Shown one piece after another: positions 1-64,000 of a DNA stretch of 64,000 nt. The notes below the pieces were generated by a model that was not told where the DNA came from, did no database searches, and saw only the letters and a list, made by a program, of their open reading frames with translations. The stretch is from Haliotis cracherodii (lineage: Eukaryota). The position numbers were made by a program, and so were the translations under genes. The stretch spans positions 51,488,134 through 51,552,133 of the forward strand of contig NW_027266343.1 of assembly GCF_022045235.1 (NCBI RefSeq). The letters run 5' to 3'. How positions within the stretch are numbered: the stretch's first letter is position 1; every line of letters starts with the position of its first letter.

Positions 1-76
1 ACATTGTACCCAGGTCGGAAATCGAACCCGGGTCTTCGGCGTGACGAGCGAACGCTTTAACCACTAGGCTTCCCCA
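1..76 (-). mobile_element. SINE family B (tRNA-derived, ~165 bp), head fragment at the window edge
   Basis: Reverse complement of ggggaagcctagtggttaaagcgttcgctcgtcacgccgaagacccgggttcgatttccgacctgggtacaatgt. Confidence 0.6.
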
Positions 77-1256
77 CTGAATACTGGAGGAAAGTGACGC
101 AGTTATATGACATTTTATGATAATAAAGTGAAACACACGCGTGCCACTGTTTGTCAGGCAAAGGATCATGATATTGTGCGAATCTCGCATCGGACGTTGG
201 GCATCCCTGCCTCAATTATATGAGACATAATTTAGCAAGGAAAGTTTACATGTAGATACTGCTATCGTACAGCTGGAGAATATCGTGGGATTATGTTGAC
301 CTTTTCGGAAACGCCTGGGATCATCAATATTTTATAGTGATTCATAAACACGTACTTATGCTATAGCCGGAATCATAGCTTTCTTTAGATAACTGAAAGG
401 GTTTTGTAGCTTTTTCAGAAAGTTCCATTTAAAATACCTATCAAATACGGAATGTTGATTTTTCCTAAAAGAACTTAGTCTGAAGTACTCACGGAAATGA
501 AAAAAAACTTTTTTTCGATCTCAGATTTTAAATAAATGCAGTTAATATACAAAATATATGAATATTCAAACAACTCAATTACAACTAATTGGGCCTTGGT
601 TTTTATGTCTTTTTTACAAGTAAAAGTGTGTAAAAATATGAACAAAACAGACTATTGTGAAACTGAGCATAACCAGGTGTTAGTAGATCAAGGTGAATGT
701 CCGTGACCTATGACACCTTGACGACAGGTGAAAACAGGTGCTTGAAACCCACGTGCATGTAATTTGTCACTGGTTAGTGATTTGTGAGTGGCATTGTGGG
801 ATAGTGAATCATCGTCAAAATATCAGAACGTAAAAGTAACATATTCCCTTCTCAAACCACACCTTACATGTCATTATTATTATGTACATAAACATAGCTG
901 TTATTTTTATTGTTGTTTTGATAACTTTTTTTCCAGGCTAATTTGCATACTGCCTGGACTTTTGAATGTTGAAAGTGCCTACAAATTACCTCCTGTAAAG
1001 TACATTTTGTATTGAGCACTGAGATAAAACTAGCAAATCCAGACTAGTACTTTTTGTTATTTGTTATTTCCTTTTTACGTAATGCTTTGTGTCGATTATT
1101 AAATCCAGCAAAACAGGGTTTTTTCATTTCCATGAGTACTTTAGTATTTACATCCTTGCAACGGACACTCATTTGTATATGACATTTAGGAGAGGAATAG
1201 GCAAACTCCATGGGAACTAATTGTGTTCATGTTCTTGCTGACTGGTTTCGTGTTAT

Positions 1257-1345
1257 ATGAGACCGTCTCATCTCTTTCATATTTATGAGACCATCTCATC
1301 TCTTTCATATTTATGAGACCATCTCATCTCTTTCATATTTAGATC
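1257..1345. repeat. 29-bp tandem repeat, 3 units (tgagaccatctcatctctttcatatttat)
   Basis: Direct reading. Confidence 0.85.
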
Positions 1346-1599
1346 TGTGCATAAAGATTCAGAGTGACAAGTGAGATGACTTCAAGTTTTCAATAGTCAA
1401 GGTTCACTTTGTGTTGAGCAATAATCTAGCAGTTCCAGTTCTTAGAGTCTATATTTCACAATTTGATAAGTAAAATCGAGCATGGTCTTTCTACGAAGAT
1501 TTCAAAGAACGTCATACAAGTCTTGCTCAAAAGTTGTCTGATCAAGGTTACATTCATTTCAAAACGTGTTTTGGCAGACACGGGGAGGACAATTCAAAA

Positions 1600-1860
1600 T
1601 TTGACACATCAACAAAAGTGATGTTCGATGCAATTCCCTATTTAGACTTGTAGCCCATGTTGCCGTGTTTTCTGCGGGTGAACAATTGGCTTTCCTTTAC
1701 ATGTGTTTCTGACGGGTGATACCGGTGTGGCAGGCAGGATACGCTCACCTATTCGCGAACACGTGGTATCATCACTATTTGAGGGTGATGCATGGTCGCA
1801 TGCTCATGATAAAGTCGGCTTTAGCAGAGAGTTTTTGTGGCAACGGAAGGTGATTTCACA
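1600..1860 (+). repeat. Unclassified ~270-bp interspersed repeat family R5
   Basis: Shares gatgt(c/t)cgatgcaattccctattttgacttg...tggtatcatcactatttga with 3225-3445(+), 4455-4760(-), 8670-8930(+), 13870-14045(-, internally deleted), 14690-14860(-), 26310-26500(+) and 33930-34225(-). Confidence 0.5.
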
Positions 1861-1907
1861 TGCATATCATGGTTATGTGTCCACTTTGTGAATAGCCACG
1901 CAATAAA

Positions 1908-2141
1908 GAGTGTTGTTTAACGCCGCACTCAGCAATATTCCAGCTATATAACGCCGATCTGTAAATAATCGAGTCTGGACCAGACGATCCAGTGATTGAT
2001 TTCGCATCAATCCACATAATTGGGATCGATGACATGCATCAACCAAGTCAGCGAGCCTGACCACCTTATCCCGTTAGTCGCCTCTTACGACAAGCATAGT
2101 CGCCTTTTACGGCAATCATGGGTTGCTGAAGACCTATTCTA
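1908..2141 (-). mobile_element. SINE family C, 5'-truncated
   Basis: Reverse complement of the body consensus, ending gttgtttaacgccgcactcagc. Confidence 0.75.
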
Positions 2142-3564
2142 ATTCCTAACGTTAAATAGTAAACAGGTGTTATTAGATAGCGAAACTCCATATTTTGAGG
2201 TAGGAAACATAGCGTGCTTTGCCAAATTAGCTATAAGAAGTATTTAGAGTTGGCGGAGAACTGAGTTCTATGACACCACATGGGAATGTAAATAATACTA
2301 TCCTTTCTCTTTGTTCTGATGACATTCAATCATTAGTAAAAATAGTTTATTGATTAAGAGAGAGGAATTGCGAAAATTGAGTTATATTACCGTTGCCTAG
2401 TTGTGTTTATTTTCGCTTTTTCAATTACTGAATACAGAAAGAATTCTCATGTGTATGCATGGAAAATAATGTTAAACAATTAATACATGCACATTGTCAA
2501 GGGTGTATGGTGCATGCTTCGTCGTTAGGCTCAGAAACTTCCAGTAGAATTGTATCAATTGTAGTGTCAGTGTAGTTTCCTGCATTATTGCCGTAACTCA
2601 TGCAGCGCTACTACATCACAGTAATCAGTTAGAGAAATGTTGCATGGCCTTTTGTACTTCTACACTTTATATTGTCGCTACGATGAAGCTGTCAGTTTAG
2701 CCCATCATTTATTTAGCATTCATGTAAAATAATGACATGATCTTAGAACCTTTAATATTGACGAATGACGTACAAAAATATACGTTTGTGGTTTGACACC
2801 AAAGATGTTTGCAACGTGACGTAGTGTTGACCCAATTTTAAGTATACAAATGCATCTAATTTATTCTTCGGTCGTCAAATGACGTCTTGGACGAATGACG
2901 TTTAACTTAATTATTTTGGAGTGCAAATGATGATACCCAAAATACGTGTGTTTGGCAATATTATCAGTACTTTCAGTTCAATGAGATATTCTTGACTATT
3001 TGGGTTTTTTAAAAATTGATTTTGATTTTGAAATTAATTTAAAGAAACAAATAGCAAAAAATATTGCAAAAATATGTATAACGTGTCTAAATGTAGTCTA
3101 TACATGTCACAACTTTAGTCGTCTTGGCCTTGCTGTGTCTGACAAGATCAAGATTAATATATTTCTCAATTTGAATAATTTAAACAGACTTTCACATCTT
3201 CAGTACTTGAACTAATATTAGTCATTTCCTTCATTTTTTATTACATCTTCCACTTTGCAATTCCCTATTTTGACTTGTGCCATAAGTTCTCGTGTATGTT
3301 CACGTGAATACTTGACTTGCCCGGGTTGTTTGTGACGGGTGCGACGGGTCACTATTTCAGATTGGTTCATAATCAATGCTTATGATATTGTTGGTATTGA
3401 ACACTGGAGATTTCCTATGATTATGGAAAAGGTTTTGTAGCTGTTATTCTGATCACTGAATCTTGGGGTTTTGAAAATAAGATAAATAAACATAGAAGTT
3501 TTGCCATTTTCCTAAACAATATGTCTCAGATTAACGAGGGCTACACATCTTCCTAACAGTTAAG

Positions 3565-3863
3565 GGGGCACGGGTGGCCCAGTCGTTTAAGGCGCCGCAA
3601 GTCGCTGTGCAAAGTTGCGTCCCTTGGGCACGCCAGAAACCTATGATTGCGGGTTCGAATCCCAGTTCGCCCCGATTATGGTTCTAGGTTTGTCAGCACC
3701 ATATCCGTTCTCGTGGGTTTCACTGAAGTGGTAAACGTCTAAGACCTGTATCACTTCGGGCTTTCCTCCAACATTAAGCTAACACTCCGTGATATAAATG
3801 GAATACTGTTAAAAGCGGCGTTAAACACAACTCACTCACTCACTCACTCACTCACTCACTCAC
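3565..3863 (+). mobile_element. SINE family A (tRNA-derived, ~290 bp, (CACT)n tail), full length
   Basis: The head gggggcacgggtggcccagtcg has an A-box and a B-box (ggttcgaatcc), and the tail is (cact)n. Perfect 14-bp TSD tcctaacagttaag at 3551-3564 and 3864-3877. Confidence 0.85.
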
Positions 3864-4454
3864 TCCTAACAGTTAAGTGTTAATGGCGTTGTTGTTATTA
3901 GAAGAAAGCATATTATAGCAAGCATTTTCGAACAGCTTTAATTTCAGCATTGATTAAATCTACCTCCAGTAATGGTGCTTCACGTTTTACGTTTCACTTG
4001 TAACCTTCAGCCGGCTCGGTGAACGTCAACAAAAAGAATGCAGACAGCTTACTGACAATGATGTTTGCTTCGTTCGTAAAACTATTAATGATCTACCTAA
4101 TACGACCTTCTCCGTGCGTGTATTGAGTGTTATTGATTGACAGCATGGCGAGTTTCAGCTTCATTGGTTCGGTTGTTGTAGATACGACGTTCTCGAACGG
4201 CGGCGGACAAAAGACACGGAATAAAACGACTTAGGCTTTTGCAAATTTAAACAGGTGGAAAGCCTTTGTGATGAATTCCCAAGTGCATAACACACATCAA
4301 TTAGGATATTGACTGACATCGCGACTGAATCCTCTATTTGCGGGTTGAATGTTGCATAACGCCGTAGTCAGCAAAGTGGCGGCCACGTCCCGACGACCCG
4401 TAAGTGGTCGAATCAGATGATAGTATTACAGTAGATGATAGTGATAATAATCAA

Positions 4455-4760
4455 TCCCCAAATCCCTTTCCATATCCAATAGAATTATCTGCATAAAACA
4501 GAGTCATTTGTACGAATCCGACTATATAATGAGCATGTGTTAATGAATCACAATCAAATAGTAATGATACCAGGTGTTCGCGAAAAGGTCAGCGTATTCT
4601 GCCCCACCGTTGGCACCTGTCACAAACACATGCAAAGCAAAGTCAAATGTTCCCCTGAAAAGAAACACGGGAACATATGGTACTAGACAAAATAGGGAAT
4701 TGCATCGGACATCATTTTTGTCACTGATGCGTCAAATTTGGAAATGTCCTCAACCTGAAA
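4455..4760 (-). repeat. R5 interspersed repeat copy
   Basis: Reverse complement of the 8670 copy. Its 5' segment aaccctttccata.ccaa.agaa.tatctgcaaaaa...gtcatttgtacgattcc is shared with 33930-34010. Confidence 0.5.
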
Positions 4761-5688
4761 GCTTTACTGAGGCCTTGACTGTTGTGTTGGAGGGGTGAAG
4801 ATTGGAAAGGGGAAAAATAACTTAATGTTGATAAAGTGATGAAAAAAGGAACAAATTTGGATTATGATGGGGAGAGAGCACATGAGAGTGATAATAAATA
4901 AATAGAATTAGTTAAGCTGCTTTTACACAGATAGCCTAGACTAGAAAAGGAAAAGGGGTTACAACTCTGTTAACCTAGAAAAAGGAGTAGTAGAGTCGGT
5001 TAAGACTGGTAAGACTGGTAGTTCGTAAAGGCTTTGCGTTGGCGTAGATGGTAAATAGTGTCTCCTGAGGCACTGGGGTGATTGAAGACACTCTGCGATT
5101 TCAGCAGAGTTCCGGCTAGTAGTATCTGCGCTAGTTGGTAGTCCCATTCCGTGATTGGTGTGAGATGTTTCTTAATGTAACTGGCTCCTGAATTGCTGAT
5201 AAACGGAGCTGTGAGTGTTCGTCCCTGTTCCTAGGTTTCGCTGAGAAAGGAATTGACGTCTTGTAGTGTGAGTATTTCATGATCGAAGCGTTCATGTCCT
5301 TAGTACTGGACCATTGTGCAAGAGCACCAAGGTTGCACGAGGTTGTGAGCTTTTATTAACTTTTATTCCATGGCGTTGGATGATGTATGGAGTGGGGAGA
5401 ATGTACTACTGGTTTAATACTTTGTTAGCTGTATCCACCAGTGATTTCAATGTCAAGTCATTGGACAACGATGACCGCTGGACGGGACTGCCGCATGCTG
5501 ATGGAAGTCGGACAATTAAGAGAGATGGGAGCGGTGCGTTCACTAGACCGTGACCAGACTGGTTTTGCGACCCGGTGCCAGCTGACAAAATGTTTCAGGT
5601 TTCAGTATGGTCGAAGTGCAATGTCAAAAGTTCAAATGGGAAGGACAAAGCCTCGAAGATGATCCAGAATCAGGAAGATATTCAGTGA

Positions 5689-5801
5689 ATGAGTGAGTGA
5701 GTATGGTTTTACGCCGCTTTTAGCAATATTCCAGCAATATCACGGCGGGGGACATCAGCGTGACGAGCGAACGCTTTGACCACTAGGCTACCCGACCGCC
5801 C
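5689..5801 (-). mobile_element. SINE family B with an internal deletion, nested in the mariner-like element
   Basis: Head ggggcggtcgggtagcctagtggtcaaagcgttcgctcgtcacgc... and tail (actc)n. Flanking TSD-like gaagaNattcag. Confidence 0.7.
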
Positions 5802-5880
5802 CATGAAGACATTCAGCTGTCACCACGAAGGAAATGCATGATATGACTATGGATAATCGACGACACGTCATATAGCAAAT

Positions 5881-6030
5881 GGGGCGGTCGGGTTCGCTCG
5901 TCACGCCGAAGACCCGGGTTCGATTCCCGACATGGGTACAATGTGTGAAGCCCATTTCTGGTGTCCCCCGTCGTGATACTGCTGGAATATTGCTAAAAGC
6001 GGCACAAAACCATACTCACTCACTAACTCA
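5881..6030 (+). mobile_element. SINE family B, nested in the mariner-like element
   Basis: ggggcggtcgggttcgctcgtcacgccgaagacccgggttcgattcccgac...ccatactcactcact. Flanked by catat(a/c)gcaaat. Confidence 0.8.
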
Positions 6031-7036
6031 TATCGCAAATACAGTGATGAGAGAATTGTGAACATTCTGAGGAATGAATTGCTCATGACAAAGGATTCAG
6101 CAAGCTGGGTTGCAAGGCTTCTGACACCTCAGAAACGTTCCAGGTCCTCACATAAAAATTGGGGTCATTTTGAAACAGACACATCTGATTTTGTTGAGCG
6201 ATGTGTAACCATGGATGAGTCTTAGGTTCACCACTATCAGCCAGAGACTGAACGTAAGTCATAGCATTGGAAACATTCAACTTCTCCACCTCCGAAAAGT
6301 AGGAAAGATCGTTTTCATCAACTGATAATGCGATGGCTCCAGTTTTCTGGGATTTAAAAACATAGCTACATGTGTACATGTCAGTATTGTGCTCGGCTTT
6401 GGCAACTGTGAGAGAACATCAGGTCTAAATGACGTGGAAAACTCACTAAAACGTGTGTAGTTCCACAGGGACAATGTACCTGTTCATAAGTCTAGTGTCA
6501 CCACGGTTGCAACGTATGACTTTGACCCTGAACTCATTGAACATCTTCCATATTCACCTGATTTGGCACCGTGAGAATTCAACCACTTCCCAAACTGGAA
6601 GAAAAAACTCTCTGGCAAGTATTATGCAAATTTCGACGTAATTTCTACTGTGTGGGCTTTTTAATAGCACTAGGAGGAGGACGTTTATATGAGTGGGATC
6701 CAGGCACTCCAGCATCGTTGGGAGAAGTGGGTGGACCTCGGAGGTGATTAGGTTAAAAAATACTTAGCAACAAACTCCACCAACACAATCCATTAAAGTT
6801 AGAATTTTCAGCCGCCCCTCGTGTCACATCTCATCTGTCCACACGAGGAACGGTAGCAATACCCCATAAATAAAAGGCCACTTAAGTGGGGGACTGAGGG
6901 AAGATATAGCTGGGCGCAGAGTGACTCTCACTACTGAGGATTGTATATGGTGGCTGAATAGAGGGATGACTATCAAATTCAGATGTTCTCTTACTTACTT
7001 ATACCAAGCCATCATACACATTTAACATTGCAGACT

Positions 7037-7150
7037 TTGGCATTGTAGGTCACTCACTCACTCACCATCAGGGCATTTCTATTCAGGGTTGTTCTGCAGC
7101 GCTGGTATCGCCAAAGACGGATGCGGACGGTACTTGATATATCGACTATA
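7037..7150 (-). pseudogene. Diverged duplicate of SLC23-like exon 3 plus its (GTGA)n donor, with an in-frame stop
   Basis: The reverse complement ...cgatatatcaagtaccgtccgcatccgtctttggcgataccagcgctgcagaacaaccctgaatagaaatgccctgatggtgagtgagtgagtg is about 75% identical to exon 3 (35530-35615) and has TAG in place of TGG. Confidence 0.6.
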
Positions 7151-7449
7151 TGTAGGATTATTTCAAGTACATTACATGGCAGCCAGGATGTTTACTAGTA
7201 TATGCGTCTTGTTAAAATTTAACTTGGGACCATCGAGCATTTTAGTATCCTTGATTGTTGCAATAGACAAGACATGTTATGATCGATGCAGCATGGGTTC
7301 GATACGGTCGTATAAACAGTGATATACGTTTATGTTTTCTTATCACTCATAGTAGGAAGGTTAAACTAAGCATTGATTGATGACAGTCAAGGAAACCACA
7401 CACACTTGAAATCTTAACCTACGTTTTTCCTAAGATGTAAACCACGACA

Positions 7450-8300
7450 AGCAGGTTTATGATATAATATACCGACTGATGAAATCATAGTCAAGGTGTA
7501 AAGACGATAATTGTAAGCAAAGTTCATTTCTGGCCTGTAGATCAATATCTGGTGTGTACACTATGGTGAGACATGCACGACACCTTGATGGCATACAGTT
7601 GATTAACTTGCGAATGGTTGACCTTGATGTTGCCCGCCATTCCGCCTGAAGAGCTACCCCAAACTGGGCCACGTTCCCTGGCGTACGCTTCCGCCCGAGA
7701 ACATCCCGGCTCAATCCAATGTCTGTATGCCTTCTCGTCGGAGATAATCGGCGACGACCAACGCACGATGTAGTCTGGCATTGTAATCGATGAACAAGCG
7801 AATGGAACAACTACAGGTCGCAATATTTCGTCAACAATATTTCGTCGCTGGCCAGTCAAATGTCAATTCCCAACGACCAAATAAGTTTGCTTGTCATAAG
7901 TACTACAGCCCCACACCATGAAACTACGGAACAAACTACGTCGCTAAAAACGTTTTCTGCCATCTGTGAATCGAAGGCAAAACATAGATTCGTCTGAAAC
8001 TATTGTATAATGCCATTGGTGCATAGACAGAGCTTGGTGTTGCATAGCCCACCCCAATCTTTGCCGCCCATGGTTAGCTTTTGGGGCCACACCCTTGCTT
8101 TCTGGCGAGCTGCATAGAAATTCGCCTTTCTGTTATTGTACAGAATGCTCCATTGGTAACAGGGATATATTTGAATCTGTTGCGTATACATGTAATGAGA
8201 CGATTTTGTTCAGGGGTTGTTAGTTTAGGCCTGCCACGCCTAGGTCCATTGCAACCCAACACGTTTGACAGTGGAGAAATTACACTTTTTCATTTGCCAT
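7450..8300 (-). pseudogene. Tc1-like transposase pseudogene (frameshifted)
   Basis: Minus-strand ORF pieces: GRPKLTTPEQNRLI (HTH), WSILYNNRKANFYAARQKARVW (DDE start), GVALQAEWRATSRSTIRKLINCMPSRCRACL and ...HSVHTRY (C-terminus). Confidence 0.55.
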
Positions 8301-8669
8301 TCGTGCAACTTGGGATATTGACGACCCATCACCAGCTACCTCCTTATTTTGGTCGATAGTGTGTTTCATCACATTTTGTTATTCCAGTGGCATGGCTTAA
8401 TAATTAACATATTTGCAGTCAATAGTGTCAGTTGTAAACCATGTTGATGTGAATAAGCTATAAAGGGGATGAGAGGATTAACCTTCCTCCGTGATCAGAA
8501 AGCATTCAGTTTTATGTCTTCCGAGTGACTCGCTTCGATAAAGCATTGTTGATGGTTTTTGCGTCAACGTGTATAGGACTCTTGCTTAGAAGTTGTTTGC
8601 TCAAGTTTACAACATTCAAGGCATCAGTAAAGCTTTCAAAAACTGACAATACGGAGAACATTTCCAAAT

Positions 8670-8930
8670 TGTACACATTAGAGACAATATTGATGTCCGA
8701 TGCAATTCCTTATTTTGACTTGAAACATATGTTCCAGTGTTTTTTAGATGAACATATGACTTGCTTTGGCATGTGTTTGTGAAATGTGCCACCGGTGGGG
8801 CAGGGTAGTCTCATCTCTTGGTTCACACCTGGTATCATCACTATTTGATAGGGATTAATAAACACATGTTCAAGATATAGTGGGAATCGTACAATGGACT
8901 CTACTTTAAATAGCGATTTTTTATGATGAT
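8670..8930 (+). repeat. R5 interspersed repeat copy
   Basis: 4570-4720 is its reverse complement. No TIRs or tRNA head were found. Confidence 0.5.
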
Positions 8931-8989
8931 GAAAAGGGTATTGTGGCTTTTATTTGAACGAGGTTTCGATGTCCCTAGTTCTATTCCTT

Positions 8990-11300
8990 GACAGAGCATC
9001 CTTTCTCACCTAATGCCGAGAGTGGCTTGAATTAGCCTGGTTATGCCATTCAGTATTTATAAGAAAGTGCTTTTCATCTTCAACAGTGCGGATATTTATA
9101 GTATTAAAACAGTTTTTACAAATTCTTTCACATAGTAGGGTTGGTGGTTTAGAATAACGTCCAGTTTCTATAGCAAGGGGTAAACTTCCACATCGGAACA
9201 AAGCTAAAACACGGCGTTGGTCCTTATAGCTAAGCTTAAAAACATAACTTTCAACAGTTAAGTCTGATTTAAAAAGCCTCTTATGTTCTTAACCTATTAC
9301 CATTTATGGTATTTCTATCATCCCAAATATTATTTTTCCTTTCTGTTGATCATCGTGTCTGAAAATATCCATGCATTTTTGTATTTTGGCCTTTTAGGGA
9401 TGGAGGATAACAGGATTTTGTCTACATTAAACTTACAGGCAATTTTTTCAACTCTGCTTCTCCATGATGTTTTAGATCGTTTCGACATGTTAAACATAAG
9501 TTTTGCTTGTTTTACGAGTATTTCCACTTGAAAACTTAATGCACAGTTCAAAACATTCGTGACAGTTTTAACAATTTGCGAAATAAAACCCATATCGCCG
9601 TTAACAGGTAGGTTAGGTGTTCTCTTAACAACTCCAAGAAAGAAGCGACATGCTTTGTTCTGCAATGTGTTGATCTCTATGTATGTGTTAATGCCCCATA
9701 ATCCGAAGCCGTACAACATAACTGGTTCAACCAAAGTTTCATACAGCTTTTTAAACACATCATATGACATGCCGCCAGCAGCCTCAATATTAAAAAATAA
9801 TAATAAATAATAAATAAATGTTCTACTGGCATATTTATACTGTTCTCTGTCAGATTTCTTCATATCAAGATGTTCGTTCAAACAGATACCGAGGTATCTA
9901 TAACACTCGGCATACTCAGTGGTATTACATGTGAAAACAAAATAAGATTTCGTCACTGAAGGACATCTAAAATTTGCTATTTGTTTTACTTGCATTTACA
10001 GTTTATTTCAAATGGTTGCACCACACATCTAAAACATTCAACAGTGTCTGTAAAGACGTTGCGTCAGGCGCTATAATATATCACCTGCATTCATCAAAAT
10101 TGATCTCATTTCATCATCAAGTTGAACACCACAGTTGAGATCATTAATACAATGGGTTAAGTCGTTTATATAAACAGCAAATAACATTGGGGATAACTTG
10201 CACCCCTGTTTGACACCAGACATCACTGGGAAAGCATCAGTAAAATGTTCATTGAACAACACAGTTAACATTGTCACAGAGAGATTGGATGGCATCTTAT
10301 ACCAAGTTGGAACAATTTAAACCACATGCATTCCCGATTAACGGTGTCGGATGTTGTTGTTTTGAAAAAAATCAACGAAGCAAACAAAAGTGGAATTTAT
10401 TTGGCTTTTTGTGTCTGACTTAAAGACGATAAAACATCAAGATGATCAATACTATCTCTGTTAGAACGGAAACCATTCAGTTCATCGACTAAATGTCATT
10501 TTCTCCAATCAATTGCTCAAACGAGTGTTAAGAATATCAGCACAAATCTTGCCAAGAACTGATATAAGGGTTATGCCCCGACATTCAATTGGGTTACGGG
10601 GATCACTCATGCCTTCATTCAACTTGGAGGGCACTACTCCGTTATTCAAACAATATTTGATGATTCTATGCAGTAATTCAACACAGGCAGAGTGCCGACG
10701 AACCTCAGAAGGTATATCAAGGCAACACGCCTTACCACGTTTAGCATTAAATCAGCTTTTTCGACTTCCAACCCGTCGACCGGTTTATTTAAGGCAGACA
10801 TATCTATATTTCTTTTGGTCATAGGTTAAAGATCTTTCATAAAAGTAAAAACTTCACTTTGTGAATCTTGTGGGGAGCTATATAAGCGATGGTAAGCACT
10901 TTTCCACTTATCAAGAACAACTTTGTTATCATAAAAAGCATTGCCGTTATCATCTATAACTTCAGAGGGAATTCTTTTCTTCCTGTCTTTTGCCAGACCA
11001 AACTTGCCAATAGATTTCCAAACATCTTTCCCTTCATGCTCTTTATATAACGTATCAAGTCTATTTTGCTCTTCAAGAGAATATGCACGTTTTGCCCTTC
11101 GGTTCATTTTGTCAAAGTCTTTCCCGCACTCTCTGTAAACAGCACGTAAATGTCGTTTAGTTAAAACAGTTTAACTTTCAACCACTCCCTTTCACGCTTA
11201 CAAACTCATTCCCACATGTCTTGAAGTTCATTGTTCCAATAAGGTTTAGATCTGCTCTTTTTGTTGTTTATATTACTTTTTGTGTTTGCTTTGTTTAGTT
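8990..11300 (-). mobile_element. Non-LTR retrotransposon (LINE) fragment: RT and C-terminal Cys/His domain, 5'-truncated and frameshifted
   Basis: The ORF at 10071-10295 contains GVKQGCKLSPMLFAVYINDL (RT motif). ORF 9330-9995 is the RT thumb/C-terminal region. ORF 9010-9201 is a Cys/His-rich tail homologous to the tail of the 45.0-46.6 kb LINE. Confidence 0.7.
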
Positions 11301-11794
11301 TAGTTTCCATCTCATCAATAATAATTTACTTTTCAGTCAAAGGCAAACTGCAACATATGAGCGTTGGGTCGTTAATGCGAACGGCCGCTAGGAATGTATT
11401 TGTCGAGAGTTAGTCCAGCCATGGGAATGAAAGAATATTATTATTATGTTATATTATGTTAATATAAGGTTTCATCTCTCATGCCAAACATACGCTTCAA
11501 ATTTCAGTAACTCCCAAAAACAGACATTGTTATATAAGTTTTCAAACCATGTACGATGTATGGTCTTTGTTTCTAACATGAGGTGAAATTGGGTTTAACG
11601 TCACGTCCAAGATTATTGCAATCATTCTGAGACGTGCATGCACGTGTGTGTGTGGCTGCTTGTACTAGTCCGGACTGATGCCGATTTATAGTTCTAGCCC
11701 ACTGAGATGCCAGTTTAATATGAATTGCCCACTCAGACACAGTATTATGACTCCGAGCCATCCAGTCCTTGTTTTAGCCCCTTAATGCCGAACC

Positions 11795-11895
11795 CCAGAC
11801 AGGGTAACAACAAGTACCATCTTTTAACGTCTTTTGGTGTGCTGCGGCCGGGGATCGAACCCCGGACCTTCCGCTCTCCGGGTGGACGCACTACC
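11795..11895 (-). mobile_element. SINE family C tRNA-like head only
   Basis: rc = aatggtagtgcgtccacccggagagcggaaggtccggggttcgatccccggccgcagcacacca, with a perfect T-arm CGGGG-TTCGATC-CCCCG. Confidence 0.55.
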
Positions 11896-12479
11896 ATTGT
11901 TAACTACGTGTATTTTACAGGTTTCTTTCTGCATTAGAGTGTGCGACAACGGTGTGGGGTCTTGTAAATACATTTCAAGTGTAACATAAGCACTTGATAA
12001 ACTAATTGATCAATCAGCTGAAAGCTGCAGAGGACTGATATTCACATTCTGTAGGATTAATATCGTTCACAAACCTGCACGTTCTGTCAACGTAGGTATG
12101 GGGAAAAAATCAGGTCGATCGAAAAATTATTAATGTAAACATTCCAATTTCAACACTATCTTTTATCTCCTCTCGCGGCTTGTCATAATTCATTTTTGGA
12201 GAGTTTTTTTAAGATAACTTGTCAACGGGTTTTAATTATAACATTTTACGTAGTTTATTTATATTGATAGCGACAGAAAATGAGTTCGTTTTTTAACTTT
12301 GAATTAATAAAAATGCTTTTTATTTTATATTAGTTATATTACAATCCTTTGGAGTCGGAGGATTCGTAAACCAAGATTTCATAGAGTCTCATAGATGTAT
12401 TTGAGTCACTAGTGAGAATGGCCATCTTGTTGATGATGCATGCGGGGCAGCCTACATTCGGTCGACACACCGAAACCAT

Positions 12480-13700
12480 GCGTGAATGAATGATCATGAT
12501 TGGTTGAATGGATAGTTGCGATTGTGTGGATGAATTTTCCTGGATGTGTTGATGAATGTTCGTAAGTGGGTGGATATTCATGGTGAAGTGGATGGATGTT
12601 CGGGGTAATGTTGATGGATGTTCGTGGTGAAGTGGATGGATGTTCGTGGTGAAGTGAATGGATGTTCGTGGTGAAGTGGATGGATGTTCGTGGTGAAGTG
12701 GATGGATGTTCGTGGTAAGGTGGATAAATGTTCGTGGTGAAGTGGATTGATGTTCGTGGTGAAGTGGATGGATGTTCGTGGTAAGGTTGATGGATGTTCG
12801 TGGTAAAGTGGATGGATGTTCGTGGTGAAGTGGATGGATGTTCGTGGTGAAGTGGATAGATGTTCGTGGTGAAGTGGGTGCATGTTCTTGATGAAGTGGA
12901 TGGATGATCGTGGTAAGGTGGATTAATGTTCGTGGTGAAGTGGATGGATGTTCGTGGTGAAGTGGATGGATGTTCGTGGTGAAGTGGATGGATGTTCGTG
13001 GTAAGGTGGATGGATTTTCGTGGTAAAGTGGATGGATGTTCGTGGTGAAGTGGGTGCATGTTCTTGATGAATTGGATGGATGTTCGTGGTAAGGTGGATT
13101 AATGTTCGTGGTGAAGTGGATGAATGTTCGTGGTGAAGTGGATGGATGTTCGTGGTGAAGTGGATGAATGTTCCTGGTGAAGTGGATGAATGTTCCTGGT
13201 GAAGTGGATGAATGTTCCTGGTGAAGTGGATGGATGTTCGTGGTGAAGTGGATGAATGTTCGTGGTTAAGTGGATGGATGTTCGTGGTGAAGTAGATGGA
13301 TGTTCCTGGTGAAGTGGATGAATGTTCATGGTGAAGTGGATGAATGTTCGTGGTGAAGTGGATGGATGTTCGTGGTGAAGTGGATGTATGTTCGTGGTAA
13401 GGTGGATTGATGTTCGTGGTGAAGTGGATGGATGTTCGTGGTAAGGTGGATGGATGTTCGTGGTAAAGTGGATGAATGTTCGTGGTGAAGTGGGTGCATG
13501 TTCTTGATGAAGTGGATGGATGTTCTTGGTAAGGTGGATTAATGTTCGTGGTGAAGTGGATGGATGTTCGAGGTAAAGTGGATGAATGCTCATGGTGAAG
13601 TGGGTGCATGTTCCTGATGAAGTGGGTGGATGTTTGTGGTTATCTTGATGAATGTTCCTGGTGAAGTAGATGGATGTTCGTGGTGAAGTGGATGAATGTT
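12480..13700. repeat. 22-bp tandem repeat (gtggatggatgttcgtggtgaa), about 50 units
   Basis: Direct reading. A 66-bp (3-unit) frame periodicity creates the His/Pro-rich pseudo-ORFs 12409-13609. Confidence 0.9.
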
Positions 13701-14063
13701 CATGATCAGGAGGGGATGAGCTTTGGGCTAAATAGATGCTTATTATGGATGATTATTTATGGTTAGACGGATGAACGTGCGGGATCTGTATATAAAATGC
13801 GTTGGACGGCCAAAAAAAACCCCAATATTGATTTGGCTTTGTGGGGGATTGAGAGAGTATGTAAAACAATTTTACGATTCCGGCTATATCAGGAGCATGT
13901 GTTTATGAATCACTATCAAAAAGTGATAATAAAATATAACACGGGAACATGTGACACAAGTCAAAATAGGGAATTGCATCGTGCATGATTTTTTGTCACT
14001 GATATATCATATTTTTTGCCTAAATGTCTTATCCCCAAATTACACACGGGTGTTATATATGAG

Positions 14064-14228
14064 TGAGGGAGTGAGTATGGTTTAACGTCGCTGTTAGCAA
14101 TAATCTAGCAATATCACGGCGGGGGAAACCAGAAATGGGCTTCACACATTGTACCCATGTCGGGAATCGAACCCGGGTCTTCGGCGTGACGAGAGAACGC
14201 TTTAACCACTAGGCTACCCGACCTCCCC
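14064..14228 (-). mobile_element. SINE family B, full length
   Basis: TSD tgttatatatgag at 14051-14063 and 14229-14241. Confidence 0.85.
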
Positions 14229-14996
14229 TGTTATATATGAGGAAGTAAACGTAAGCTGACATTTGCTTTCTTTTCTGACAAACTGTTCTAAACCTTTGAA
14301 GATAGCGTTGTACAAAGTTGAAAAATTAAATGTTGTAACAAAATTAAACTTGGTTTTTTTCTGAGATTGCAAACATTTAAGGGAGTCATATGCGTTTTCT
14401 CAAATACTAGTACTCTGTGAATATAAGACCAACTCCTTCCTTGATTGTATTAAGGATTAAGATTATTCTTTGAGACAGGGATTTGGTGAAAAATTTGTTC
14501 ACTGATAAATCATGTTTTGATTATCATTTCAGACGTGGCGCTGAATATGTGAGAAATATGTCATCCACAAAATAGAGATGAAAACGACAGGCGAAATTGT
14601 CCTCCAAAAGAAAACTTCCGTCTGTCTTTTTTTTATTGTGTTTTATGCTATTTCCGTTTTTCAAATTTAATGTTTGTCAGGCATTTGTGATTAAGTATGC
14701 CATATATTATTAAACTCAGCAAAGTTGCCATGTAGACCACATACTTTTTACCAGGTCCTCGCGAAAAGAAAGCGTACCCTGTCCCACCGGTGGCACCCGT
14801 CACAAACACACACAAAGGCAAATCAATTGAACAAGTCATGACTTCATACCTCTTCTAAAATTACATGCGTTATGTCCTTGCTGTAATGAAATATCTGTAT
14901 AGAGAAAGCTTCAAGGAGTCAATTATAAAAGGCAAATAAAGTGAATATTCAATACATTTTTTTCTTAAAAAGCAAATCGAACATGAACTCGATCAC

Positions 14997-15204
14997 TCAG
15001 CAATATTGAAGCTATATGACTGCGGGCTGTATTTAATCGAGTCTGGACCAGACAAGATAGTGATTGACACCATAAGCCTCAATTCACGCAATTTGGATCG
15101 ATGAGTACCCGGTCCCGTTAGCCGCCTATTACGACAAGCAAAGTCACCTTTTACAGCAAGCATCGGTTGCTGTAGACCTATTCTACCCCGGACCTTCACG
15201 GGTC
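14997..15204 (-). mobile_element. SINE family C, diverged
   Basis: Body homology to ctcagcaatattgaagctatatgac...ctaccccggaccttcacgggtc. Confidence 0.65.
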
Positions 15205-16861
15205 TTGCATTTTATAACCCTTATCAAACATCTTTTGAGCATCAGTCGTATGATGCTCTTCACTTTAGGTGCGGCCCTGGGTGTCTGACAACGGACGGAG
15301 TCAGGGATCATTTGGTACATGTACACTCAATACTTATTTGATCTTCGCTACATGTAGACGCTGGTGTCCACTCCAAAACAACGCGATGGTGTGAATGAGT
15401 TGCAATATATATGTGGATTGTTTCATGTCGATAGTTCACGCACTTGCAGTCAGTTGAAGTTGCGTGAAGTGATACAGTGAGGATTAAACGCTTTCGATAG
15501 TGTTCTGTGTACTGTAATGTTTGACGTTGGAAGGCAACATGGCACTAGTGTAAAGTCATTCCGGCTCAAGTAACAAACATACACGAGGAACACATGAACT
15601 ATGAACTTCTATAATGAACAATAAACACGGCTATATGTCATTAACTGTGAAAAAAATGACTCAGCTCTTAAACCAGATGAATTGTTTGATAGGCATTACT
15701 TAGAAGTTGCCGTACGACAAAGTAGACACAAGTTATGGATAACAACTTCTTTAATACTGTAAAGGCAACGTTTCGGTATAGATCCTTATACAGTTGTCAA
15801 GCAAGACTGAATGAGGAACATTGTACAGAATATATTTAGTAGGTGGAGGATAAACAGTAGCAATAATTTCATACATGAGTGGGAAAACATGAGAAAGTAA
15901 GGAAAACAGAAGAATAATACTGTCACAACATGATGGACAGAGAAGACATAGGTAGAAGCCAATGGGATATGACTCCAGTTAAACAGGATAAGTTTGTAGA
16001 GGTGTAGTGATTATTGCTTGATGAGTTCATAGTAGGCGGATGGGATGAAATAGCCTTGATCTCTGTTGATTGATGGCTTGTGGCGGCAAATGTGGACTGT
16101 TTCTGTTAGTTTTCTTTTAGTGAAACCAGATGTTTTTTTTATAATAGGGGGAACTGAAGAGCTAAAGACATATGGCACTATGGCGGACAAGCTACCATTA
16201 GTCTTCACATGTGAGGTTAGTTTACGTGAAGCTGCTCTATTTCTACGCGCAAAAAGGTTATATTTGAGTTACCTACTACAATAAGAAACATGTTAATGCT
16301 GCCCCTAAAGTTTTCTTTAAGCTATTGGATTGTCGGGTTACTCCGATTCTTGTGTACGCATCTGGAATTTGAGGGGTCAAGAGATTTGAGAGTATGGAGA
16401 AAACCTGCTTACTTTGTACTTACTTACTTGTTCGTACTTACTCGCTTGTGTGGTATTCGTGTATAATATGACCAATGCAGGAAGACTGCCTCCCAAATAA
16501 AGCGCACGTGTTAATTTATTTTTACACAAAAACATAATACAAATTGGGCTTCAAATAATAGATACCTTCTATTTTCTCTATTTTGTTTGGCTGTCAAACA
16601 AACGGAGATAAAACATACTTAATCATTATTGTTAAAGCTATCGTGTCATTTGATTGTCTGGATTTTTTACAGGGCCCCGGGGCATGGCAGGAGTACCGCT
16701 GTGCAACAGTCAACAAACAAACAAACAAACACTTACTTATTAATGCACACTGAGTGAAGGACGCTCCCAGTACAGCAGGACATCCATTCAGTAATCCTTT
16801 CACACATTCCCACTTTTACTTTGCCTTTTACACCTAAAAGAATCTGTTTCTACGGATGATC

Positions 16862-17143
16862 GGGGGCACGGGTGGCCCAGTCGTCTAAGGCGCCGCGATT
16901 CGCTGTTCAGAGTTGCGTCCCTTGGGCACGCCAGAAACCTTTGATTGTGGGTTCGAATCCCGATTCGCCCCAATTATGTTTCTAGGTTTGTCAGCACCAT
17001 ACCCTTGCTCGTGGGTTTCACCGAAGTGGTAAACGTCTTAGACCTGCATCACTTCGAGCTTTCCTCCCACATTACGCTGACACGCCGTGATATAACTGGA
17101 ATAATGTTAAAAACGGCGTTAAACCCAACTCACTCACTCACTC
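16862..17143 (+). mobile_element. SINE family A, full length
   Basis: Same consensus as the 3565 copy. TSD ctacggatgat flanks both ends. Confidence 0.85.
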
Positions 17144-17807
17144 TACGGATGATCGAGACTAGTTATTCTCTGGCCTTAACGTTCTTTATCTATTATGTTT
17201 AATTAAAATTGAATATTTAACCAAAGAACCGTATACGTCTTAACTGAATTAAAGATGTTACAGCTTCGAAACATTTTAGTGAGGTTTAGCGGGGTTTTGA
17301 GAAATAATGAAGGTGTTTGGCCAAGATCGATGTATGCGTGAGAATCAGTCCTTGATGGGATCGGGGTAAAGAGGATGGATATCAGTTTTTACTTGTATGC
17401 GCTGCTTTGGGTGCTATAGAATTTAATATTTACCAGTGGACTATGACCTTCATACTGAATAAAGCATTGATTGATTGAATTATTGATCGATTGATTCAAA
17501 GTCTGTCTGCACGTGCTGACACGAATAGTAGTCTTTAAAAAAAAATATAATATTCTAGCCATGGGATACCAAGAATGTGCTTGATTTGAAAAGGAAAACA
17601 AACGCTCATTTAAAAGGGGATTTGAGGAAATGGTCAAAACAATAATGAAGGATGAAAATATGAACAAAACAAACGTAACATTTATCCCCTCGCACGATTT
17701 AAATAAAAAATTCATTTGATTTTCTGCAAACAAAGCCGACTACAGGCAAGAATGGTTGGTCCACCTCGCAAAAAGCAAATACTTGACGAAATGTTGGTGC
17801 CATCACT

Positions 17808-18070
17808 TTGTTTGTTTGTTTATTTGCCGCACTCAGCAATATTCCAGCTATATGACGGCGGTCTGTAAATAATCGAGTCCGGACCAGACAATCCAGTGAA
17901 TAATATCATGAACATCGATCCATGCAATTGGGATACGATGACATGCATCAACCAAGTCAGCAAGCCTGACCACCCGATCCCGTTAGTCGCCTCTTACGAC
18001 ATGCATAGTCGCCTTTTACGGCACGCATTGGCTGCTGAAGACCTATTCTACCCCGGATCTTCACGGGTGG
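17808..18070 (-). mobile_element. SINE family C
   Basis: (gtttgttt) tail, then the body consensus. Confidence 0.75.
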
Positions 18071-18484
18071 GCCATCACTTGTGGGAGGGGGGATGGAAAG
18101 TAGTCGAAACTTTAGTAAGGGCTGACTTAATTCAGTGCATATATTATTATATTTCCCTGTATTCCAAACACCCTTGGCTACACAATTTCTCAGTGGAATT
18201 TCCTCCTACAAAATCATATTTCCCTCTCCCTTCGTCAAATTCTTATTTTCACTCCTTTTTACGGTAGAGTTTGTTCTGATTCTCTTCAGATATACATTTA
18301 TTAGTTATAGTTGTTTTTTATTCAGTAATTACTTGTTTTGCATTTGGAGTAAGTGACACATAGAAGTGACACCAAGCAACAAAGGAACTTGATATGAATC
18401 CTTACTTTAATATGTTCGAGATTTGTCCCACACGTCGTCAAAACCCTTTCCAAGATCACAAGAAATCTCTAGTTTTTCCAGTGT

Positions 18485-19140
18485 ATGATTCCGACAAGAT
18501 CATAAACACGTGTCCATGAATCACTATCCAATATTACACTATCATAAGCTTGTGTCCATGAATCACTATCCGATATTACACTATCATAAACATGTGTCCA
18601 TGAATCCCTATCCGATATTACACTATCATAAACATGTGTCCATGAATCACTATCCGATGTTACACTATCATAAGCATGTGTCCATGAATCACTATCCGAT
18701 ATTACACTATCATAAGCATGTGTCCATGAATCACTATCCGATATTACACTATCATAAGCATGGTTCCATGAATCACTATCCGATATTACACTATCATAAA
18801 CATGTGTCCATGAATCACTATCCGATATTACACTATCATAAACATGTGTCCATGAATAACTATCCGATATTACACTATCATAAGCATGGTTCCATGAATC
18901 ACTATCCGATATTACACTATCATAAACATGTGTCCATGAATCACTTTCCGATATTACACTATCATAAGCATGGTTCCATGAATCACTATCCGATATTACA
19001 CTATCATAAGCATGGTTCCATGAATCACTATCCGATATTACACTATCATAAACATATGTCCATGAATCACTATCCGATATTACACTATCATAAACATGTG
19101 TCCATGAATCACTATCCGATATTACACTATCCGAAACTCC
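18485..19140. repeat. 42-bp tandem repeat (gtccatgaatcactatccgatattacactatcataaacatgt), about 15 units
   Basis: Direct reading. The unit is a multiple of 3, so both strands give long artefactual ORFs (18469-19242 and 18510-19166). Confidence 0.9.
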
Positions 19141-19383
19141 GAAACGACAGCAGCTTTTTATCCTAGTTTCCTTTCTATGAAAGGGTCTTGTACCGATGTA
19201 GAAAACAGTACAGGAATAACCGTACAAAAAGCGGAGTGGCAATTATATACGTTCACAGAGATCTGGAAGTTCCGACGTGAACGAAAGTAAAACAACAGCT
19301 TCTTTAATTTAATTAGCTCAGTTATCAAGTGTTATCAAAGTTGCATCAAAAGAGAAAAAGGTATCACATTTTGTAATACATTG

Positions 19384-19478
19384 GAGTTGTGTTGCCACTC
19401 ACTCACTCACTCACACACTCACTCAGGCACGCACTCACACACAGACACTCACCCACTCACTCACTCACTCACTCACTC
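19384..19478. repeat. Complex (CACT)n/(CA)n microsatellite
   Basis: Direct reading; resembles an expanded SINE tail. Confidence 0.7.
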
Positions 19479-20171
19479 ACTCAAGGAAACATACGGTCCT
19501 TGAAATATCGGCAATCGGGAATGTAAGATCATGACAAAATAAGAACAGTCACACAAGCCTGTTAAAATAACTCCTAAACAACAAAGGGAAGCAATCCGCA
19601 AAAGTATTGGGTTGGACATTTAGAAGTTAGAAGAATGTAAAGACATGAAACTTTTGGCTACAAAAGTTCTTTATTCTTTGTCACGGCTGTTCACAAATAC
19701 TTTTTTATCATTTCATCAGGACGGTTTTGAGGAGGAAAATCAATCAAAAAGTTGTAATCCGTTACAGGTTTAATGTCAGCAAACACGGATTTGACAAGGT
19801 CCTTAAGCGAGTATTGATTCACCAGAAGCCACGAAACTGTACAAACAGGGAATCTTACCGTTTCTTTGGTCTAAAACTCATTTGTCATATTTATCACATT
19901 CCATAAAACCACGACAGGAAATCCTGACACAATGGTAGTCAATATTGTCAATAATAAAACATGATGTTGGTGTGAACAAGCAATGCAACAGTGAGAGGAT
20001 CAATGTTTCTCTGTGGTTATGAAGATTGTCATTTAATGTCTCCGTGATACAAGGTACATCTTGATCGTATAAATAATATTGCAAAAATGGTAACAAAACA
20101 TAACACAATGATCTTATTGATAAAATCATTATTGCTAAATGTTATGGTTATCTAAGACTCAATTATCGCAA

Positions 20172-20398
20172 TAGACCAGTGAAGATTCGGGTTAGAATAG
20201 GTCTTCAGCAACCCATGCTTGCAGTAAAAGGCGACTAAGCTTGTTGTAAGAGGATCGAGAGGGCAGGCTCGCTGACTTGGTTGATGCATGTCATCGATCC
20301 CAATTGCGTGGATCGATGCTCATGATATCAATCACTGGATTATCTGGTCCAGACTCGATTATTTACAGACCGCCGTCATATAGCTGGTTGTTGCAAAA
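20172..20398 (+). mobile_element. SINE family C, 5'-truncated
   Basis: Body consensus. Confidence 0.7.
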
Positions 20399-21333
20399 TG
20401 AGTTTCTTTTTATTCTAATGCCATCGTGGAAAGTGTGAGTTCATTTTCGTGTTTTTCTACCTGTAAAAATTTGTGAACTAAGCTCATGTCAAATTGTCAA
20501 GTGTAGTCTTCTTCATTGTGTTTTCATTTTCATTGGCAGTTATCGATGTCATCATCGTTCACAAAGGTAAACCTGTCTGTATTATGTCCGGTATTTTGGA
20601 TTCGGGTGGTCGTTAAATTCATCAAACAGCAAGTCCTTTAACACAGACGCAAACCCGGGCTTGGTGGTGATGATCTTGCCACATTCTTGGTGCACTAGAA
20701 ACAGTTTCTGGCAACATCGCAATATGAATCTTGTAACATCAATCTGGCCATATGCCGTTTTGACAACAAAGACATTAAATGTGTTCAGAGGTTTAATTAT
20801 ACGAATAACTATTCATGTCAGTCAGACCTCCGTCCGCTTTAACGAGGTCATTTACATTGACAGGTGTCAAATGGCCAGCCATGTTTGTTTACAAACTCAG
20901 ACGTAGTTTTGGTTTTAAGTGTAAAATGAAGATCATTTAAAACAAATGAAATAAAATAATGTGAAATCATGTTGTTGATAAGAAACTATATTTATTGCCT
21001 TTAAAACACTTGAATCAGTGAGATTGAAGCACGCAAAACATCTGAATGAAAGGCTTGGATTTGTGAATGAATGGGATTGGAAAAAATAGTCCCGTAGTCC
21101 AATGAAAACTGATCATTGTTCAACTGACCAATCAGCTTCGAGAATCACTAATTGCACACTGTGCAAATATCAAAAAAGATATTACACTGCATATTGAAGC
21201 CCATATGGTTTATAAACCTCAAATTGGTCCCAATCAACAAGAAATGATGATGTATACATGCGCGTCACACATTGGATGACGAGGCATTTGTCTATCTTAA
21301 AAGGTTCATTATACACAATATATTGTATGACAG

Positions 21334-21598
21334 GGGGCACGGGTGGCCAAGTCGTCTAAAGCACCGCGATTCGTTGTGCAGAGTTGCGTCCCTTGGGCAC
21401 GCCAGAAATCTATGATTGTGGGTTCGAATCCCGGTTCGCCCTAATTATGTTTCTAGGTTTGTCAGCATCATACCGTGCTCGTGGGTTTCACCGAAGTGGT
21501 AAACGTCCGAGACCTGAATCACATCGGGCTTTCCTCCCACATTAAGCTGACACGCCGTGGTATAACTGTAATACTGTTAAAAGCGGCGTTAAACCAAG

Positions 21599-21600
<2 letters not shown>
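21334..21600 (+). mobile_element. SINE family A with a (CA)30 tail expansion (21601-21660)
   Basis: Same consensus. TSD attgtatgaca at 21321-21331 and 21662-21672. The tail is replaced by a (CA)n microsatellite. Confidence 0.8.
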
Positions 21601-21663
<63 letters not shown>

Positions 21664-21834
21664 TGTATGACAATGGACAGCTTAAACGTCAGATCATACA
21701 TATGTGCACTAAGAGTTATCATTCACCAAATGAAGCAATATCGACAAAATTAAATTAACGTCACAAATAAGAACGTTCTTTCAACGTGATGTACATTGTA
21801 ACAAATGTTAAATTTGTGATAACACTTTCTTATT

Positions 21835-21947
21835 AAAGTACAAATTCTAGTACTTTTGGGGGGTTCAGGCCCACCCGGGACCCAGAGTGAGGCACCTAAA
21901 CACCACCACAGTCGGCGATCTAACCCACCGTGGCTTCCAGTGGCTGA
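21835..21947 (-). mobile_element. SINE family D 3' part, inverted partner of the 22107-22215 copy
   Basis: Reverse complement of ...gagttcgaatc...cccccaaagtactagaatttgtac. Confidence 0.6.
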
Positions 21948-21948
21948 G

Positions 21949-22106
21949 GGGGCGGTCGGGTAGCCTAGTGGTTACTTAGCGTTCGAAGACCCGGGTTCGA
22001 TTCCCGACATGGGTACAATGTGTGAAGCCCATTTCTGGTGTCCCCGCCGTGATATTGCTGGAATATTGCTAAAAGCGGCGTAAAACCATACTCACTCACT
22101 CACTCC
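21949..22106 (+). mobile_element. SINE family B inserted at the centre of an inverted SINE-D pair
   Basis: TSD ccag(t/g)ggctgag at 21937-21948 and 22105-22116. Confidence 0.8.
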
Positions 22107-22215
22107 AGGGGCTGAGTGGGTTAGATTGCTGACTTTTGTGCTGGCGATTAGGTGCCTCACTCTCAGTGTGAGTTCGAATCGGGGATGGGACTCAACCCCC
22201 CAAAGTACTAGAATT
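22107..22215 (+). mobile_element. SINE family D 3' part
   Basis: gctgagtgggttagattgctgac...gattaggtgcctcactctcagtgtgagttcgaatcggggatgggactcaacccccaaagtactagaatttgtac. Confidence 0.6.
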
Positions 22216-22751
22216 TGTACTTTACTAAAAAAAAGTGTAATCCCAAAATAACATTTGTTATATTTGACTACTTTCTAAATGGCATTGTGTTTTCGTGATG
22301 TACAATGTTTAATTGTTTAATTAATTAATGTTGTTTCTATACTAATCGGTGACTGTTACCCATAGCCTGCATAGTATCACTCAAAGGTCCGACTCTCTGC
22401 AGAAGGACAAATTGCTTGACAGCTACAGATAATACATGTCATCAGTGCTTGGAACATGGTCAATACTCAATGGTGAATGTCGTTGACCGCAGGCGTCAGC
22501 AACGTTCCGGCTGCATCACGTCGGTTGTAATTCACCCTGGCTGGAGGAACCATCCACCGATGTTTTAGGTAAACAATTATTTTGTGAGTTGAAAGGTAGG
22601 GCGTGACGCATATTTAACCAATGTTCCTGCAATTTCACGGTTTAGAACATCAAAGACATTACACCAGTGCCCATTTCGGGACTCGAACCCGGATGTTTGG
22701 TTAATGGGACCGTTAATGAGCAAATACCATAACCATGCCGCTACCAAAATG

Positions 22752-22757
22752 TTTATT
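22752..22757 (-). other. Candidate polyadenylation signal AATAAA for the SLC23-like gene, about 350 nt after the stop
   Basis: tttatt on the plus strand reads as AATAAA on the minus strand, downstream of the TGA. No transcript evidence is available. Confidence 0.25.
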
Positions 22758-23105
22758 AGCTTAAGCGAGAAGCACATGAACTTATTTATATCATATACTA
22801 TGCATTCTTTTGTGTAGGTGAATTCAAAACACATGAAACAGTTCCAACCTAACTAGAATACCATCTAGATTCTTCGTGGGCATTCATTTTCAAATTGTCT
22901 AACCGTTTGAATACACGTATTTCACTGACCTGGGCTAGTGACTGGAAAATTACATTAATCGTAGCAGTGAGTATGACATAAGTAAGGAAAATTGCAAACA
23001 GTAGACAGATTGAACTAAGTACACAATTTAGGGAATGCAAAATAGTAAACCACCTTCAAATGTAATGCCTCATATTTTGTAAAAAAAACGTTTTATGCCA
23101 GATGC

Positions 23106-23365
23106 TCAAAGCATATCCATTTCAACGGTGGAGTTTAACTCCACACCTTCTGAAACAGTGTGGTTGGATAGAGAAGATTTTGTCAAGGAAGGCATAAAAG
23201 GCAGCTTTGCAATGAGTGGCAGCCTGTGGTAGATACGCGGCAGGAAGTACCATCCATAGGCATCTTGGGCGGAAATAATGTTGTAGTTATCTCCCTTCCC
23301 GTGTTTGACACGTGACACATTTTGGTTCTTCCGCCAAGTGACAAGACCCCTATCTTCCGGTGTTC
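23106..23365 (-). CDS. SLC23A-like: SLC23-family transporter, terminal coding exon 11 (GTPEDRGLVTWRKNQ...YGWYFLPRIYHRLPL...; TGA at 23106-23108)
   Basis: Acceptor ctattttcag|GAACACC. The translation aligns to the SVCT2 C-terminal tail [34 protein letters not shown]. ORF track 23106..23318. Total CDS is 1827 bp, about 608 aa. Confidence 0.85.
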
Positions 23366-24098
23366 CTGAAAATAGAAAGAACCGTGTTGAAGTGTTTTGT
23401 TTGCTTCACGCCGTAGTCCGGGTTTACCACGGCTGCCTATAAATCGTGGCCAGGCAGACCAGTGGTTGAAAAAAATAGCATCGGGACACTATGACACGCA
23501 ATCAGTCAAGTCACTGTCCGACCCCATTCAACCCCATCTTACTCAATGGTAAGCTGACCACCTACTTTTATCGAGTACCGATGACACCTGATCCACTGCC
23601 AATGAATAGTCATGTCCAGAAAATGAGTGCCACGGTACAGTAGCTCACCTGGGTATGTAATTTAAAGTGTCAACAAAGACTTGTCAAACGATCCTGCCAG
23701 CATTGAGTTTCCTATATTTCAGAATAAATACTCTGGACTAACACCTTTTTAAGAGGAGAAGCCGAGAGAGCCGAAAGTGCATTTTTGAGAATTTCGAGGT
23801 TTAGAAACTCTGAAGGTCAACTGAAGGTCAAAATGTAAAATGTCGTGAGATCGGAACGTATGTGTTGCTCCCCACTACAAAGAAAATTCCAAAATGCATG
23901 ACATTTTGAAATAAACAGGTTGAGAAGAGGCAGTAAGAAGTTACAACCTTCAGATGGGTCAAAGGTCAAATCAAGGTCAAATTGTAAAACATCGCAAAAG
24001 CGGGACATATGTGGAACCCACAACTGACCACACATGGACCACATTCCATTGAATTTTGAAAAGATGTGGCTGAGGGGGGGTGGGGGGTGGGGGGGGTT

Positions 24099-24190
24099 TA
24101 CAATGTGTGAAGCCCATTTCTGGTGTCCCCGCCGTGATATTGCTGGAATATTACTAAAAGCGGTGTAAAACCATACTCACTCACTCACTT
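24099..24190 (+). mobile_element. SINE family B, 5'-truncated, preceded by a G-rich run
   Basis: tacaatgtgtgaagcccatttctggtgtccccgccgtgatattgctgg...actcactcactcac. Confidence 0.7.
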
Positions 24191-24486
24191 TTCAAAATGG
24201 TCAACGTGATTTTCAGTCATATAGCTTTCAGTCATATAGTGTCAGGATATTAGCTTTCAAAGCTAAAGCTTTCATTGGGTAAGGTCACGGGTTATCTCCA
24301 ATTCAACTGTTAATAATACTATCAGCCTTTGTGCCCATTCAATTACTATTTAATTCTCCTCTAAACCTTCTCCTGCTAACCGTACAGTCGTGGGCCTGGT
24401 CTGACTCGGAATTACTGAGGGATTTACGGTCAAAAATAAAACTTAACAGATAATCCCCACCAAATTCATACATTTCAGCACTTTTT

Positions 24487-24870
24487 GGACATCCTCTGTG
24501 GTCTCGTGGTAGAGCGTCCGTTCGAAGAGCGGAAGATCCGATGTTCGATCCCCGGCCGCGTCACACCAAATGACGTTAAAAGATGGTACTTGTTGTTTAC
24601 CAGACCCGTGAAGATTCCGGGGTAGAATAGGTCTTCAGCAACCCATACTTGCCGTAAAAGGCGACTATGCTTGTCGTAAAAGGCGACTAACAGGATCGGG
24701 TGGTCAGGCTCGCTGACTTGGTTGATATATGTCATCGATCCCAATTGCGTGGATCGATGCTCATGATGTCAATCACTGGATTGTCTGATCAAGACTCGAT
24801 TATTTTACAGACCGCCGACATATAGCTGGAATATTGCTGAGTGCGGCGTTAAACAACAAACAGAATAAAT
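24487..24870 (+). mobile_element. SINE family C (tRNA-like head + ~250 bp body + aaacaacaaac tail), apparently full length
   Basis: The head tggtctcgtggtagagcgtccgttcgaagagcggaag...gttcgatccccggccgcgtcacacca has a B-box. The body is shared with 13 other copies. The tail is gcggcgttaaacaacaaac. Confidence 0.75.
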
Positions 24871-25166
24871 GTTGTTAACCTGTCTGGGACTCGGCATTAA
24901 GGGTCTAAAACAAGGACTTGTCAGCTCGGAGTCGGTATAGTGTGTCTGAGCGGGGTATTCATGTCAAACTGCGGCATGGTATCTCAGTGAGCTAGCACTA
25001 TAAATCGACATCAGTCCGGACAAGTACAAAAACATGCAATAATCTTGGACGCGACGTTAAACCCAGTTTCACCTCCCCTCCCCTTTTTCTCCGTCCGATC
25101 AATTTTGACAACGCCAGCCATAAGATGTACTTAATGCATGTAGGTTAAACAAAACAACCTCCATAC

Positions 25167-25262
25167 CTTTAACTGTGGTGTCGAGGACTATGGACAAAAG
25201 TCCACCAACAAACATGGGTGTTCCCAAAGCTACTTTCAGCACCCCGTCAACTTCAGCAACAC
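25167..25262 (-). CDS. SLC23A-like: SLC23-family transporter, exon 10 (GVAEVDGVLKVALGTPMFVGGLLSIVLDTTVK)
   Basis: Acceptor ttattgtag| and donor TTAAAG|gtatgg. The span is 96 bp, phase 1 to 1. The translation aligns to SVCT2 [30 protein letters not shown]. Confidence 0.85.
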
Positions 25263-25686
25263 CTACAATAAGCGAGAGATGGACACTTATGTCAAGACGA
25301 ACATAATGTCAACAAAATTTCCTCTCCCCCCTTAGGAAGTGTAATACAGTATAGTTATGTTAACTAAATTAGTTAAAGATCATGAAATAGTTCCGGGCAT
25401 AGCTATACTTTATTACACTACACATGGGGGTTGACCTTGTGGTTTATTAGAGATGGATTTCAAATCTAATTTGTAATAAACTGTTCCGCAAAATGAAAAC
25501 CCTTGAACAGGGAGGTTCAATTAAGAGACAACGCACGGTTTTAATAAAAAAAACCATCAACACTTAAAATATATTATTATATTATCCGGTCAGTGTGTGA
25601 TTATCCATAATCCAATGCAGTAATATGTAGGATTTAAATTTAAGTTTTTATATCAACTTGCTTCGGTTTAATCACATTACTCGAAA

Positions 25687-25879
25687 GTGGGTTCGACTCC
25701 CGGTTCGCCCCGATTATGTGTCTAGGTTTGTCAGCACCATACCCGTGCTCGTGGGATTCACCGAAGTGGTAAACGTCTGAGACCTGCATCACTTCGGGCT
25801 TTCCACATTAAGCTGACACGCCACGATATAACTGAAATACTGTTAAAAGCGGCGTTAAACCCAACTCACTCACTCACTC
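25687..25879 (+). mobile_element. SINE family A, 5'-truncated
   Basis: Starts inside the B-box region. TSD attactcgaaa flanks both ends. Confidence 0.8.
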
Positions 25880-26989
25880 ATTACTCGAAACGTTCCACAA
25901 AAGAAAAGTGTGGCCGGGCTAACATATGCAAACATAGCCCATGTGCTGTGTCGCTGGCAAATAATTGTTAGTTGAGTTTTTTTGTACCCTGCAAGATGCA
26001 TCTTTGCTTCATCACTAACGTGTAAGCAGGCAGGAACTGCAAGACATGAAATGCTACACTAAACGTGTTGGATGCTCTAAAAGATACCGTAACTGATTTG
26101 AATCGACGGCCTGGGGTGTGAAATGAAATGGGTGGGATGAACACGGCGGGGGAAGAGCAACGGTTGTTGTGCTTGATGGCAGTATGTTGCTAAATGCCCT
26201 ACGATGAGCAACGGGTGTTTGTGCCCTCAAGAAACTGTTCACAGATTACTCGTCCTTGTATCCAGAGATATACATTATTCCAAGGGCACCAACGTTTTAA
26301 AAAAGCTGTGTGGTTCACCTGTGGAGAGCATTTCCAAATCTGTGACCAAAATGATGTCCGACGCAATTCCATATTTTGTGACTGCAGGTGAACAATTCAC
26401 GTGTACTTGCATGTGTTTATGACGCTGCATCGGTACACCTGGTGCCATGAACACATGTTTATGATAAAATCGGAATCTGGTTTCATGAGAGATTTCATAT
26501 GTTAGTGGATATGGTTTTGTCTCTTTTGTAATATTGTAGCATTTGATCAGGACAGAGGTCAAACTGTTTGAGAAATATATTTTCATTTGACATGTCGATT
26601 TGACTAACAATGGCCCATGTTATTACTCTTCCTTTAACGAATGTATGACGTATAAAGTTATAGCACTGCTTCCAAAATAATCCTGTACATTCCAACTCAT
26701 AAATACTGAAGGATCAAGATTTACATGGTTTGGGGGAGTGTCGTATTTCTACTCACACATTCAGAAACGACTTGTTTTTCGTTATCCACACATGGTGTTG
26801 CCTGAAATATGCTGTTTGCAAATGGTGGTTAATACGAACGAATCAATATGCCTTGTTTGCCAAAACAGTTGGGTTTACCGATGTCATGACTGTTTATAGT
26901 TGGCTTTCGCCGAAATCATTATTGCATAAATGGATGAGTTTCAACTCCAAGACATATTAGTCATCAGAAAACAAGAATTGTATGTGTAC

Positions 26990-27263
26990 CTGTATCAATG
27001 AAGTCACTATGTCTGTCCACCCACTCAGGGAGGAATATTCCAAAAAATAACGACACTCCAAGTATTGTCATATTTCTGGACGAGTTCAAGTTGACATGGC
27101 TGAGGGTGGACAGGCCAATGGCCACGAGCATTCCGCTGAGGACGACCATAGTACCAGCTAGTGTCGGATCCGGAACGGTTGCTATGGCAGCACCAAATTT
27201 ACCGAAAACCGCCATCAATACAAGGATAACGCCACAGCACAGCATTACGGATCGACTCGCGGT
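26990..27263 (-). CDS. SLC23A-like: SLC23-family transporter, exon 9 (TASRSVMLCCGVILVLMAVFGKFGAAIATVPDP...VNLNSSRNMTILGVSLFFGIFLPEWVD...)
   Basis: Acceptor ttttccag|ACCGCG and donor GATACAG|gtacac. The translation aligns to SVCT2 [32 protein letters not shown]...[26 protein letters not shown]. ORF track 26964..27245. Confidence 0.9.
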
Positions 27264-27345
27264 CTGGAAAATAGGAAAGGATCAAATTAGTAGATTTCTT
27301 TTGGTAACGACATCCATATTATTTCTGTTTTTGTTATCTCAATAA

Positions 27346-27487
27346 GTGAGTGAGTGAGTTAGCATGTTTTTTCACCGCTATTGGCACCATTCCGGCAATA
27401 TCATGGCGGGGAACATTGTACCCATGTAGGGAATCGAACCCGGTTCTTCGGCGCGACGGGGGAACGCTTTAACCACTAGGCTACATC
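27346..27487 (-). mobile_element. SINE family B in the SLC23 intron between exons 8 and 9
   Basis: TSD tatctcaat on both sides. Confidence 0.8.
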
Positions 27488-28370
27488 CCCGACCCCCTCA
27501 TCTCAATGTTCAGCTTCAGAGAGATCTAGTTGTCGAAAGAAACAAAATGAAACTAAAACACAAAAAATACCTTTGGTTAAAAAAAACTAACAGCTTGATT
27601 GTTGTTTATTCTTCAAAACGATTTCGTCAACAATTTAAATTCAATATTAATAAGTAATTAATCCGCTCCTAAATTAAATCAACAATCAAATCGGAAAATA
27701 ACAAATGTTCACTGCACACTAGAACGTTGGGAAGAGCTTGTTGCTATGTGTGTAGAATTTAACCAAAAAAAACCATTCTATTTGTTCATATCTTATTTAA
27801 ACATCCGACAAATCATGTTTGGTCATCCTTTGTAACAATTGATGACAATCATGAACTCAAATCAACTGTTTAATATATGGCAAGGATTGGGCAAATGTAA
27901 ATGGACAAACGCATGCACAAAAGTTCTTTCTGGGAATAAATTGCTCACGAAAATTAATTTGAAAGCCAAACATTCAATTTTACAGTTAGACATCATGATA
28001 GAAAGGTCGTACACAGGACAAGTAAGGTAGCTTCGCCTCTGGATTCTGAAACACCAGGTGTTCTGTGGGTCAAGCGAGTTATGTCAGCCAAGACCGTTTG
28101 TTACTCAAAATAGGATCATGAAACAGTCCATAACATAAATGTTCACGTGTGAATTATCGCTAAACGATAGCATACAAATTCATGTATTAAGTAAAAACGA
28201 TTATTGTGTAAATAAATGTTAGCACCGCCTCCGATCTTGGTGCAAATTTATTTTTGTCACAAAACCGCTACACGGACATTTTACGTAAATTTACTGGTAC
28301 TGCATTAGATGTGCATAAGATAACTTACTTATTTCCCCAACATTTTCAACAGATCACTAACCATTGCACC

Positions 28371-28625
28371 TGTTAAGATCCGGGGTAGAATAGGTCTTCA
28401 GCAACCCACGCTTGCCGTCAAAGGCGACTATGCGTGTCGTAAAAGGCGGTTAACGGGATCGGGTGGTCAGGCTCGCTGACTTTGTTGTAGCATGTCATCG
28501 TATCCCAACTGCGTAGATCGATGCTCATGGTGCCAGTCACTGGATTGTCTTGTCCAAACTCAATTATTTACAGACCGCCGTCATATAGCTGTAATATTGC
28601 TGAGTGGGGTGTTAAACAGAAGAAA
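28371..28625 (+). mobile_element. SINE family C in the SLC23 intron, 12 bp from the exon-8 donor
   Basis: Body consensus. The copy ends at 28625 and the exon starts at 28637. Confidence 0.75.
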
Positions 28626-28636
28626 TAGCTCACTAA

Positions 28637-28890
28637 CCTTTGACACAGATATCGCTGCGATATTTCCACTGTATGACGTTGTAGCATGTCCCGTGCCTAT
28701 CGCTCCGCCAAGTAGTCCGCAAAGACCTTCCACCAATATGCCTCTGTTGACAGCGTGATCAGGCGGTGGGTCGATTTGACATGCTTTCGCGGTGGCAAAA
28801 TAGTCCCCCACAGATTCAATCATGGACGCGCAAAAGGCAGACAGGAATCCAACAAAAACTGCTGGACTAAATAATGGTAGTCCAAACTGA
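28637..28890 (-). CDS. SLC23A-like: SLC23-family transporter, exon 8 (GQFGLPLFSPAVFVGFLSAFCASMIESVGDYFATAKACQIDPPPDHAVNRGILVEGLCGLLGGAIGTGHATTSYSGNIAAISVSK)
   Basis: Acceptor ctattgcag| and donor CAAAG|gttagt. The span is 254 bp, phase 1 to 0. It carries the conserved SLC23 signature around IESIGDYYACARL...PPPIHAINRGI...[21 protein letters not shown]. Confidence 0.9.
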
Positions 28891-28929
28891 CCTGCAATAG
28901 AACACAGAAGTTGAAGGGTTAAAGATGTT

Positions 28930-29050
28930 GACGAGGATTTATAAGAATGAGGCACCAGGCAGAGTGAGTTCGAATCCTCGATGGGTCTCAACCCCAAAAA
29001 GTACGAGAATCCGTACTTACAAAGAAAGTGTTATCCTAAATATAACACGG
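28930..29050 (+). mobile_element. SINE family D fragment in an SLC23 intron
   Basis: gaggcaccaggcagagtgagttcgaatcctcgatgggtctcaaccccaaaaagtacgagaatccgtac. Confidence 0.55.
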
Positions 29051-29184
29051 GTTACATGTGTTCACTCTCTCAATGGCATTGTGTGTTCACAGCTTTCCGC
29101 CATGGGAGCCGTGCCCATTTACACTTGTCAGAGGGGTACACAAAGTACGTGATCTAGACTAGTTGTCGGACTTTCATTTTCTGT

Positions 29185-29350
29185 TGAAGCCTCGGTGGCT
29201 GGGTGGGTTAGATAGCTGACCTTGTGTGCTGGCGATTAGGTGCCCCACTCTGGTAGTGTGGGTTCGAATCCCGGATGGGATCATCCCCTAAAACTACTAG
29301 AATCTGTACTTCACTGAGAAAGTGTTATCCCAAACATAATATTTGTTGTA
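29185..29350 (+). mobile_element. SINE family D, most complete copy
   Basis: ggctgggtgggttagatagctgacc...gggttcgaatcccggatgggatcatcccctaaaactactagaatctgtacttcactgagaaagtgttatcccaaacataatatttgtt. Confidence 0.6.
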
Positions 29351-29607
29351 ATTTAATGGTAACGTCGCAACAAATGCCTACATTGAAAATGTGCCGGTTT
29401 CTTATCTTTACGACGATGCAAACTGTATGGGAATTGTAAATCTAAATTGTGTACATATGCCATTCGTAGGTAGTTTTCTTCCATTAAATAAAGGTCGCCT
29501 AGATATAGCTGGTATCGTGTGTAACCTGTATTAAAATGCAACAACAACGAAAAGATTCTATATATTCTGTTATACAATGTTTGGTAGACAAGGCTTCACC
29601 TGGATAC

Positions 29608-29891
29608 TGGGGGCACGGGTGGCCCAGTCGTCTAAGGCGCTGCGGATCGCTGTGCAGAGTTGCGCCCCTTGGACACGCAAGAAAACCGTGGGTTCGAATC
29701 CAGGTTCGCCCCGATTATGTTTCTAGGTTTGTCAGCACCATACCCGTGCTCGTGGGTTTCGCCGAAGTGGTAAACGTCTGAGACCTGCGTCACTTCGGGC
29801 TTTCCTCCCACATTAAGCTGACATGTCGCGATATAACTGTAATATTGTTAAAAGCGGCGTTAAACCCAACTCACTCACTCACTCACTCACT
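29608..29891 (+). mobile_element. SINE family A inserted at the exon-7 splice donor of the SLC23-like gene
   Basis: Full-length copy. The 11-bp TSD cacctggatac at 29597-29607 and 29892-29902 contains the exon-7 end (minus strand GTATCCAG|gtg). Confidence 0.85.
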
Positions 29892-29894
29892 CAC

Positions 29895-30051
29895 CTGGAT
29901 ACGGGAAGTAGAACCAGGGCGTGCGCTCTATCAGCAACATCTTCACGTCCGTCCTTGCCTTGTAGCGGATGTTATCGGGGTCGTTTGGGAAGACGTCGGT
30001 GATGGTGAGGATGGCGGAGATAGCCCACATCACCAGGATGCTCAACAGAAC
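29895..30051 (-). CDS. SLC23A-like: SLC23-family transporter, exon 7 (VLLSILVMWAISAILTITDVFPNDPDNIRYKARTDVKMLLIERTPWFYFPYP)
   Basis: Acceptor tttgcag|GTTCTG. The donor CCAG|gtgagtgagtgag is supplied by the tail of an inserted SINE-A. The translation aligns to SVCT2 [51 protein letters not shown]. Confidence 0.85.
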
Positions 30052-30135
30052 CTGCAAAGTGTCACACTTTTTTTCAGTCAGGAAGGTAATATGTGTTTAT
30101 ATATGCTGAGAAGTTCTTTCAGAGGCGACTATCAG

Positions 30136-30378
30136 TGGAATCCCATGTATTATCTGTGCAGAGTTGTCTCCCTTTGTGCACGCAGAAACCTATGGCAGTG
30201 GGTTCGAAGCCCGGTTCGCCACGATAATGCTCCTAGGTTTGTCAGCACCGTACCCGTGCTCGTAATCAAAATGGTAAACGTCTGACACCTGCATCGCTTC
30301 GTGTTTTCCTCCCACGCTGTGAAATACTGCCCAAAACGTTAAATCCAACTCACTCACTCACTCACTCACACACACAGA
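30136..30378 (+). mobile_element. SINE family A, 5'-truncated and diverged
   Basis: Homology runs from gtgcagagttg to the (cact)n(ca)n tail. Confidence 0.65.
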
Positions 30379-30904
30379 CTAATGAATAAGTAAGTTTGTG
30401 TTCTGCGGAATAGCCTATAATATGTTTTTTTATACATCGATGGCGTTGACGACTTCTTTTACCCCGAGTATTTGCGCTGCATTTTTTTACCATCTCTTCT
30501 GAACGTCTAGGTTTATTCTCTTGCAGAGTCTTTGGCGATGCTAAGTTTGAACTTTGAGTAATTGAATTGAAATTACACCCATTGCCAACTTGTTTACATG
30601 CGTTTTTATATTTTGGCGTAATTTAAATGTGAAAAATATCAAGTATATTGTTAAAGACACACTTAATTCCGTGATTTAATTAAGACATTTCTTCACAAAA
30701 ATAAGAAGGGGACATTTCTTTTATTTACATTTCCGCGAACACCTGGTCTAACCACTGACTTTCAATTCAAGTATTTTTGTTTCGCTACTTGAGTGGGCCA
30801 TCCGTCTTTGGAACAAAATCAGGTCAACAACAAATAGTTTCAATTGACGATTGTTGCAATTGCTGACGTTTGTTTTGTTTTAGTTTTTTTTATTTGGTTT
30901 TCTT

Positions 30905-31160
30905 TGTGTGTTTAACGCCGCAGTCAACAATATTTCATCTATATGACGGCGGTCTGTAAATAATCGAGTCTGGACCAGACAATCCAGTGACTGACACCAT
31001 GAGCATCGATCTACGCAGTTGGGATACGATGACATGCATCAACAAAGTCAGCGAGCCTGACCACCCGATCCCGTTAGCCGCTTTTTACGACACGCATATT
31101 CGCCTTTGACGGCTAGCATGGGTTGCTGAAGACCTATTCTATCCCGGATCTTCCCGGGCC
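30905..31160 (-). mobile_element. SINE family C in an SLC23 intron
   Basis: Body consensus. Confidence 0.75.
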
Positions 31161-31505
31161 AATTGCTGGCGTAGCTTCATTACATTGAATATGAAAAATG
31201 CTAAATGTTTGAATTTGTTTAGAAGATATAAGAATATTGTAGTCGGATACGTAGAATGTTTGCTTGGGATATATCGTAGACGAAGATCGCCTCACATTTG
31301 AACAGAAAGTGATTTTCATTCTCGATATAACACATTCTACAGTCTATTATCCCTAGGGATATGTAAATATTATACGAATACGGCCATGTGCAGACAAAAG
31401 CACGTGCAAATCATGCTGATTGAACGAGATGCACGAGATTAAACATATTTTTCCTGAATGTGACGTTTATTTTAGTTTTACAATGAATGATAAACACAAA
31501 CATAC

Positions 31506-31617
31506 CGGGAAGAGTTCAAATAACGGTAGATAGCTTCGTTTCTTCTTTCCCCTTCTCGGAAGTGGAATTTTGACATGTGGAATGTACAAGATGAAGATGA
31601 GAAGTAATGCTATCCCA
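31506..31617 (-). CDS. SLC23A-like: SLC23-family transporter, exon 6 (GIALLLIFILYIPHVKIPLPRRGKKKRSYLPLFELFP)
   Basis: Acceptor tgtttcag| and donor CCCG|gtatgt. Phase is 2 to 0. The translation aligns to SVCT2 [44 protein letters not shown]. ORF track 31467..31694. Confidence 0.85.
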
Positions 31618-31671
31618 CTGAAACAGAAAACATTAGTCAGATATGAGAGATGTTTGAACGATCTACGTAAA

Positions 31672-31775
31672 TTGGATACGATGACATGCATCAACCAAGT
31701 CTTCGAGCCTGACCACCCGAACTTTTAATCGCCTCTTACGACAAGCGCGGGTTGCTGAAGGTTAATTCTAACAAC
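31672..31775 (-). mobile_element. SINE family C fragment
   Basis: gatacgatgacatgcatcaaccaagtc...gggttgctgaag. Confidence 0.55.
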
Positions 31776-32385
31776 ATGACTGATGCGTATCTGTATAATA
31801 TCCTCCATGCCATAACGGACAAAAAATTGATGAACGTAACAGGAACGCACATTATAAATTCTTTTGTTCCCTTATTGCAGTAGAAACCAAAGTCATTACT
31901 CCGCACAGCAGACAATGTACAAACGTGTGAAAAGTGGCATTGCAATCACGATAAGATTGTAGTGAAATCAAGTCATTTGTTTCCGGATATTAATCCCAAA
32001 AGTTCAAAAATAAGAGAGTTAAAATGCCTCAAGATACGCATAAATACCAAACCGGAACTTTGGTACACCAAACGTCAAATCATCGAGAGTGTTTGCCACA
32101 TAATTTTTTATATATCTGCCAAGAAATAATATAATGAATGTTTACTCTTCTTCAAAATCTACAATAAACCGCATTAACTCGAGATATCCTTTCATTGTAT
32201 TTTCATAGTCCCTAAAGGATTTCTATCGATACGATTGGCGAAAATCGACTCTTTTGTCTTGTTCTTTTTTAATTGATGTGCTTCTTTAACTGGCTGTCAC
32301 AAAGACATTTAGTATTACCGTAGAACTGCATTTCAAAATGATATTTTAAAGATATTTTAACGTTATGTGAAATTTTCATACAAAC

Positions 32386-32567
32386 CCGAAAGAAATTTCC
32401 CAAGAAGGCCTGGATTGCGCTATTGGGATCTTGTAGAGGGAGATCCCTATGAGGGCAATGGTTGGGGCGACTGTGAGCGGCCCGATGTAACGGAGAAGCA
32501 CCCCAACTAAACCAGTAGAGCCTATCAGAATCTCCAGTATTGAAGCAGTCATCAAACTCCCCGCCAA
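32386..32567 (-). CDS. SLC23A-like: SLC23-family transporter, exon 5 (LAGSLMTASILEILIGSTGLVGVLLRYIGPLTVAPTIALIGISLY...)
   Basis: Acceptor ttttcag|TTGGCG and donor TTCGG|gtttgt. The translation aligns to SVCT2 [43 protein letters not shown]. ORF track 32376..32567. Confidence 0.85.
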
Positions 32568-33254
32568 CTGAAAAATATGACAATCTCATTAAAATAAGAT
32601 ATTTACTTCCGACTCCGAGTCAGATGTCAAGTTTATAAAACGTTTCGGCTTGCCTGGTACGGACTAACGATACCTCTCTTCGTCAACATCTGGCAAAGCC
32701 CATAGAGGTCACGTTAGATGAACCCTGAACGAACTTTGACCTACAGATCAAAAAGAAGGATGCTTGGGGATTTTAACCAGAGTTTTCAGCAGGCTTTATA
32801 AAACCCTCCGTCTTCATTTTCAGACTGACGGCCTTGAACGCCGCTTTTTTGGGCAGTTGTAGCAATGTTTGGAAAAGAACAGGGTGTAACAATATTTTTT
32901 TTTTCCTTTCCGAACTCACCGTTTACGTTCGGTTCCGTGATACAGAAGTCAGAAAGTGCTGTTCCGAATGCTTCGCTCGTTTGTACAGAGAATTATAAGC
33001 CGCTATGTAGATTGGTCGAGTAGAATGTTCACCTGATGTGACCCACTTAAAAGGGTTTCTGATATCTTCACAGAGAGTGGTACCGAATCCCAATGCTGAT
33101 TTTAATGGAACGTATCCCAATTTCTGTTAGTTCGTGGAACAAACGTGGGATACTTGTTCTGCCATGTTCTGTCACGGAATGCTTACAGGGCACAATATTG
33201 GACTCGCAAATGTACACACGTGCAATGTAGGTGTACATGTTTCCACTTGCGTGT

Positions 33255-33365
33255 ATCGATGATCATGATATCGACCACTGGATTGTCTGGTGCAGACTTG
33301 ATTATTTACAGACTGAAGTCATATAGCTGGAATATTGCTCAGCGCGCCGTTAAACAACAAACAAA
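33255..33365 (+). mobile_element. SINE family C 3' fragment
   Basis: ctggattgtctggtgcagacttgattatttacagac...gttaaacaacaaac. Confidence 0.6.
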
Positions 33366-33929
33366 ACATGGTTCTGCCCCGTGAGGATTGCGGAATTGCT
33401 CTCATCTTTAGCCACGAAAAAAACACATGGTTGAATGTTTTCTTTTGACAGGCAGTTTACTTAAAACAAACTGTATTAATGAATACATTGTAAATTCTTT
33501 GGAGTATTTTGTTCTCAATTTTAAATTGGTATTGTCAAATTGCTTATTGAGATTTTTAAGGAAGCGTCATTTCTGGTGATAGCGCAACATTATTTCCCCT
33601 GCATAATTGCACGTATGTGCTATCAAAATAAAAGTATGTTATCAACAAGGTTTTATCGATTTTTGTTTTCTCGGATTATTTGAGTATATGTTAATTTGAA
33701 TGTTAAAGTACTTGAAATGGTCAGTTTTCAATGTACACTTGTTGATATCGTGCTAATATTTCGCTGTAAACTGACAGGTCTTTTAACTATAAAACTGTTC
33801 TCAGATACGGGCAATGTGACGTTAACTTGTTACTCAATCACTCACATATAGCTAGAAGACTGCTAAAGGTACCGTTAAACAACAAACCAAAGAAACACAT
33901 TGTCTCATTTGTCTCTTTGGATCAAGAAA

Positions 33930-34225
33930 TTTACATATAATTTAAACGACAAAACCCTTTCCATACCCAAAAGAAATATCTGCAAAAAGAAAAGTCAATT
34001 GTACGATTCCGACGATATCATGAGCATGTGTTTATGAATCACTATAAAAAAGTAACTATACCAAGTGTTCGCAAAAAGGTGAGCGTATCCTGACCAATCG
34101 GTCGCACCTGTCATAAAAAAAAACATGCAAAGGCAAGTCAATTGTTAAACACGCGAACATATTGTACTAGTCAAAATAGGGAATTGCACTGAACATCATG
34201 GTTGTCACTGATGCGTCATATTTGG
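33930..34225 (-). repeat. R5 interspersed repeat copy in an SLC23 intron, abutting a SINE-C
   Basis: Collinear with 4455-4760. Confidence 0.5.
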
Positions 34226-34227
34226 TT

Positions 34228-34487
34228 GGTTGGTTTGTTGTTTAACGCCGAACGCAATATTCCAGCTATATGACGGCGGTTTGTAAATAATCGAGTCTGG
34301 ACCAGACAATCCAGTGATTAATATCATGAGCATCGATCCACGCATTTGGGATCGATGTCGTGCATCAACCAAGTCAGAGAGCCTGACCACCCGATCCCGT
34401 TAGTCGCCTTTTACGACAAGCATAGTCACCTTTTACGGCAAGCATTCGTTGCTGAAGACCTATTCTACCCCGGAATCTTCACAGGTC
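34228..34487 (-). mobile_element. SINE family C in an SLC23 intron
   Basis: Body consensus. Confidence 0.75.
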
Positions 34488-34621
34488 TCGTCACTTCAAA
34501 TTTGGAAATGTCCCCTACATGTCTACCATAAAACCTTTTGAAAGCTTTGCTGACCTTTAAGCAATGTATCGGTTTCAGTTCTGCCTTCTCTAATCAAAAC
34601 ATTTACACACATTCAATGCAC

Positions 34622-34722
34622 CTGTTTCAATTTCTCTTCTTCAGACAGCAAGGCCAGGTCTGATGTTGCCGAACCATTGAGACTGGACGTGTTGCCGCCT
34701 TGGGCCATACTGGTTAAATTGC
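34622..34722 (-). CDS. SLC23A-like: SLC23-family transporter, exon 4 (extracellular loop with NLTS/NTS/NGS N-glycosylation sequons ...EEEKLKQ)
   Basis: Acceptor ttttcaag| and donor AAACAG|gtgcat. Only one frame is open and it joins phases 1 to 0. The position matches the variable glycosylated loop of SVCTs. Confidence 0.7.
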
Positions 34723-34804
34723 CTTGAAAACGATCGTGTACAAGCATCAATATTGATATTTACGGTAAGGTGAAAAAACGTTCTACAAAGTACTCAAACA
34801 AGAA

Positions 34805-34988
34805 GTGATGCAGGTCTCAGATGTTTACCACTTCAGTGAAACCCACGAGCACGGGTATGGTGCTGACAAACCTAGAAACATAATGGGGGCGTATCGGGAT
34901 TCGAACCCACAATCATAGGTTTCTGGCGTGCCCAAGGGACGCAACTCTGCACAGCGAATCGCGGCGCCATTGACGACTGGGCCACCCG
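34805..34988 (-). mobile_element. SINE family A, 3'-truncated, minus orientation
   Basis: Reverse complement of the head ggggcacgggtggcccagtcg...gtggtaaacatctgagacc. Confidence 0.75.
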
Positions 34989-35236
34989 TGCCCCCCTTTC
35001 GTAAATAGAAAATCTGAAATGTGTAACCTATAATTGTACGTGTCATTATTTCATAATGTCTTAACCGAAAATGGAAGGGAATAATGCACTTTTTTCTGTA
35101 AATATTAGCTTCCGCGGTTATGCGGGCGTCAAATCAGCTGTTTCAACGTGGTTGTTGTAATTAGAAACCTCAGACTGAAAGATCAGAATCGAATATTTTC
35201 TAAACTCATGGCATGCGTGGAAAGGTAATATGTAAT

Positions 35237-35336
35237 GGGGTCGGTGAGGTAGCCTAGTGGTTGAAGCTATCGGTCGTCACGCCGAAGACCCGGGTTCGGT
35301 TCCCCACATGGGTACAATGTATGAAGCCAATTTCTG

Positions 35337-35371
<35 letters not shown>

Positions 35372-35415
35372 ATATTGCTGGGATATCGCTAAAAGCGGCG
35401 TATAACCATACTCAC
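35237..35415 (+). mobile_element. SINE family B carrying an internal poly-C(30) expansion, about 115 bp from SLC23 exon 3
   Basis: Head ggggtcggtgaggtagcctagtggttgaagc...; the C-run at 35340-35372 replaces the usual cccccgccg. Confidence 0.75.
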
Positions 35416-35529
35416 CATATAAGTAATGTTTTTTAGAAAATATTCGGGTTCAATATGATTTTTTCGAGTATCAAATACTCAATAACACCTGCAATTCCGT
35501 AACTCTTTCCCACTCACTCACTCACTCAC

Positions 35530-35615
35530 CATCAGGGCATTTCCACTCAGGGTTGTTCTGCAGGGCTAGAAGTGCCGGAAAGAAGGAGGCTGATGGCCCT
35601 TGATAGATCGGCAGT
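35530..35615 (-). CDS. SLC23A-like: SLC23-family transporter, exon 3 (RLPIYQGPSASFFPALLALQNNPEWKCPD)
   Basis: Acceptor ttttccag|; the donor CCTGATG|gtgagtgagtgagtgagtggg lies inside a (GTGA)n run. Phase continuity with exons 2 and 4 holds. The translation aligns to SVCT2 [27 protein letters not shown]. Confidence 0.8.
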
Positions 35616-35684
35616 CTGGAAAATATGTCCAATGGGTCAGTCACGCTGTTAATATAAATCTTGTTAACATGACTCCTACCCGTG

Positions 35685-35940
35685 AAGATCCGGGGTAGAA
35701 TAGGTCTTCAGCAACCCATGCTTGCCGTAAAAGGCGACTATGCTTGTCGTAAAAGGCGACTAACGGGATCGGGTGGTCAAGCTCGCTGACTTGGTTGATG
35801 CATGTCATCCCACTTGCGTGGATCGATGCTCATGATATTAATCACTGGATTGTCTGGTCCAGACTCGATTATTTACAAACCGCCGTCATATAGCTGGAAT
35901 AGTGCTGAGTGCGGCGTTAACCAACAAACCATCTAACCTT
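35685..35940 (+). mobile_element. SINE family C in an SLC23 intron
   Basis: Body consensus. Confidence 0.75.
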
Positions 35941-36660
35941 AGACATTTTCGTGTCTCTGGTCTGAGGCAATAGGAACTAAATCGACAAAACCCTTTCCAA
36001 GACATGGAAGGACATGCTTCGAGGACAGCATGAGTTCCACAGAGTAGCGTAAAAAGATAACGGTCGTGTTTTCTAATCAAGGACACGAAGACGCCTAACA
36101 CAGGCATTGATTGACGACAGGCAATGTCACAGTTTCCTTGGTCATAGTTTGTATTTACAATACACGGATACAGCTTTTTGAGAAAAGTGCATTTTGTGAT
36201 TTTACAATTTTTGCAACTATCTATATGAACGAATGTTTTATTGTTCAGAATGGACCATTTTGTTTTCATATGGTAAACTCAAAGTCAGTTATCGCTTTTT
36301 GAGACAATGTTAGTTCTATTCAGTGGGATCGAACCTGCAACTCTCGTATCTGTAGTCTGGTGAGTGAACCACTAGGCTAAAGAGCTGCTGATAAATCACA
36401 ATGCTTTTAAGAATCTCATTTTTTCAAGCACATGTTCGCCAGCACGAGATATATTACGTCCGTTTCCTGAGGTTCAAGGGGAGTGTTGGAATATAATTTC
36501 TTTTGATAAAGTTGTTTCAGATTTGTTACGGTTTATAAGACATATATTCTCTCAGGTTTGGTTAATAATATAAACACTAGGGGCCTGCCATCGGGTTTGT
36601 CCATCTCCCCCGTGTTGACATTGTTAACCAAACCCTCGGGTTTGCCCTTTATCTTCTCAC

Positions 36661-36818
36661 CTGATACCGACAACCGTTTGAAGTAGCGTGGTTAAGCCAC
36701 TCATCAGCAGTGTTGAGGAAAGTAGCTTCGATCTGATTGGACTGTCATAAGCTGCGCACACAGCGTCTGAGATGATGAAGGCAGTGGCTACCGTGAAGGC
36801 AAGGTTCATCATGATGTG
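36661..36818 (-). CDS. SLC23A-like: SLC23-family transporter, exon 2 (HIMMNLAFTVATAFIISDAVCAAYD...LLQTVVGIR)
   Basis: Acceptor ccccttgcag| and donor |gtgagaag were read from the sequence. Phase is 0 to 2. The translation aligns to SVCT2 [23 protein letters not shown]...TLLQTTFGCR. Confidence 0.85.
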
Positions 36819-37074
36819 CTGCAAGGGGAAGGAAGTACCAACATCACTTGTTTACTTTGTGTTGTGTTTTGGTTTGTTTGTCAACATTTATATCACGGCG
36901 GTCTCCAAATAGTAGTATGGGTCAGACAAACAGTGATCGATATTATGATCAACGTGCCTCTCTGTCGTGAACGACGACGCACAATCAGCAAAGTTACAGA
37001 GCTTGGTTGGTAAATAGCTAGGACATAGTAGGGACTTAACGCATAATTGCCACTGATGGCGCCACGATCGAGCA

Positions 37075-37262
37075 ACAATCTGTAAATAATCGAGTCTTGA
37101 TCAGACAATCCAGTTATTGACATCATGTTCATCGATCCACGCAGTTGGGATACGATGACATGCATCAACCAAGTCAGCGAGCCTGACCACCCGTTAGTCG
37201 CCCCTTACGACAAGCAATGGTTACTGAAGACCCCGGATTTTACCCCGGATCTTCACGGGTCT
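37075..37262 (-). mobile_element. SINE family C, truncated
   Basis: Body consensus. Confidence 0.65.
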
Positions 37263-37441
37263 CTCAAGTTTTACATAGTCCCTGCACAAATACATGCTCT
37301 GATATTTTTGTCACCTTATTTTATATCAAATGGAGCAGCTGTTTAGTAAAAACAAATAATCTTATTTCTTTCAGTGTAAAATACACGCATTTTAAGTCTC
37401 TGCCTATGTTAATAATTTCAGTAACTGTGCTGTTTGTTGTT

Positions 37442-37675
37442 TATCGTCGCACTCTGCAATATTCCAGCCATATGATGGCTATCTGTAAATAATCGACCAG
37501 ACAATCCTGTGACTGATATCATGAGCATCTATCTACATAAATGAAATACGATGACATGCATCAACCAAATCATCGAGCCTGACCACTCGATCCCGTTAGT
37601 CGCCTCTTACGACAAGCCAGTAACGGCAAGCATTGGTTGCTGTAGACCTATTCTAACCCGGATCATCACGGGTCA
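37442..37675 (-). mobile_element. SINE family C, 33 bp downstream of SLC23 exon 1
   Basis: Body consensus. The copy ends at 37675 and the exon-1 donor is at 37708. Confidence 0.7.
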
Positions 37676-37708
37676 TCTGATTAATATATAAATAACTTGA
37701 TCCCATAC

Positions 37709-37855
37709 CTGTAAGGCAGCACTGAACAGCACCACACACGGCGGGTTTTGAATCAGGGTATAGTGCAGTCTTTCATCCTCATTGTCAACCAGCTTCTCTA
37801 CTCCTCTGTCAAGATCCAGGTCGTGGCCATTGTTTACTCGCTTCTTGCCAGTCAT
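37709..37855 (-). CDS. SLC23A-like: SLC23-family transporter, coding exon 1 (ATG at 37855; ...NPPCVVLFSAALQ)
   Basis: ATG is preceded by an in-frame TAG; the donor CAG|gtatgg lies at 37708/37707. The translation matches the SVCT N-terminal motif PPWxLCIxLGLQ. The ORF-track entry 37673..37864 starts at a TTG. Confidence 0.8.
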
Positions 37856-37879
37856 GATGATCAACTAATTTCAGCCTTC

Positions 37880-37960
37880 TGAAAATGCATGTGTTTCATG
37901 TAATATACGGCGTTTTATCCATGTCAGAATGATGAGATCTGATTGGTCCACGTGATCTTG
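37880..37960 (-). promoter_or_regulatory. Putative core promoter of the SLC23-like gene (TATA-like tatatta, CCAAT box, CACGTG E-box)
   Basis: On the minus strand: CCAAT at 37942-37946, E-box cacgtg at 37949-37954, and tatatta at 37901-37907, about 50 bp upstream of the ATG. A ttttcag just 5' of the ATG means an upstream non-coding exon cannot be excluded. Confidence 0.3.
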
Positions 37961-38334
37961 ATACAATACTATGTATCCCGCCCTGAAGGGCAATAAATTA
38001 CTCAGGGGGAGAATATATCCTTTATACCCCGCCATAAACAAGACAGACTGCACGTGGATTTCTCGTGATCCTGCTACAACTTATAGTGTACTGTATAAGT
38101 TCTGTTATATCCCTCTGCCTGACAGGTGGAATAGTTGAGATGTTGAACAATACATTACACTCGTACATAGTTCCATGACATGACAATACCTAGTGACATG
38201 GCAATAAGTTCGCCGAAAATCCTAATGGTATTATTAAAGTGACATTATACCTATGCCATGGCTTCATTGCAACCACACTACGATGATAGAAGTCATCTAT
38301 ACATGACTTATACATGACTCATTGCCATTTTAAC

Positions 38335-41276
38335 ATAACCAACTCTCTAATGATGAAGTAAGTCACCAGCTCTCTCCAATGATGAAGTAAGTCACCAACT
38401 CTCTCTAATGATGAAGTAAGTCACCAACTCTCTCTAATGATGAAGTAAGTCACAAACTCTCTCTAATGATGAAGTAAGTCATCCACTCTCTAATGATGAA
38501 GTAAGTCACCAACTCTCTAATGATGAAGTAAGTCACAGCTCTCTCCAATGATGAAGTAAGTCACCAACTCTCTCTAATGATGAAGTAAGTCACCAGCTCT
38601 CTCCAATGATGAAGTAGGTCACCAGCTCTCTCTAATGATGAAGTAAGTCATCCACTCTCTAATGATGAAGTAAGTCACCAACTCTCTAATGATGAAGTAA
38701 GTCATCCACTCTCTAATGATAAAGTAAGTCATCAACTCTCTAATGATGAAGTAGGTCACCAGCGCTCTCCAATGATGAAGTAGGTCACCAGCTCTCTCCA
38801 ATGATGAAGTAGGTCACCAGGTCTCTCTAATGATGAAGTAAATCAACCACTCTCTAATGATGAAGTAAGTCATCAACTCTCTAATGATGAAGCAAGTCAC
38901 CAACTCTCTGTAATGATGAAGTAAGTCACCAACTCTCTCTAATGATGAAGTAAGTCACCAACTCTCTCTAATGATAAAGTAAGTCACCAACTCTCACAAA
39001 TGATAAAGTAAGTCACCAACTCTTTCTTATGATAAAGTAAGTCATCCACTCTCTAATGATGAAGTAAGTCACAACTCTCTAATGATGAAGTAAGTCACCA
39101 ACTCTCTCTAATGATGAAGTAAGTCACCAACTCTCTCCAATGATGAAGTAGGTCACCAGCTCTCTCCAATGATGAAGTAGGTCACCAGCTCTCTCCAATG
39201 ATGAAGTAAGTCAACCACTCTCTAATGATGAAGTAAGTCACCAACTCTCTAATGATGAAGTAAGTCACCAACTCTCTTTAATGATGAAGTAAGTCACCAA
39301 CTCTCTCTAATGATGAAGTAAGTCACCAACTCTCTCTAATGATAAAGTAAGTCACCAACTCTCACAAATGATAAAGTAAGTCACCAACTCTTTCTTATGA
39401 TAAAGTAAATCACCAACACTCTCTAATGATAAAGTAAGTCACCAACTCTCTAATGATGAAGTAAGTCACCAACTCTCTTTAATGATGAAGTAAGTCACCA
39501 ACTCTCTCTAATGAAACAGTAAATAACCAACTCCCTCTTATGATAAAGTAAATAACCAACTCTCTCTAATGAAACAGTAAATAACCAACTCCCACTTATG
39601 ATGAAGTAAGTCACCAACTCTCTCTAATGATGAAGTAAGTCACAAACTCTCTCTAATGATGAAGTAAGTCATCCACTCTCTAATGATGAAGTAAGTCACC
39701 AACTCTCTAATGATGAAGTAAGTCACAGCTCTCTCCAATGATGAAGTAAGTCACCAACTCTCTCTAATGATGAAGTAAGTCACCAGCTCTCTCCAATGAT
39801 GAAGTAGGTCACCAGCTCTCTCTAATGATGAAGTAAGTCATCCACTCTCTAATGATGAAGTAAGTCACCAACTCTCTAATGATGAAGTAAGTCATCCACT
39901 CTCTAATGATAAAGTAAGTCATCAACTCTCTAATGATGAAGTAGGTCACCAGCTCTCTCCAATGATGAAGTAGGTCACCAGCTCTCTCCAATGATGAAGT
40001 AGGTCACCAGCTCTCTCTAATGATGAAGTAAGTCAACCACTCTCTAATGATGAAGTAAGTCACCAACTCTCTAATGATGAAGTAAGTCACCAACTCTCTT
40101 TAATGATGAAGTAAGTCACCAACTCTCTCTAATGATGAAGTAAGTCACCAACTCTCTCTAATGATAAAGTAAGTCACCAACTCTCACAAATGATAAAGTA
40201 AGTCACCAACTCTTTCTTATGATAAAGTAAGTCATCCAGTCTCTAATGATGAAGTAAGTCACCAACTCTCTAATGATGAAGTAAGTCACCAACTCTCTCT
40301 AATGATGAAGTAAGTCACCAACTCTCTCCAATGATGAAGTAGGTCACCAGCTCTCTCCAATGATGAAGTAGGTCACCAGCTCTCTCCAATGATGAAGTAA
40401 GTCAACCACTCTCTAATGATGAAGTAAGTCACCAACTCTCTAATGATGAAGTAAGTCACCAACTCTCTTTAATGATGAAGTAAGTCATCAACTCTCTCTA
40501 ATGATGAAGTAAGTCACCAACTCTCTCTAATGATAAAGTAAGTCACCAACTCTCACAAATGATAAAGTAAGTCACCAACTCTTTCTTATGATAAAGTAAG
40601 TCACCATCTCTCTCCAATGATGAAGTAAGTCACAACTCTCCAATGATGAAGTAAGTCACCAACTCTCTCTAATGATGAAGTAAGTCACCAGCTCTCTCCA
40701 ATGTTGAAGTAGGTCACCAACTCTCTCTAATGATGAAGTAAGTCATCCAGTCTCTAATGATGAAGTAAGTCACCAACTCTCTAATGATGAAGTAAGTCAT
40801 CCACTCTCTAATGATAAAGTAAGTCATCAACTCTCGAACGATGAAGTAAGTCACCAGCTCTCTCCAATGATTAAGTAAGTCACAACTCTCTAATGATGAA
40901 GTAAGTCACCAGCTCTCTCCAATGATGAAGTAGGTCACCAGCTCTCTCTAATGATGAAGTAAGTCATCCACTCTCTAATGATGAAGTAAGTCACCAACTT
41001 TCTAATGATGAAGTAAGTCATCCACTCTCTAATGATGAAGTAAATAACCAACTCCCTCTTATGAAAAATTAAATAACAAACTCTCTCTCATGATGAAGTA
41101 AATTACCAACTCTCTCCTTAGATATAGTAAGTAGCAAACTCTCTCTTATGATAAAGTAAAAAACCAACTCTCTCTAACGAAACAGTAAACAACCAAATCT
41201 TTCTTATGAAAAAAATTAAATAACCAACTTTTTCTCATGAAAAAGTAAATAACCAACTCTCTCTCTCTTATGATAA
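38335..41276. repeat. 29/30-bp satellite (about 100 units, aatgatgaagtaagtcaccaactctctct) with a 1190-bp higher-order repeat
   Basis: 38411 onward equals 39601 onward at an exact 1190-bp offset. ORFs 38619-38801 and 39809-39991 are identical artefacts. There is an inner ~368-bp sub-period (ctcacaaatgataaag at 38993/39361 and 40183/40551). The array continues briefly after the SINE at 41553-41575. Confidence 0.9.
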
Positions 41277-41552
41277 AAGGGGGGGGGGGGGGGCACGGGT
41301 GGCCCAGTCGTCTAAGGCGCCGCGATTCGCGTCCCTTGGGCTCGCCAGAAACCTATGATTGTGGGTTCGAATCCCGGTTCGCCCCAATTATGTTTCTAGG
41401 TTTGTCAGCACCATACCCGTGCTCGTGGGTTTCACCGAAGTGGTAAACGTCTGAGACCTGCATCACTTCGGGCTTTCCTCCCACATTAAGCTGACACGCC
41501 GCGATATAACTGGAATACTGTTAAAAGCGGCGTTAAACCCAACTCACTCACT
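41277..41552 (+). mobile_element. SINE family A inserted into the 30-bp satellite
   Basis: A G-run precedes the head. The satellite unit cttatgataaag is duplicated on both sides as a TSD (41265-41276 and 41553-41564). Confidence 0.85.
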
Positions 41553-42007
41553 CACTTATGATAAAGTAAACAAGCATGAAATACTCACATCCCTCGCCAA
41601 TATGACATGTCGGGTTGTGTGCAATGTAAATGGCCTAATTGCAGCACTAAAAAAAGTTATTACTGTCGTTGTTTTTCCATCTGCAGTTTATGATAGAATA
41701 TGTAACTGAATTTGTAATGAGTAAGGATGAGACATATGGACGAACAACTTCTTTATTACAATTAGGAGCGATGGTTTCGGTCAAGCAAGTGAAGTACAGA
41801 GTATGGTTTACAAGAATATATAGTGTTTATACAGTTGAGTAGGTTTAAGATCAGTTACACTGTTGTATTTGTAATGAGTTGTGTTTCTGCATGAAGTTAG
41901 TCAGTGAATGCAACAACTGTGTCCATGACACTTTTGGAGGAACATACACTCAAGCAATGCAGAACTTACCAACAAGAAAGGAAATGTATTCAATACTGTG
42001 AGATGAC

Positions 42008-43870
42008 ATTATGTGCCAAGTTTGGTGAAGAAATATAGTACGGTTTTCAAGATCTGCTCCGGAAACGAGGACTACCGCCATTTTCAGTCTAAATCAAAGT
42101 CGTTGCCATGGAAACTCAAAAAATAAAAAATAAATAAATTCCAAACTATCAAAAGGCACCAGTTCACCGCTAGATCTATCTATCTGCCAAGTTTGGTGAA
42201 GAAATATAAGTACGGTTTTCAAGATCTGCTCCGGAAACGAGATCTACCGCCATTTTCAGTATAAATCAAAGTCGTTGCCATTAAAAACTAAAAAAAACAA
42301 AAAAAGATTAAATCACAAAACTATCAAATAGCACCAGTTCACCACTAGATCTATCTATGTGCCAAGTTTGGTGAAGAAATATGGTATGGTTTTCAAGATC
42401 TGCTCCGGAAGCGAGGACTACCGCCATTTTCAGTCTAAATCAAAGTCGTTGCCGTGGAAAGTCAAAAAATAATATTTTGAAAAATCCCAAACTATCAAAA
42501 GGCACCAGTTCACCACTAGATCTATCTTTGTGCCAAGTTTGGTGAAGAAATATGGTATGGTTTTCAAGATCTGCTCCGGAAACGAGGACTACCGCCATTT
42601 TCAGTCTAATTCAAAGTCGTTGCCATGGAAACTCAAAAAATAATAAAAAATTAAATTCCAAACTTTCAAAAGGCACCAGTTCACCACTAGACCTATCTAT
42701 GTGCGAAGTTCGATGAAGTAATATAAGTACGGTTTTCAAGATCTGCTCCGGAAACGAGGACTACCGCCATTTTCAGCCTAAATCAAAGTCGTTGCCATGG
42801 AAACTCAAAAAATAATAAAAAATTAAATTTCAAACTATCAAAAGGCACCAGTTCACCACTAGATCTATCTATGTGCGAAGTTTGATGAAGAAATATAAGT
42901 ACGGTTTTCAAGATCTGCTCCGGAAACGAGGACTACCGCCATTTTCAGTCTAAATCAAAGTCGCTGCCATGGAAACTCAAAAAATAATATTTTGAAAAAT
43001 CCCAAACAATCAAAAGGCACCAGTTCACCGCTAGTTCTATCTATCTGCCAAGTTTGGTGATGAAATATAAATACGGTTTTCAAGGCTCAATGCCTTGGTT
43101 AAATTTTCTAAATAGCAAAAGGCACCAGTTCAGCATGACAGACCTGCAAAGTTTGATGAAAAAATATTGAACGGTTTTTGAGTTATGCAGCGGAAACAAA
43201 CCCTACCCTCACAGAACCTAAGTCCAACTTGTTGCAATGAAAACGTAAAAAAATTTTTTTTATAAAATTCCTAAATAGCAAAAGGCACCAGTTCAGTATG
43301 TGCCTAGTAGACATGCAAAGTTTTGTAAGAAAGTATTTAACAGTTTTTTAGTTATGCTCCGGAAACGAACACCACGCTTATAGAACCTAAGTTCAACTTG
43401 CTGCCATGGAAACGTAAAACATAAAAATTTATAAAACTCCTAAATAGCAAAAGGCACCAGTTCAGTATGTGTCTGGTAAACATGCAAAGTTTTGTAAGAA
43501 ATTATTTAACGGTTTTTGAGTTACGCTCCGGAAACGAACAACACCCTTATGGAACCTAAGTTCAACTTGTTGCCATGGAAACGTAAAACATAAAAATTTA
43601 TAAAACTCCTAAATAGCAAAAGGCACCAGTTCAGTATGTGTCTGGTATACATGCAAAGTTTTGTAAGAAATTATTTAACGGTTTTTGAGTTACGCTCCCG
43701 AAACGAACAACACCCTTATGGAACCTAAGTCCAACTTGTTGCCATGGAAACGTAAAACATAAAAATGTATAAAATTCCTAAATAGCAAAAGGCACCAGTT
43801 CAGCATGAGTCTGATAGACATGCAAAGTTTCGTAGAGAAATATTTGACGGTTTCTGGGTTATACTCCTGA
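42008..43870. repeat. ~175-bp satellite, two diverged subfamilies (alpha 42008-43080, beta 43080-43870)
   Basis: Alpha units start gccaagtttggtgaagaaatat at 42015, 42189, 42363, 42533, 42704, 42871 and 43047. Beta units start ctaaatagcaaaaggcaccagttcag at 43108, 43270, 43440, 43612 and 43780. Both share aaaaggcaccagttca, ctccggaaacga and gttgccatggaaac. Confidence 0.85.
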
Positions 43871-43877
43871 AACGATT

Positions 43878-43894
43878 TCGGGACGCACACACGC

Positions 43895-43952
<58 letters not shown>
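43878..43952. repeat. (CA)n microsatellite at the end of the 175-bp satellite
   Basis: Direct reading. It creates the Cys/Val-repeat pseudo-ORFs 43690-44077. Confidence 0.9.
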
Positions 43953-43957
<5 letters not shown>

Positions 43958-45064
43958 CGGACGGAACCGATTTTCTATCTCCCCCGCCAACTCCGTTGGG
44001 GCGGGGGATAATGATCGTGGCACATTAATTTTATCGGTGTACGATAAAAAGCGGGAAATGTTACTATTTTTCAACACAGAAAAAATTCTCGGAGAACACT
44101 TAGACGTGTCTTTGTTAAAACCGGTTTAATAATTGCAGTTAAATTTACACCATCAAATAGGAAATTTAATATTCTCCACATCTGCGTAATTTTATAGCCA
44201 GAGGTATATCCAGTGCCGCGTGAGCGCAATTCTCGCACAACCTTCACTTTTCCGATCTTAGGAAAATGTGCGTCAGCAAAAAAAACCTCGGCATCCATAG
44301 AGAATACTACACCCATTCTCGTTAGATACAATTTTTATGAAACGAGTGGACTTCCTATGGTATCTGACCGAGCGAATGAGTGTGGCATTTTATTTATTAC
44401 CAACGTTAAATATATATTTAGGTGTAAATACATAACAACTTTCGTTCGTTGGCAGAACAAACTGAAACCGGTTGCAAAATCTGGTTGCGCATGAATATTG
44501 ATATATGCCCAAATATGGGCATTGTTGACATTTCTGTGCATACGTATTAACAACATGTTCCTGCTGTTGTGATTGCAAACGTAACAGCATCGACGCTCAA
44601 GATCCTTTTGGAACAGTTTCTTCAACGTATGGTAATGCAAGCGCCATGTTGTAAGTACGCAGGACACCTATAAGAAAATTTGAAAAGACACATTTGCGCC
44701 GCGCTTTGAATATCGGACCAACAGTCGGTCACTCGCACTGCCGGGGTATTTAAAATGGCTCGGTTTCCTTGATCTATCAGCTAAATTTATATCCGGTCCG
44801 TACCATTTTGAAAGAGGGAATTCAGGGTGTTCGCCAAAGACATTCATCTTAACTGTACCACCTTGTACTGAAGTCGTGAAAATCAACAAACTTAAGTCTG
44901 CTTGCATGTCAGTGACAGCTTCGAACGAAGGGCAAGGTCAACACCGGAATAAGAAAAGACAACCGTGATCTACTTACAGCGTTTTGTGCTAGAGACAGGG
45001 AATGTTATTGTTCACATTTGGGATATTTTGGTCCACATAGCCAGAAATCAGACACACGTAAAAG

Positions 45065-46681
45065 TGGAAAATTGTATGCTATATTTGTAGATTTTTCGAA
45101 AGCATTCGATTCAGTCTGTAGAGATAAGTTATGGTATCTATTTAATTCACATGGTGTCAGTAATAAAATGGGTAAATTGTTATGTGGTATTTATAAGGAA
45201 GTTAAATCATGTGTTAAACAAAACGGCATGTATTCAGATTCTTTTATATGTCATACTGGTGTACGCCAAGGATGTGTATTAAGCCCTTTTTGTTCTGTTT
45301 TTTTTTATATTATTAATGAGCTTGCAGCCCAAATCAAAAGAAATTATGATGATGGTATACAATTACATCCTGAACTTATAAAAATATTTATGTTACTATT
45401 TGCAGATGATATAATCATGTTCTCGAGTACTGTAAAAGGTTTACAAACTTTGATAAATCAGCTAGAATTGTACTGTGATACGTGGAAACTTAATGTTAAT
45501 CTAGATAAGACAAATATTGTTGTATTTAGCAAGAGAAATACGCCGTCAAAAATTGAAAAGTGGTACTTTCGGGGACAATTACTCCAAACTGAAACCTCAT
45601 ATAAATATCTTGGTGTAATATTTTCAAGTAAATTATCATGGAACCGACATATATGTAATGCAGCAATACAAGCTAAAAAGATGCTTTTGGGCATTTTACA
45701 AACGTTTGAACATTTTAGCGAGTGTGCTTATAAATCTTTCTTCAAAATCTTTGACACAAAAATAACTCCTATTCTTTCCTATGGCTCGGAAATATGGGGT
45801 TTTGCAGAGGCTAAAGAAATTGAATCCGTACATTTATACGCATGCAACAGATTTCTTGGTGTTAAACATAGTACGTCTAACGTAATGGTTTATGGTGAAT
45901 GTGGTCGCATGCCCTTGTATATATATTACTTCTTAAAAATCATAAGATACTGGTTAAAATTACTAAAAATGCCGGTAGGTAGATTGCCAAAATAATGTTA
46001 TAATATGATGCTATTGTATGAAAAGAATGGAGATCAAAATTGGGCATACAATGTTAAATGTCTACTGTATAAATGTGGGTATTGTTACATCTGGGAAAAC
46101 CAATGTTTCTTAGAGAATCATGCCATGTTCATATCGAAAATAAGGCAGACGCTTTTTGACATGTACTTTCAAACATGGAGATCTACTGTAGATGTTTCTA
46201 ACAAATGCGAATATTATAGATATTTTAAAATGCAAATATGCACAGAAAAATATTTAACTGATGTAAATATAAGAAAATGCAGAATATCATTAACACAATT
46301 TAGATGCAGCTCACACAGGTTAATGGTTGAAGGTGGCAGGCACAACAAAATACCCAAATGTTTAAGATTATGTAAACAATGTTCTTTAAATGATGTCGAA
46401 GATGGCTTTCATTTTCTACTTGTATGTTGTAAAAATGATAATTTAAGGAAAAAATATATTGAACAGAAATACTATGTACATCCAAATAAATACATGTTTA
46501 TCTCTTTAATTTCACATGTGAGCAAAACGGCTACACAAAATCTCTCTCTCTCTCTTTATATATCATGCCATGTTATTAAGATATGAATCCTTGTAACATT
46601 CCTAACCGCTTCCACATTGTCATGTATTCTGTACTATTGGCCGGTGGCCTTACAGTTATATATGAATAAACTGATTGATTG
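45065..46681 (+). mobile_element. LINE fragment (5'-truncated RT with FADD motif plus C-terminal Cys/His domain) nested in the YR-element composite
   Basis: ORF 45018-45995 contains YAIFVDFSKAFDSV...VRQGCVLSP...LLFADDIIMF. ORF 46005-46586 is the C-terminal domain. The flanks are contiguous in the copy at 63.06-63.10 kb, so this is an insertion, with the short direct repeat gacacac at both junctions. Confidence 0.75.
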
Positions 46682-47617
46682 ACACACTTCTACGGAGTTT
46701 TCGAAAGATTTGTATCAGAAATGTTCTTTGTTCACTCAGTGATCTGGTCGTGCAGTCGTGAACAAACAACTCCCGAAACAGTGCCACAAAATACGCTTCG
46801 AAGGGGACACTGATGATACAACCGGATCATCCCAAGTTAGTCTAGATATCTGCCCAGATAGCTTAAACTTACTTCATTTCACCAAGCTTATCCTTTTACG
46901 TTAAATCAAATTGACAGTTGCGAAGGTGGTCGGGTGCGTCACGCTCATGGGGACCCTCGATCTATTGATCGTACTTTGTAAATTTTATGGATATAGCTCG
47001 ATTATATAATGTCTGTAAAAGCTCTATGCATAACTTATACAGAACGCAAACCGAATTTGATGCGTGTGACTATCTTGTTTGGTTTAATAAAGTGTTTGTA
47101 AATATCTCACGCTCTCATGAGAATGCTTCAGTTCTGCGTGCCTTGTTGTTGCAAAATGAATGACGTCTCGCGATTTTGTATGAATGACAAAAGTAGTACC
47201 GGTGTGACAGAGGTCACGGTTATCCAATCAAAACGAATTAAACAAGGTCAACCTTGTACGATACATGTGTGACCTACGGATTTAGTATCTTACCACTTGT
47301 ATCTTCACCACGTTGGTAATAAATATAGAATACTACACTCATTCTCGTTAGATACCATAGAAAGTTCACGAGTTTCGTAAAAATAGTATCTTACGAGAAC
47401 GAGTGTAGTATTTTATTTATTACCCACATTTTTATGGACGAAAATAGCGTTTTCGTTACTTTATACGCCAAACGCAAACTGGCTCGAACTCTGGTTGCGC
47501 ATGAATAGTAAAATGCCCAAATATAGACATGCTAACTTATTTACGCATTGGTAAATAGTTCCTGTTGTTTGTGTATGAATAATTGACAATACAGCTCATG
47601 CCAGGAAATAACATGAT

Positions 47618-48600
47618 TCATGATTTGTACAGTGCAACTGGACATCGTGGGTCGTTGGTAGACCATGCACGGGGAGGCGCGTCACGGACATTACGTGTGT
47701 CATTGCCTGTGCGTGTCTTTGTTTGACGTTCATTGTACTCAATGAACTCTCTACCATCAGAGTCGAGTTTTAGAACTACATCTCCCCACCTCATCAAGTG
47801 ATGAGGTTTTACACTTCGGAGACCAAAGTGTCTCGTGTTATTCCACCATAGTGTGTTGAGAATGGATTCTGGGTTATTAGGACCCAATTCGTTTGCATCA
47901 AACATCATGTTGATTTCATCATTGGACAGACTTTCGGCCCTATTTGGTAAGTTTCCTCGCCCTTCTCTTTTTAGAACTTTTTGTTTGGTTGACAGGACTT
48001 CGCGAAGTTTTGAAAACTCACGATCCTGCAACAAGGACTTGTCATATCCCCTTGATTTTAGAAATCTGTCAATACTTGATAGCTTTGATGTAAAAGAGCT
48101 TGGTTCATAGTCCTGGCCGTTAGATTTCTTTATCAAGATGAAAAAGCTACACAATACATCGCATAATTCATTTGGGGGTATGGTTTCAACCGGCCTAGAA
48201 TCAGCGTTGGCGTTCATGAATTTCTCATAATACTTATGTCATATTGGGTTTTTCTCCAGGTGTTTTGATTTCGATTTTGATGTATGAAATTGTCAATGTT
48301 TGAACAGTCATACTGATACACATTGTCACCTGGTATATCATCAAAAAAGTCATCCTTAAATAGTTCCTCATAGACACATTCTGGAACAGTGTCAAATGGG
48401 TTTAAAGCGGATATAGGGGCCGACGATACAGTCTTAGGAACAACAGTAAGTCTATGCCGTCCTACTTGCCTCATTTCACCATTCAGAGTTTTGATATTGT
48501 AGGCATTGAATGTTCCAAGTGGTTGAACAATAGAAAGCACCCGTCCTCTAACGTCTCCGTCAATTTTGACACAATCGTTAACACGAATAGTGGTAGCCAT
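47618..48600 (-). CDS. Tyrosine recombinase-like ORF (Crypton/DUF3504-type N-terminal domain + Box I Arg + beta-hairpin Lys; C-terminal catalytic half missing; one frameshift at 48214-48217)
   Basis: ORFs 48214-48600 and 47618-48217 carry ...GQDYEPSSFTSKLSSIDRFLKSRGYD...LPNRAESLSNDEINMMF...LWWNNTRHFGLRSVKPHHLMRWGDV...YNERQTKTRTG. The pattern matches the SAM-like plus core-catalytic N-terminal half of Crypton/DIRS YRs and the DUF3504 domain, from memory. No HxxR...Y follows before the hairpin. Confidence 0.45.
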
Positions 48601-50382
48601 CTTTCGATCTGCGCTAATATTTTAGCAAACGATCGTGCGGGAGATGCTGGTTAAAAAAACAAAACACCATTTCGTGTCATGACATGTATTAAAATTGGTT
48701 GTGATTGTTTGTAAATGTCTCTCGTTTTCACGAGAATCCTACAGTTCTGCTTCGTAGTAGTAAAGAGTTGTGAAAGCGAATGACGTCTCGTGATCGTTTA
48801 TGAATGAAAAAAGTAGTTCCGGTCCAATCAATAAAACGAGGTCAACCTTGTACGACACACGTGTGACGTACGGATTTAGTATCTTACCACCTGTATCTTC
48901 ACCACGTGGGTAATAAAATAGAGGATTCATCATGAGTGTTTTTTAATATGGGAAATATCAACCGAGTCTTAGTTAATCGGTATTTGCCGAGCCTTTAGCC
49001 AATCAACGAATTAAATGTTCATGCATGGTGATGGGACCGGGCTACTAGTATATGACGTCATGCTGTGCCCGGGATGCACGAGGAGTGACGTAATGCATGT
49101 TTCTTACACACCTGTGGGTGAGAAACCCATTTGAGATAACTGGTATCAAATATATGTTTCAGATCGAATTCCAGGCCCGTGATTGGCTACTCCATGGTGA
49201 TGACCTGAGGTCAGATGATGACGGACTACTTTCCTGAGTGTAAGACATTCAAGTTTCACGTGCTTCAGTCGAATGTTCACCTACGTCTGTATTGAACCAC
49301 AGGACCGTGTGATTTATAATAAAAATAAACTCATCCTCGTCTGCGAGTTTGATTGTTATTATCATCAGTTACATTACCTGTTGTTATGTCAACGTTAACA
49401 TTTTTTCGGGTGTTAACTTCCTGGATGCCACAGCGACACGTGTGTTTCCTCTTCAACACTCACTTCGAAGTCGAATAAAATTCAAAATACATCACGCAAA
49501 CTAATACACAGCACAGTTTTGAATTCCCCCTTCTGTTTATCATTTACTGTCATTTTAGGCAAAGCACATTTACTAAAAGTGACTTCTAAAAATTAGGTAC
49601 ATCGTAAATCTCGTCAAATCACAATTCACGGCGTTATTAACTGTGTGTTTAGAAAATCTAAATATCGGATATTTACTCGAAAAAATAAAGTAGAAAAATA
49701 GCATATTAGTGATGACGGGCATCAAATCACTAATGATAATTCTTCAACGTCGCTGATAAGCCTAGAATCGTTTAGAGTGTTTGGGAAAATACGCATACAC
49801 GAACGCCGAAGTGTACGTTCCGCCATATTGGATTGTGTTTACAAAATGCCGGTTATGAGACGCCTATTCGATCAAGTATATTTCAAACTCAGCTGCTATA
49901 CATGCATCCCTGAATTCCTCATACATTTGAGAAACAAATGACAAATGGTCTTTGCCACCAATGCAAATTATCTAGATGAAATCATACGAAATAAATTAGG
50001 TATGGAAACGAAAACTGTTCTCGGAAAACTGTAAATAAAGCAAAATTCAGATTTTAACACTGTGTTGAGGTACTTTCGGCTAATTTTTGCATACATTGGC
50101 TCGATCGCGCGTTTGAGAATAATCATGGGAAGAGCATCGTTGCACTAAGCTAGTATGGAATTACACATGTATACATTACAATGATGTGGTAAATTCAACA
50201 GAAGCCGTAAAAGTTTCCGTCCTGTGTGACGCCATGACTGACGCTAAATCACGCAGAACGATGACGGTAGTTATCTGCATTTCTGACTAATTCTCTTTGT
50301 TACATTCGAAAACATGGTAAACAAATAACAGTACGCAGATTGTCAGAATGTTTCTGATTACTTACGTGACACATTTATGTAT

Positions 50383-51885
50383 ACTCACACGCAAAAGAAA
50401 CGCGAGTCGAGTATGCAGTATACATGTTATTTATTTTCAACAGTAAAGACAAGAAATACTAATAGGGCAAGATTGACAAAAATTTGACTGAAGACAGTTT
50501 AATGGATTAAAAGGCAGATGACATAATTGGTTTTTTTTGGCTTACGCAGTTTCGGGTCAATACCCAAAATGTCAGTCAATACCTGGTGTGACCACCATTA
50601 GCATTGATCACTGCCACACGTCTCCTGTACATTGAGTGGATCAGACGATTTGTGAAGGCCCTAGGGATCCTCCTGCACACATCCAGAGCAGCTGTGCGTA
50701 GTTCATCGGCAGTTGTAGGGACTGGGCGCACAATGTGCAGACGCCTTTGAACCTCACCCCACAAGTGTTCGATTGGGTTCAGATCAGGGCTGAGGGCTGG
50801 CCACGGTAGATGTTGTGTTGTTGCAGAAAGGCCATGGTAGCTCTGGCAACATGGGGACGAGCGTTGTCCTGCTTAAAAATGTGTTGTTGATGTTGTGCAA
50901 AAAATGGCACAACGTGGGGTCTGATCACTTGGTCGATATACCGCTGAGCAGTGACGCCGTGTCCCCGACCTTAACCAACATTCAGAAAGCACATGGGTCC
51001 AAGTCTCGCATTAAGTCCAATCCCTGCCCATATCATGACGCTAGGTCCACCCCATGGATCCCTTTCCACAACGTTTCTGTCAGCGAAACGATCACCTCGA
51101 CGCCGCCAAATTCTGACTCTTCCGTCTGCATGGGAGACACAAAAGCTACTTTCAGAGAAGATGACACGCCTCCACTCACGATGACGCCAACTGCGATGAC
51201 CCTGTGCCCACTGAAGTCGTGCTTGTCGATGCTGTGGTTGGAGAACAGGACGACGTGCTGGTCGGCGACATCAGAGGTTGTTGGAACGGAGACGTCGGAT
51301 CACAGTGTCCCGGCTAATGTGTCGATTATGTGTTCCTATGGTCTGTCGAGCACTTTCACTTGCATTTAGGAACAGATGTCGCTGGTGTTGACGGGTAACC
51401 TGCCGATCTTGTCGAGGTGTGGTGACCCTATGACGACCGCTCCGAGGAAGGTCATCTGTGGTCTGTGTAGCATTGTATCGATGCAGGAGACGGTAAATTG
51501 TGGTTATGTTAACTTTGAAATGACGGGCAACATCTTGGACAGACTCTCCAGCTTGCAAACGTCCGGTAGCCTGCATGAGTTGGGCGTGGCATTGTTGACC
51601 AAGGAGTGGTAGGTCCAAGAATCGGCCACAGTTTTATACCCACAACAGGTCGTGACAGTTCGTGCATTTTCGATTTCGCGAGAAATGGTTGCATGATACC
51701 CACATATTCATTGACATGGTGCGTTTGGGCGATTCGTTTTCTATGTTGCGTTTTTTACTCGGGCCAAAAATATTGATAACACCATCAGGCTTCACTACAT
51801 GCTAAAACTCGTATAAATTTATGGTTCCGTGTTTGTTACCTATTTGCTTAAAACCACTTGCGTTTCTTTTGCGTGTGAGTAAATA
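50383..51885 (-). mobile_element. Tc1-like DNA transposon with about 26-bp TIRs and a decayed transposase
   Basis: TIR tatactcacacgcaaaagaaacgc at 50383-50406 matches the reverse complement at 51860-51885. Minus-strand ORFs give an N-terminal HTH (51618-51271, ...HFKVNITTIYRLLHRY...RSGR) and a C-terminus ...AVINANGGHTRY (50764-50576). The middle is frameshifted. Confidence 0.75.
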
Positions 51886-52574
51886 TACGATCCCTCAATC
51901 AACGGAAATCCTCCCCTGGGAATCCCGCGGACTGTTGTCAGTGAACACGCCATTTTGTAAAAGTCGGTCGTCGGTAGTGATGTCATACGGAAGTAAACAT
52001 TTTTGTACATATTTGGTAATTTCTTTGAGGCGTAAACTTTTTAACTCGGCATCCGGCGTGTTCTTTGTTTTTGTCTAGTTTGCATTATCATCATCGCCTT
52101 GATAATCCACAGATATGTCGGAAACCTTTTTGTGTAGGGTCACATTATTTATGAGTAGTAAGCAGTACATAGGATGACGTCACTTATGACAGTGGTGTTA
52201 TGTATTAGTGGGCTACTGCAATCATGAGAATAGACAAATTGCATCGGTTCGATCCTAAAAAGGTGCGATTTTAGGGTGTGTAAAAAAACACATTACTGAA
52301 CTCCAATCTCATTAAAATCAGATCTTAGTTTTCGTTACCGCTAAACAAAGATCTGAGGACATCCCATTACGGGTCACGTCAGACCGACCTTGCGAGAACT
52401 TTGACTGACCAATGGAATGACCAATCAGAAGGCAGCTTTCACTTTGATTACTGAAAACGACTTCTGAAAATTAGGTACATCGTACATTTCGCTACATCTC
52501 GTGTGTGTTTTGAAATTAGCGAAATTTGAAGTAGCGAACATATTGCAAAGTTGTACCCGTGCTAATATACACTT

Positions 52575-52731
52575 GAAGTAAGACGAGTTCTATGGATGAA
52601 CAACTTCTTTATTACAATTAGTGTGACGTTTCGGTGTATCCTATTGCTTGATAAAGGTGTTAGGATCTACACCGAAACGTCGCACTAATTGTAATAAAGA
52701 AGTTGTTCATCCATAGAACTCGTCTTACTTC
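52575..52731. repeat. Near-perfect 64-bp-stem palindrome (hairpin/foldback copy of a dispersed repeat)
   Basis: gaagtaagacgagttctatggatgaacaacttctttattacaattagtgtgacgtttcggtgta, a 29-nt loop, then the reverse complement with 1 mismatch. Single-arm relatives lie at 15740-15800 and 41738-41800. Confidence 0.8.
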
Positions 52732-54654
52732 ATCACTCCAACTTCTAAATGCCACTGAAAGAAGTAATATACACTTGTCAGAGTGCTACACGAAGCTTGT
52801 GATTACCATTTGTCAAACTTCCATTTTTGTCCCAGATGGGACTCAAGTCCAAAAATTACTAGGGTTTGCACTTTACAGAGAGAGTTTTATCCCAAATATG
52901 ACATTTGTTACTTTGTACTTATTTATGTTTGAAATACTCTTTACCATCAAAGTTAGAAGAAATAGGGGTGATTATGGTATTTACATGAATGGAAACCCAA
53001 GATGAAACTATTTCTATATAGTTTGTTTGACTGAACTTCTCGCATCTACATGAATGTCACCAGAAGACCACGTGCACCAATTGTAGTACTGGGCAGTAAC
53101 ATGATGTACACTGCACCTGCAGGTTTATGAACATGCTTATAGCCCTTGAAAGATATTTCTTATTATGTTCAATGTGGAATCCGGTTAGTATATATACTGT
53201 TTCTGCTTCATGTAAAAAAAACACTTGATTTGTTAATTATGAACATTTGTTTTAATTATTCCACAATGTCTACTGTACTTTTGATATTTTCGTACACAAC
53301 TGACTAGATAAATGTTTCATGGCAAAAGAGTTATACTTTGAAATATGTCTTGCCTGCTTTTGAAAGCATTAATAAGGCCATTGTGTTACGCACAATAAAT
53401 TTAAATTTAAATGGGTTATCTACAAGTTGACCAATATCTTTTTTTTTAATCTGCAGAACATTAGTTTAAAATAACCAAATATCAATATTTTAAAAGAAGA
53501 CAACTATTTTCTGGACTCACATACATGTCGTCTGCTACAGAATAGCTTGTGGTCATTAATCAGATGTGACACACCGGGGAAGCTGGCAAGAGCACCCCTG
53601 CTGATAGCGGGAGTTTTGGGGGGACTGGATTGCAGTTAGCTGTTCCTCACTTTGAGGATTTCAGAGACCCTTATTCCACTAAGTGTAGTGAAGAAACACA
53701 GCTACTCACCAAATGACAAGAAATCCGCCTGTTCAAGACTCGGTGCCTGACACAGATCGTGCTGTGTTGTTTTGTTTCTTTTAACCTAGTTTCAAGGATG
53801 TTGAGAGACAACACTGCCAAGCGTGGGACCGTGGGAGTGCCTGCAAGGACGAACTTACTAGTCGATAAATATTTAAGCGAAGTCTTCCGCTGCTAAAACA
53901 GGGGAGTGAGAAAATTACATTATCGGTTAGTACTTCTTACCAAAGCGAAGAATCCGCTGCGAGTTTTAGGTCATTCCCCGATAAGCACGTTTTGTTTTAT
54001 CGGGCTGTGGTCACGTGTAAACAAGATAAAACACGTGGAGTTATGTAAGATATACAACCGTTGTAGCATGTCACAGCGTCAGAGAATGTCTATTATACAA
54101 CTTTATAGGGTCTTATAGTCACGTGTTATTGGTGAGCGTTTGAAAACGTCCATAAGAGCAACAGGCCGTTATCAACATCTCCCGATCGAATCTCATTTCA
54201 CAGCACGAGTTCACTTGATTCGCACTTGGTGTCGAGTAACTTCACGTTAATTCAGTATCGTCGCGCTATCGCCGTTTGAATCAACTATGTGAATTATATG
54301 AATTATGTCTTGTACCCATTTAATGAGGACGATTTTGTTAGACTTTGTTTAGTATGAAACAATGTATTTTATTGTAATCTCACACTAAAGGGTTCAGTAC
54401 CATAGAGACACTGGTCATGCGTTCTGTCGCATAAGTTAGTTATATTAATGTAAATGGAACCTGCGTTAGTGCGAAGCTAAACAACAACAAAAACAGGATC
54501 AAGTGCATAACTCACGAACAAATGACTCACAGCTGGACGAATGACAAATCAATTACACAGTCACGTTGGCCATGTCAAGGGGAGATAAATAGCTAGCATG
54601 TATTTATAATGCAGGTGTGTTATGCAGGCAGATAACTCGAGTGAAATATATCGA

Positions 54655-54740
54655 TAATACTACACTGGTTCTCCTTAGATACCATTTCTACGAAACGAGT
54701 GGACTTTCTTTGGTATCTGACCGAGCGAAAGCCACACACC
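54655..54740 (+). repeat. Solo copy of the YR-element hairpin module
   Basis: atactacactggttctccttagataccatttctacgaaacgagtggactttctttggtatctgaccgagcgaaagccacac matches the hairpins at 44290, 47320 and 63780. Confidence 0.5.
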
Positions 54741-55639
54741 TATGTGATTCTCAATTCTCAATACCATAAGAAGGATGGACATTTCGAAAGGGTTACAGAC
54801 CAATGTAATTTTTAATAATTCTCAGGCAACAATCTTCACTCAAAGGTATCCCAATGTATGTTTGTGTAACAGCGAAGATATATTATTTCTATATTCGTGT
54901 AAGTGACATGGTGAGACCCTGGGCCAAGGATCGTTCTCATAGGAGTTGCCAGCCAACATATGACTGTCACAGTCGTTGTTGTTTCTGTCTGTTATTATGT
55001 ATTTTGTTGTTCTTTTGTTTTTAATTTAAGAATATCAACACCAAAGGGTTAACGTTTACTCTTGTATGGGTGACTCGTGGGAGTGAGCTTTCACTACTGG
55101 TGATATGGCGTTTTAGATTGGCCATGTTATTTTACCGTGTATCGGGTTCGGTCTTATAAGAGGCCATGACATGTCATGTGTTGAAAGTGTACCTGCCCAA
55201 TAAGCACTACAACCTGGTCTGCAATTATCTCTCGGTGGCCCCAACGTGGTATAGTTGACTATTGTACCTCTCGGTTCGTTAGCCAACTTGTCTGTAGTGT
55301 ATGTGTGTTATCTACCGGTGTAGGAGTCAATGTCTCTTGTGTCCTTTTTATTTCCTTGTTATGTTGTTATTGTGACGTCAATAACCCCTGGCACCCATGT
55401 CCTTTATGACGGAACCGACTTTCATCCCCTACAGAGGGTGGCTATTCGGTCCGGGCAACAAAATTCACTTACGTTATCAAGTTACGTGGCGGCAGGCACA
55501 TCTCGATATCCTGAAAATACGTGTTGCCTACCTGCAAGGGCCCGTGGTGGCAGGGAACTCGCTCTTGCTAAGCTCACTTCTTCAAGTGCACCAAGGTGTC
55601 CATCTCCTCGACAAGACTCCATCTTGTCAGCTTATGTCC

Positions 55640-56215
55640 ACCTTTCAAATGAATCACGAATCCATTTCTTTGACAGGAAACCATCTCGTCGTTATTATTT
55701 TCTCGACAAGAAACCATTTCGTCGGCAATATTTCCTCGACAAGAACCCATCTCGTCGGCATTATTTCCTCGACAAGAAACCATCTTGACGGCATTATCTC
55801 CTCGACAAGAAACCATCTCGTCGGCATTATTTCCTCGACAAGAACCCATCTCGTCGGCATTATTTCCTCGACAAGAACCCATCTCGTCGGCATTATTTCC
55901 TCGACAAGAAACCATCTCGTCGGCAATATTTCCTCGACAAGAAACCATCTCGTCGGCATTATTTCCTCGACAAGAACCCATCTCGTCGGCATTATTTCCT
56001 CGACAAGAACCCATCTCGTCGGCATTATTTCCTCGACAAGAAACCATCTCGACGGCATTATCTCCTCGACAAGAAACCATCTCGTCGGCATTATCTCCTC
56101 GACAAGAACCCATCTAGTCGGCAATATTTCCTCGACAAGAACCCATCTCGTCGGCATTATCTCCTCGACAAGAAACCATCTCGTCGGCATTATTTCCTCG
56201 ACAAGAACCTGCTAT
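55640..56215. repeat. 33-bp tandem repeat (catctcgtcggcattatttcctcgacaagaacc), about 17 units, inside the long-TIR element
   Basis: Direct reading. It generates ORFs 55397-56218, 55574-56113 and 55654-56190 on both strands. Confidence 0.9.
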
Positions 56216-57268
56216 TGATGTGTTTGTTTAACGAAATCTCAGTGACCTTTCATCTTAGTCCGTTCCTGTTGTGCAAGTCATTGTGGGGTACTGAGTTTGG
56301 GTGACATTTGTTGTTCCTGTTTCGTCTTCTGACACGTTTTCATGGTCCTTGTGCGGCTAGCGTGGAAGTTTTCCGTCAACATTTTATTCCATGTAAGTGT
56401 CGTGTGTCGGATACGAAATGTATGCGAGTCTCGGTAGTTTTTGTTGTACTATTCTCTCATGAAACCCTATCCAACGTGAGATACTTTAAATGTTACCGTA
56501 ATTGACACATAGGTTGGTGACATATCACCAGTGGGGACAGAGTGTTTGGGGTTATTTGACCTAGCATCCAGTGCAAGGCCACCAGGGGTGCCAAGTTTGC
56601 AAGGTGCGCACTGTTGGTGGCGCACAGAGAATTGATGATGAATAAGGGGTAACAGCATCACTGTGGTCATTTATAACAAGATATCCCGATACATCTATTC
56701 CAGCTGAGGGGTATAGGTTGGGTTTAATATCTGAAGTTCACCCGGAGAGAGGGGTCAGGTAGAGAAGAATTCCTGAGCACATGCCATGGTTTCTTCTTTG
56801 GGCAGTCTACTATTGGGGAAGGGCCAGGTTTCGGTGATCTATTGACGAGTTCAAATGTTGTGGAGGGGTTAAAGGTATGACGCTAGCCATCTGGGCATAA
56901 CCCCTGCTGTGCTGAGTGGCACAAGGATCTCTGAAAACCTCGAAGTGAGGAACAACTAACTGCATTCCTATCCCCACCCAGAACTCCCACTATCAGCAGG
57001 GTCCTCTTGCCGGCTACCCTGCGGCGTCAAGCCGATTAATGACCACAAGCTCTTCTGCAGCAGATGACAGGTGTGTGTGTGTGTGTCCAGACAATATTTG
57101 TCTGATTCTATAATATTGATGTAAGTTTAACTACTTTCGAAACATTTATGTTTCTTAACTAAGATTAAGTAACCATTTCACTACATCCTGTCAAAAAATG
57201 AAGCCATCAATATCAGTAGCATTTGTTTCCATGTCTATCATTTTAAACAATAAATACCCCTTCATCCT

Positions 57269-57440
57269 AGTGAGTTAGTGAGTGAGTATGGTTTTACGCC
57301 GCTTTTAGCAATATTCCAGCAATATCACGGCGGGGGACACCAGAAATGGGCGTCACACATTGTACCCATGTCAGGAATCGAACCCGGGTCTTCGGCGTGA
57401 CGAGCGAACGCTTCTACCACTAGGCCACCCCACCGCCCCT
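57269..57440 (-). mobile_element. SINE family B, full length
   Basis: TSD ccttcatc(c/t)t on both sides. Confidence 0.85.
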
Positions 57441-57462
57441 CCTTCATCTTAATCAACCGTTA

Positions 57463-57603
57463 AGTGAGTGAGTGAGTGAGTGAGTATGGTTAAACGCCGC
57501 TTTTAGCAATATTCCAGCAATATCACGGCGGGGGACACCAGAAATGGGCTTCACACATTGTACCCATGTCGGGAAACGAACCTGGGTCTTCAGCGTGACG
57601 AAC
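57463..57603 (-). mobile_element. SINE family B, head-truncated, in tandem with the 57269-57440 copy
   Basis: A (gtga)n tail followed by gtatggttaaacgccgcttttagcaatattccagc...gggaaacgaacctggg. Confidence 0.75.
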
Positions 57604-58748
57604 GGCCCAACCATTGACATTTTATGTATAATAATATCATCAAATATGTAATATTGATCGGTTTTTGTGTCTACAAGAATGTATGTATGTCTGTATATAT
57701 GAATCATAATGTTTCGTCTTTACAAAATTGCATCTGTCCCGTAATGGAATGTTTCTGCAATAAATATTATCTTATCTATCTATCTTATCTATGTTCTGCA
57801 GATTAAAAAGATATTGGTCCACTTGTGGCTGAACCATTTGGATTTTCGTTCATTGGGAGTAACACAATTGCCTTTCAAATGCTTTTCAAAGCAGGAAGCA
57901 CATATTACAAAGTATAAATCATTTATCATGAAACGTTTATCAAGTCAATTTTGTACGAAAATATCAAAAGTACCACGGTAGACATTGATGGATCATAAAA
58001 ACAAATGTTCTTAATTAACGAATCAAGTAGATTTTTTGTGTTTTGGGGTCTTTTTTATTGTTGTTTTTGTTTTTGTTTTTACATGAAGTAGAAACAATAA
58101 ACTGGATTCAACATTTGACATAATAAGAAATATCTTAAGAGTCCTACTACCGTATTCATACCCCTGCAGGTGCCATGGACATCATGTCTCTGCCCAGTGC
58201 TACTATTGATGTTCGTGGTCTTCTGGTGATATTTATGCGAAGGCGAGAAGTTCAGTTAAAACGAACTATATAGGAACATTTTTATCTTGGTTTTCCTCAC
58301 ATGTAAATACCATGATGCTACTAAATTACTAGTCTGCCTCACAGAACCTGAACCTTATTTTTCTTCTGCCTAGCCCTAACTGTAACGATATAGCCCTAAA
58401 AATGAAGCAAGTCTACAATTTTCCAAAGCTGAATCTCTCATCTCAGTTTGGATCTCTTTCAATTTATTGGAGTTATGGTTTCTAACAAAATTAATGTTGT
58501 TGTTTTTTTAGACTAATAGACACTGGCCTACACCATCAGTGCCATAATGTAAACAACTCGGACCAGCTCGCCCCTGCCTGCCTGTTTTATTGGGGGAACA
58601 ACTGATAATATCATGGTTCATGAGTATCAGGTTCAGTGAGAAAAAATGGAGGGGGGATTGCTGGCCGGGAGAGGTCTGGCTTGTGCAACAAAGTGTGTTG
58701 TGAGTAACTTACTGAACCCTGCCTTGGAGTGTAGTATAACCTCCCCTA

Positions 58749-58750
<2 letters not shown>

Positions 58751-58798
<48 letters not shown>

Positions 58799-58805
58799 GG
58801 GGGGG
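58751..58805. repeat. (GT)17 followed by G(25) compound microsatellite
   Basis: Direct reading. Confidence 0.9.
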
Positions 58806-59741
58806 TGGACTTTCTGCTCTATTTGTCAAATTTTCCTGTTGGGTGAAACGGCCACCACTGCCATGTGGTGTTTGGGCGCGAAGGTACTGGCTCAAATTAA
58901 CAACATTTACTGGTTGGAGTGAAGATTGTCGCGAATTAGTGGGCCTGTCCACCTGTTCACTCCGTAAGTGGATTGCATGTTTTCTTTTGACTCAAACTGA
59001 GGGGACCCGGCAGCGTATGCTGTGTTCTAAATAAATTTAGCAAGTGTAGAATATCGTCTAGTAATCACAAATATTTTCACATTCTAAGATGCATTTCCAC
59101 GAAAAAGAGCCGTTGGATGTCTGACCACTTGTAAGACGTAAGCAAATGACTCAAACGCTTGTTGTTTCATGTCAATAAGGTCATTGACACTATTTAGCGT
59201 AATGATTGAGTTCGGGGAATTTCATTGGGAAATGTTTTCTTCAAGTTTTGCTAGGAGCAATCATCTCTCAATTACCTCGCCAAACCGTGCGAGGCCGGTG
59301 ATGATCCCATTCACTGAGGGACTGAAATGTGTACTGGTATGCTATGAGACTGGTATGCTACCGGAATGCTAGTGCTCGGCTCACTAGGTCAGATGGAACG
59401 ACCTTACTACTCGTGAGTGGAAATGAAAATTAAGCCGACCCGCGTCGACACTGTTGATCGACAGTTGTACCGTTATTGTTTGAGTCTTGTGTTAGTGGCA
59501 TGATTATGTTCAAAGATCTCGTTCTTTTACAATATGTATTCAATGCAATGCATCAAAATATTGCTTACCTAACCAGGCCCGGTCCAATGAAACTTGGCAC
59601 CACACAAAATGTCAAAATGTCACAATTGTTAGTTCTGTCCATCACTTCTTGGCACGTCACCCCACCACTGGGTCCAGGTGTGACCGTCCGCTCGTCACTC
59701 CCGACGCCGCTCCATAGTAAGCCCGGAGTGGTCCGTGGATG

Positions 59742-59872
59742 TGCAACCGTCTGCACCGTTTTGAATGTGCAAACGTCTGCACCGTTCCGGATGTGCAAAC
59801 GTCTGCACCGTTCCGGATGTGCAAACGTCTGCACCGTTCCGGATGTGCAAACGTCTGCACCGTTCCTCCCAA
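59742..59872. repeat. 26-bp tandem repeat (tgtgcaaacgtctgcaccgttccgga, 4.5 units), followed by degenerate tgcaaccgctgcac repeats to ~60170
   Basis: Direct reading. Confidence 0.8.
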
Positions 59873-60899
59873 CGACTGTAATCTCCCTCACAGTGGACGT
59901 TCTCGTGCAACAGGTGCACAGCCGACTCTCAATGGTTTGCTCTGTTGTATTCACCACGTGGGTGTTGTCAACGTACCACCTGGGGGAGATTTTGTGCAAC
60001 CGCTGCAACTGCTGCCTCACCCGCGCTACCTCTGCGCGTTGTTACCTAACTGGTGCAACCGCTGCACACAGTCACTTCACTCGTGCAACCACCGCACCTT
60101 GTTATACCTTACTTGGTCGACCGCTGCACAGCGTCACTTCACTTGTGCAACCGCTGCACGCCATCACCTGACAATGCTTTTTTGCAGTCGTCAGGGAAGA
60201 TCGTACCCCGCATCAGTCCAAGGTAATTCTATGATGTTATCGAGGGTAACTGTTGCGTAATCGGAAGGTAGCAATTCGTGTACCTCTTCGCCTGAACTAC
60301 GGCAATCCCCTCGTTCTTGGTGCTGACAGTCCGGGACGAGCGAGAAGTACAATGTCAGTACTCGAGGGCCTTGGACCTATTACCGTAGTTACAACAAGCA
60401 CAAAGAGTGTTCTTCGTTAAACAGCTTTTATTCCAACTTTGTGTTGCGAGTCAACCCACTCTATTTGTCACTTAAATACGAGACTTCGGCCGCAAAGCTT
60501 CAGTCTCAGTCGAAATGCTGGTGCCTAAGTTTGGTTTCTGGTTCGAAAGATCGTGACAACAAGCCGAGAGCGGAGCACCAGTCCAGATGTAGTCTCCCAG
60601 GCCGCTCTCTCGATTTGGGGGCTTTTGACGCTTTTTAAACCGGTACCTACATCACAGCTCTACTCATTTTTCCATCTATCATTGGTCAACCACCTTCCCC
60701 CCAACACTAGATCATTCTAACCTACTCTTCTTTCATAACAAGATCCTTATTAGTACTTTTTGTAATGTGAACCCCTCAATTCCTGGAATCTGAATCACCC
60801 CAACTCTTATATATATTATTTCTTATTTCTATGACTTATTAACTTCCCTTTAATTATATAAATATATATTACACTTTCATGCCCATGATACAAACACCT

Positions 60900-61400
60900 C
60901 CAGAATCAATGTCACAAAATACGCTTCGAATGGAGACACTGATGGCACCATCGGAGCATCGAACGTAAGTCTAGATATCTGTCTAGATAGTTTAAACTGA
61001 CTTCATTTCACCACGCTTAAGTTTTCGCGAAAGTAGTCGGGTGCGTCACGCTCATTGGGACCCTCGTTCGGTAGACATTGCATATGGATATGCATGGCTC
61101 GATTATATAATGTCTGCAGTAGCTCTATGTATAACTAAATTAATGCATTGCGAATTTAATGCTTGTGACGATCTTGTTTGGTTTAATAAAGTGTGTGTAA
61201 ATGTATGTAGCTTTCGTGAGAATCCTTTAGTTCTGCTTTGTAGTTGAGAAAGCGAATAACGTCTCGCGTCCTTTTTAAGTATGAAAAAAAGAAGTTCTGG
61301 TGTGACTGAGGTCACGATTATCCAATCAATACGAATAAAACGAGGTCAACCTTGTACGACACACGTGTGACGTACGAATTTAGTATCTAACCTACTGTAT
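60900..61400 (+). repeat. Solo copy of the YR-element ~0.5 kb direct repeat
   Basis: gtcacaaaatacgcttcgaatggagacactgatgg...gtcgggtgcgtcacgctcattgggaccctcg...ggtcaaccttgtacgacacacgtgtgacgtacgaatttagtatct is collinear with 46780-47300. Confidence 0.6.
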
Positions 61401-61689
61401 CGGTCTCCTCCCATTAGTAAGACAGCCCAGCTGTGAGACACCTTAAAACAACAATGTCATACCTGGTTGCACAAGTTAATCAGGTAATTAACCCCTATCA
61501 TGAAAATGGACTTGTCTCATTATAGACAAAAGAAATGACTCAAGATGCTTGATACCCTCTTTTACTTTATTTCATTCAATATTTTAATTCATCCATCCCT
61601 TAAATACATTGTTTTAACATATTCTCCACTTAGAGTTCAGTTAAAGTTAATATCACAGTTCACATCACAGTTCACATCGAGGGTGTCAC

Positions 61690-62800
61690 ACTGACACAAC
61701 CTTAATCCATCTTCCGAAGTTTGCCAACAGCATCCACGAACTGGGGTAGTGTCTTGACACCCTGGGATAGCTGATCCTTCAGTCTGGAAAGTCGACTGTC
61801 AATCTCCTTGTACACACGCTTTCTTGCTGGTGGGGGGCGGTCAGGTAGCCTTGTGGTTAAAGCGTTCGCTCGTCACGCTGAAGACCCGACATGGGTACTA
61901 TGTGTGAAGCCCATTTCTGGTGTCCCCCCGCCGTGATATTGCTGGAATATTGCTAAAAACGGCGTAAAACCAAACTCACTCACTCACTCACTCACTCATT
62001 CTTGCTGGTGGAGCTGCACCTAGGTCTAACTGAGATAGCTTGGTCTTCTCAGATTTCTCAATCTTCTTGATGATCTCGATGACCCTGAAGAGATTAGGAT
62101 GACGATGATTCAGTGATGCATTGGGGCGACTGTGGAAACCTTCCAGGTTGTTGTTGGTCCTTGGGCCGAATGTCTGGTGATGGTTCCAAAGCGAAAGAGG
62201 GAATCTGGCTCCATAATCCACCAAGTTTGTGACTATGTAGTCGTTGGATTCGTCAGCATTCGGTACATCGGGAGACTGGTTCATGGAGTCAATCCATGCA
62301 TCCTGAACCTGTTGAAGAGGCAGCAGAGGCAAGGCAGCAGCTCGTCGGATCCACTGTTCCTCAAGGGGGTTATTTCTGTATCCAACAGCAAGACCTTAAC
62401 CGTCGGAAAAAAGCAGGAACCGCTCACCATCATGGGTCTCTCTCCAGGGTGCTGCAATGTCGACTTCAGCTCTGGTTTTCGGGAGTTTCGGGATCGTCTG
62501 ACTGCGGTATTTGTACATGGCGCTGCCGACCTAGCTGAAGGAGGGAAATATAGCTGCAGCCTCCGGATCATGTCTCAAGACCTCGTTGTTGTAGAGGGCT
62601 GGAATAGGAGTGGTTGGTTCTTCTCTTGCTCTCTTCCTTAAGCTGCCAAGGAACTGGATTCTGCTGGTGTCTTCTGGTGGGTGGTTGTGTACAGTGAAAC
62701 TTTTTGAGTCAGCTCCTACTAGCTCCTAACTCATTTATTTCCTGAGAATTTTCAAACAGAATTACTGGCCTACTCTTATTAATTAATCCGCTAATCATGG
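61690..62800 (-). pseudogene. DDE transposase remnant (MULE/IS256-like C-terminal catalytic region) split by a SINE-B
   Basis: Minus-strand ORF 61988-62332 contains ...TNNNLEGFHSRPNASLNHRHPNLFRVIEIIKK, which resembles the TTNxxES catalytic Glu signature. The frame resumes after the SINE at 61690-61830 (...YKEIDSRLSRLKDQLSQGVKTLPQFVDAVGKL). The upstream part is frameshifted. Confidence 0.4.
61834..61998 (+). mobile_element. SINE family B interrupting a transposase-like ORF
   Basis: Perfect 13-bp TSD ttcttgctggtgg at 61821-61833 and 61999-62011. Confidence 0.85.
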
Positions 62801-62839
62801 GCTGTGACCATTGTTAAGTGGGTAGACTGGCTGTGTTTG

Positions 62840-64000
62840 TTTAATTTGTATCTTCACCACGTGGGTAATAATTCGCTTTATTACCCACGTGGTTAAGATA
62901 CAGGTGACGCATCCGACCACTTTCGCAATTTTCAATTTGATTTAACGTAAATGGATAAGCGTTGTGAAATGAAGTCCCCATCGACGCGTATTTTGTGGCA
63001 CTGTTTCGGGAGTTGTTGTTTGTTCACGAGTGCACGACCAAATCACTCAAAGTGAACATTTCCGATACAAATCATTCGAAAACGCAGTAGAAGTGTGCCT
63101 GACTTCTGAGTATGTGGCCCAAAATAGCCCAAATGTGAACAATAACATTCCTTATCTTTAGCGTAAAACGCTGTGAGAAGATCACGGTTGTCTTTTCTCA
63201 TTCCGATGGTGACCTTGCCCTTCGTTCGAAGCTGTCACTGACATGCAAGCAGACTTTAGTTTGTTGATTTTCACGTCTTCAGCACAGATTGGTACAGTTA
63301 ACACGAATGTCTTTGTCGAACACTCTGATTCCCTCTTCCAAAATGGCACGGACATGATATAAATTCAGCTGATAGATCAAGGACACCGAACCATTTTGAT
63401 TGCACAGCCGGGACACCGGCAGTGCGAGTGACCGACTGTTGGTACGATATTCAAAGCGCGGCGTTAATGTGACTTTTTAAATTTTCTTATAGGTGTCCTG
63501 TGTACAAACAACATGGCGCTTGAATTACCATAAGCTCAGGAAATTCTTCCAAAAGGATCTTGAGCGTCGGTGCTGTAATGTTTGCAAACACAACTGCAGG
63601 CGCATGTTGTTAATGTGTATGCATAGAAATGTCAACAATGCCTATATTTAGGCATGTATCAATATTCATGCGCAACCAGATTTTGCAACCAGTTTCAGTT
63701 TGGTCTGTCAACGAGCGAAAGTTGTCATGTATTTACACTTGAATATATATTTAACGTGGGCAATAAATAAAATACCACACTCATTCTCGTTAGATACCAT
63801 TTAGAAACAAGTGGTCTTTCTATGGTATCTGATCCAGCGAAAGCGAGGTCAGATATCATAGAAAGTCCACTCGTTTCGTAAAAATCGTATCCAACGAGAA
63901 TGAGTGTGGTATTCTCTATTTATTACCCACGTGGTGAAGACACAGGTGGTAAGATACTAAATCCGTACGTCACACGTGTGTCGTACAAGGTTGACCTCGT
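62840..64000 (-). mobile_element. Inverted, internally deleted copy of the YR-element (direct repeat with ~330 bp deletion + body + hairpin + direct-repeat end), running off the window
   Basis: 63080-63830 is the reverse complement of 44290-45064 and continues into 46682-46760 without the LINE. The hairpin is at 63780-63900. 63900-64000 is the reverse complement of the direct-repeat 3' end. A palindromic junction tatcttcaccacgtgggtaata/tattacccacgtggttaagataca lies at 62845-62900. Confidence 0.55.

Follow-up and report, generated by a model that had tools for sequence, protein, structure and literature searches.

The window analysed here, a stretch of 64,000 nt from the black abalone Haliotis cracherodii, carries on its minus strand a gene of 11 coding exons running from 37855 to 23106, with a CDS of 1827 nt that encodes 608 residues followed by a TGA stop. 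Rebuilding the gene model independently, by tblastn with a real homologue and subsequent reading of the junctions, we obtained a product byte-identical over all 608 residues to the RefSeq protein XP_071090060.1, "solute carrier family 23 member 2-like" (Haliotis cracherodii). The gene is therefore already known, and the 11-exon, ~608-aa structure with GT-AG introns and consistent phases proposed by a first-pass annotation is confirmed. The junctions, read directly, are GT-AG with consistent phases in 10 of 10 introns (20 of 20 splice dinucleotides canonical), the 608-codon ORF is uninterrupted, and the CDS spans 14,750 bp of the window, with 12.9 kb of intron DNA. The CDS begins at 37855, and not at 37875 or 37960 as initially placed, with a start methionine kept in four Haliotis proteins (MTGK/MAGK) and an in-frame stop just upstream of it, while the lower limit of 23106 was exact, being the final base of the stop codon. 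At a threshold of 35 aa, all 11 exons lie inside six-frame ORFs, instead of the five originally counted. Exon use, the 5' UTR and expression are predicted from homology and from the RefSeq model, itself computational.

Exon 1 (37709..37855, 147 nt) opens with the ATG at 37855-37853 and encodes residues 1-49, including the N37-P38-P39 motif as well as Q49 from the Gln-His motif of TMS1. The 49 aa formerly described as an N-terminus much shorter than in vertebrate SVCT2 correspond to the length of this exon; since the PP motif begins at residue 38, the N-terminus measures 37 aa, which by alignment is within one residue of that of human SVCT1 and therefore not unusual. Exon 2 (36661..36818, 158 nt) starts in phase 0, between an acceptor ending in ccccttgcag and a gtgaga donor, exon 3 (35530..35615, 86 nt) encodes the TM3 loop RLPIYQGPSASFF and ends at the donor gtgagtgagtgagtg, and exon 4 (34622..34722, 101 nt) encodes an extracellular loop, between TM3 and TM4, with the N-x-S/T sequons N132, N141 and N146. 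Exons 5 (32386..32567, 182 nt) and 6 (31506..31617, 112 nt) are followed by exon 7 (29895..30051, 157 nt), whose last 8 nt lie within a SINE target-site duplication (TSD). Exon 8 (28638..28891, 254 nt) holds the ESVGDY of TMS8, PPPDHAVNRG and the TMS10 signature TTSYSGNIAAISVSK, exon 9 (26990..27263, 274 nt) holds NSSRN, and exons 10 (25167..25262, 96 nt) and 11 (23106..23365, 260 nt including the TGA at 23108-23106) complete the gene. All the motifs cited at first reading (IESVGDY, PPPDHAVNRG, GTGHATTSYSGNI, NSSRN and the glycosylation sequons of the loop) were found in the product.

Membership of the NAT/SLC23 family is firm. The Pfam search returned PF00860 (E=7.8e-81; score of 272 bits, cutoff 27) over profile positions 4-386 of 389, and the search against solved structures matched residues 32-539 to human SVCT1 (8jew, E=1.5e-118) and mouse SVCT1 (7ytw, E=8e-118), with weaker matches to UapA and UraA. 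The orthologue of the red abalone H. rufescens (XP_046343832.2 / XP_048249191.1) shares all 11 exons with the black abalone gene, as well as their phases and splice sites; the exon map transferred to its locus yields XP_046343832.2 exactly, with all splice dinucleotides kept, and the two proteins are identical at 589 of 608 residues (96.9%) without gaps. Identity between the two species reaches 97.9% in the CDS and about 91-93% in the introns, with a dS of 0.044, a dN of 0.014 and a dN/dS of 0.32. The rufescens CDS spans 16,855 bp, compared with 14,750 bp in H. cracherodii. The difference stems from the rufescens gene, which has, within it or immediately upstream, at least five extra SINEs and an indel of 704 bp, and from one F3 SINE present in the window only. 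We are highly confident that this locus is a functional black abalone gene for a 608-aa membrane transporter of the SLC23/NAT family, intron SINEs and an insertion at the exon 7 donor included.

Judging from its homology with the solved SVCT1 structures, the transporter would be a homodimeric, elevator-type secondary carrier of 14 TM segments (7+7 inverted repeat). Both Q49-H50 (TMS1) and E340-x-x-G-D344 (TMS8) are present, and alignment shows that all three side-chain ligands of the mouse SVCT1 Na1 site (E341, D345 and S390) are kept as E340, D344 and S389, from which we infer that uptake may be Na+-coupled. With the mammalian Na+/L-ascorbate cotransporters SVCT1 (SLC23A1; PDB 7ytw, 7yty, 8jew) and SVCT2, the abalone protein shares fold-level homology over residues 32-539, the QH, ExxGD, PPPxHAxNRG and NSSRN motifs, the Na1 E/D/S residues, N-glycosylation sequons in the extracellular loop and, for SVCT1, the length of the N-terminus. 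The RefSeq name would make it a true SVCT2 (or SVCT1) orthologue, i.e. a sodium-dependent vitamin C transporter, a reading favoured by the full-length similarity to SVCT1 (E=1e-118), the kept Na1 residues, the equivalent of the glycosylated loop and the NSSRN motif. In addition, the mouse SVCT1 P391A mutant retains wild-type kinetics; the proline is hence not strictly required, and a glycine there does not by itself exclude ascorbate.

We nevertheless consider this orthology unlikely. The specificity signature reads S-Y-S-G-N-I-A-A-I-S-V-S-K, whereas ascorbate carriers have S-S-S-P-N-x-G (SSSP-N-I-G in SVCT1/SVCT2), and Ser389 and Pro391 of SVCT1, here Tyr and Gly, are the residues reported to separate ascorbate from nucleobase carriers. 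Five of the six ascorbate-contact residues differ from the SVCT1 type, the direct contacts S117, F119 and C62 being replaced by P109, A111 and N54. The SVCT1/2 clade is moreover restricted to vertebrates according to a published analysis (PMC5972032), and the abalone protein would fall outside it; among the fish proteins in the matches listed, 10 of 11 carry the SVCT4-type SYSQNIA and one the SVCT1/2-type SSSPNIG. The whole-length likeness to SVCT2 put forward in the first-pass annotation thus stands at the level of the family but does not extend to the specificity motif or the ascorbate contacts. The comparison indicates that "SVCT2-like" is a best-hit label only, and the signature, together with the five changed contacts, suggests that vitamin C is probably not the substrate.

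The specificity motif would instead belong to an invertebrate, SVCT4-like, Tyr-containing type, SVCT4 being an animal-wide clade with lineage-specific expansions. Tyr 2, Ser 3, Asn 5 and Lys 13 of the signature are shared with the SVCT4 / rat SNBT1 (SLC23A4) nucleobase carriers and the SYSQNIA fish proteins, and Ala 7 is as in the latter. By contrast, SVCT4-type proteins (a comparison that leaves rat SNBT1 itself outside) have Gln/Glu, the nucleobase clamp, at position 4 and Thr at position 12, where the abalone protein has Gly and Ser. Glycine would stand where nucleobase carriers have their substrate-clamping Gln/Glu and ascorbate carriers their Pro. UapA relies strongly on this Gln, missing here, to bind nucleobases, and the canonical nucleobase binding mode is also doubtful. 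Considering this Tyr-type motif with Gly, the likeliest cargo would be a nucleobase-related or other small polar solute rather than vitamin C; our literature survey found no transport assay for any mollusc SLC23 protein.

The introns contain 18 SINE copies from four families (nine F1, four F3, three F2 and two F5), with at least one copy per intron, closely matching the minimal counts of 8, 4, 2 and 2 given previously; with two other repeat copies included, the count rises to 20. The four families make up 27% of intron DNA (~31% with the two extra repeats), so that the description of these introns as "SINE-saturated" was overstated. These repeats are genuine SINEs, as evidenced by pol III A/B boxes, by microsatellite tails on a 3' module common to them, by TSDs of 11-13 bp and by sites that are empty in sister species. 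Their heads have a putative tRNA origin, deduced solely from box motifs; in F1 no boxes could be recognised, and neither ARAGORN nor Rfam at gathering thresholds found tRNA-like elements in the window. Distances to splice sites were 0, 19, 35, 41, 62, 68, 79, 83, 102 and 114 bp, compared with the 12-120 bp announced earlier.

Following the gene, intron 1 holds two F1 copies, at 37434..37673 (minus strand, sense, 35 bp from the exon 1 donor) and 37079..37260 (minus strand, diverged, 79% to consensus), and intron 2 one F1 copy at 35678..35927 (plus strand, antisense, 62 bp from the exon 3 acceptor). Intron 3 harbours a tRNA-derived F2 SINE (35237..35415, plus strand, antisense) and a 3'-truncated F3 (34802..34995, minus strand, sense, 79 bp from the exon 4 acceptor) that has no counterpart in the H. 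rufescens orthologue, where ~108 bp of unrelated sequence is found instead. In intron 4, an F1 copy (34235..34486, minus strand) adjoins another dispersed repeat of ~280 bp (33950-34225) and precedes an F1 fragment (33243..33360, plus strand), while the F1 fragment of intron 5 (31659..31746, minus strand, 41 bp from the exon 6 acceptor) has a longer counterpart (about 230 bp) in H. rufescens. Intron 6 contains an F1 (30904..31158, minus strand) and an old F3 (30154..30374, plus strand, 76% to consensus, 102 bp from the exon 7 acceptor), and intron 7 a tRNA-derived F5 (29191..29355, plus strand) and an F5 fragment (28960..29079, plus strand, 68 bp from the exon 8 acceptor), in addition to the copy at its donor. 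Further along lie an F1 (28368..28618, plus strand, 19 bp from the exon 8 donor) and an old F2 (27347..27496, minus strand, 75% to consensus, 83 bp from the exon 9 acceptor) in intron 8, and a 5'-truncated F3 (25687..25880, plus strand) in intron 9. Intron 10 has an F2 3' fragment (24099..24189, plus strand) and nested repeats (24507..25075, plus strand), in which an F1 SINE (24604-24859) sits inside a ~320-bp element (24507-24597 plus 24870-25075) of the same family as the tRNA-derived SINE F6 at window positions 11580-11896.

Five insertions are specific to H. rufescens, with TSDs of 11-13 bp and empty corresponding sites in the window. The introns would have been repeatedly colonised by tRNA-derived SINEs that were still active after the black/red abalone split. 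Short, with A/B boxes, TSDs, microsatellite ends and tails common to families with different heads, these elements resemble the 'LP' and modular tRNA-derived SINEs that Matetovici et al. (2016, PMC4758252) describe in gastropods and bivalves, a likeness of architecture and not a match of F1, F2, F3, F5 or F6 to a named family or of a partner LINE. The same study describes Haliotis SINEs without a tRNA head and reports Haliotis MESC SINEs ending in (CACCT)n and, in Bathymodiolus, (CACT)n tails; the (ACTC)n tail observed here is not among its Haliotis tails.

This tail belongs to the full-length, tRNA-derived F3 SINE of intron 7 (29609..29894, plus strand, antisense to the gene), which entered the intron between its positions +4 and +5 and lies 0 bp from exon 7. 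On the gene strand the tail, abutting the exon, reads (GTGA)n and provides +5 and +6 of the donor. The TSD is 12 bp long; its upstream copy GTATCCAGGTGA (29891..29902, minus strand) comprises the end of exon 7 and intron positions +1 to +4 and holds the donor in use, while the downstream copy (29596..29607, minus strand) retains the ancestral donor CAG/GTGAAG (GT at 29599-29598), now cryptic, whose use would give a TGA stop after two codons. H. rubra displays the empty site CCGTATCCAG/GTGAAGCCTT at its exon 7 donor, and the insertion is common to H. cracherodii and H. rufescens. The duplication would have regenerated the end of exon 7 with GTGA, and the SINE tail would complete a consensus GTGAGT donor, so that splicing and the reading frame would have survived.

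A SINE at position +5 of intron 7 and 18-20 repeat copies in the 12.9 kb of intron DNA could alternatively denote a decaying or non-functional copy, the RefSeq model being then a computational fiction, and pseudogene pieces of the family do lie nearby, as shown by a solitary exon-3-like fragment (7061-7142) that carries an in-frame stop. We hold such decay to be very improbable, given the 608-codon ORF and 20 canonical splice dinucleotides, also intact in H. rufescens, the dN/dS of 0.32 with exons clearly more conserved than introns, a new donor (CAG/GTGAGT) closer to consensus than the ancestral one, and the presence of the exon 7 SINE in two species, therefore tolerated since before their split. 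Finally, a chance or mis-joined chain of ORF fragments, e.g. two merged tandem paralogues, as does occur in the SLC23 family judging from the 'LOW QUALITY' H. rubra model that spans 55 kb with two exon 7 copies, can be virtually dismissed here, since each exon is present once and in order within 14.75 kb, the orthologue aligns without gaps, the Pfam profile is covered once with neither duplicated nor missing segments, the window revealed no second exon set, and its sole other paralogous trace is one 97-bp exon-3-like fragment.

Colinear SLC23-like open reading frame (ORF) fragments were found on the minus strand from 37855 to 23106, and a profile search of the window ORFs matched four of them to successive positions of the Pfam profile PF00860. 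With a rough concatenation of these fragments as query, the best match was a 608-aa protein of Haliotis rufescens (XP_046343832.2), followed by many mollusc paralogues, and tblastn of this protein against the window returned 11 ordered segments of ~92-100% identity. Exon boundaries were read individually from the sequence and the gene model was assembled by script. Combining tblastn and junction reading, the minus-strand coding exons were placed at 37855-37709 (exon 1), 36818-36661, 35615-35530, 34722-34622, 32567-32386, 31617-31506 (exon 6), 30051-29895 (exon 7), 28891-28638, 27263-26990, 25262-25167 and 23365-23106 (exon 11). All ten introns are GT-AG with consistent phases, and a pyrimidine-rich stretch precedes most acceptors. 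The 1827-nt coding sequence (CDS) yields 608 aa followed by TGA, and an exact-sequence look-up identified this product as XP_071090060.1, 'solute carrier family 23 member 2-like [Haliotis cracherodii]'; being already public, it shows that the gene is annotated. The gene is an ordinary one, already known in RefSeq, and a routine member of the large and expanded mollusc SLC23 family.

This model, built independently from tblastn and junctions, reproduced exactly the exon number, the ~608 aa length and the lower coordinate proposed by the first-pass annotation, whose overall observation was confirmed and whose interpretation was supported; tool-free reading of a sequence can rebuild an 11-exon metazoan gene exactly. 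The motifs IESVGDY, PPPDHAVNRG, GTGHATTSYSGNI and NSSRN that it had listed are all present in the protein, and its N-glycosylated loop corresponds to three sequons (N132, N141 and N146) between TM3 and TM4. By contrast, the unusually short N-terminus that it described was rejected: the PP motif begins at position 38, human SVCT1 aligns with a shift of only one residue, and the start Met, preceded by an in-frame stop, is conserved in four Haliotis protein models, the 49 aa previously cited being the length of exon 1. The gene range recorded for H. rufescens extends only from ATG to stop and carries no information on UTR exons.

A search of the 608-aa protein against PF00860 (Xan_ur_permease) placed it in the NAT/NCS2/SLC23 superfamily (272.2 bits, cutoff 27; E=7.8e-81), with residues 44-480 covering profile positions 4-386 of 389, and individual exons also matched the profile in colinear order. 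The solved human and mouse SVCT1 structures (8jew, 7ytw) aligned continuously over residues 32-539 (E=1e-118). Weaker matches were obtained for the structures of UapA, from a fungus, and UraA, from a bacterium. From this alignment, the protein is predicted to be a dimeric, 14-TM (7+7 inverted-repeat) elevator-type carrier.

The same exon map, projected onto the H. rufescens orthologue locus (L001), yields the RefSeq protein of that species exactly, with every splice dinucleotide conserved; dN/dS is 0.32 (dS 0.044, dN 0.014). The two proteins are identical at 589 of 608 positions without any gap, and CDS identity reaches 97.9%, the flanking intron blocks standing at ~91-93%. Altogether, the gene is functional and under purifying selection, and is neither a pseudogene nor a chance ORF chain. 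A search of the window for a second tandem paralogue yielded nothing beyond a 97-bp stretch resembling exon 3, interrupted by a stop, and a weaker match of 11 aa (19485-19517). The former (7050-7144, minus strand) is an isolated copy of exon 3 with 16 bp of intron 3, at 83.5% identity over 97 bp; it carries an in-frame stop (AIPALQNNPE*KCPDGE) and is probably the relic of a decayed tandem paralogue. Two tandem SLC23 copies occur in H. rubra and in H. asinina. The H. rubra 'LOW QUALITY PROTEIN' model (L002, 3001-57881) spans 55 kb with two copies of exon 7 (10584-10742 and 54849-55007), and probably merges two tandem paralogues.

By the criteria that Kourkoulou et al. 2018 (PMC5972032) set for a canonical NAT, the protein carries the Gln-His motif of TMS1 (Q49-H50 in SAALQHIMM) and the E-x-x-G-D motif of TMS8 (E340-S-V-G-D344). 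Its TMS10 signature reads S-Y-S-G-N-I-A-A-I-S-V-S-K and departs from the canonical one, as G390-N-I-A-A-I-S-V-S-K399 keeps the Asn and Lys, with Gly at position 1, Ala in place of Gly and Ser in place of Thr. Mollusc paralogues often display the same variant (SYSGNIA in 16 and SYSGNIG in 16 of 121 sequences). The ascorbate-type signature is S-S-S-P-N-x-G and the canonical nucleobase type S/T-F/Y-A/S-Q/E-N-x-G, the SVCT1/2 clade being reported in vertebrates only (PMC5972032). The abalone S-Y-S-G-N-I-A differs from the Ser-Ser-Ser-Pro-Asn-x-Gly of SVCT1/SVCT2. Its S-Y-S fits the SVCT4/SNBT1-type signature (Thr/Ser-Phe/Tyr-Ala/Ser-Gln/Glu-Asn), but Gly stands in place of the Gln/Glu; it is neither the ascorbate nor the canonical nucleobase version. 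Gly at position 4 as a singularity of this gene was rejected: among the 120 homologous matches listed, no residue is more frequent at this position in molluscs. Fish proteins among these matches carried SYSQNIA in 10 of 11 cases, and SSSPNIG was found in only one of the 120 (P0119, the remaining fish protein).

Residues were mapped through the alignment to solved SVCT1 and the published structure of mouse SVCT1 (PMC10011568). Mouse SVCT1 contacts ascorbate through C62, T66, S117, F119, S389 and P391, and binds Na1 through the side chains of E341, D345 and S390 (PMC10011568). Of the six ascorbate contacts, only T66 is conserved (T58), while C62, S117, F119, S389 and P391 correspond to N54, P109, A111, Y388 and G390 in the abalone. 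All three Na1 ligands are conserved (E340, D344, S389), a conservation that supports a putative Na+ coupling but is not particular to ascorbate carriers. The mouse P391A mutant kept wild-type kinetics (PMC10011568), so the position-4 residue alone does not exclude ascorbate. The SVCT2 likeness put forward in the first-pass annotation holds for SLC23 membership and for the full-length SVCT1 alignment, but not for the signature or five of the six ascorbate contacts. With a signature that is not of the ascorbate type, a clade reported in vertebrates only and a Gly common in molluscs, 'SVCT2-like' is only a best-hit label, and the substrate is probably not vitamin C. This automated name should not be taken as "vitamin C transporter" for a protein that keeps the Na+ site while most ascorbate contacts differ. 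This non-canonical specificity motif, common to mollusc paralogues, is mildly noteworthy. In a less likely reading, the SYSGN signature (Gly for Gln/Glu/Pro) would define a subfamily of mollusc SLC23 proteins whose substrates belong to a third class, not yet described.

Position 4 is variable beyond this gene: Haliotis paralogues (P0008, P0010 and P0012, as well as P0004, P0006 and P0020) display G, P, S, A, T or N, and at least 11 different residues occur across molluscs. One Haliotis paralogue motif, S-Y-T-P-N-I-A, has both Tyr2 and Pro4 and is thereby a hybrid between the nucleobase and ascorbate types. Such variation is the kind of 'transitory' motif queried by Kourkoulou et al. (PMC5972032).

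Dispersed repeat families were defined by self-comparison of the window, giving four main consensus sequences (F1, F2, F3 and F5). As ARAGORN and Rfam (gathering thresholds) returned no tRNA call over the whole window, the SINE heads were judged by pol III boxes in the family consensus sequences (A box TRGCNNAGTGG, B box GGTTCGANNCC). F2 (170 bp) carries an A box (TAGCCTAGTGG) and a B box (GGTTCGATTCC), both at 11/11, and F3 (293 bp) an A box at 10/11 (TGGCCCAGTCG) with a B box (GGTTCGAATCC); F5 (183 bp) has only a B box (10/11), neither box was found in the F1 consensus (254 bp), and a further family, F6, has both (TGGTCTAGTGG and GGTTCGATCCC). These elements of 170-293 bp are non-coding, and the 64 kb contain 41 matches to the four consensus sequences. 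F1, F2 and F3 have in common a ~45-bp, putatively LINE-type 3' module followed by an (ACTC)n or A/C-rich tail. Pol III boxes, short dispersed copies with tails, and target-site duplications (TSDs) with empty orthologous sites are the features of tRNA-derived SINEs, and modular SINEs are known in molluscs, some of them Haliotis elements that lack a tRNA head (PMC4758252). Long retroelement-like ORFs were also observed at 45018-46586 (plus strand), 9330-9995 and 47618-48217 (both minus), with a reverse-transcriptase-like FADD motif at 45018-45995; they could represent candidate SINE partners of the LINE or Penelope type.

Inside the gene, we counted 9 F1, 4 F3, 3 F2 and 2 F5 copies, in agreement with the earlier census (at least 8, 4, 2 and 2). 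They total 3,492 bp, or 27% of the intron sequence (12,923 bp), with at least one copy per intron and 10 copies within 0-114 bp of a splice site. Two further repeats, a tRNA-derived F6 element interrupted by an F1 inserted within it and a member of a ~280-bp family (33950-34225), bring the total to 20 copies and ~31% of intron, so that calling the introns 'saturated' was an overstatement.

One F3 copy (29609-29894), antisense to the gene, has its end precisely at position +1 of intron 7. The gene strand at this donor reads ...CCGTATCCAG|GTGA(GTGA)nGTTGGGTTTAACGCC...CCCGTGCCCCC-A-GTATCCAGGTGA-AGCC, the 12-mer GTATCCAGGTGA flanking the copy on both sides (29902-29891 and 29607-29596). This 12-mer, which joins the final 8 nt of exon 7 to intron positions +1 to +4, is the TSD. 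The insertion is common to H. rufescens, and H. rubra was the sole source of the empty site, kept by one of its two exon 7 copies as CCGTATCCAG|GTGAAGCCTTCTG; together with the TSD, this places the F3 integration between positions +4 and +5 of intron 7. The donor was changed from CAG|GTGAAG to CAG|GTGAGT, positions +5 and +6 coming from the SINE tail, and the ancestral donor persists as a cryptic site 295 bp downstream. Since read-through from exon 7 gives GGT GAG TGA, the protein can be produced only from the upstream donor. This locus is a clean and datable case of a retroelement fixed in a splice donor with the gene intact, the TSD and the SINE microsatellite tail having rebuilt a consensus GTGAGT donor, and is mildly noteworthy.

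On the SINE strand, the right-hand TSD opens with TCAC, four bases that prolong the (ACTC)n register, and such continuation was found in all four well-defined F3 insertions (4, 3, 2 and 1 nt, the exon 7 copy having 4). The pattern is suggestive of priming by tail microhomology on the donor core, four cases being too few to establish it. In a broader scheme, reverse transcription of (ACTC)n-tailed SINEs would be primed by tail microhomology on TCAC/GTGA, integration would preferentially occur antisense at splice-donor cores (G|GTGAG), and the SINE's own tail would regenerate or improve the donor. If true, a genome-wide bias would remodel intron 5' ends, but that exon 7 is an instance of such a preference among abalone SINEs seems improbable to us. 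The exon 3 donor (35530-35515) is also followed by (GTGA)3 (ATG|GTGAGTGAGTGAGTGGG) without any adjacent SINE body, the nearest F2 lying 114 bp away; an old tail could have left this remnant, or the repeat could be coincidental.

The CDS span is 2.1 kb longer in H. rufescens than in the window. Five insertions are specific to H. rufescens, with TSDs of 11-13 bp and an empty site for each in the window: an F3 ~190 bp upstream of the ATG (TATGGCGGGGTAT), an F3 in intron 4 (ATTGCTTAAAG), an F6 nested in the exon 7 F3 copy (TAATGTGGGAGGA), and a 5'-truncated F1 (TATTACAAAAG) and an F3 (TCATTTCACACCC) in intron 9. Conversely, the F3 copy at 34802-34995 is present in the window only. These SINE families have been active since the divergence of black and red abalone, and at least six presence/absence sites in ~15 kb offer possible markers for phylogenetic or population studies of an endangered abalone. 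H. rufescens also has a longer F1 copy in intron 5 and, in intron 8, a 704-bp segment with an A-rich end (L001 20785-21488, against window 28008-28029) that is absent from the window; no clear TSD was found at this segment, which is either an insertion or a deletion.

A ~2.9-kb minisatellite array (38335-41277; period ~29 or 58 bp), translating as ...YFIIRELVTYFIIREWMTYFIIRE..., starts ~480 bp upstream of the SLC23 ATG, which restricts the space for a proximal promoter. Upstream of the H. rufescens orthologue, L001 contains related arrays (3240-4061 and 6928-8744) at 75-84% identity. Further minisatellite or tandem blocks, with long spurious ORFs on both strands, were observed at 12409-13719, 18469-19242, 42010-43875 and 55330-56218, the block at 12-14 kb displaying a strong GC skew (0.56).

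Follow-up and report, generated by a model that had tools for sequence, protein, structure and literature searches.

An antisense SINE at the exon 7 splice donor of an SLC23-like gene in abalones

Introduction

Mobile elements are normally depleted beside splice sites, because insertions there break splicing. In the canine merle allele, a SINEC_Cf element lies in antisense orientation at the boundary of PMEL intron 10 and exon 11, where a 15-bp duplication copies the splice acceptor and the SINE tail serves as a polypyrimidine tract, with splicing tuned by its length (PMC7349775). Antisense Alu elements similarly supply splice sites and polypyrimidine tracts in the course of exonization (PMC7349775), and disease-causing Alu and L1 insertions close to splice sites have been described, among others in NF1 (PMC3219598). 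SINEs with tandem-repeat tails are known from molluscs, including the MESC elements of Bathymodiolus with (CACT)n and of Haliotis with (CACCT)n tails (Matetovici et al. 2016, PMC4758252), and for repeat-tailed SINEs and LINEs, such as RTE-related retroposons, microhomology between tail and target has been published (PMC6007223).

Here we describe an antisense SINE at the 5' splice site of a constitutive exon, found in a 64-kb stretch of DNA from the black abalone, Haliotis cracherodii (the window). Its nearest analogue is the merle insertion, of which it appears, by comparison, to be a harmless mirror image at the 5' splice site. In both cases an antisense SINE lies exactly at an exon-intron boundary, the duplication copies the splice site, and the antisense tail contributes to the splicing signal and acts like a microsatellite of variable length. 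The merle insertion involves a 3' splice site and a poly(T) tract, whereas the abalone insertion involves a 5' splice site and a tetranucleotide tail; furthermore, merle is a recent polymorphic allele with mis-splicing and a phenotype, whereas the abalone insertion is fixed in two species with an apparently unchanged coding outcome. The Alu and L1 cases share with it an antisense retroposon that provides or disturbs splice signals and a target-site duplication left by target-primed reverse transcription, but they result in new exons or exon skipping, whereas in abalone the donor of a constitutive exon would have been regenerated upon insertion. With the mollusc SINEs the element has in common a head, a body, a LINE-like 3' domain, a short tandem-repeat tail and the host group. 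As in RTE-related retroposons, the duplication opens with bases that match the element's 3' microsatellite (1-4 nt in abalone); in contrast to other repeat-tailed retroposons, the abalone family has a tail complement, GTGA, that coincides with the splice-donor consensus. No new kind of element or mechanism is required, and the locus is a new instance of a known phenomenon with an unusual twist.

Results and discussion

The SLC23-like gene and its seventh coding exon

The SINE resides in an SLC23-like (vitamin-C/nucleobase transporter) gene on the minus strand of the window. A tblastn search with a human SVCT2 sequence gave the first lead to its identity, followed by a database search. Although a 53-aa exon peptide returned no matches as a query, a 459-aa concatenated model retrieved 757 homologues at E <= 0.001, with Haliotis proteins as top matches. 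PF00860 (Xan_ur_permease) was present in all 120 of these homologues that were listed, and nearly all listed homologues with a source name were named SLC23 or Xan_ur_permease. We assign the predicted product to the SLC23 / nucleobase-ascorbate transporters. Exact spliced mapping of XP_071090060.1, an H. cracherodii RefSeq protein annotated as SLC23 member 2-like from a Gnomon model, yielded 11 coding exons at 100% identity, all bounded by canonical GT-AG.

Coding exon 7 (29895..30051, minus strand) spans 157 nt in this exact protein mapping, ends in phase 1 and translates as VLLSIL...TPWFYFPYP(G). When both strands of 29200-30400 were read, its minus-strand end was ...TTCCCGTATCCAG, followed by GTGAGTGAGTGAGT... 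at the start of intron 7 (28892..29894, minus strand, 1003 nt). Coding exon 8 (28638..28891, minus strand) follows the acceptor ttgcag|GTCAGTTTGGA, with its first bases completing the codon split as G|GT; the resulting peptide, PYPGQFGLP, spans a junction that is identical in five Haliotis proteins (H. cracherodii, H. rufescens, H. rubra and two H. asinina homologues).

Copy number varies among the loci. One SLC23 copy is present in the window and one in the corresponding H. rufescens locus (L001). The H. rubra locus (L002, QXJH01000680.1), a RefSeq gene range labelled 'LOW QUALITY PROTEIN', contains two SLC23 paralogues in tandem, whose exon sets lie at ~2001-19444 and ~44732-56881, and a tandem pair is likewise present in H. 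asinina (L003 and L004).

The element and its family

The element at exon 7 is ~285 bp long (29609-29894) and antisense to the gene. Its body (29609..29868, plus strand) is 92.6% identical to the window consensus of its family, from which it differs by a private 6-bp deletion, and its 3' tail (29869..29894, plus strand) consists of 26 nt of (CTCA)n, which read (GTGA)6GT on the gene strand. On the plus strand the SINE starts with GGGGGCACGGGTGGCCCAG and ends with GTTAAACCCAA(CTCA)n, and one extra T at 29608 separates the distal copy of the duplication from its 5' end.

BLAST of a 284-bp unit identified five full-length copies of this family (SINE-A) in the window, including the exon 7 copy and others at 3564, 16862, 21333 and 41289, and three partial copies at 25687, 34802 and 30154. 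These seven further full or partial copies in the 64-kb window compare with six in the 21-kb H. rufescens locus, and copies from the window and the H. rufescens loci are 75-99% identical to the consensus. Every copy aligned with its flanks starts at GGGGGCAC, and all end in (CTCA)n with the exception of one converted to (CA)n. Each intact-ended copy has its own target-site duplication; in total, nine copies representing eight independent insertions are flanked by unrelated duplications of 11-14 bp. The 5'-truncated copy at 25687 also has its own duplication, and the copy at 34802-34995 lacks the 3' part. These features support a dispersed, non-autonomous SINE-like retroposon. By eye, the SINE head contains an A-box-like motif (TGGCCCAGTCG) and an exact B-box (GGTTCGAATCC), but ARAGORN matched no tRNA in the head and neither did Rfam, for which a copy of 98.6% identity was included, and a tRNA derivation is thus unproven. 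The last ~60 nt, a 3' domain of the form AAAGCGGYRT...(CTCA)n, are common to several SINE families of the window. The loci of H. rubra and H. asinina, 103 kb in total, yielded no copy of the family, which seems to be restricted to, or expanded in, North Pacific abalones.

Several copies have diverged in structure. The tail of the copy at 21333-21690 now forms a (CA)n run of ~30 units next to an intact duplication (ATTGTATGACA), a change that represents microsatellite conversion. The copy at 41289 is preceded by ~15 G (41270-41295) instead of the usual five, either by extra 5' G addition or by expansion of the G run. Intron 6 contains an older, 5'-truncated SINE-A-like copy (30154-30369; 72-76% identity) that is antisense to the gene and has its truncated end ~100 nt upstream of the exon 7 acceptor. 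A SINE of another family in intron 3 (35226-35415) has a head resembling GGTAGCCTAGTGG...GGGTTCGGTTCCCC, a ~30-nt poly(C) run at 35341-35371 and the shared 3' domain with AAAGCGGCGTATAACC. Tail runs of at least 12 nt are strongly strand-biased in the window, where 13 are (CTCA)n on the plus strand and three are (TGAG)n.

Target-site duplication at the exon-intron junction

The initial annotation had placed a SINE at the exon 7 donor with a duplicated exon/intron junction, which is confirmed here for coding exon 7 of the SLC23 gene. Its 11-bp duplication at 29597-29607 and 29892-29902 was also recovered: the 11-mer CACCTGGATAC starts at 29597 and 29892 and nowhere else in the window. It is part of a 12-nt repeat, TCACCTGGATAC, located at 29596-29607 and 29891-29902. 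With up to one mismatch allowed, this 12-mer has only these two matches in 64 kb, compared with 0.27 expected from shuffled sequences. The exon-proximal copy (29891..29902, plus strand) reads GTATCCAG|GTGA on the gene strand and thus comprises the last 8 nt of exon 7, as had been proposed, followed by GTGA. The distal copy (29596..29607, plus strand) contains the same exon-like end, GTATCCAG, finishing at 29600.

Positions 29891-29894 belong to both the duplication and the tail, a 4-nt microhomology (TCAC; GTGA in the gene's orientation) that makes the boundary between them ambiguous. The start of the element consequently falls 0-4 nt into the intron, which replaces the earlier placement within 2 bp of the splice site. 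The old donor GTGAAG is located where it had been annotated, at 29594..29599 (minus strand), with the original intron sequence following it. A decoy copy of the junction is indeed present in intron 7, but the two junctions are 295 nt and not 290 bp apart, and the exon-like end lies at 29600 with its GT at 29599-29598 and not at 29605/29604.

Comparison among Haliotis species

The loci of related species, which had been suggested as a check, were compared using the window alone for H. cracherodii and homologous loci from H. rufescens, H. rubra and H. asinina. The site is empty in H. rubra (L002, exon end 9740), which reads GTATCCAG|GTGAAGCCTT with one duplication copy and no SINE, and in two genes of H. 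asinina, which read GTATCCAG|GTAAAGCCCT, again with one copy and no SINE. These empty sites have the form CCAG|GT(G/A)AAGCC, which corresponds to a fusion of the window's exon side with its decoy side and equals the predicted pre-insertion sequence; the decoy GTGAAG and its context match the empty site of H. rubra, GTGAAGCCTT, exactly. For H. rubra, the exon 7 copy ending at L002:9740 is the informative one; that ending at 54005 precedes a different, short intron, and exact mapping of the 'LOW QUALITY' protein P0002 was not achieved. In H. rufescens (L001 10560-11226), the same antisense SINE occupies the same position with GTATCCAGGTGA flanking it on both sides. Across intron 7, the sequences of H. 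cracherodii and H. rufescens are 95.3% identical, and the exon 7 SINEs of the two species share eight differences from the consensus and have seven private differences each, with six tail units in H. cracherodii and five in H. rufescens. On this evidence, the two introns are considered orthologous.

Since the site is filled in H. rufescens and empty in H. rubra and H. asinina, the insertion is derived within Haliotis, although shared with H. rufescens, and predates the split between H. cracherodii and H. rufescens. The initial annotation had named an ancestral SINE as the outcome that would count against its reading, and in the sense intended this is not what the loci indicate. An ancestral element that was precisely deleted from the H. 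rubra and H. asinina lineages would have required the precise loss of the element and one repeat copy in three separate genes, three being the number of non-North-Pacific loci compared, and no copy of the family was detected in the 103 kb examined from those species. A merely coincidental flanking repeat is difficult to reconcile with an exact 12-nt repeat that abuts both ends of the element, given that ~0.27 such matches would be expected across the window even with one mismatch allowed. We regard deletion or coincidence as exceedingly improbable. The derived insertion is, on this comparison, an old event fixed in at least two species and not a recent one, and provides a presence/absence marker that sets H. 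cracherodii and H. rufescens together and apart from H. rubra and H. asinina. The H. rufescens copy additionally contains a ~350-bp SINE of another family (L001 10649-11011), which is nested in the exon 7 SINE, has its own duplication (TAATGTGGGAGGA), was found in H. rufescens only and represents a species-specific marker.

The current donor and the origin of its bases

The current 5' splice donor GTGAGT (29889..29894, minus strand) directly follows ...TATCCAG and includes the first antisense tail unit. The initial annotation held that the insertion improved the donor consensus, and this is upheld: the new donor CAG|GTGAGT at 29895 matches CAG|GTRAGT at 9/9 positions, compared with 7/9 for the old donor, now decoy, CAG|GTGAAG at 29600 and 6/9 for the tandem donor TGA|GTGAGT at +4. 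On a crude abalone matrix built from 35 non-independent sites, the three score 10.8, 6.7 and -0.9 bits, respectively. The position 29895|29894 is a predicted U2-type 5' splice site that begins with GT, matches the consensus and maintains the reading frame, which is continuous only when 29895 is joined to 28891. Judging from the RefSeq models, the reading frame and the conserved PYPGQFG junction, we infer that the 29895 donor is used exclusively. A protein search that used the exon 7-8 peptide as query recovered distant fragments but no abalone transcript. The gene appears to be intact despite the SINE insertion.

The claim that the SINE tail supplied the GTGAGT donor is certain only in part. 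Because GTGA is common to target and tail, donor positions +5 and +6, where AG became GT, are the only ones that are certainly SINE-derived, and the GTGA at +1 to +4 probably stems from the target itself, where it acted as primer.

Alternatively, the (GTGA)n run could be a native intronic microsatellite that the SINE merely adjoins, in which case the tail would not have contributed to the donor. SINE-less (GTGA)n runs do occur at donors, as at exon 3 of the same gene (GATG|(GTGA)4, compared with GTAAGAGAGTGAT in the outgroups) and in H. asinina L007, where a native GTGA-rich tract follows the donor. Yet all three empty exon 7 sites read GT(G/A)AAGCC without a GTGA run, the decoy copy retains GTGAAGCC, and the run passes without a break into the SINE 3' domain GTTAAACCCAA(CTCA)n, an arrangement shared by all copies but the (CA)n-tailed one, which makes a native origin of the run very improbable.

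The exon 3 donor itself (35511-35529, exon end 35530) reads GATG|(GTGA)4GTGGG in the window, with 5-6 units in H. rufescens, and GTAAGAGAGTGAT in both H. rubra and H. asinina. Tail-only retroposition was considered for this run and rejected, as the intron is only 6-10 nt different in length from the outgroups. In-situ microsatellite growth is more likely, given the small length change and the lack of a SINE body.

Proposed insertion mechanism

Of the explanations considered, we regard with high confidence the following as correct: a LINE-dependent, (CTCA)n-tailed SINE was retrotransposed in antisense into the exon 7/intron 7 junction, rebuilt the donor, was neutral or slightly favourable and became fixed. 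The insertion would have taken place in the common ancestor of H. cracherodii and H. rufescens. As the SINE is in plus orientation, first-strand cDNA would have been primed from the gene-sense strand, which, according to the junction sequence, was probably nicked at GGTGA^AGCC within the old donor GTGAAG. The (UCAC)n tail of the SINE RNA could then have paired with the GTGA 3' end to start reverse transcription, again as suggested by the junction. A second-strand cut 12 nt upstream, 8 nt inside the exon, followed by fill-in, would have duplicated GTATCCAGGTGA. Under this scheme of nicking and tail priming, the exon-proximal GTATCCAG|GTGA would be original DNA, and the distal side would consist of the fill-in copy and the original downstream intron. 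In the filled site, the exon's own end, GTGA and the antisense tail together read CAG|GTGAGTGAGT..., a consensus donor, and the old junction with the remainder of the intron has been displaced 295 nt downstream as a weaker decoy. Because the mRNA and protein would be unchanged (PYPG|QFG), the insertion is expected to have been neutral or slightly favourable and to have become fixed on those terms.

Tail/target microhomology ranges from 1 to 4 nt in nine clean insertions and is largest, at 4 nt, in the exon 7 SINE. Furthermore, target sites in this small sample tend to T|TC(A) in the SINE sense, corresponding to [G/T][G/T]A^A on the nicked strand, a motif that the endonuclease appears to favour.

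Since the duplication copies the junction and the tail complement coincides with the donor consensus, the insertion repairs its own disruption. The locus thereby provides a clean, base-resolved counter-example to the depletion of mobile elements at splice sites.

Decoy, tandem donors and splicing neutrality

The insertion has also left additional putative splice signals. On the gene strand, the GTGA tail run forms a chain of six GYNNGY tandem donors. As in described GYNNGY tandem 5' splice sites (PMC4267661), GTGAGTGAGT offers GTs 4 nt apart; the abalone chain differs from these in that it was made by a mobile-element tail and consists of putative donors. Retention of the 295 nt up to the decoy donor would produce PYPGE followed by a stop two codons past exon 7, use of the tandem GTGA donors likewise results in a premature stop, and SINE-internal cryptic acceptors combined with the decoy donor introduce one in every combination. 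One candidate for a productive decoy isoform, a cryptic exon of 237 nt that starts at an acceptor at 29837 and is in frame, was rejected because it contains a stop.

If the decoy, the tandem GTGA donors or the cryptic acceptors of the SINE were used to an appreciable degree, the insertion would not be neutral for splicing but would generate NMD-targeted isoforms and lower expression. GYNNGY tandem donors, of which there are six here, are a class known for noisy alternative splicing (PMC4267661), the antisense SINE offers a plausible acceptor at 29837|29836, and isoforms that all carry premature stops would be absent from protein annotation. Against this, the +4 donor lacks the exonic CAG context and scores far below the current donor, the decoy is both weaker and distal, and two species have retained the insertion while the reading frame of the gene stayed intact. 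We therefore consider appreciable mis-splicing unlikely, though far less so than a native microsatellite, and favour a neutral or slightly favourable insertion. With a strong proximal donor facing an intact ancestral donor 295 nt away, the locus constitutes a natural test of competition between the two.

Antisense SINEs near other donors

The exon 7 insertion leads to a testable hypothesis, namely that SINEs with repeat tails can be targeted to 5' splice sites and reshape them. Donors were surveyed in the window gene and four H. rufescens SLC23 paralogues (46 introns, 77.9 kb). An antisense SINE lies within 17 nt of the donor in 3 of the 46 (window intron 7, L006 intron 2 and L008 intron 3). 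Across all 46 introns, the shared 3'-domain motif was counted ten times in antisense and twice in sense, and three of the ten antisense copies are located within 60 nt of a donor, compared with 0.36 expected, their actual tail distance being 0-17 nt and their target-site duplication, a possible one in L006, covering the donor. The corresponding probability is P = 0.005 with the exon 7 SINE and ~0.05 without it, in a small sample of paralogous genes in which the exon 7 SINE was pre-selected, and the case for donor targeting from 46 introns is suggestive only. Tentatively, GTGA-type donors might be preferred and tolerated landing sites for antisense abalone SINEs with the shared 3' domain and a (CTCA)n tail, a proposition that we consider possible but doubtful. 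In such targeting, the tail would anneal to GTGA and its complement would rebuild GTGAGT. If true, SINEs could colonise and remodel 5' splice sites genome-wide, escape purging and seed new donors.

The two further donors differ in detail from that of exon 7. In H. rufescens L006 intron 2 (2523-2812), the junction reads CAG|GTGAGTTG; next come a degenerate tail and an antisense SINE-A-like copy, 81% identical to the consensus, which starts 8-17 nt past the donor; GTGAGTTG is possibly repeated at the far end as an 8-nt duplication. The orthologue of L006 in H. asinina (L007, ~1802-1900) lacks a SINE at this place and is the gene with the native GTGA-rich tract mentioned above. In H. rufescens L008 intron 3 (11397-11589), a different antisense SINE of ~165 bp lies between GTGCGTAATATGA and GTGCGTCATACGA. 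These flanks correspond to the first 13 nt of the intron, so that the duplication starts at the exon-intron boundary and duplicates the donor.

What the first reader, a model, noticed from the sequence alone, without database searches (positions are those of the whole stretch)
35507..35535. Exon-3 splice donor embedded in a (GTGA)4 run, and a paralogous pseudo-exon copy 28 kb away
Exon 3 ends CCCTGATG|gtgagtgagtgagtgagtggg. The same exon end plus the (gtga)n donor context is present, diverged by about 25% and carrying an in-frame TAG, at 7037-7150 on the minus strand. So the tetranucleotide run predates that duplication. It is unclear whether this is a stray exon duplication or the last recognisable piece of a decayed second SLC23 paralog. 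The duplicate lies in a Tc1/mariner nest.
Basis: seen in the sequence. Interest (0 to 1): 0.5.

Follow-up and report, generated by a model that had tools for sequence, protein, structure and literature searches.

The report
Decayed tandem copies of a transporter exon
The exon copy 28 kb away is real and belongs to a broken, transposon-riddled leftover of a duplicated SLC23-type transporter gene (a second, more decayed leftover lies at 19.5 kb), which is an ordinary kind of pseudogene rather than a new mechanism.

Summary
Window 35615-35530 (minus strand) is an 86-nt exon of a Xan_ur_permease/SLC23-family gene. It ends ...CCCTGATG|GTGAGTGAGTGAGTGAGTGGG.

A copy sits at 7149-7066 (minus) and is followed by the same (GTGA)4 run. 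It differs by 17 substitutions and a 2-nt deletion, carries TGG->TAG, and has lost its acceptor. The similarity is not confined to the repeat: with the run removed, nhmmer still gives E = 2.6e-12.

The copy is not a stray exon. Two more single-copy pieces lie collinear with it on the same strand: the 3' end and donor of exon 2 (9003-9052), and a stretch of intron 2 (7268-7390). It is therefore an unprocessed pseudogene fragment. A 3'-truncated LINE cuts it upstream, a Tc1-like relic sits inside its intron, and a mariner relic lies downstream.

I also found a third, more decayed exon-3 relic at 19574-19484 (minus). It abuts an 88-nt expanded (GTGA)n array. The run therefore most likely predates the duplications.

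Two caveats apply. A possible short gene-conversion tract covers the exon's 3' half. Most other (GTGA)n runs in the window are SINE tails.

A homologous gene in another species has a plain GTAAAC donor.

Verdict: ordinary, low interest. One side observation is mildly interesting: two SINEs inserted exactly at other donor sites of this gene.

The parts
35514..35529 (-). (GTGA)4 run that begins intron 3 of the intact gene. The first GT (35529-35528) is the splice donor. The run is followed by GTGGG.
   Evidence: Sequence; TRF 35511-35529, period 4, 4.8 copies.
35530..35615 (-). It encodes (R)LPIYQGPSASFFPALLALQNNPEWKCPD(G).
   Evidence: tblastn. The concatenated exons hit PF00860 at E = 3.5e-74. 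The homologous exon in L001 is 59% identical at protein level.
36661..36818 (-). Exon 2 of the intact gene, with donor CAG|GTGAGAAG.
   Evidence: tblastn and flanking splice signals.
7050..7065 (-). (GTGA)4 run following the exon-3 relic of the 7-9 kb pseudogene fragment.
   Evidence: TRF 7050-7065, 4.0 copies.
7066..7149 (-). Exon-3 relic (84 nt). It has TGG->TAG at 7081-7079, a 2-nt deletion between 7113 and 7112 that shifts the frame, and the acceptor CAG changed to CAT.
   Evidence: blastn 83.5%/97 nt, E = 6e-20; nhmmer without the run E = 2.6e-12; tblastn in two frames; coordinates.
7268..7390 (-). Relic of intron 2, collinear with 35998-36124 of the intact gene.
   Evidence: blastn 66.9%/130 nt, E = 2.5e-9 / 8.6e-10, single-copy in the window; nhmmer E = 1.6e-6.
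9003..9052 (-). Relic of the 3' end of exon 2 (peptide GITRLIQATLGIR) with its donor AG|GTGAGAA. The rest of exon 2 is missing.
   Evidence: tblastn; sequence; blastn 78%/50 nt, E = 3.8e-7, single-copy.
19484..19574 (-). Third, more decayed relic: about 55 nt of intron 2 plus the 5' half of exon 3 (RLPIFQGPYVS). The acceptor AG has changed to CG.
   Evidence: tblastn E = 0.035; nhmmer with the run excluded gives profile E = 3.3e-4, gene to relic 6.7e-3, relic to gene 2e-4, and it is the best non-self hit each time; three-way alignment A1.
19396..19483 (-). Expanded, impure (GTGA)n array (about 21 units) directly following the third relic. It replaces or overruns the 3' half of the exon.
   Evidence: TRF period 4, 21.5 copies, 83% matches; sequence and alignment.
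9060..11170 (-). LINE relic (RT ORF fragments). Its 3' part is missing where it meets the exon-2 relic, so this junction is a deletion or rearrangement breakpoint, not an insertion boundary.
   Evidence: ORFs; RVT_1 26 bits, E = 8e-6, below Pfam's cutoff. That the C-terminal motif ...VEDEKHFLI is typical of LINE ORF2 rests on my own knowledge.
7568..7913 (-). Frameshifted Tc1-like (DDE_3) transposase relic inside the relic's intron 2.
   Evidence: tblastn with the L001 ORF that carries a precomputed (weak) PF13358 hit: E = 3.6e-10 and 2e-7 in three frames. Direct Pfam and PDB searches found nothing.
6000..6750 (+). Mariner-type transposase relic downstream of the exon-3 relic (approximate limits).
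   Evidence: phmmer against PDB: SETMAR/Hsmar1 E = 1.1e-12, Mos1 E = 1.5e-10.

Best explanation
The window holds one apparently intact SLC23-family (Xan_ur_permease) gene on the minus strand, with recognised exons from 36.8 to 23.1 kb. Downstream of it, on the same strand, lie two dead leftovers of local (tandem, DNA-level) duplications of its 5' part. Relic C (9.05-7.05 kb) keeps the end of exon 2 with its donor, fragments of intron 2, the whole of exon 3 and the (GTGA)4 donor context. It is disabled by a stop codon, a frameshift, loss of the acceptor and truncation of exon 2, and it is interrupted by LINE, Tc1-like and mariner relics. Relic B (19.6-19.4 kb) keeps only about 90 nt around the exon-3 acceptor and an expanded (GTGA)n array. 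The (GTGA)4 run is a short microsatellite in register with the donor consensus G|GTGAGT. It was already present when the segment was duplicated, since it sits at the same place in all three copies. In the live gene it has stayed short: only the first GT gives the right frame, and read-through meets an in-frame TGA. In relic B, with no splicing constraint, it expanded about fivefold and overran the exon. Shown: the homology, collinearity, disabling lesions, TE interruptions and the three runs. Inferred: tandem duplication as the mechanism, the ancestral status of the run, and constraint on its length.
For: The gene is identified by Pfam PF00860 at E = 3.5e-74 on the concatenated exons, and L001 shows the same exon structure. 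Three collinear, same-strand, single-copy matches link 35.5-36.7 kb to 7.05-9.05 kb. The exon copy is significant without the repeat. Disabling mutations are documented. Intron sequence is retained, so the copy is not a retrocopy. Relic B rests. TE relics rest. No SINE body lies next to either run (nhmmer --max, E <= 10). Neutral-looking divergence is K2P 0.24-0.38, with intron identity of 67%.
Against: No copies of exon 5 or later exons were found anywhere in 1-23 kb. The duplications were therefore either partial or followed by large deletions, and I cannot say which. The last 34 nt of the exon plus the run are much more alike (2 differences in 50) than the first 52 nt (16 in 51). The max-chi-square permutation P is 0.009, or 0.058 for the exon alone. 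This could mean a later gene-conversion event copied the run into relic C rather than inheritance. Homology downstream of the run is not significant in either relic. The genome outside the 64 kb could not be searched.
Confidence: 0.8

Rival explanations
1. The (GTGA)4 at the exon-3 donor is not a home-grown microsatellite. It is the footprint of a retroposition event: the (TCAC)n tail of a SINE/LINE was inserted antisense at the donor by target-primed reverse transcription. The element body was severely truncated or later lost, and this happened before the duplications. This rival concerns only the origin of the run and is compatible with the pseudogene explanation.
For: About 11 of the 15 (TCAC)n runs of three or more units on the + strand are tails of SINEs with the 3' module ...AAAAGCGGCGTTAAACCCAAC(TCAC)n. 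In the same gene a SINE-A copy (29606-29894) sits exactly at another donor. Its 12-nt TSD GTATCCAGGTGA spans the exon/intron junction and its tail now supplies the donor CAG|GTGAGT. A second SINE (28367-28637) does the same at the next exon. (CACT)n-tailed SINEs are known in molluscs (PMC4758252).
Against: nhmmer with the SINE-A profile (--max, E <= 10) finds no SINE remnant in the 98 nt after the run in the gene or the 120 nt after it in relic C. The same search recovers a SINE-A copy at about 73% identity at E = 6.5e-43. No TSD can be recognised. GTGAGTGA is already two units of the repeat, so slippage from the donor consensus is the simpler origin.
Confidence: 0.15
2. Relics B and C are copies of a gene fragment (exon 2-intron 2-exon 3) picked up and moved by a transposable element, through transduplication, Helitron/Pack-type capture or LINE transduction. 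On this reading they are members of a low-copy repeat family rather than local tandem duplicates.
For: Both relics sit among TE relics. Relic C is directly joined to a LINE fragment at about 9055 and has Tc1-like and mariner relics next to it. Only the exon 2-3 part of the gene is represented.
Against: All three copies are on the same strand within 30 kb of each other. The LINE at the junction lacks its 3' end, which is the wrong polarity for an insertion or a 3' transduction. The run on the LINE's sense strand is (GTGA)n, the complement of the SINE-type (TCAC)n tail. No terminal repeats or TSDs bracket either relic. There are no further copies in the window.
Confidence: 0.07
3. A stray duplication of a single exon, the reader's other option, with no second paralog ever present.
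For: For relic B only the exon-3 region is detectable.
Against: For relic C, the copy the finding is about, the exon-2 end with its donor and an intron-2 segment are also present in the right order and orientation, 1.9 kb apart.
Confidence: 0.05
4. The similarity is a chance match or is driven only by the (CACT)n repeat.
For: None beyond the presence of the repeat.
Against: 81 nt of non-repeat sequence align. nhmmer gives E = 2.6e-12 with the run removed.
Confidence: 0.01

Closest known systems
Unprocessed (duplicated) pseudogenes and gene fragments left by tandem segmental duplication
   Same: Exon and intron sequence are retained in the parental order and orientation next to the parent gene. 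The copy carries a stop codon, a frameshift and splice-site loss. It has been invaded by transposable elements.
   Different: Only the exon 2-3 portion survives, twice. The rest of each copy is missing, either never duplicated or since deleted. Nothing about this is unusual for the class.
Splice-site-associated microsatellites (short tandem repeats seeded by the GTGAGT donor consensus)
   Same: The repeat unit GTGA is in register with G|GTGAGT. Each unit recreates a potential donor, and the run is short in the live gene.
   Different: Here the same run can be followed through three paralogous copies, and it has expanded about fivefold in the copy that lost splicing constraint. A homologous gene in another species (L001) has a plain CAG|GTAAAC donor and no run.
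Antisense SINE insertions at exon/intron boundaries whose tail becomes part of the splice signal (for example the canine PMEL 'merle' SINE, PMC7349775)
   Same: In this gene two SINEs lie antisense directly at donor sites, with TSDs spanning the junction. In one of them the SINE tail provides the new GTGAGT donor.
   Different: Merle involves a poly(A)/poly(T) tail at a 3' splice site and impairs splicing. Here a (TCAC)n tail lies at 5' splice sites and apparently preserves them. For the exon-3 run itself no SINE body is detectable, so this is a resemblance, not membership.
Mollusc tRNA-derived SINEs with tandem-repeat tails ((CA)n, (CAAA)n, (CACT)n; Matetovici et al. 2016, PMC4758252)
   Same: The window's SINE families have tRNA-like heads, a shared 3' module and (TCAC)n, (CA)n or (CAAA)n-like tails.
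   Different: I did not match the families to named families, and the organism is unknown to me.

Membership tests
SLC23 / NAT transporters (Pfam Xan_ur_permease, PF00860), for the parent gene | Significant match to the PF00860 profile above the gathering score | tested here: met
   The concatenated recognised exons score 250 bits, E = 3.5e-74, against a cutoff of 27. All 59 database hits to the exon-8 peptide carry PF00860.
SLC23 / NAT transporters, for the parent gene | NAT signature motif [Q/E/P]-N-x-G-x-x-x-x-T-[R/K/G] (recalled from the literature) | tested here: not met
   The gene has G-N-I-A-A-I-S-V-S-K and the L001 homolog has G-N-V-A-A-I-N-V-T-K. This is a divergent subfamily, so substrate specificity cannot be inferred. 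It does not bear on the pseudogene question.
Unprocessed (duplicated) pseudogene fragment | Homology to more than one exon of the parent, in parental order and orientation | tested here: met
   Exon-2 end 9003-9052 and exon 3 7066-7149 are both on the minus strand and collinear.
Unprocessed (duplicated) pseudogene fragment | Intron sequence and splice junctions retained (a DNA-level copy) | tested here: met
   The intron-2 piece 7268-7390 matches 35998-36124 (E about 1e-9). The donors AG|GTGAGAA and TG|GTGAGT are retained.
Unprocessed (duplicated) pseudogene fragment | Disabling lesions | tested here: met
   TAG at 7081-7079, a 2-nt deletion at 7113/7112, the acceptor changed from CAG to CAT, and exon 2 truncated at a LINE junction.
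Unprocessed (duplicated) pseudogene fragment | Not expressed or spliced into a functional mRNA | not testable with these tools
   No transcript data are available.
Processed pseudogene (retrocopy) | Introns absent, exons fused, poly(A) or tail and TSDs present | tested here: not met
   Exon 2 and exon 3 relics are 1.86 kb apart with recognisable intron sequence between them. No tail or TSD was seen.
Interspersed repeat / TE-captured exon family | Multiple dispersed copies in both orientations with element termini | tested here: inconclusive
   Within the 64 kb there are only three copies, all on the same strand, with no termini. The JGI metagenome scan found no match. The host genome is not available to me.
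SINE/LINE tail as the origin of the (GTGA)4 run | SINE 3' module (...GCGGCGTTAAACCCAAC) adjoining the run, with TSDs | tested here: not met
   There is no nhmmer hit at E <= 10 in 35416-35513 or 6930-7049. Compare the SINEs at 29606-29894 and 28367-28637, which do meet it.
Gene-conversion tract between gene and relic C | Significant clustering of identity along the alignment | tested here: inconclusive
   Differences are 16/51 versus 2/50. The max-chi-square permutation P is 0.009 with the run and 0.058 for the exon only. K2P is 0.38 versus 0.06.

The most novel reading that the evidence does not exclude
GTGA-containing 5' splice sites act as landing pads for the (TCAC)n-tailed SINE/LINE system of this genome. 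Target-primed reverse transcription would start from a nick right after ...G|GTGA, place the element antisense in the intron, and let its tail rebuild or even improve the donor (CAG|GTGAAG becoming CAG|GTGAGT). The exon-3 (GTGA)4 run would then be an old tail-only footprint of such an event, older than the duplications. If this were general, it would mean a retroelement whose tail mimics the splice-donor consensus can insert at exon borders without killing the gene.
Probability: 0.12. Interest if true: 0.5.

Novelty: new member of a known kind. Interest (0 to 1): 0.2.

Why it matters
It matters mainly for annotation. The 7-9 kb and 19.5 kb pieces should be labelled as SLC23-like pseudogene fragments. 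They should not be treated as exons of a second transporter gene or as alternative exons.

The locus also gives a small, clean illustration of how one short donor-site microsatellite behaves under splicing constraint (4 units) and without it (about 21 units). It also hints at short-tract gene conversion between a gene and its dead copy.

The side observation of SINEs inserted exactly at two other donors could be worth a genome-wide count, but that goes beyond this finding.

Tried and rejected
- **Repeat artefact or chance match.** Rejected: nhmmer with the run removed still gives E = 2.6e-12.
- **SINE-tail origin of the runs.** nhmmer --max with a SINE-A profile found no SINE remnant next to either run.
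- **Further exon copies.** I searched 1-23 kb and 37-64 kb by tblastn with the gene's own exon peptides, by Smith-Waterman with shuffles for exon 2, and by 300-nt chunk nhmmer scans. Nothing appeared beyond relic B and the three pieces of relic C.
- **TE ORFs.** Pfam scans of the Tc1-like and mariner ORFs, singly and as frame-joined reconstructions, found nothing. The PDB search found the mariner relic but not the Tc1-like one. The Tc1-like relic was supported only indirectly, through an L001 DDE_3 ORF.
- **Terminal inverted repeats** around the relic: nothing convincing.
- **Missing exons.** I found neither exon 1 nor the small exon expected between exon 3 and 32567. The exon numbering is therefore unverified. 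A direct exon 3 to 32582 junction that I considered is unlikely given the L001 acceptor position.
- **Identifying the organism** from protein clusters: no names or accessions were returned.
- **Exact-pattern scan** of JGI metagenome contigs for the conserved 42-mer: 0 hits.
- **Rfam and tRNA scans** of the window: nothing.
- **Full-length homologs.** The tblastn query used to locate exons first was human SVCT1 written from memory. It served only as a lead; exon calls rest on the window's own sequence, Pfam and L001.

Full report
**1. The observation**

Read on the minus strand, window 35535-35507 is CCCTGATG|GTGAGTGAGTGAGTGAGTGGG. The four perfect GTGA units occupy 35529-35514. Tandem Repeats Finder reports 35511-35529 with period 4.

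The 86 nt upstream (35615-35530) follow a TTTTCCAG acceptor and encode (R)LPIYQGPSASFFPALLALQNNPEWKCPD(G). This aligns with the [12 protein letters not shown]...WKCP segment of SVCT-type transporters (the query was human SVCT1 written from memory and was used only as a lead).

Eight further exons were recognised on the minus strand:
- 36818-36661
- 32567-about 32386
- about 31620-31506
- 30051-29896
- 28889-28638
- about 27263-26988
- 25263-25165
- 23366-about 23100

These rest. Concatenated with exon 3, they match Pfam Xan_ur_permease at E = 3.5e-74.

A 20-kb contig from another organism (L001, ENA ERZ25071447 ctg86816) carries a homolog with the same exon series at 52-65% protein identity. 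I could not find exon 1, nor a small exon that reading-frame phase requires between exon 3 and 32567.

**2. The copy at 7 kb is real and is more than the repeat**

blastn aligns 35514-35610 with 7050-7144 on the same strand, at 83.5% over 97 nt and E = 6e-20. The relic exon is 7149-7066. Against the 86-nt exon it shows:
- 17 substitutions in 84 aligned positions (K2P 0.24);
- a 2-nt deletion between 7113 and 7112;
- TGG->TAG at 7081-7079;
- the acceptor CAG changed to CAT.

These are documented. The run at 7065-7050 is again exactly (GTGA)4. With the run cut out of the query, nhmmer still finds the copy at E = 2.6e-12, and 4e-12 in the reciprocal search.

**3. It is a multi-part pseudogene fragment, not a stray exon**

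I compared 22-42 kb with 1-22 kb at word size 7. Almost all of the 118 matches are multi-copy SINEs. Three are single-copy, on the same strand and collinear:
- exon 3, as above;
- 35998-36124 with 7268-7390, inside intron 2 (67% over 130 nt, E about 1e-9);
- 36654-36703 with 9003-9052 (78% over 50 nt, E = 3.8e-7).

The last piece is the 3' end of exon 2 with its donor: relic GITRLIQATLGIR|GTGAGAA against gene GLTTLLQTVVGIR|GTGAGAA.

Retained intron sequence and splice junctions make this a DNA-level (unprocessed) copy. Upstream of 9052 the relic runs straight into LINE ORF fragments. These give RVT_1 at 26 bits, below Pfam's cutoff, and end in the C-terminal ...VEDEKHFLI motif. The LINE lacks its own 3' end there, so the junction is a deletion breakpoint rather than an insertion site.

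The relic's intron 2 is 1.86 kb against 1.04 kb in the gene. It contains a frameshifted Tc1-like transposase relic at 7568-7913, supported by tblastn with an L001 ORF annotated DDE_3 (E = 3.6e-10). Direct Pfam and PDB searches on that relic failed. Downstream of the relic, about 6.0-6.75 kb (+) is a mariner-type transposase relic matching SETMAR at E = 1.1e-12 and Mos1 at 1.5e-10. The 'Tc1/mariner nest' is therefore correct.

**4. A third relic**

tblastn with the gene's own exon peptides gave an unexpected hit at 19517-19485 (minus): RLPIFQGPYVS against RLPIYQGPSAS. It directly abuts an 88-nt impure (GTGA)n array at 19483-19396 (TRF 21.5 units).

With the microsatellite excluded, nhmmer places 19574-19484 as the best non-self hit in every direction:
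- profile of gene plus relic C: E = 3.3e-4;
- gene alone: E = 6.7e-3;
- relic B to gene: E = 2e-4, reaching about 55 nt into intron 2.

The acceptor has changed from AG to CG. In the three-way alignment the array replaces or overruns the 3' half of the exon. No exon-2 piece accompanies it.

At least the exon 2-3 part of the gene therefore existed three times on this strand, at 35.6, 19.5 and 7.1 kb. No copy of any later exon is detectable in 1-23 kb. I cannot tell partial duplication from whole-gene duplication followed by deletion. The window also ends 7 kb beyond relic C.

**5. The (GTGA)n run**

In the live gene only the first GT gives the required phase, and reading on meets GGT GAG TGA, an in-frame stop. 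This is consistent with the run being held short there and expanding in relic B.

Two cautions apply.
- *Uneven identity.* Identity between gene and relic C is uneven: 16 differences in the first 51 columns and 2 in the last 50 (exon 3' half plus run). K2P is 0.38 against 0.06. The max-chi-square permutation P is 0.009, or 0.058 for the exon only. A short gene-conversion tract could explain this, and it would make relic C's run a copy rather than an heirloom. Relic B still argues for antiquity.
- *SINE tails.* In this window (GTGA)n/(TCAC)n runs are mostly SINE tails. Two tRNA-headed SINE families share the 3' module ...AAAAGCGGCGTTAAACCCAAC(TCAC)n. I therefore tested whether the exon-3 run is an old SINE tail. 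nhmmer --max with the SINE-A profile finds nothing at E <= 10 next to the run in either the gene or relic C, although it detects a copy at about 73% identity at E = 6.5e-43. That origin is not supported, though a tail-only insertion cannot be excluded.

The run is lineage-specific. The homologous exon in L001 ends CTCACAG|GTAAAC, and that 20-kb locus has no (GTGA)3+ run at all.

**6. Side observation**

Two other donors of the same gene are occupied by antisense SINEs.
- *SINE-A (29606-29894).* It is flanked by a 12-nt target-site duplication, GTATCCAGGTGA on the sense strand, which spans the exon/intron junction. The pre-insertion donor CAG|GTGAAG now lies about 300 nt downstream, and the SINE's tail supplies CAG|GTGAGT next to the exon.
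- *SINE-B (28367-28637).* It shows the same arrangement at the next exon, with TSD AA(A/T)GGTTAGTGA.

Both insertion points come right after GTGA on the sense strand. A rough estimate suggests a GTGA target preference alone could account for two such hits. I therefore treat this as a curiosity that motivates a genome-wide count, not as a demonstrated mechanism. (CACT)n-tailed SINEs are described in molluscs (PMC4758252). A SINE whose tail becomes part of a splice signal is known from the canine merle allele (PMC7349775).

**7. Comparison with the known, and verdict**

Every defining feature of an unprocessed pseudogene fragment that I could test is met: several exons in order, intron and junction retention, and disabling lesions. 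The features of a retrocopy are not met. A repeat-family or captured-fragment origin cannot be excluded without the genome, but it is disfavoured by the shared strand, the proximity, the lack of termini and the absence of further copies.

This is a new instance of a very common kind of object. Interest is low (0.2). The most novel reading still open, splice donors as landing pads for donor-mimicking SINE tails with the exon-3 run as an old footprint, has a low probability (about 0.12) and would be moderately interesting if true.

Noticed in passing
window 29597-29906 (SINE-A body 29606-29894, + strand): An antisense SINE sits exactly at the donor of the exon ending at 29896. A 12-nt TSD, GTATCCAGGTGA on the sense strand, spans the exon/intron junction. 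The SINE's (TCAC)6 tail now provides the donor CAG|GTGAGT, and the old donor CAG|GTGAAG is displaced about 300 nt into the intron.
   Followed up: partly
window 28354-28641 (SINE-B body about 28367-28637, + strand): A second antisense SINE, of a different family with a (CAAA)n-type tail in its other copies, abuts the donor of the exon ending at 28638. Its TSD, AA(A/T)GGTTAGTGA, spans AAG|GTTAGTGA. As in the first case, the insertion point follows GTGA.
   Followed up: partly
window 28650-28680 (minus strand, exon 28889-28638): The NAT/SLC23 signature motif is divergent in this gene (GNIAAISVSK instead of [QEP]-N-x-G-x4-T-[RKG]). The L001 homolog shares the deviation (GNVAAINVTK). This suggests a distinct SLC23 subfamily of unknown substrate.
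   Followed up: no
window 9055-9065: The LINE relic (about 11170-9060, minus) is truncated at its 3' end where it meets the exon-2 relic. This is the opposite of the usual 5' truncation, so a deletion has fused the two.
   Followed up: partly
window 50579-51039 (minus): A better-preserved Tc1-like (DDE_3) transposase relic, 49% identical over 77 aa to an L001 DDE_3 ORF.
   Followed up: no
window 35340-35370; also 24074-24096, 41279-41293, 58782-58805: Long homopolymer runs (C31, and G15-G24) lie at or inside copies of a tRNA-headed SINE. Inside intron 3 the C31 run interrupts the SINE at 35228-35415.
   Followed up: no
window 38343-41264; 12564-13701; 42010-43875; 18499-19131; 55664-56207: Large tandem arrays: 29 nt x 103, 22 nt x 52, about 170 nt x 11, 42 nt x 15 and 33 nt x 16.5. 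The 22-nt array produces long spurious ORFs (up to 308 aa) on the minus strand.
   Followed up: no
window 24901-25075 and 11580-11781: A two-copy inverted repeat (nhmmer E = 1e-28) links an intron of the gene with the region just upstream of the LINE relic. It is probably an unclassified TE fragment.
   Followed up: no
window 27346-27357: A decayed SINE in the gene's sense orientation puts (UCAC)3 into the pre-mRNA about 75 nt upstream of the exon starting near 27263. It is complementary to the (GUGA)n donor runs of exon 3 and of the exon ending at 29896. Whether they pair is untested.
   Followed up: no

Follow-up and report, generated by a model that had tools for sequence, protein, structure and literature searches.

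The window analyzed here comprises 64,000 nucleotides of Haliotis cracherodii DNA (contig NW_027266343.1, positions 51,488,134 to 51,552,133), and all positions given below follow its own numbering. It harbors a gene on the minus strand and, upstream of its first coding exon, a long tandem array that is interrupted near its far end by a SINE (Table 1). The concatenated minus-strand exons match the Pfam family Xan_ur_permease (PF00860) with an E-value of 5.4e-63 and a score of 213 bits and, as judged from this predicted protein, the gene is of the SLC23 / nucleobase-ascorbate transporter type. Of the named proteins, two from Haliotis rubra that are annotated as "solute carrier family 23 member 1-like" come closest to it (63-64% identity); a protein search conducted with exons 1 and 2 alone gave no match.

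Upstream of the SLC23-type gene, 488 bp separate its first ATG from the start of the array, in agreement with the 480 bp that a preliminary description of this DNA had reported. The same description had placed a CCAAT box, an E-box and a TATA-like sequence at 37900-37955, and we found all three there (ATTGG at 37942, CACGTG at 37949, TATATT at 37913-37908). Its statement that the array sits directly on top of the putative promoter is overstated: the array flanks these putative motifs and, seen from the gene, begins 317 bp beyond the gene-strand TATAAA and about 400 bp beyond the CCAAT/E-box pair. An acceptor-like ttttcag is present at 37886-37880, 25-31 bp upstream of the ATG, so that the gene may possess a non-coding exon further upstream and, with it, another promoter.

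To describe the array we relied on TRF, which delimits it at 38343-41264 with a period of 29, 103.2 copies, 86% matches, 5% indels and a score of 3850. The preliminary description had proposed this very check, and its estimate of about 100 tandem units is borne out. The consensus unit, ATGATGAAGTAAGTCACCAACTCTCTCTA, is repeated head to tail. For the segmentation into monomers, the array was aligned to a tandem consensus and then cut at the unit boundaries; monomers of 29 bp (n = 57) and 27 bp (n = 32) prevail, accompanied by a few of 28 bp (n = 3) and 26 bp (n = 3). What had been called a 3-kb satellite of 29/30-bp units is therefore real as an array, with a length of 2.9 kb, while the unit lengths are to be amended to mostly 29 and 27 bp. 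The G+C content of the array is 37%, versus 41% for the window. A unit that falls within about 10-100 bp and is arranged head to tail, and an array of 2.9 kb (the customary range being about 0.5-30 kb) that lies between unique flanks beside a gene, are the hallmarks of a minisatellite.

Table 1. Position of the minisatellite array, its internal segments and neighboring features in the window.
Feature	Position	Strand	Basis
Tandem array, 22-bp unit, 52 copies	12564-13701		
Tandem array, 42-bp unit, 15 copies	18499-19131		
First coding exon of the SLC23-type transporter gene: ATG 37855-37853, 49 codons, GT donor 37708-37707	37709-37855	-	ORF, sequence
Unique upstream DNA with promoter-like motifs (putative)	37908-38056	-	motif positions
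TATATT	37913-37908	-	motif position
CCAATCAG (CCAAT box on the gene strand; ATTGG at 37942), directly after CACGTG	37946-37939	-	
CACGTG (E-box), two	37954-37949 and 38056-38051	-	motif positions
GC box GGGCGGG	~37981-37975	-	motif position
TATAAA	38026-38021	-	motif position
Minisatellite array, ~103 head-to-tail units of 29 or 27 bp	38343-41269	+	TRF, monomer segmentation, composition
Copy 1 of the 1.1-kb duplication, 39 monomers; sub-blocks 38743-39110 and 39111-39478	38408-39508	+	gapped self-alignment, monomer string
Three old-type monomers, GTAAATAACC replacing GTAAGTCACC	39509-39597	+	monomer list
Copy 2 of the 1.1-kb duplication, 1190 bp start to start; sub-blocks 39933-40301 and 40302-40669	39598-40698	+	self-alignment
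Twelve more young-type monomers, ~90% like part of the duplicated unit	40699-41031	+	self-alignment, monomer list
Degenerate old-type monomers, decayed right edge	41032-41269	+	tandem-consensus alignment (z = 42-46 versus shuffles), monomer list
Left target-site duplication of the SINE, TATGATAAAAG, monomer sequence	41269-41279	+	read from sequence
SINE with GGTTCGAATCC B-box-like motif, (ACTC)n tail and 13-bp deletion in its head	41289-41556	+	BLAST, alignment
Right target-site duplication TATGATAAAG (41557-41566), then end of the truncated last monomer (41575)	41557-41575	+	
Tandem array, 172-bp unit, 6.2 copies	42010-43084		
Tandem array, 169-bp unit, 4.6 copies	43100-43875		
Tandem array, 33-bp unit, 16.5 copies	55664-56207		

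The interior of the array contains a large duplication. Ungapped autocorrelation is highest at lag 29 (65%) and next highest at lag 1190 (59%), the latter standing far above the other long lags. By gapped self-alignment, segments 38408-39508 and 39598-40698 are 98.4% identical over 1102 columns, with 16 mismatches and 2 gaps; the remaining in-register lags reach at most 91.4%, and the monomer lag of 29 itself gives 89.4%. Hence, the 1190-bp diagonal that had been foreseen for a self-comparison is present in both types of analysis. Identity falls off abruptly outside the duplication, to 77% in the 65 bp that precede the two copies and to 70% in the 89 bp that follow them. Exactly between the copies sits an 89-bp island (39509-39597) whose monomers resemble the degenerate ones found at the right edge. 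There is no clean third 1.1-kb unit in the array; its remaining 570 bp or so are related to the duplicated segment and align with it at about 90-91%.

Nested within each 1.1-kb copy are two sub-blocks of 368 bp, each comprising 13 monomers, just as the preliminary description had it for a sub-block of about 368 bp; for instance, 38733-39057 matches 39101-39425 at 94%. When the four sub-blocks are compared with each other, corresponding pairs (1a-2a, 1b-2b) are 97.6-97.8% identical and non-corresponding pairs 95.1-96.8%; therefore, the 368-bp duplication preceded the 1190-bp duplication. The same arrangement can be read from the succession of monomer types. Beginning with EA at the left end, copy 1 reads AKBCLAEFBCBM.D....AAGH..ANDDJCIAAGH..IA and is followed by three old-type units; copy 2 reads AKBCLAEFBCBMDDFJCIAAGH.CANDDJCI.AGH..AE and is followed by twelve young units and about nine degenerate ones. 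The 1190-bp feature is thus one duplication with inexact copies, as opposed to a higher-order repeat (HOR), which has multiple copies. An HOR satellite has at least three tandem units that resemble each other far more than their monomers do, in arrays of tens of kb to Mb that are usually located at many or at heterochromatic loci; here we find two copies within a 2.9-kb, gene-adjacent array that occurs once in the data examined. Of the "exact 1190-bp HOR" of the preliminary description, the 1190-bp lag is upheld by the 98.4% identity, the attribute "exact" is contradicted by the 16 mismatches and 2 gaps, and the term HOR does not apply to two copies.

The two edges of the array differ in character. 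At the left, the boundary is abrupt: aligned to the tandem consensus, the adjoining 100 bp scored no better than shuffled sequences (z = 1.3). We had considered the presence of degenerate monomers in this left flank and rejected it, since this z value is not significant. At its very left end the array has a partial unit (…ACATAACCAACTCTCTA) that, like the units of the island and of the right edge, is of the old type. On the right, the array fades out in degenerate units that bear GTAAATAACC where the young units possess GTAAGTCACC.

The SINE resides in these right-edge monomers. It is flanked on both sides by TATGATAAA(A)G, a 10- to 11-bp target-site duplication of monomer sequence, which bears out the earlier statement that it had inserted into the array with the satellite unit as its target-site duplication. 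About 18 bp of array follow it, up to position 41575, close to the 20 bp or so noted before. A BLAST search with 41270-41600 revealed at least seven further matches in the window; their identity is 82-95%, and three are full length. An alignment of the family members showed that they have common ends, GGGGGCACGGG at the 5' side and (ACTC)n at the 3' side, and three other copies in the window possess target-site duplications of 9-12 bp. Dispersed copies with common ends and a target-site duplication identify this element as a genuine SINE insertion. The SINE body is also found in one of the two H. rubra loci considered below (L001). A run of 15 G residues (41279-41293) precedes the copy in the array; other copies have five to six G residues there.

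The array SINE is the least diverged copy in the window, differing from the consensus of the others at 4 of 253 bases (1.6%). Its head displays a B-box-like GGTTCGAATCC and an A-box-like TGGCCCAGTCG motif; neither ARAGORN nor Rfam provided a tRNA match. Searches of the entire window with ARAGORN and with Rfam at gathering thresholds returned nothing, as did Rfam in E-value mode for a full-length SINE copy, and a full-text literature search with a 14-mer of the SINE found no paper. SINEs of gastropods and bivalves, among them Haliotis SINEs with terminal short repeats, for example (CACCT)n, have been described (PMC4758252). The array SINE is similar to these elements in its size of about 270 bp, its B-box-like motif, its short-repeat tail, its variable target-site duplications and its many copies; in contrast to them, its tail consists of (ACTC)n, and no named family was matched to it.

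Because the target-site duplication is derived from the array, the SINE inserted later than that part of the array. The preliminary description had concluded from this that the insertion postdates array formation. This holds for the edge; since the SINE sits in old, degenerate edge monomers, it dates only these and not the young core. The SINE is 1.6% removed from its consensus and the 1.1-kb copies are 1.6% apart, so that these values do not separate the insertion and the duplication in time.

Tandem arrays are common in this region. Together with the array upstream of the SLC23-type gene, the window contains six of them, which total 7.1 kb or 11% of its length, and the five others reside in introns and intergenic DNA. 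Directly downstream of the array under study lie the 172-bp and 169-bp arrays and a (CA)n run. Loci of SLC23 paralogues in H. rubra also bear arrays, with units of 43-45 bp. Two H. rubra loci (L001 and L002, contig QXJH01000680.1) have interspersed-repeat families in common with the window (80-93% identity); they contain no DNA collinear with the window, and the 29-bp unit is absent from them. We considered these H. rubra matches as the orthologous locus and rejected this assignment, as they represent 63-64% identical paralogues without collinear DNA. Given that arrays are common both in the window and at the H. rubra loci, they are a background feature of these genomes, and the proximity of one of them to a gene is unremarkable.

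The unit itself was encountered nowhere else in the material surveyed. It has no second copy in the remaining 61 kb of the window (both strands) or in 56.6 kb of H. rubra DNA, and the array is bordered on both sides by sequence that occurs only once in the window. In short-word BLAST searches, young and old units resembled neither the SINE nor other repeats of the window nor the H. rubra DNA. When we refer to the array as locus-specific, this label is based on about 120 kb of related sequence, which is a very small sample. A 16-mer of the unit led to no paper in a full-text literature search, and the literature on satellites and minisatellites of abalones held nothing bearing on the 29-bp unit.

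In minisatellites, decayed edges, a homogenized interior and nested duplications are the product of unequal exchange and slippage. We consider it likely that the array is a locus-specific, neutral minisatellite in intergenic DNA, and we infer that it grew by slippage and by unequal exchange between misaligned repeats; neutrality is taken here as the default. Its history may have begun with a short array of old-type units (ATGAWAAAGTAAATAACCAAC...), whose remnants would be the left end, the three-unit island and the approximately nine decayed units of the right edge. A derived unit (…GTAAGTCACC…), in its 29- and 27-bp versions, would then have expanded in the interior. Within it, a block of 13 monomers (368 bp) would have been duplicated, and subsequently a segment of 39 monomers (1.1 kb) containing both sub-blocks, leaving copies that are 1190 bp apart from start to start. 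Finally, the young SINE would have retrotransposed into the last edge monomer and thereby duplicated 10-11 bp of it. We count against neutrality the distance of less than 0.5 kb between the array and the start codon, and the uniform direction of the GTAAGT and AAGTAGGTCA motifs.

The duplicated core of the array invites a comparison with the HORs of alpha-satellite DNA. Alike are the monomers, which are about 86-89% similar to each other, and the existence of a longer period at which the identity jumps to about 98%. Alpha-satellite HORs are built from 171-bp monomers and are present in tens to thousands of copies in megabase-sized centromeric arrays, whereas the array studied here has two copies of a 39-monomer segment, extends over 2.9 kb and lies beside a gene.

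Among the alternatives to a neutral minisatellite, we regard it as unlikely that the array is a cis-regulatory VNTR, which would tune the SLC23-type gene either as a platform for binding factors or as a chromatin block that excludes nucleosomes, in the manner of the VNTR at the human insulin gene (INS). The preliminary description had suggested that satellite arrays so close to a transporter promoter may influence chromatin state or expression; nothing in our analysis lends support to such an influence. The INS minisatellite is composed of 14- to 15-bp units and lies upstream of the start of insulin translation, at a distance of 596 bp (PMC2474835). The geometry of the abalone array, 488 bp upstream of the ATG, is comparable, and both arrays have short head-to-tail units with variant units interspersed. 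The likeness is positional only, however: the INS array is reported to vary in length, to bind factors and to affect expression, the unit sequences are unrelated, and the abalone array is A+T-rich whereas that of INS is G-rich. The motif content of the array offers a further argument for regulation. GTAAGT is present in 76 copies and AAGTAGGTCA in 14 copies (in one unit variant), all on the plus strand, with each unit carrying either AAGTAAGTCA or AAGTAGGTCA in this single orientation; AATAAA is absent from both strands of the array. Yet some motif is inevitable in any 29-bp unit that is repeated 100 times, similar arrays are found in the window within introns and elsewhere between genes, and the ttttcag acceptor-like site implies that the real promoter may be elsewhere. 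The AAGTAGGTCA motif fits the ROR/HR3-type extended half-site AWNTAGGTCA, with all 14 copies perfect, and the GTAAGT motifs correspond to consensus U1-type 5' splice-site cores. Both lie on the strand that upstream-antisense transcription, diverging from the SLC23 promoter, would read, and one could imagine from these motifs that they might stabilize or elongate an antisense transcript or recruit a receptor of the HR3/ROR type, with array length serving as a heritable tuning knob for the transporter gene; we regard this specific scenario as highly improbable.

Many mollusc satellites are tied to Helitron- or MITE-like elements, and the array could accordingly represent the tandem repeats inside a transposable element, or else one member of a satellite family with dispersed copies. 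Its sharp left boundary, the two arrays (172 and 169 bp) and the (CA)n run that adjoin it directly downstream, and the richness of this mollusc genome in interspersed repeats would be compatible with such an origin, which we nevertheless judge to be very unlikely. Unlike satellites associated with mobile elements, the abalone array exhibits, in the sequence examined, neither element termini nor dispersed copies nor any similarity of its unit to other repeats: the unit and flanks lack a second copy in the window or in the 56.6 kb of H. rubra DNA, an exact 26-mer of the unit had zero matches in metagenome and viral contig collections, and inspection by eye revealed no terminal repeats or target-site duplication around the entire array. 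An SVA-like composite of VNTR and SINE was also considered and rejected, as the SINE possesses its own target-site duplication. Long tandem arrays are error-prone in genome assemblies, and the 15-G homopolymer beside the SINE could be a sequencing artefact; one may therefore ask if the 1190-bp duplication, or the length of the array, reflects mis-joined or duplicated reads in the repeat. A duplicate created by the assembly should be identical to its original; the two copies, however, differ at 18 positions that are spread along their length, their sub-blocks show a consistent nested pattern, and three distinctive old-type monomers separate them. We regard an assembly artefact as highly improbable.

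Taken together, the array upstream of the SLC23-type gene is a minisatellite of an ordinary kind, in which one internal duplication is recent, and it matters little beyond annotation. It is likely to be a length-polymorphic marker beside a transporter gene, and on a small scale it neatly shows the beginnings of higher-order structure in a minisatellite, built up by one duplication nested in another. If the length of the array did affect SLC23 expression, the INS VNTR would have a counterpart among invertebrates; none of our findings points in this direction. A 60-amino-acid minus-strand ORF that runs through the array had no match in a protein database search. The array and its sister arrays yield spurious ORFs of 40-300 codons, which gene callers should mask.

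The region upstream of SLC23, the minus-strand Xan_ur_permease-type gene, is occupied by tandem repeats over nearly its whole length between 38.3 and 44.0 kb. Directly past the SINE that lies at the right edge of the 29/27-bp array, we found two further arrays with units of 172 and 169 bp and a CA run (see table). Since the two arrays are about 70-73% identical to each other, we regard them as diverged relatives. At its 5' junction, the SINE in the array has a run of 15 G (41279-41293), compared to five to six G in other copies; this run may have arisen by untemplated addition during retrotransposition or by subsequent slippage, or it may be a sequencing error in a homopolymer.

Inspection of the minus strand revealed an acceptor-like site (ttttcag/A, 37880-37886) positioned 25-31 bp upstream of the SLC23 ATG. 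If this candidate acceptor is used, the gene would have an exon ahead of its first coding exon, which would place the promoter motifs (37908-38056) inside an intron. SLC23 intron 1 contains two copies (37079-37216 and 37430-37674) of a second interspersed family, which is SINE/MITE-like, about 140-260 bp in length, and present at at least 10 further sites in the window. The exon-1 donor is located about 35 bp from the end of one of these intronic copies. This family is also carried by Haliotis rubra, where it was detected at both SLC23 paralogue loci (L001, 19843-20029; L002, 21345-21521) with matches of 80-88%.

Repeats and open frames in the window and at the H. rubra SLC23 paralogue loci
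Feature	Position	Strand	Remark
Second interspersed family, example copies	17809-18068, 24603-24863, 30903-31158		
172 bp x 6.2 array	42010-43084		directly past the array's SINE
169 bp x 4.6 array	43100-43875		after the 172-bp array
(CA)36 run	43886-43958		after the 169-bp array
22 bp x 52 minisatellite	12564-13701		between SLC23 exons
42 bp x 15 minisatellite	18499-19131		between SLC23 exons
33 bp x 16.5 minisatellite	55664-56207		
Long open frame	44916-46583	+	resembles non-LTR retrotransposon reverse transcriptase, by eye
Long open frame	47621-48621	-	another element-like ORF, by eye
Long open frame	50579-51633	-	resembles Tc1/mariner-type transposase, by eye
H. rubra minisatellites	L001 1618-2100, 25563-26123; L002 2572-2764		

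Farther upstream, three long open frames resemble, by eye, those of mobile elements, and no neighbouring host gene on that side of SLC23 was recognised in the window. Three other minisatellites are present; those with 22- and 42-bp units are intronic, given their position among the SLC23 exons. They give rise to long spurious minus-strand ORFs of up to 308 codons. The H. rubra paralogue loci possess minisatellites of their own (45 bp x 11, 43 bp x 13, and 96 bp x 2), which are unrelated.

Follow-up and report, generated by a model that had tools for sequence, protein, structure and literature searches.

The palindrome and its surroundings

The window, i.e. the whole 64,000-nucleotide stretch of Haliotis cracherodii DNA that was analysed, is rich in transposable elements (TEs), with many SINE-like repeats carrying (ACTC)n tails and several satellites. 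Exons of a gene of the SLC23 / xanthine-uracil permease type, the only host gene that could be recognised, are located on the minus strand at about 28584 to 37000, with the most 5' recognisable exon at about 36.8 kb. The open reading frame (ORF) at 28581-28997 was matched by short ORF fragments annotated as PF00860, at no more than 73% identity, and further SLC23-type exon-like segments were recognised by eye in ORF segments at 28.6-30.6, 32.0-33.8 and 35.6-37.9 kb. The palindrome described here lies upstream of this gene, at least 15 kb from its most 5' recognisable exon. A reverse-transcriptase ORF at 45018-46586 (plus strand; RVT_1, E = 8e-23) and an ORF at 47618-48600 (minus strand, E = 1e-11) harboring DUF3504, a Crypton-derived domain, point to a candidate autonomous retroelement nearby. 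Within the window, no sequence similarity was found between this candidate and the short repeat that forms the palindrome.

Several other repeats and hairpins surround the locus. A remnant of a Tc1/IS630-type transposon occupies 50376-51887 on the minus strand, bounded by 32-bp terminal inverted repeats (50376-50407 and 51856-51887, 91% identical); its frameshifted transposase pieces match DDE_3 and HTH_Tnp_Tc3_2 just under the Pfam cut-offs. Starting 240 bp to the right of the hairpin unit is a large, old inverted repeat with arms of about 0.7 kb (52971-53683 and 56912-58316, 73-80% identical). Its right arm contains two SINE copies (57269-57604), and a tandem array of sixteen 33-bp units lies mid-way (55664-56207). 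A foldback-type element and an inverted segmental duplication are two possible readings of this structure. A recurring hairpin with arms of about 32-34 nt, ATACYACACTCATTCTCGTTAGATACCAT..., is found at 47325-47416, 63771-63913, 54645-54732 and 44297-44376. It is associated with inverted repeats of 374 nt and 241 nt (44374-45057 versus 63093-63786) that flank the reverse-transcriptase ORF region, and probably represents a terminal structure native to a transposable element. A shorter palindrome at 62847-62902 has 25-nt arms (96%), a 6-nt spacer and a CACGTG core; at 48888-48917 there is a relative with only one arm, inside a repeat shared with 47093-47329, 61192-61401 and 63911-64000. Satellites include a 29-bp array at 38343-41264 (CTCTCTAATGATGAAGTAAGTCACCAACT, about 103 copies) with a higher-order spacing of about 170 bp, which contains the 12-mer TGATGAAGTAAG, and a 22-bp tandem array at 12564-13701 (AAGTGGATGGATGTTCGTGGTG, about 52 copies), which produces an extreme local GC skew of 0.56. 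Two adjoining related satellites with units of 172 bp and 169 bp (about 6 and 4.6 copies) are followed by a (CA)n run at 42010-43875. Finally, long homopolymers were observed at the edges of SINE-like copies, including C31 at 35340-35370 and about G15 at 41280-41294. The surroundings of the palindrome are otherwise ordinary TE-rich, probably intergenic DNA.

An inverted-repeat search of the window identified the palindrome as two arms, 52574-52638 and 52668-52732, each of 65 nt, 98% complementary and 29 nt apart. The search thus reproduces the palindrome reported in the preliminary description, including its single mismatch and 29-nt loop, but the limits given there (52575-52731, with a 64-bp stem) fall 1 nt short on each side. 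The sole mismatch of the arms places T52624 opposite G52682, and becomes a G-U wobble in RNA of the plus strand. Inside the 29-nt spacer, TCCTA (52639-52643) forms five extra pairs with TAGGA (52661-52665), preceded by a 2-nt bulge, TC, at 52666-52667. The total stem is therefore 65 + 5 bp, and the effective hairpin loop is about 17 nt once the spacer pairs are counted. The predicted folding energy of the plus-strand RNA is -121.9 kcal/mol, versus -34.7 +/- 3.9 kcal/mol in shuffled sequences (z = -22). The minus-strand RNA folds at -114.1 kcal/mol (z = -21.5) and the DNA hairpin at -78 kcal/mol (z = -20.9), and in each of these three tests 0 of 200 shuffles folded as well. The hairpin ranks top among the short-range inverted repeats in the window, where the only longer inverted pair, with 73-nt arms at 90% and 199 nt apart, is made by two SINE copies.

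A dispersed repeat inserted into a copy of another repeat

The derivation of the palindrome from a dispersed repeat, proposed earlier together with single-arm relatives at 15740-15800 and 41738-41800, was borne out. Both relatives are real and at the loci given, but nhmmer extends them beyond those spans, to 15686-15809 and 41699-41793. The first, c15, is an older single copy without an inverted arm at 15681-15805 (plus strand; nhmmer E = 2e-32). The second, c41, is likewise an older single copy without an inverted arm, at 41685-41789 (plus strand; nhmmer E = 1e-20), and is devoid of about 20 nt corresponding to GTAGATCCTAACACCTTTAT. At 52.6 kb, one unit of the repeat (about 121 nt) spans 52644-52764 on the minus strand, when written in the sense of the 15.7- and 41.7-kb copies, as delimited by nhmmer, BLAST and a flank match. 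It is placed by nhmmer at 52762-52640 (E = 2.5e-36), and pairwise BLAST aligns 15700-15804 with 52748-52644 (E = 1e-13). The arm region of c15 is 70% identical to the 52.6-kb copy. A hidden Markov model (HMM) built from the three copies matched nothing in the window apart from them and the extra arm. No second arm was detected by nhmmer near c15 or c41, which confirms that within the window the relatives are single-armed and only the 52.6-kb copy is a foldback. The repeat unit measures about 125 nt and the family comprises three members in the window, and the boundaries of the family are approximate because of this small number. Beyond about 125 nt, flank-to-flank alignments of the three copies were no better than shuffles.

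Read in the plus sense, the 3' ends of the three copies (GAAAGAAG, CAAACAAT and CATAAACT) are rich in A or purines, without poly(A) or a clear simple-repeat tail; in the opposite sense, the repeat element ends in (CAAG)2. No tRNA was found in the window, and the whole window gave no match to Rfam at gathering thresholds. When the hairpin and c15 were compared with Rfam at E<=10, only sub-threshold matches to hairpins or snoRNAs were obtained, which are structure-driven or due to chance. A consensus fold common to the three copies was not found either (-1.1 kcal/mol). Since no tRNA-, 7SL- or 5S-like (Pol III-type) head was found in the repeat, we refer to it as a retroposon-like repeat and not as a SINE. 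No partner LINE sharing the tail of the repeat is present within the 64-kb window, and searches for further copies with family patterns returned 0 matches in two metagenome scans, one prokaryotic-genome scan and one viral scan. Target-site duplications were also looked for around the older copies. The candidate at c15, 9 nt long (ACCAGATGA/ACTGAATGA, 6/9 identical), has p = 0.33 when positional slack is considered, and none is demonstrable at c41. The retroposon status of the repeat thus rests mainly on the 52.6-kb copy.

Other affiliations of the repeat were considered and rejected. Inspection by eye revealed no CTRR terminus followed by T, as in a Helitron end, and Rfam gave no match. CUGAUGA-like and GAAAC motifs, as in a hammerhead ribozyme, were recognised by eye on opposite strands, and Rfam again gave no match. 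Kinship to the 29-bp satellite through the 12-mer TGATGAAGTAAG has p of about 0.02 for the 52.6-kb copy only, with nothing for c15 or c41, and is probably a chance resemblance.

At 52.6 kb, an exact direct repeat (13/13), TAATATACACTTG, abuts both ends of a 189-bp unit that extends from 52576 to 52764. Its left copy is at 52563-52575 and its right copy at 52765-52777, both on the plus strand. It was matched in 0 of 5000 shuffles, and the 13-mer is absent elsewhere in the window, even with one mismatch allowed; AGTGTATATTA... had been spotted on both sides of the insert during polarity tests. From 52767, the sequence to the right of the insert belongs to another repeat family, which has a copy at 29.1 kb. 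In this copy (29098-29180, plus strand), the corresponding sequence CCGTGC-CCATTTACACTTG-TCAGAGGGGTACAC is uninterrupted and aligns across the junction without gaps, the equivalent of the duplication being at 29115-29127. When the 52.6-kb flanks are joined with one 13-mer, CCGTGC-TAATATACACTTG-TCAGAGTGCTACAC, they align gap-free to 29109-29180 with a local score of 34, and BLAST across the joined junction against the 29.1-kb paralog gives E = 7e-8. The 30 nt to the left of the junction are identical to the paralog at 20 of 30 positions, ungapped. Among 127,942 window positions, this left-flank match is reached only by 29098 and by the locus itself, and at 29098 it is exactly collinear with the right-flank homology. 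The empty site is paralogous, being located in another copy of the host repeat, and not orthologous. Together, the perfect 13-bp duplication and the paralogous empty site identify the 189 bp at 52576-52764 as an insertion that interrupted a copy of another repeat and left a target-site duplication of 13 bp. The preliminary description took the palindrome as the unit; the unit proper is this duplication-flanked 189-bp insertion, with the inverted arm abutting its boundary.

Structure and origin of the inverted arm

The insert is organised as target-site duplication, inverted 63 nt, fold, direct unit and target-site duplication. The right arm (52668-52732, plus strand) is an internal segment of the repeat unit, collinear with c15 and c41, and its homology extends on both sides. 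Between this arm and the duplication lie a further 32 nt of the repeat, 52733-52764, which are not palindromic. Homology to c15 goes on beyond the outer end of the right arm (p = 0.0026). The spacer, or fold of the hairpin (52639-52667, plus strand), contains native repeat sequence at 52644-52667, with the terminus ...TTGCTTGA, and matches c15 in the minus sense at 19/24 positions (p = 0.0002). In the corresponding controls, the outer flank of the left arm and the plus-sense spacer have no homology to the family copies (p = 0.87, 0.81 and 0.28). These comparisons show that the right arm and the spacer are native and that the left arm is derived. The 63 nt of the left arm that belong to the insert proper (52576-52638, plus strand) are the reverse complement of 52668-52730 except at 52624, and are a copy of the interior of the unit, with the right arm as the original. 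At the mismatch site, C (in a CpG) is present in the right arm, c15 and c41, and T in the left arm. The one difference between the arms is a CpG>TpG transition in the derived arm or an error made there by the polymerase.

The inverted copy exactly fills the interval between the terminus of the repeat and the upstream duplication. It starts at most 5 nt from the position where the three family copies lose homology (...TCAAGCAA). A short quasi-palindrome, TCCTA/TAGGA plus GTA/TAC, sits at the fold, and GA is absent from the left arm next to it, which creates a 2-nt gap. At the other end of the arm, TG (52574-52575) forms both the last 2 nt of the left duplication and the outermost 2 nt of the left arm, i.e. 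a 2-nt junction microhomology. The flanked unit does not end in inverted repeats (AAGTAAGACG... versus ...CTGAAAGAAG), and AAGTAAGACGAG... and ...CCACTGAAAGAAG are not complementary.

The recent origin earlier suggested for the foldback agrees with the comparison of its arms. These are identical at 64 of 65 positions (98.5%) versus 64-75% identity between family copies over the same stretch. The near-identical arms and the perfect 13-bp duplication thus indicate that the insertion is much younger than c15 and c41. From three-point distances, about 6 positions per 65 nt set the 52.6-kb copy apart from both other copies, all but one of these private differences being common to both arms, and in 4 columns c15 and c41 agree while both arms differ. 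Because the private differences are common to both arms, the source lineage appears to have diverged already. The 52.6-kb copy may thus come from a diverged source lineage, or may be older than the perfect duplication suggests.

Target-primed reverse transcription (TPRT) is the insertion mechanism of LINE and SINE elements. Cut-and-paste transposon superfamilies produce duplications of short, fixed lengths, to which 13 bp does not fit. The 13-bp duplication, the absence of terminal inverted repeats and the dispersed short family thus argue for TPRT rather than cut-and-paste transposition. The duplication is within the variable range of about 7-20 bp of TPRT retroposons, and an empty site, albeit paralogous, is present. 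For L1, target-site duplications peak at 14-16 bp and measure 10-17 bp in cell assays (PMC2912911). The inverted arm abuts the insertion boundary, which points to an origin during insertion and not to an unspecified recent inverted duplication. The explanation that we favour, with moderate confidence, is therefore a TPRT insertion of a short retroposon-like repeat whose inverted copy was made during integration, by snap-back or twin priming. The TPRT machinery, the polarity of the RNA and the timing of the foldback, during integration rather than before or after it, are what we infer here.

According to this proposal, a retroposon-like repeat of about 125 nt would have inserted by TPRT into the copy of the other repeat, creating the 13-bp target-site duplication. 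About 63 nt of the interior of the element would have been copied a second time, as reverse complement, and attached to its 5' end. This may have occurred by two routes. By snap-back, the 3' end of the completed first-strand cDNA would fold back and prime DNA-templated synthesis. By twin priming, the second target end would prime internally on the same RNA while the first cDNA runs to the RNA 5' end. By either route, the new end would then be joined to the upstream target through the 2-nt microhomology (TG), yielding a ready-made hairpin of 65 bp + 5 bp, and the 2-nt gap in the left arm by the fold would need a polymerase slip at priming or a later deletion. The sequence fits both routes, and both would make the plus strand the RNA sense. 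With the inverted copy taken as the mark of the 5' junction, the 5' end of the RNA would be CUUGCUUGA..., near 52644, and the 3' end ...CUGAAAGAAG / ...CTGAAAGAAG, at 52764.

In L1, the two segments of a twin-primed insertion usually derive from neighbouring stretches of the RNA, and their junction shows a small deletion or duplication. In the insert, by contrast, the inverted segment repeats 52668-52730, a stretch that the unit also contains in direct orientation. It is the complete duplication of a directly oriented sequence that results in a hairpin. Such a duplicated segment fits twin priming only if the first cDNA reached the 5' end of the RNA; with an RNA of about 125 nt fully copied by the first cDNA, twin priming would give an inverted duplicate and not a simple inversion. 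In other respects the insert resembles twin-primed insertions of L1, mRNA and Alu sequences, with a 10-17-bp duplication, an inverted 5' and a non-inverted 3' segment, and 5' junction microhomology of 2-5 bp, here 2 bp (PMC2912911, PMC2837659). About 70% of twin-primed 5'-inverted insertions have 2-5 bp of 5' microhomology, and 5' inversion is very rare in short elements, with one inverted Alu in the human/chimp set (PMC2912911).

Snap-back 5' junctions have been observed in TPRT by R2 protein, also after full-length cDNA synthesis (PMC11371274, PMC11331408). As in these junctions, reverse-complemented element sequence is fused to the insert's 5' end on the side of the upstream target, which is thereby joined to element sequence in antisense orientation; the fusion would follow full-length cDNA synthesis. 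The fold lies at most 5 nt from the family terminus and the outer end of the arm is at the duplication, which agrees with snap-back as defined for R2 (PMC11371274). The R2 cases are engineered, site-specific rDNA insertions in human cells, detected in reads, whereas the insert arose naturally, is fixed or at least assembled, and consists of a short non-autonomous repeat at a site outside the rDNA. On this reading, the hairpin end belongs to the by-products of reverse-transcription-based insertion that are rare, though already known.

The source element could instead have been hairpin-bearing already, as a subfamily with an inverted 5' extension of which the locus is a faithful new copy. The entire 189-bp unit, including the hairpin, sits between the duplications, and the private changes common to both arms (4 columns) fit a distinct source lineage. 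We nevertheless consider this improbable, since no second hairpin-bearing copy is present in the window and the 2 nt that the inverted arm shares with the duplication at its outer end are what a junction made on site should show. The arms of an older master would also be expected to diverge unless constrained or homogenised.

A mutation after insertion appears doubtful to a similar degree. A template switch in replication (four-point type 3-2-1-4), or snap-back synthesis in the repair of a double-strand break (SD-MMEJ / polymerase theta), would have copied 63-65 nt of the resident repeat. Such events generate perfect inverted repeats in one step, from fragments of tens of bases and up to 83 (PMC5453318, PMC10710096, PMC5728401), and template-switch mutations of type 3-2-1-4 are a source of de novo hairpins and miRNAs (PMC5453318, PMC10710096). 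The insert is similar in that a perfect inverted repeat arose in one step from adjacent sequence, with a fragment length inside the reported range. The quasi-palindrome TCCTA/TAGGA plus GTA/TAC at the fold and the private substitutions common to both arms also fit such a mutation. Template switching is however independent of transposon boundaries and makes no target-site duplication, whereas the inverted copy fills the gap from terminus to duplication exactly. Its start within about 5 nt of the repeat terminus and its end at the duplication edge would be a coincidence of a few per cent, by uncalculated estimate. Our first model was of this kind, with a clean templated insertion of 62 nt between TAC and AG after the repeat had inserted, and with the family sequence running on into the left flank. 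After excision of these 62 nt, the collinearity of the ancestral sequence past the arm is not significant, with p = 0.07 for c15 and about 0.5 for c41. The model was superseded when the target-site duplication and the empty site were found.

An assembly or sequencing artefact, i.e. a chimeric foldback read in the consensus, is very unlikely. Foldback chimeras are known in library and long-read data, but the arm is short (63 nt), lies amid unique sequence left and right, and stops at a target-site duplication for which the paralog supplies the empty site. A CpG transition and a gap of 2 nt distinguish the arm from its template, and the loop consists of native repeat. A DNA transposon of the MITE or foldback type, of which the single-arm copies would be broken halves, would account for a long inverted repeat that derives from a repeat family and is flanked by a direct repeat, but is contradicted by the asymmetric unit, in which the palindrome stops 32 nt short of the right end and the ends are without inverted repeats, and by c15, which stays collinear across the spacer and beyond the arm's outer limit; with a 13-bp duplication atypical of DNA transposons and no degenerate second arm near c15 or c41, it has next to no probability in our view.

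Potential for small RNAs and significance

The insert showed no coding sequence, no known RNA family and no function, and ORF segments of at least 35 aa between about 51.8 and 53.2 kb gave no match to Pfam. Perfect hairpins in general are fragile or recombinogenic, and are possible small-RNA precursors; hairpins derived from MITEs or other TEs are known as such precursors. The insert resembles the latter in being a long TE-derived hairpin that could yield small RNAs if transcribed. It differs from them in that it has no terminal inverted repeats, and in that the hairpin is not a substrate of transposition. If transcribed, it would form a long perfect double-stranded RNA hairpin.

A working small-RNA locus (hpRNA/endo-siRNA or miRNA-like), kept by selection, would be consistent with the very stable fold of the hairpin on both strands and with the mismatch that becomes a G-U wobble in plus-strand RNA. 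We regard this as very unlikely. No Rfam family matches the hairpin at threshold; the matches are sub-threshold only and to plant long-hairpin MIR families, the best being plant MIR2606, with 64 bits versus a gathering score of 140. Animal pri-miRNA stems are preferably of about 35 bp, and the near-perfect stem of 65+5 bp is about twice the canonical pri-miRNA length (PMC10710096). A canonical animal miRNA precursor has an imperfect stem of about 35 bp and a loop of at least 10 nt, or matches a known family; the hairpin has no such stem and no such match. The near-identity of the arms is explained by their youth, and the setting is TE-rich, at least 15 kb from the recognisable exons of the SLC23-type gene. 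In the explanation favoured here, the hairpin is a structural by-product without demonstrated function.

A perfect, transcribable hairpin of about 70 bp, formed in one step by snap-back or twin-primed insertion, would give small RNAs matching the retroposon family, and might thereby seed an hpRNA/endo-siRNA (eventually miRNA-like) locus directed against that family, a proposal to which we give only a slender chance. If true, such a self-directed hairpin would represent a route to de novo small-RNA genes that is distinct from template switching and from MITE hairpins.

With a TPRT insertion as its probable origin, the palindrome becomes a dated, mechanistically readable event, namely a natural, sequence-resolved case of a very short element whose 5' end bears an inverted copy of the element. 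Junctions of this type are documented mainly from engineered R2 insertions and from L1, and are rare in short elements. If the repeat family is still active, this copy would give its exact ends, its target site and the rules of its junctions. The locus is also an example of how retroposition can deliver ready-made hairpins.
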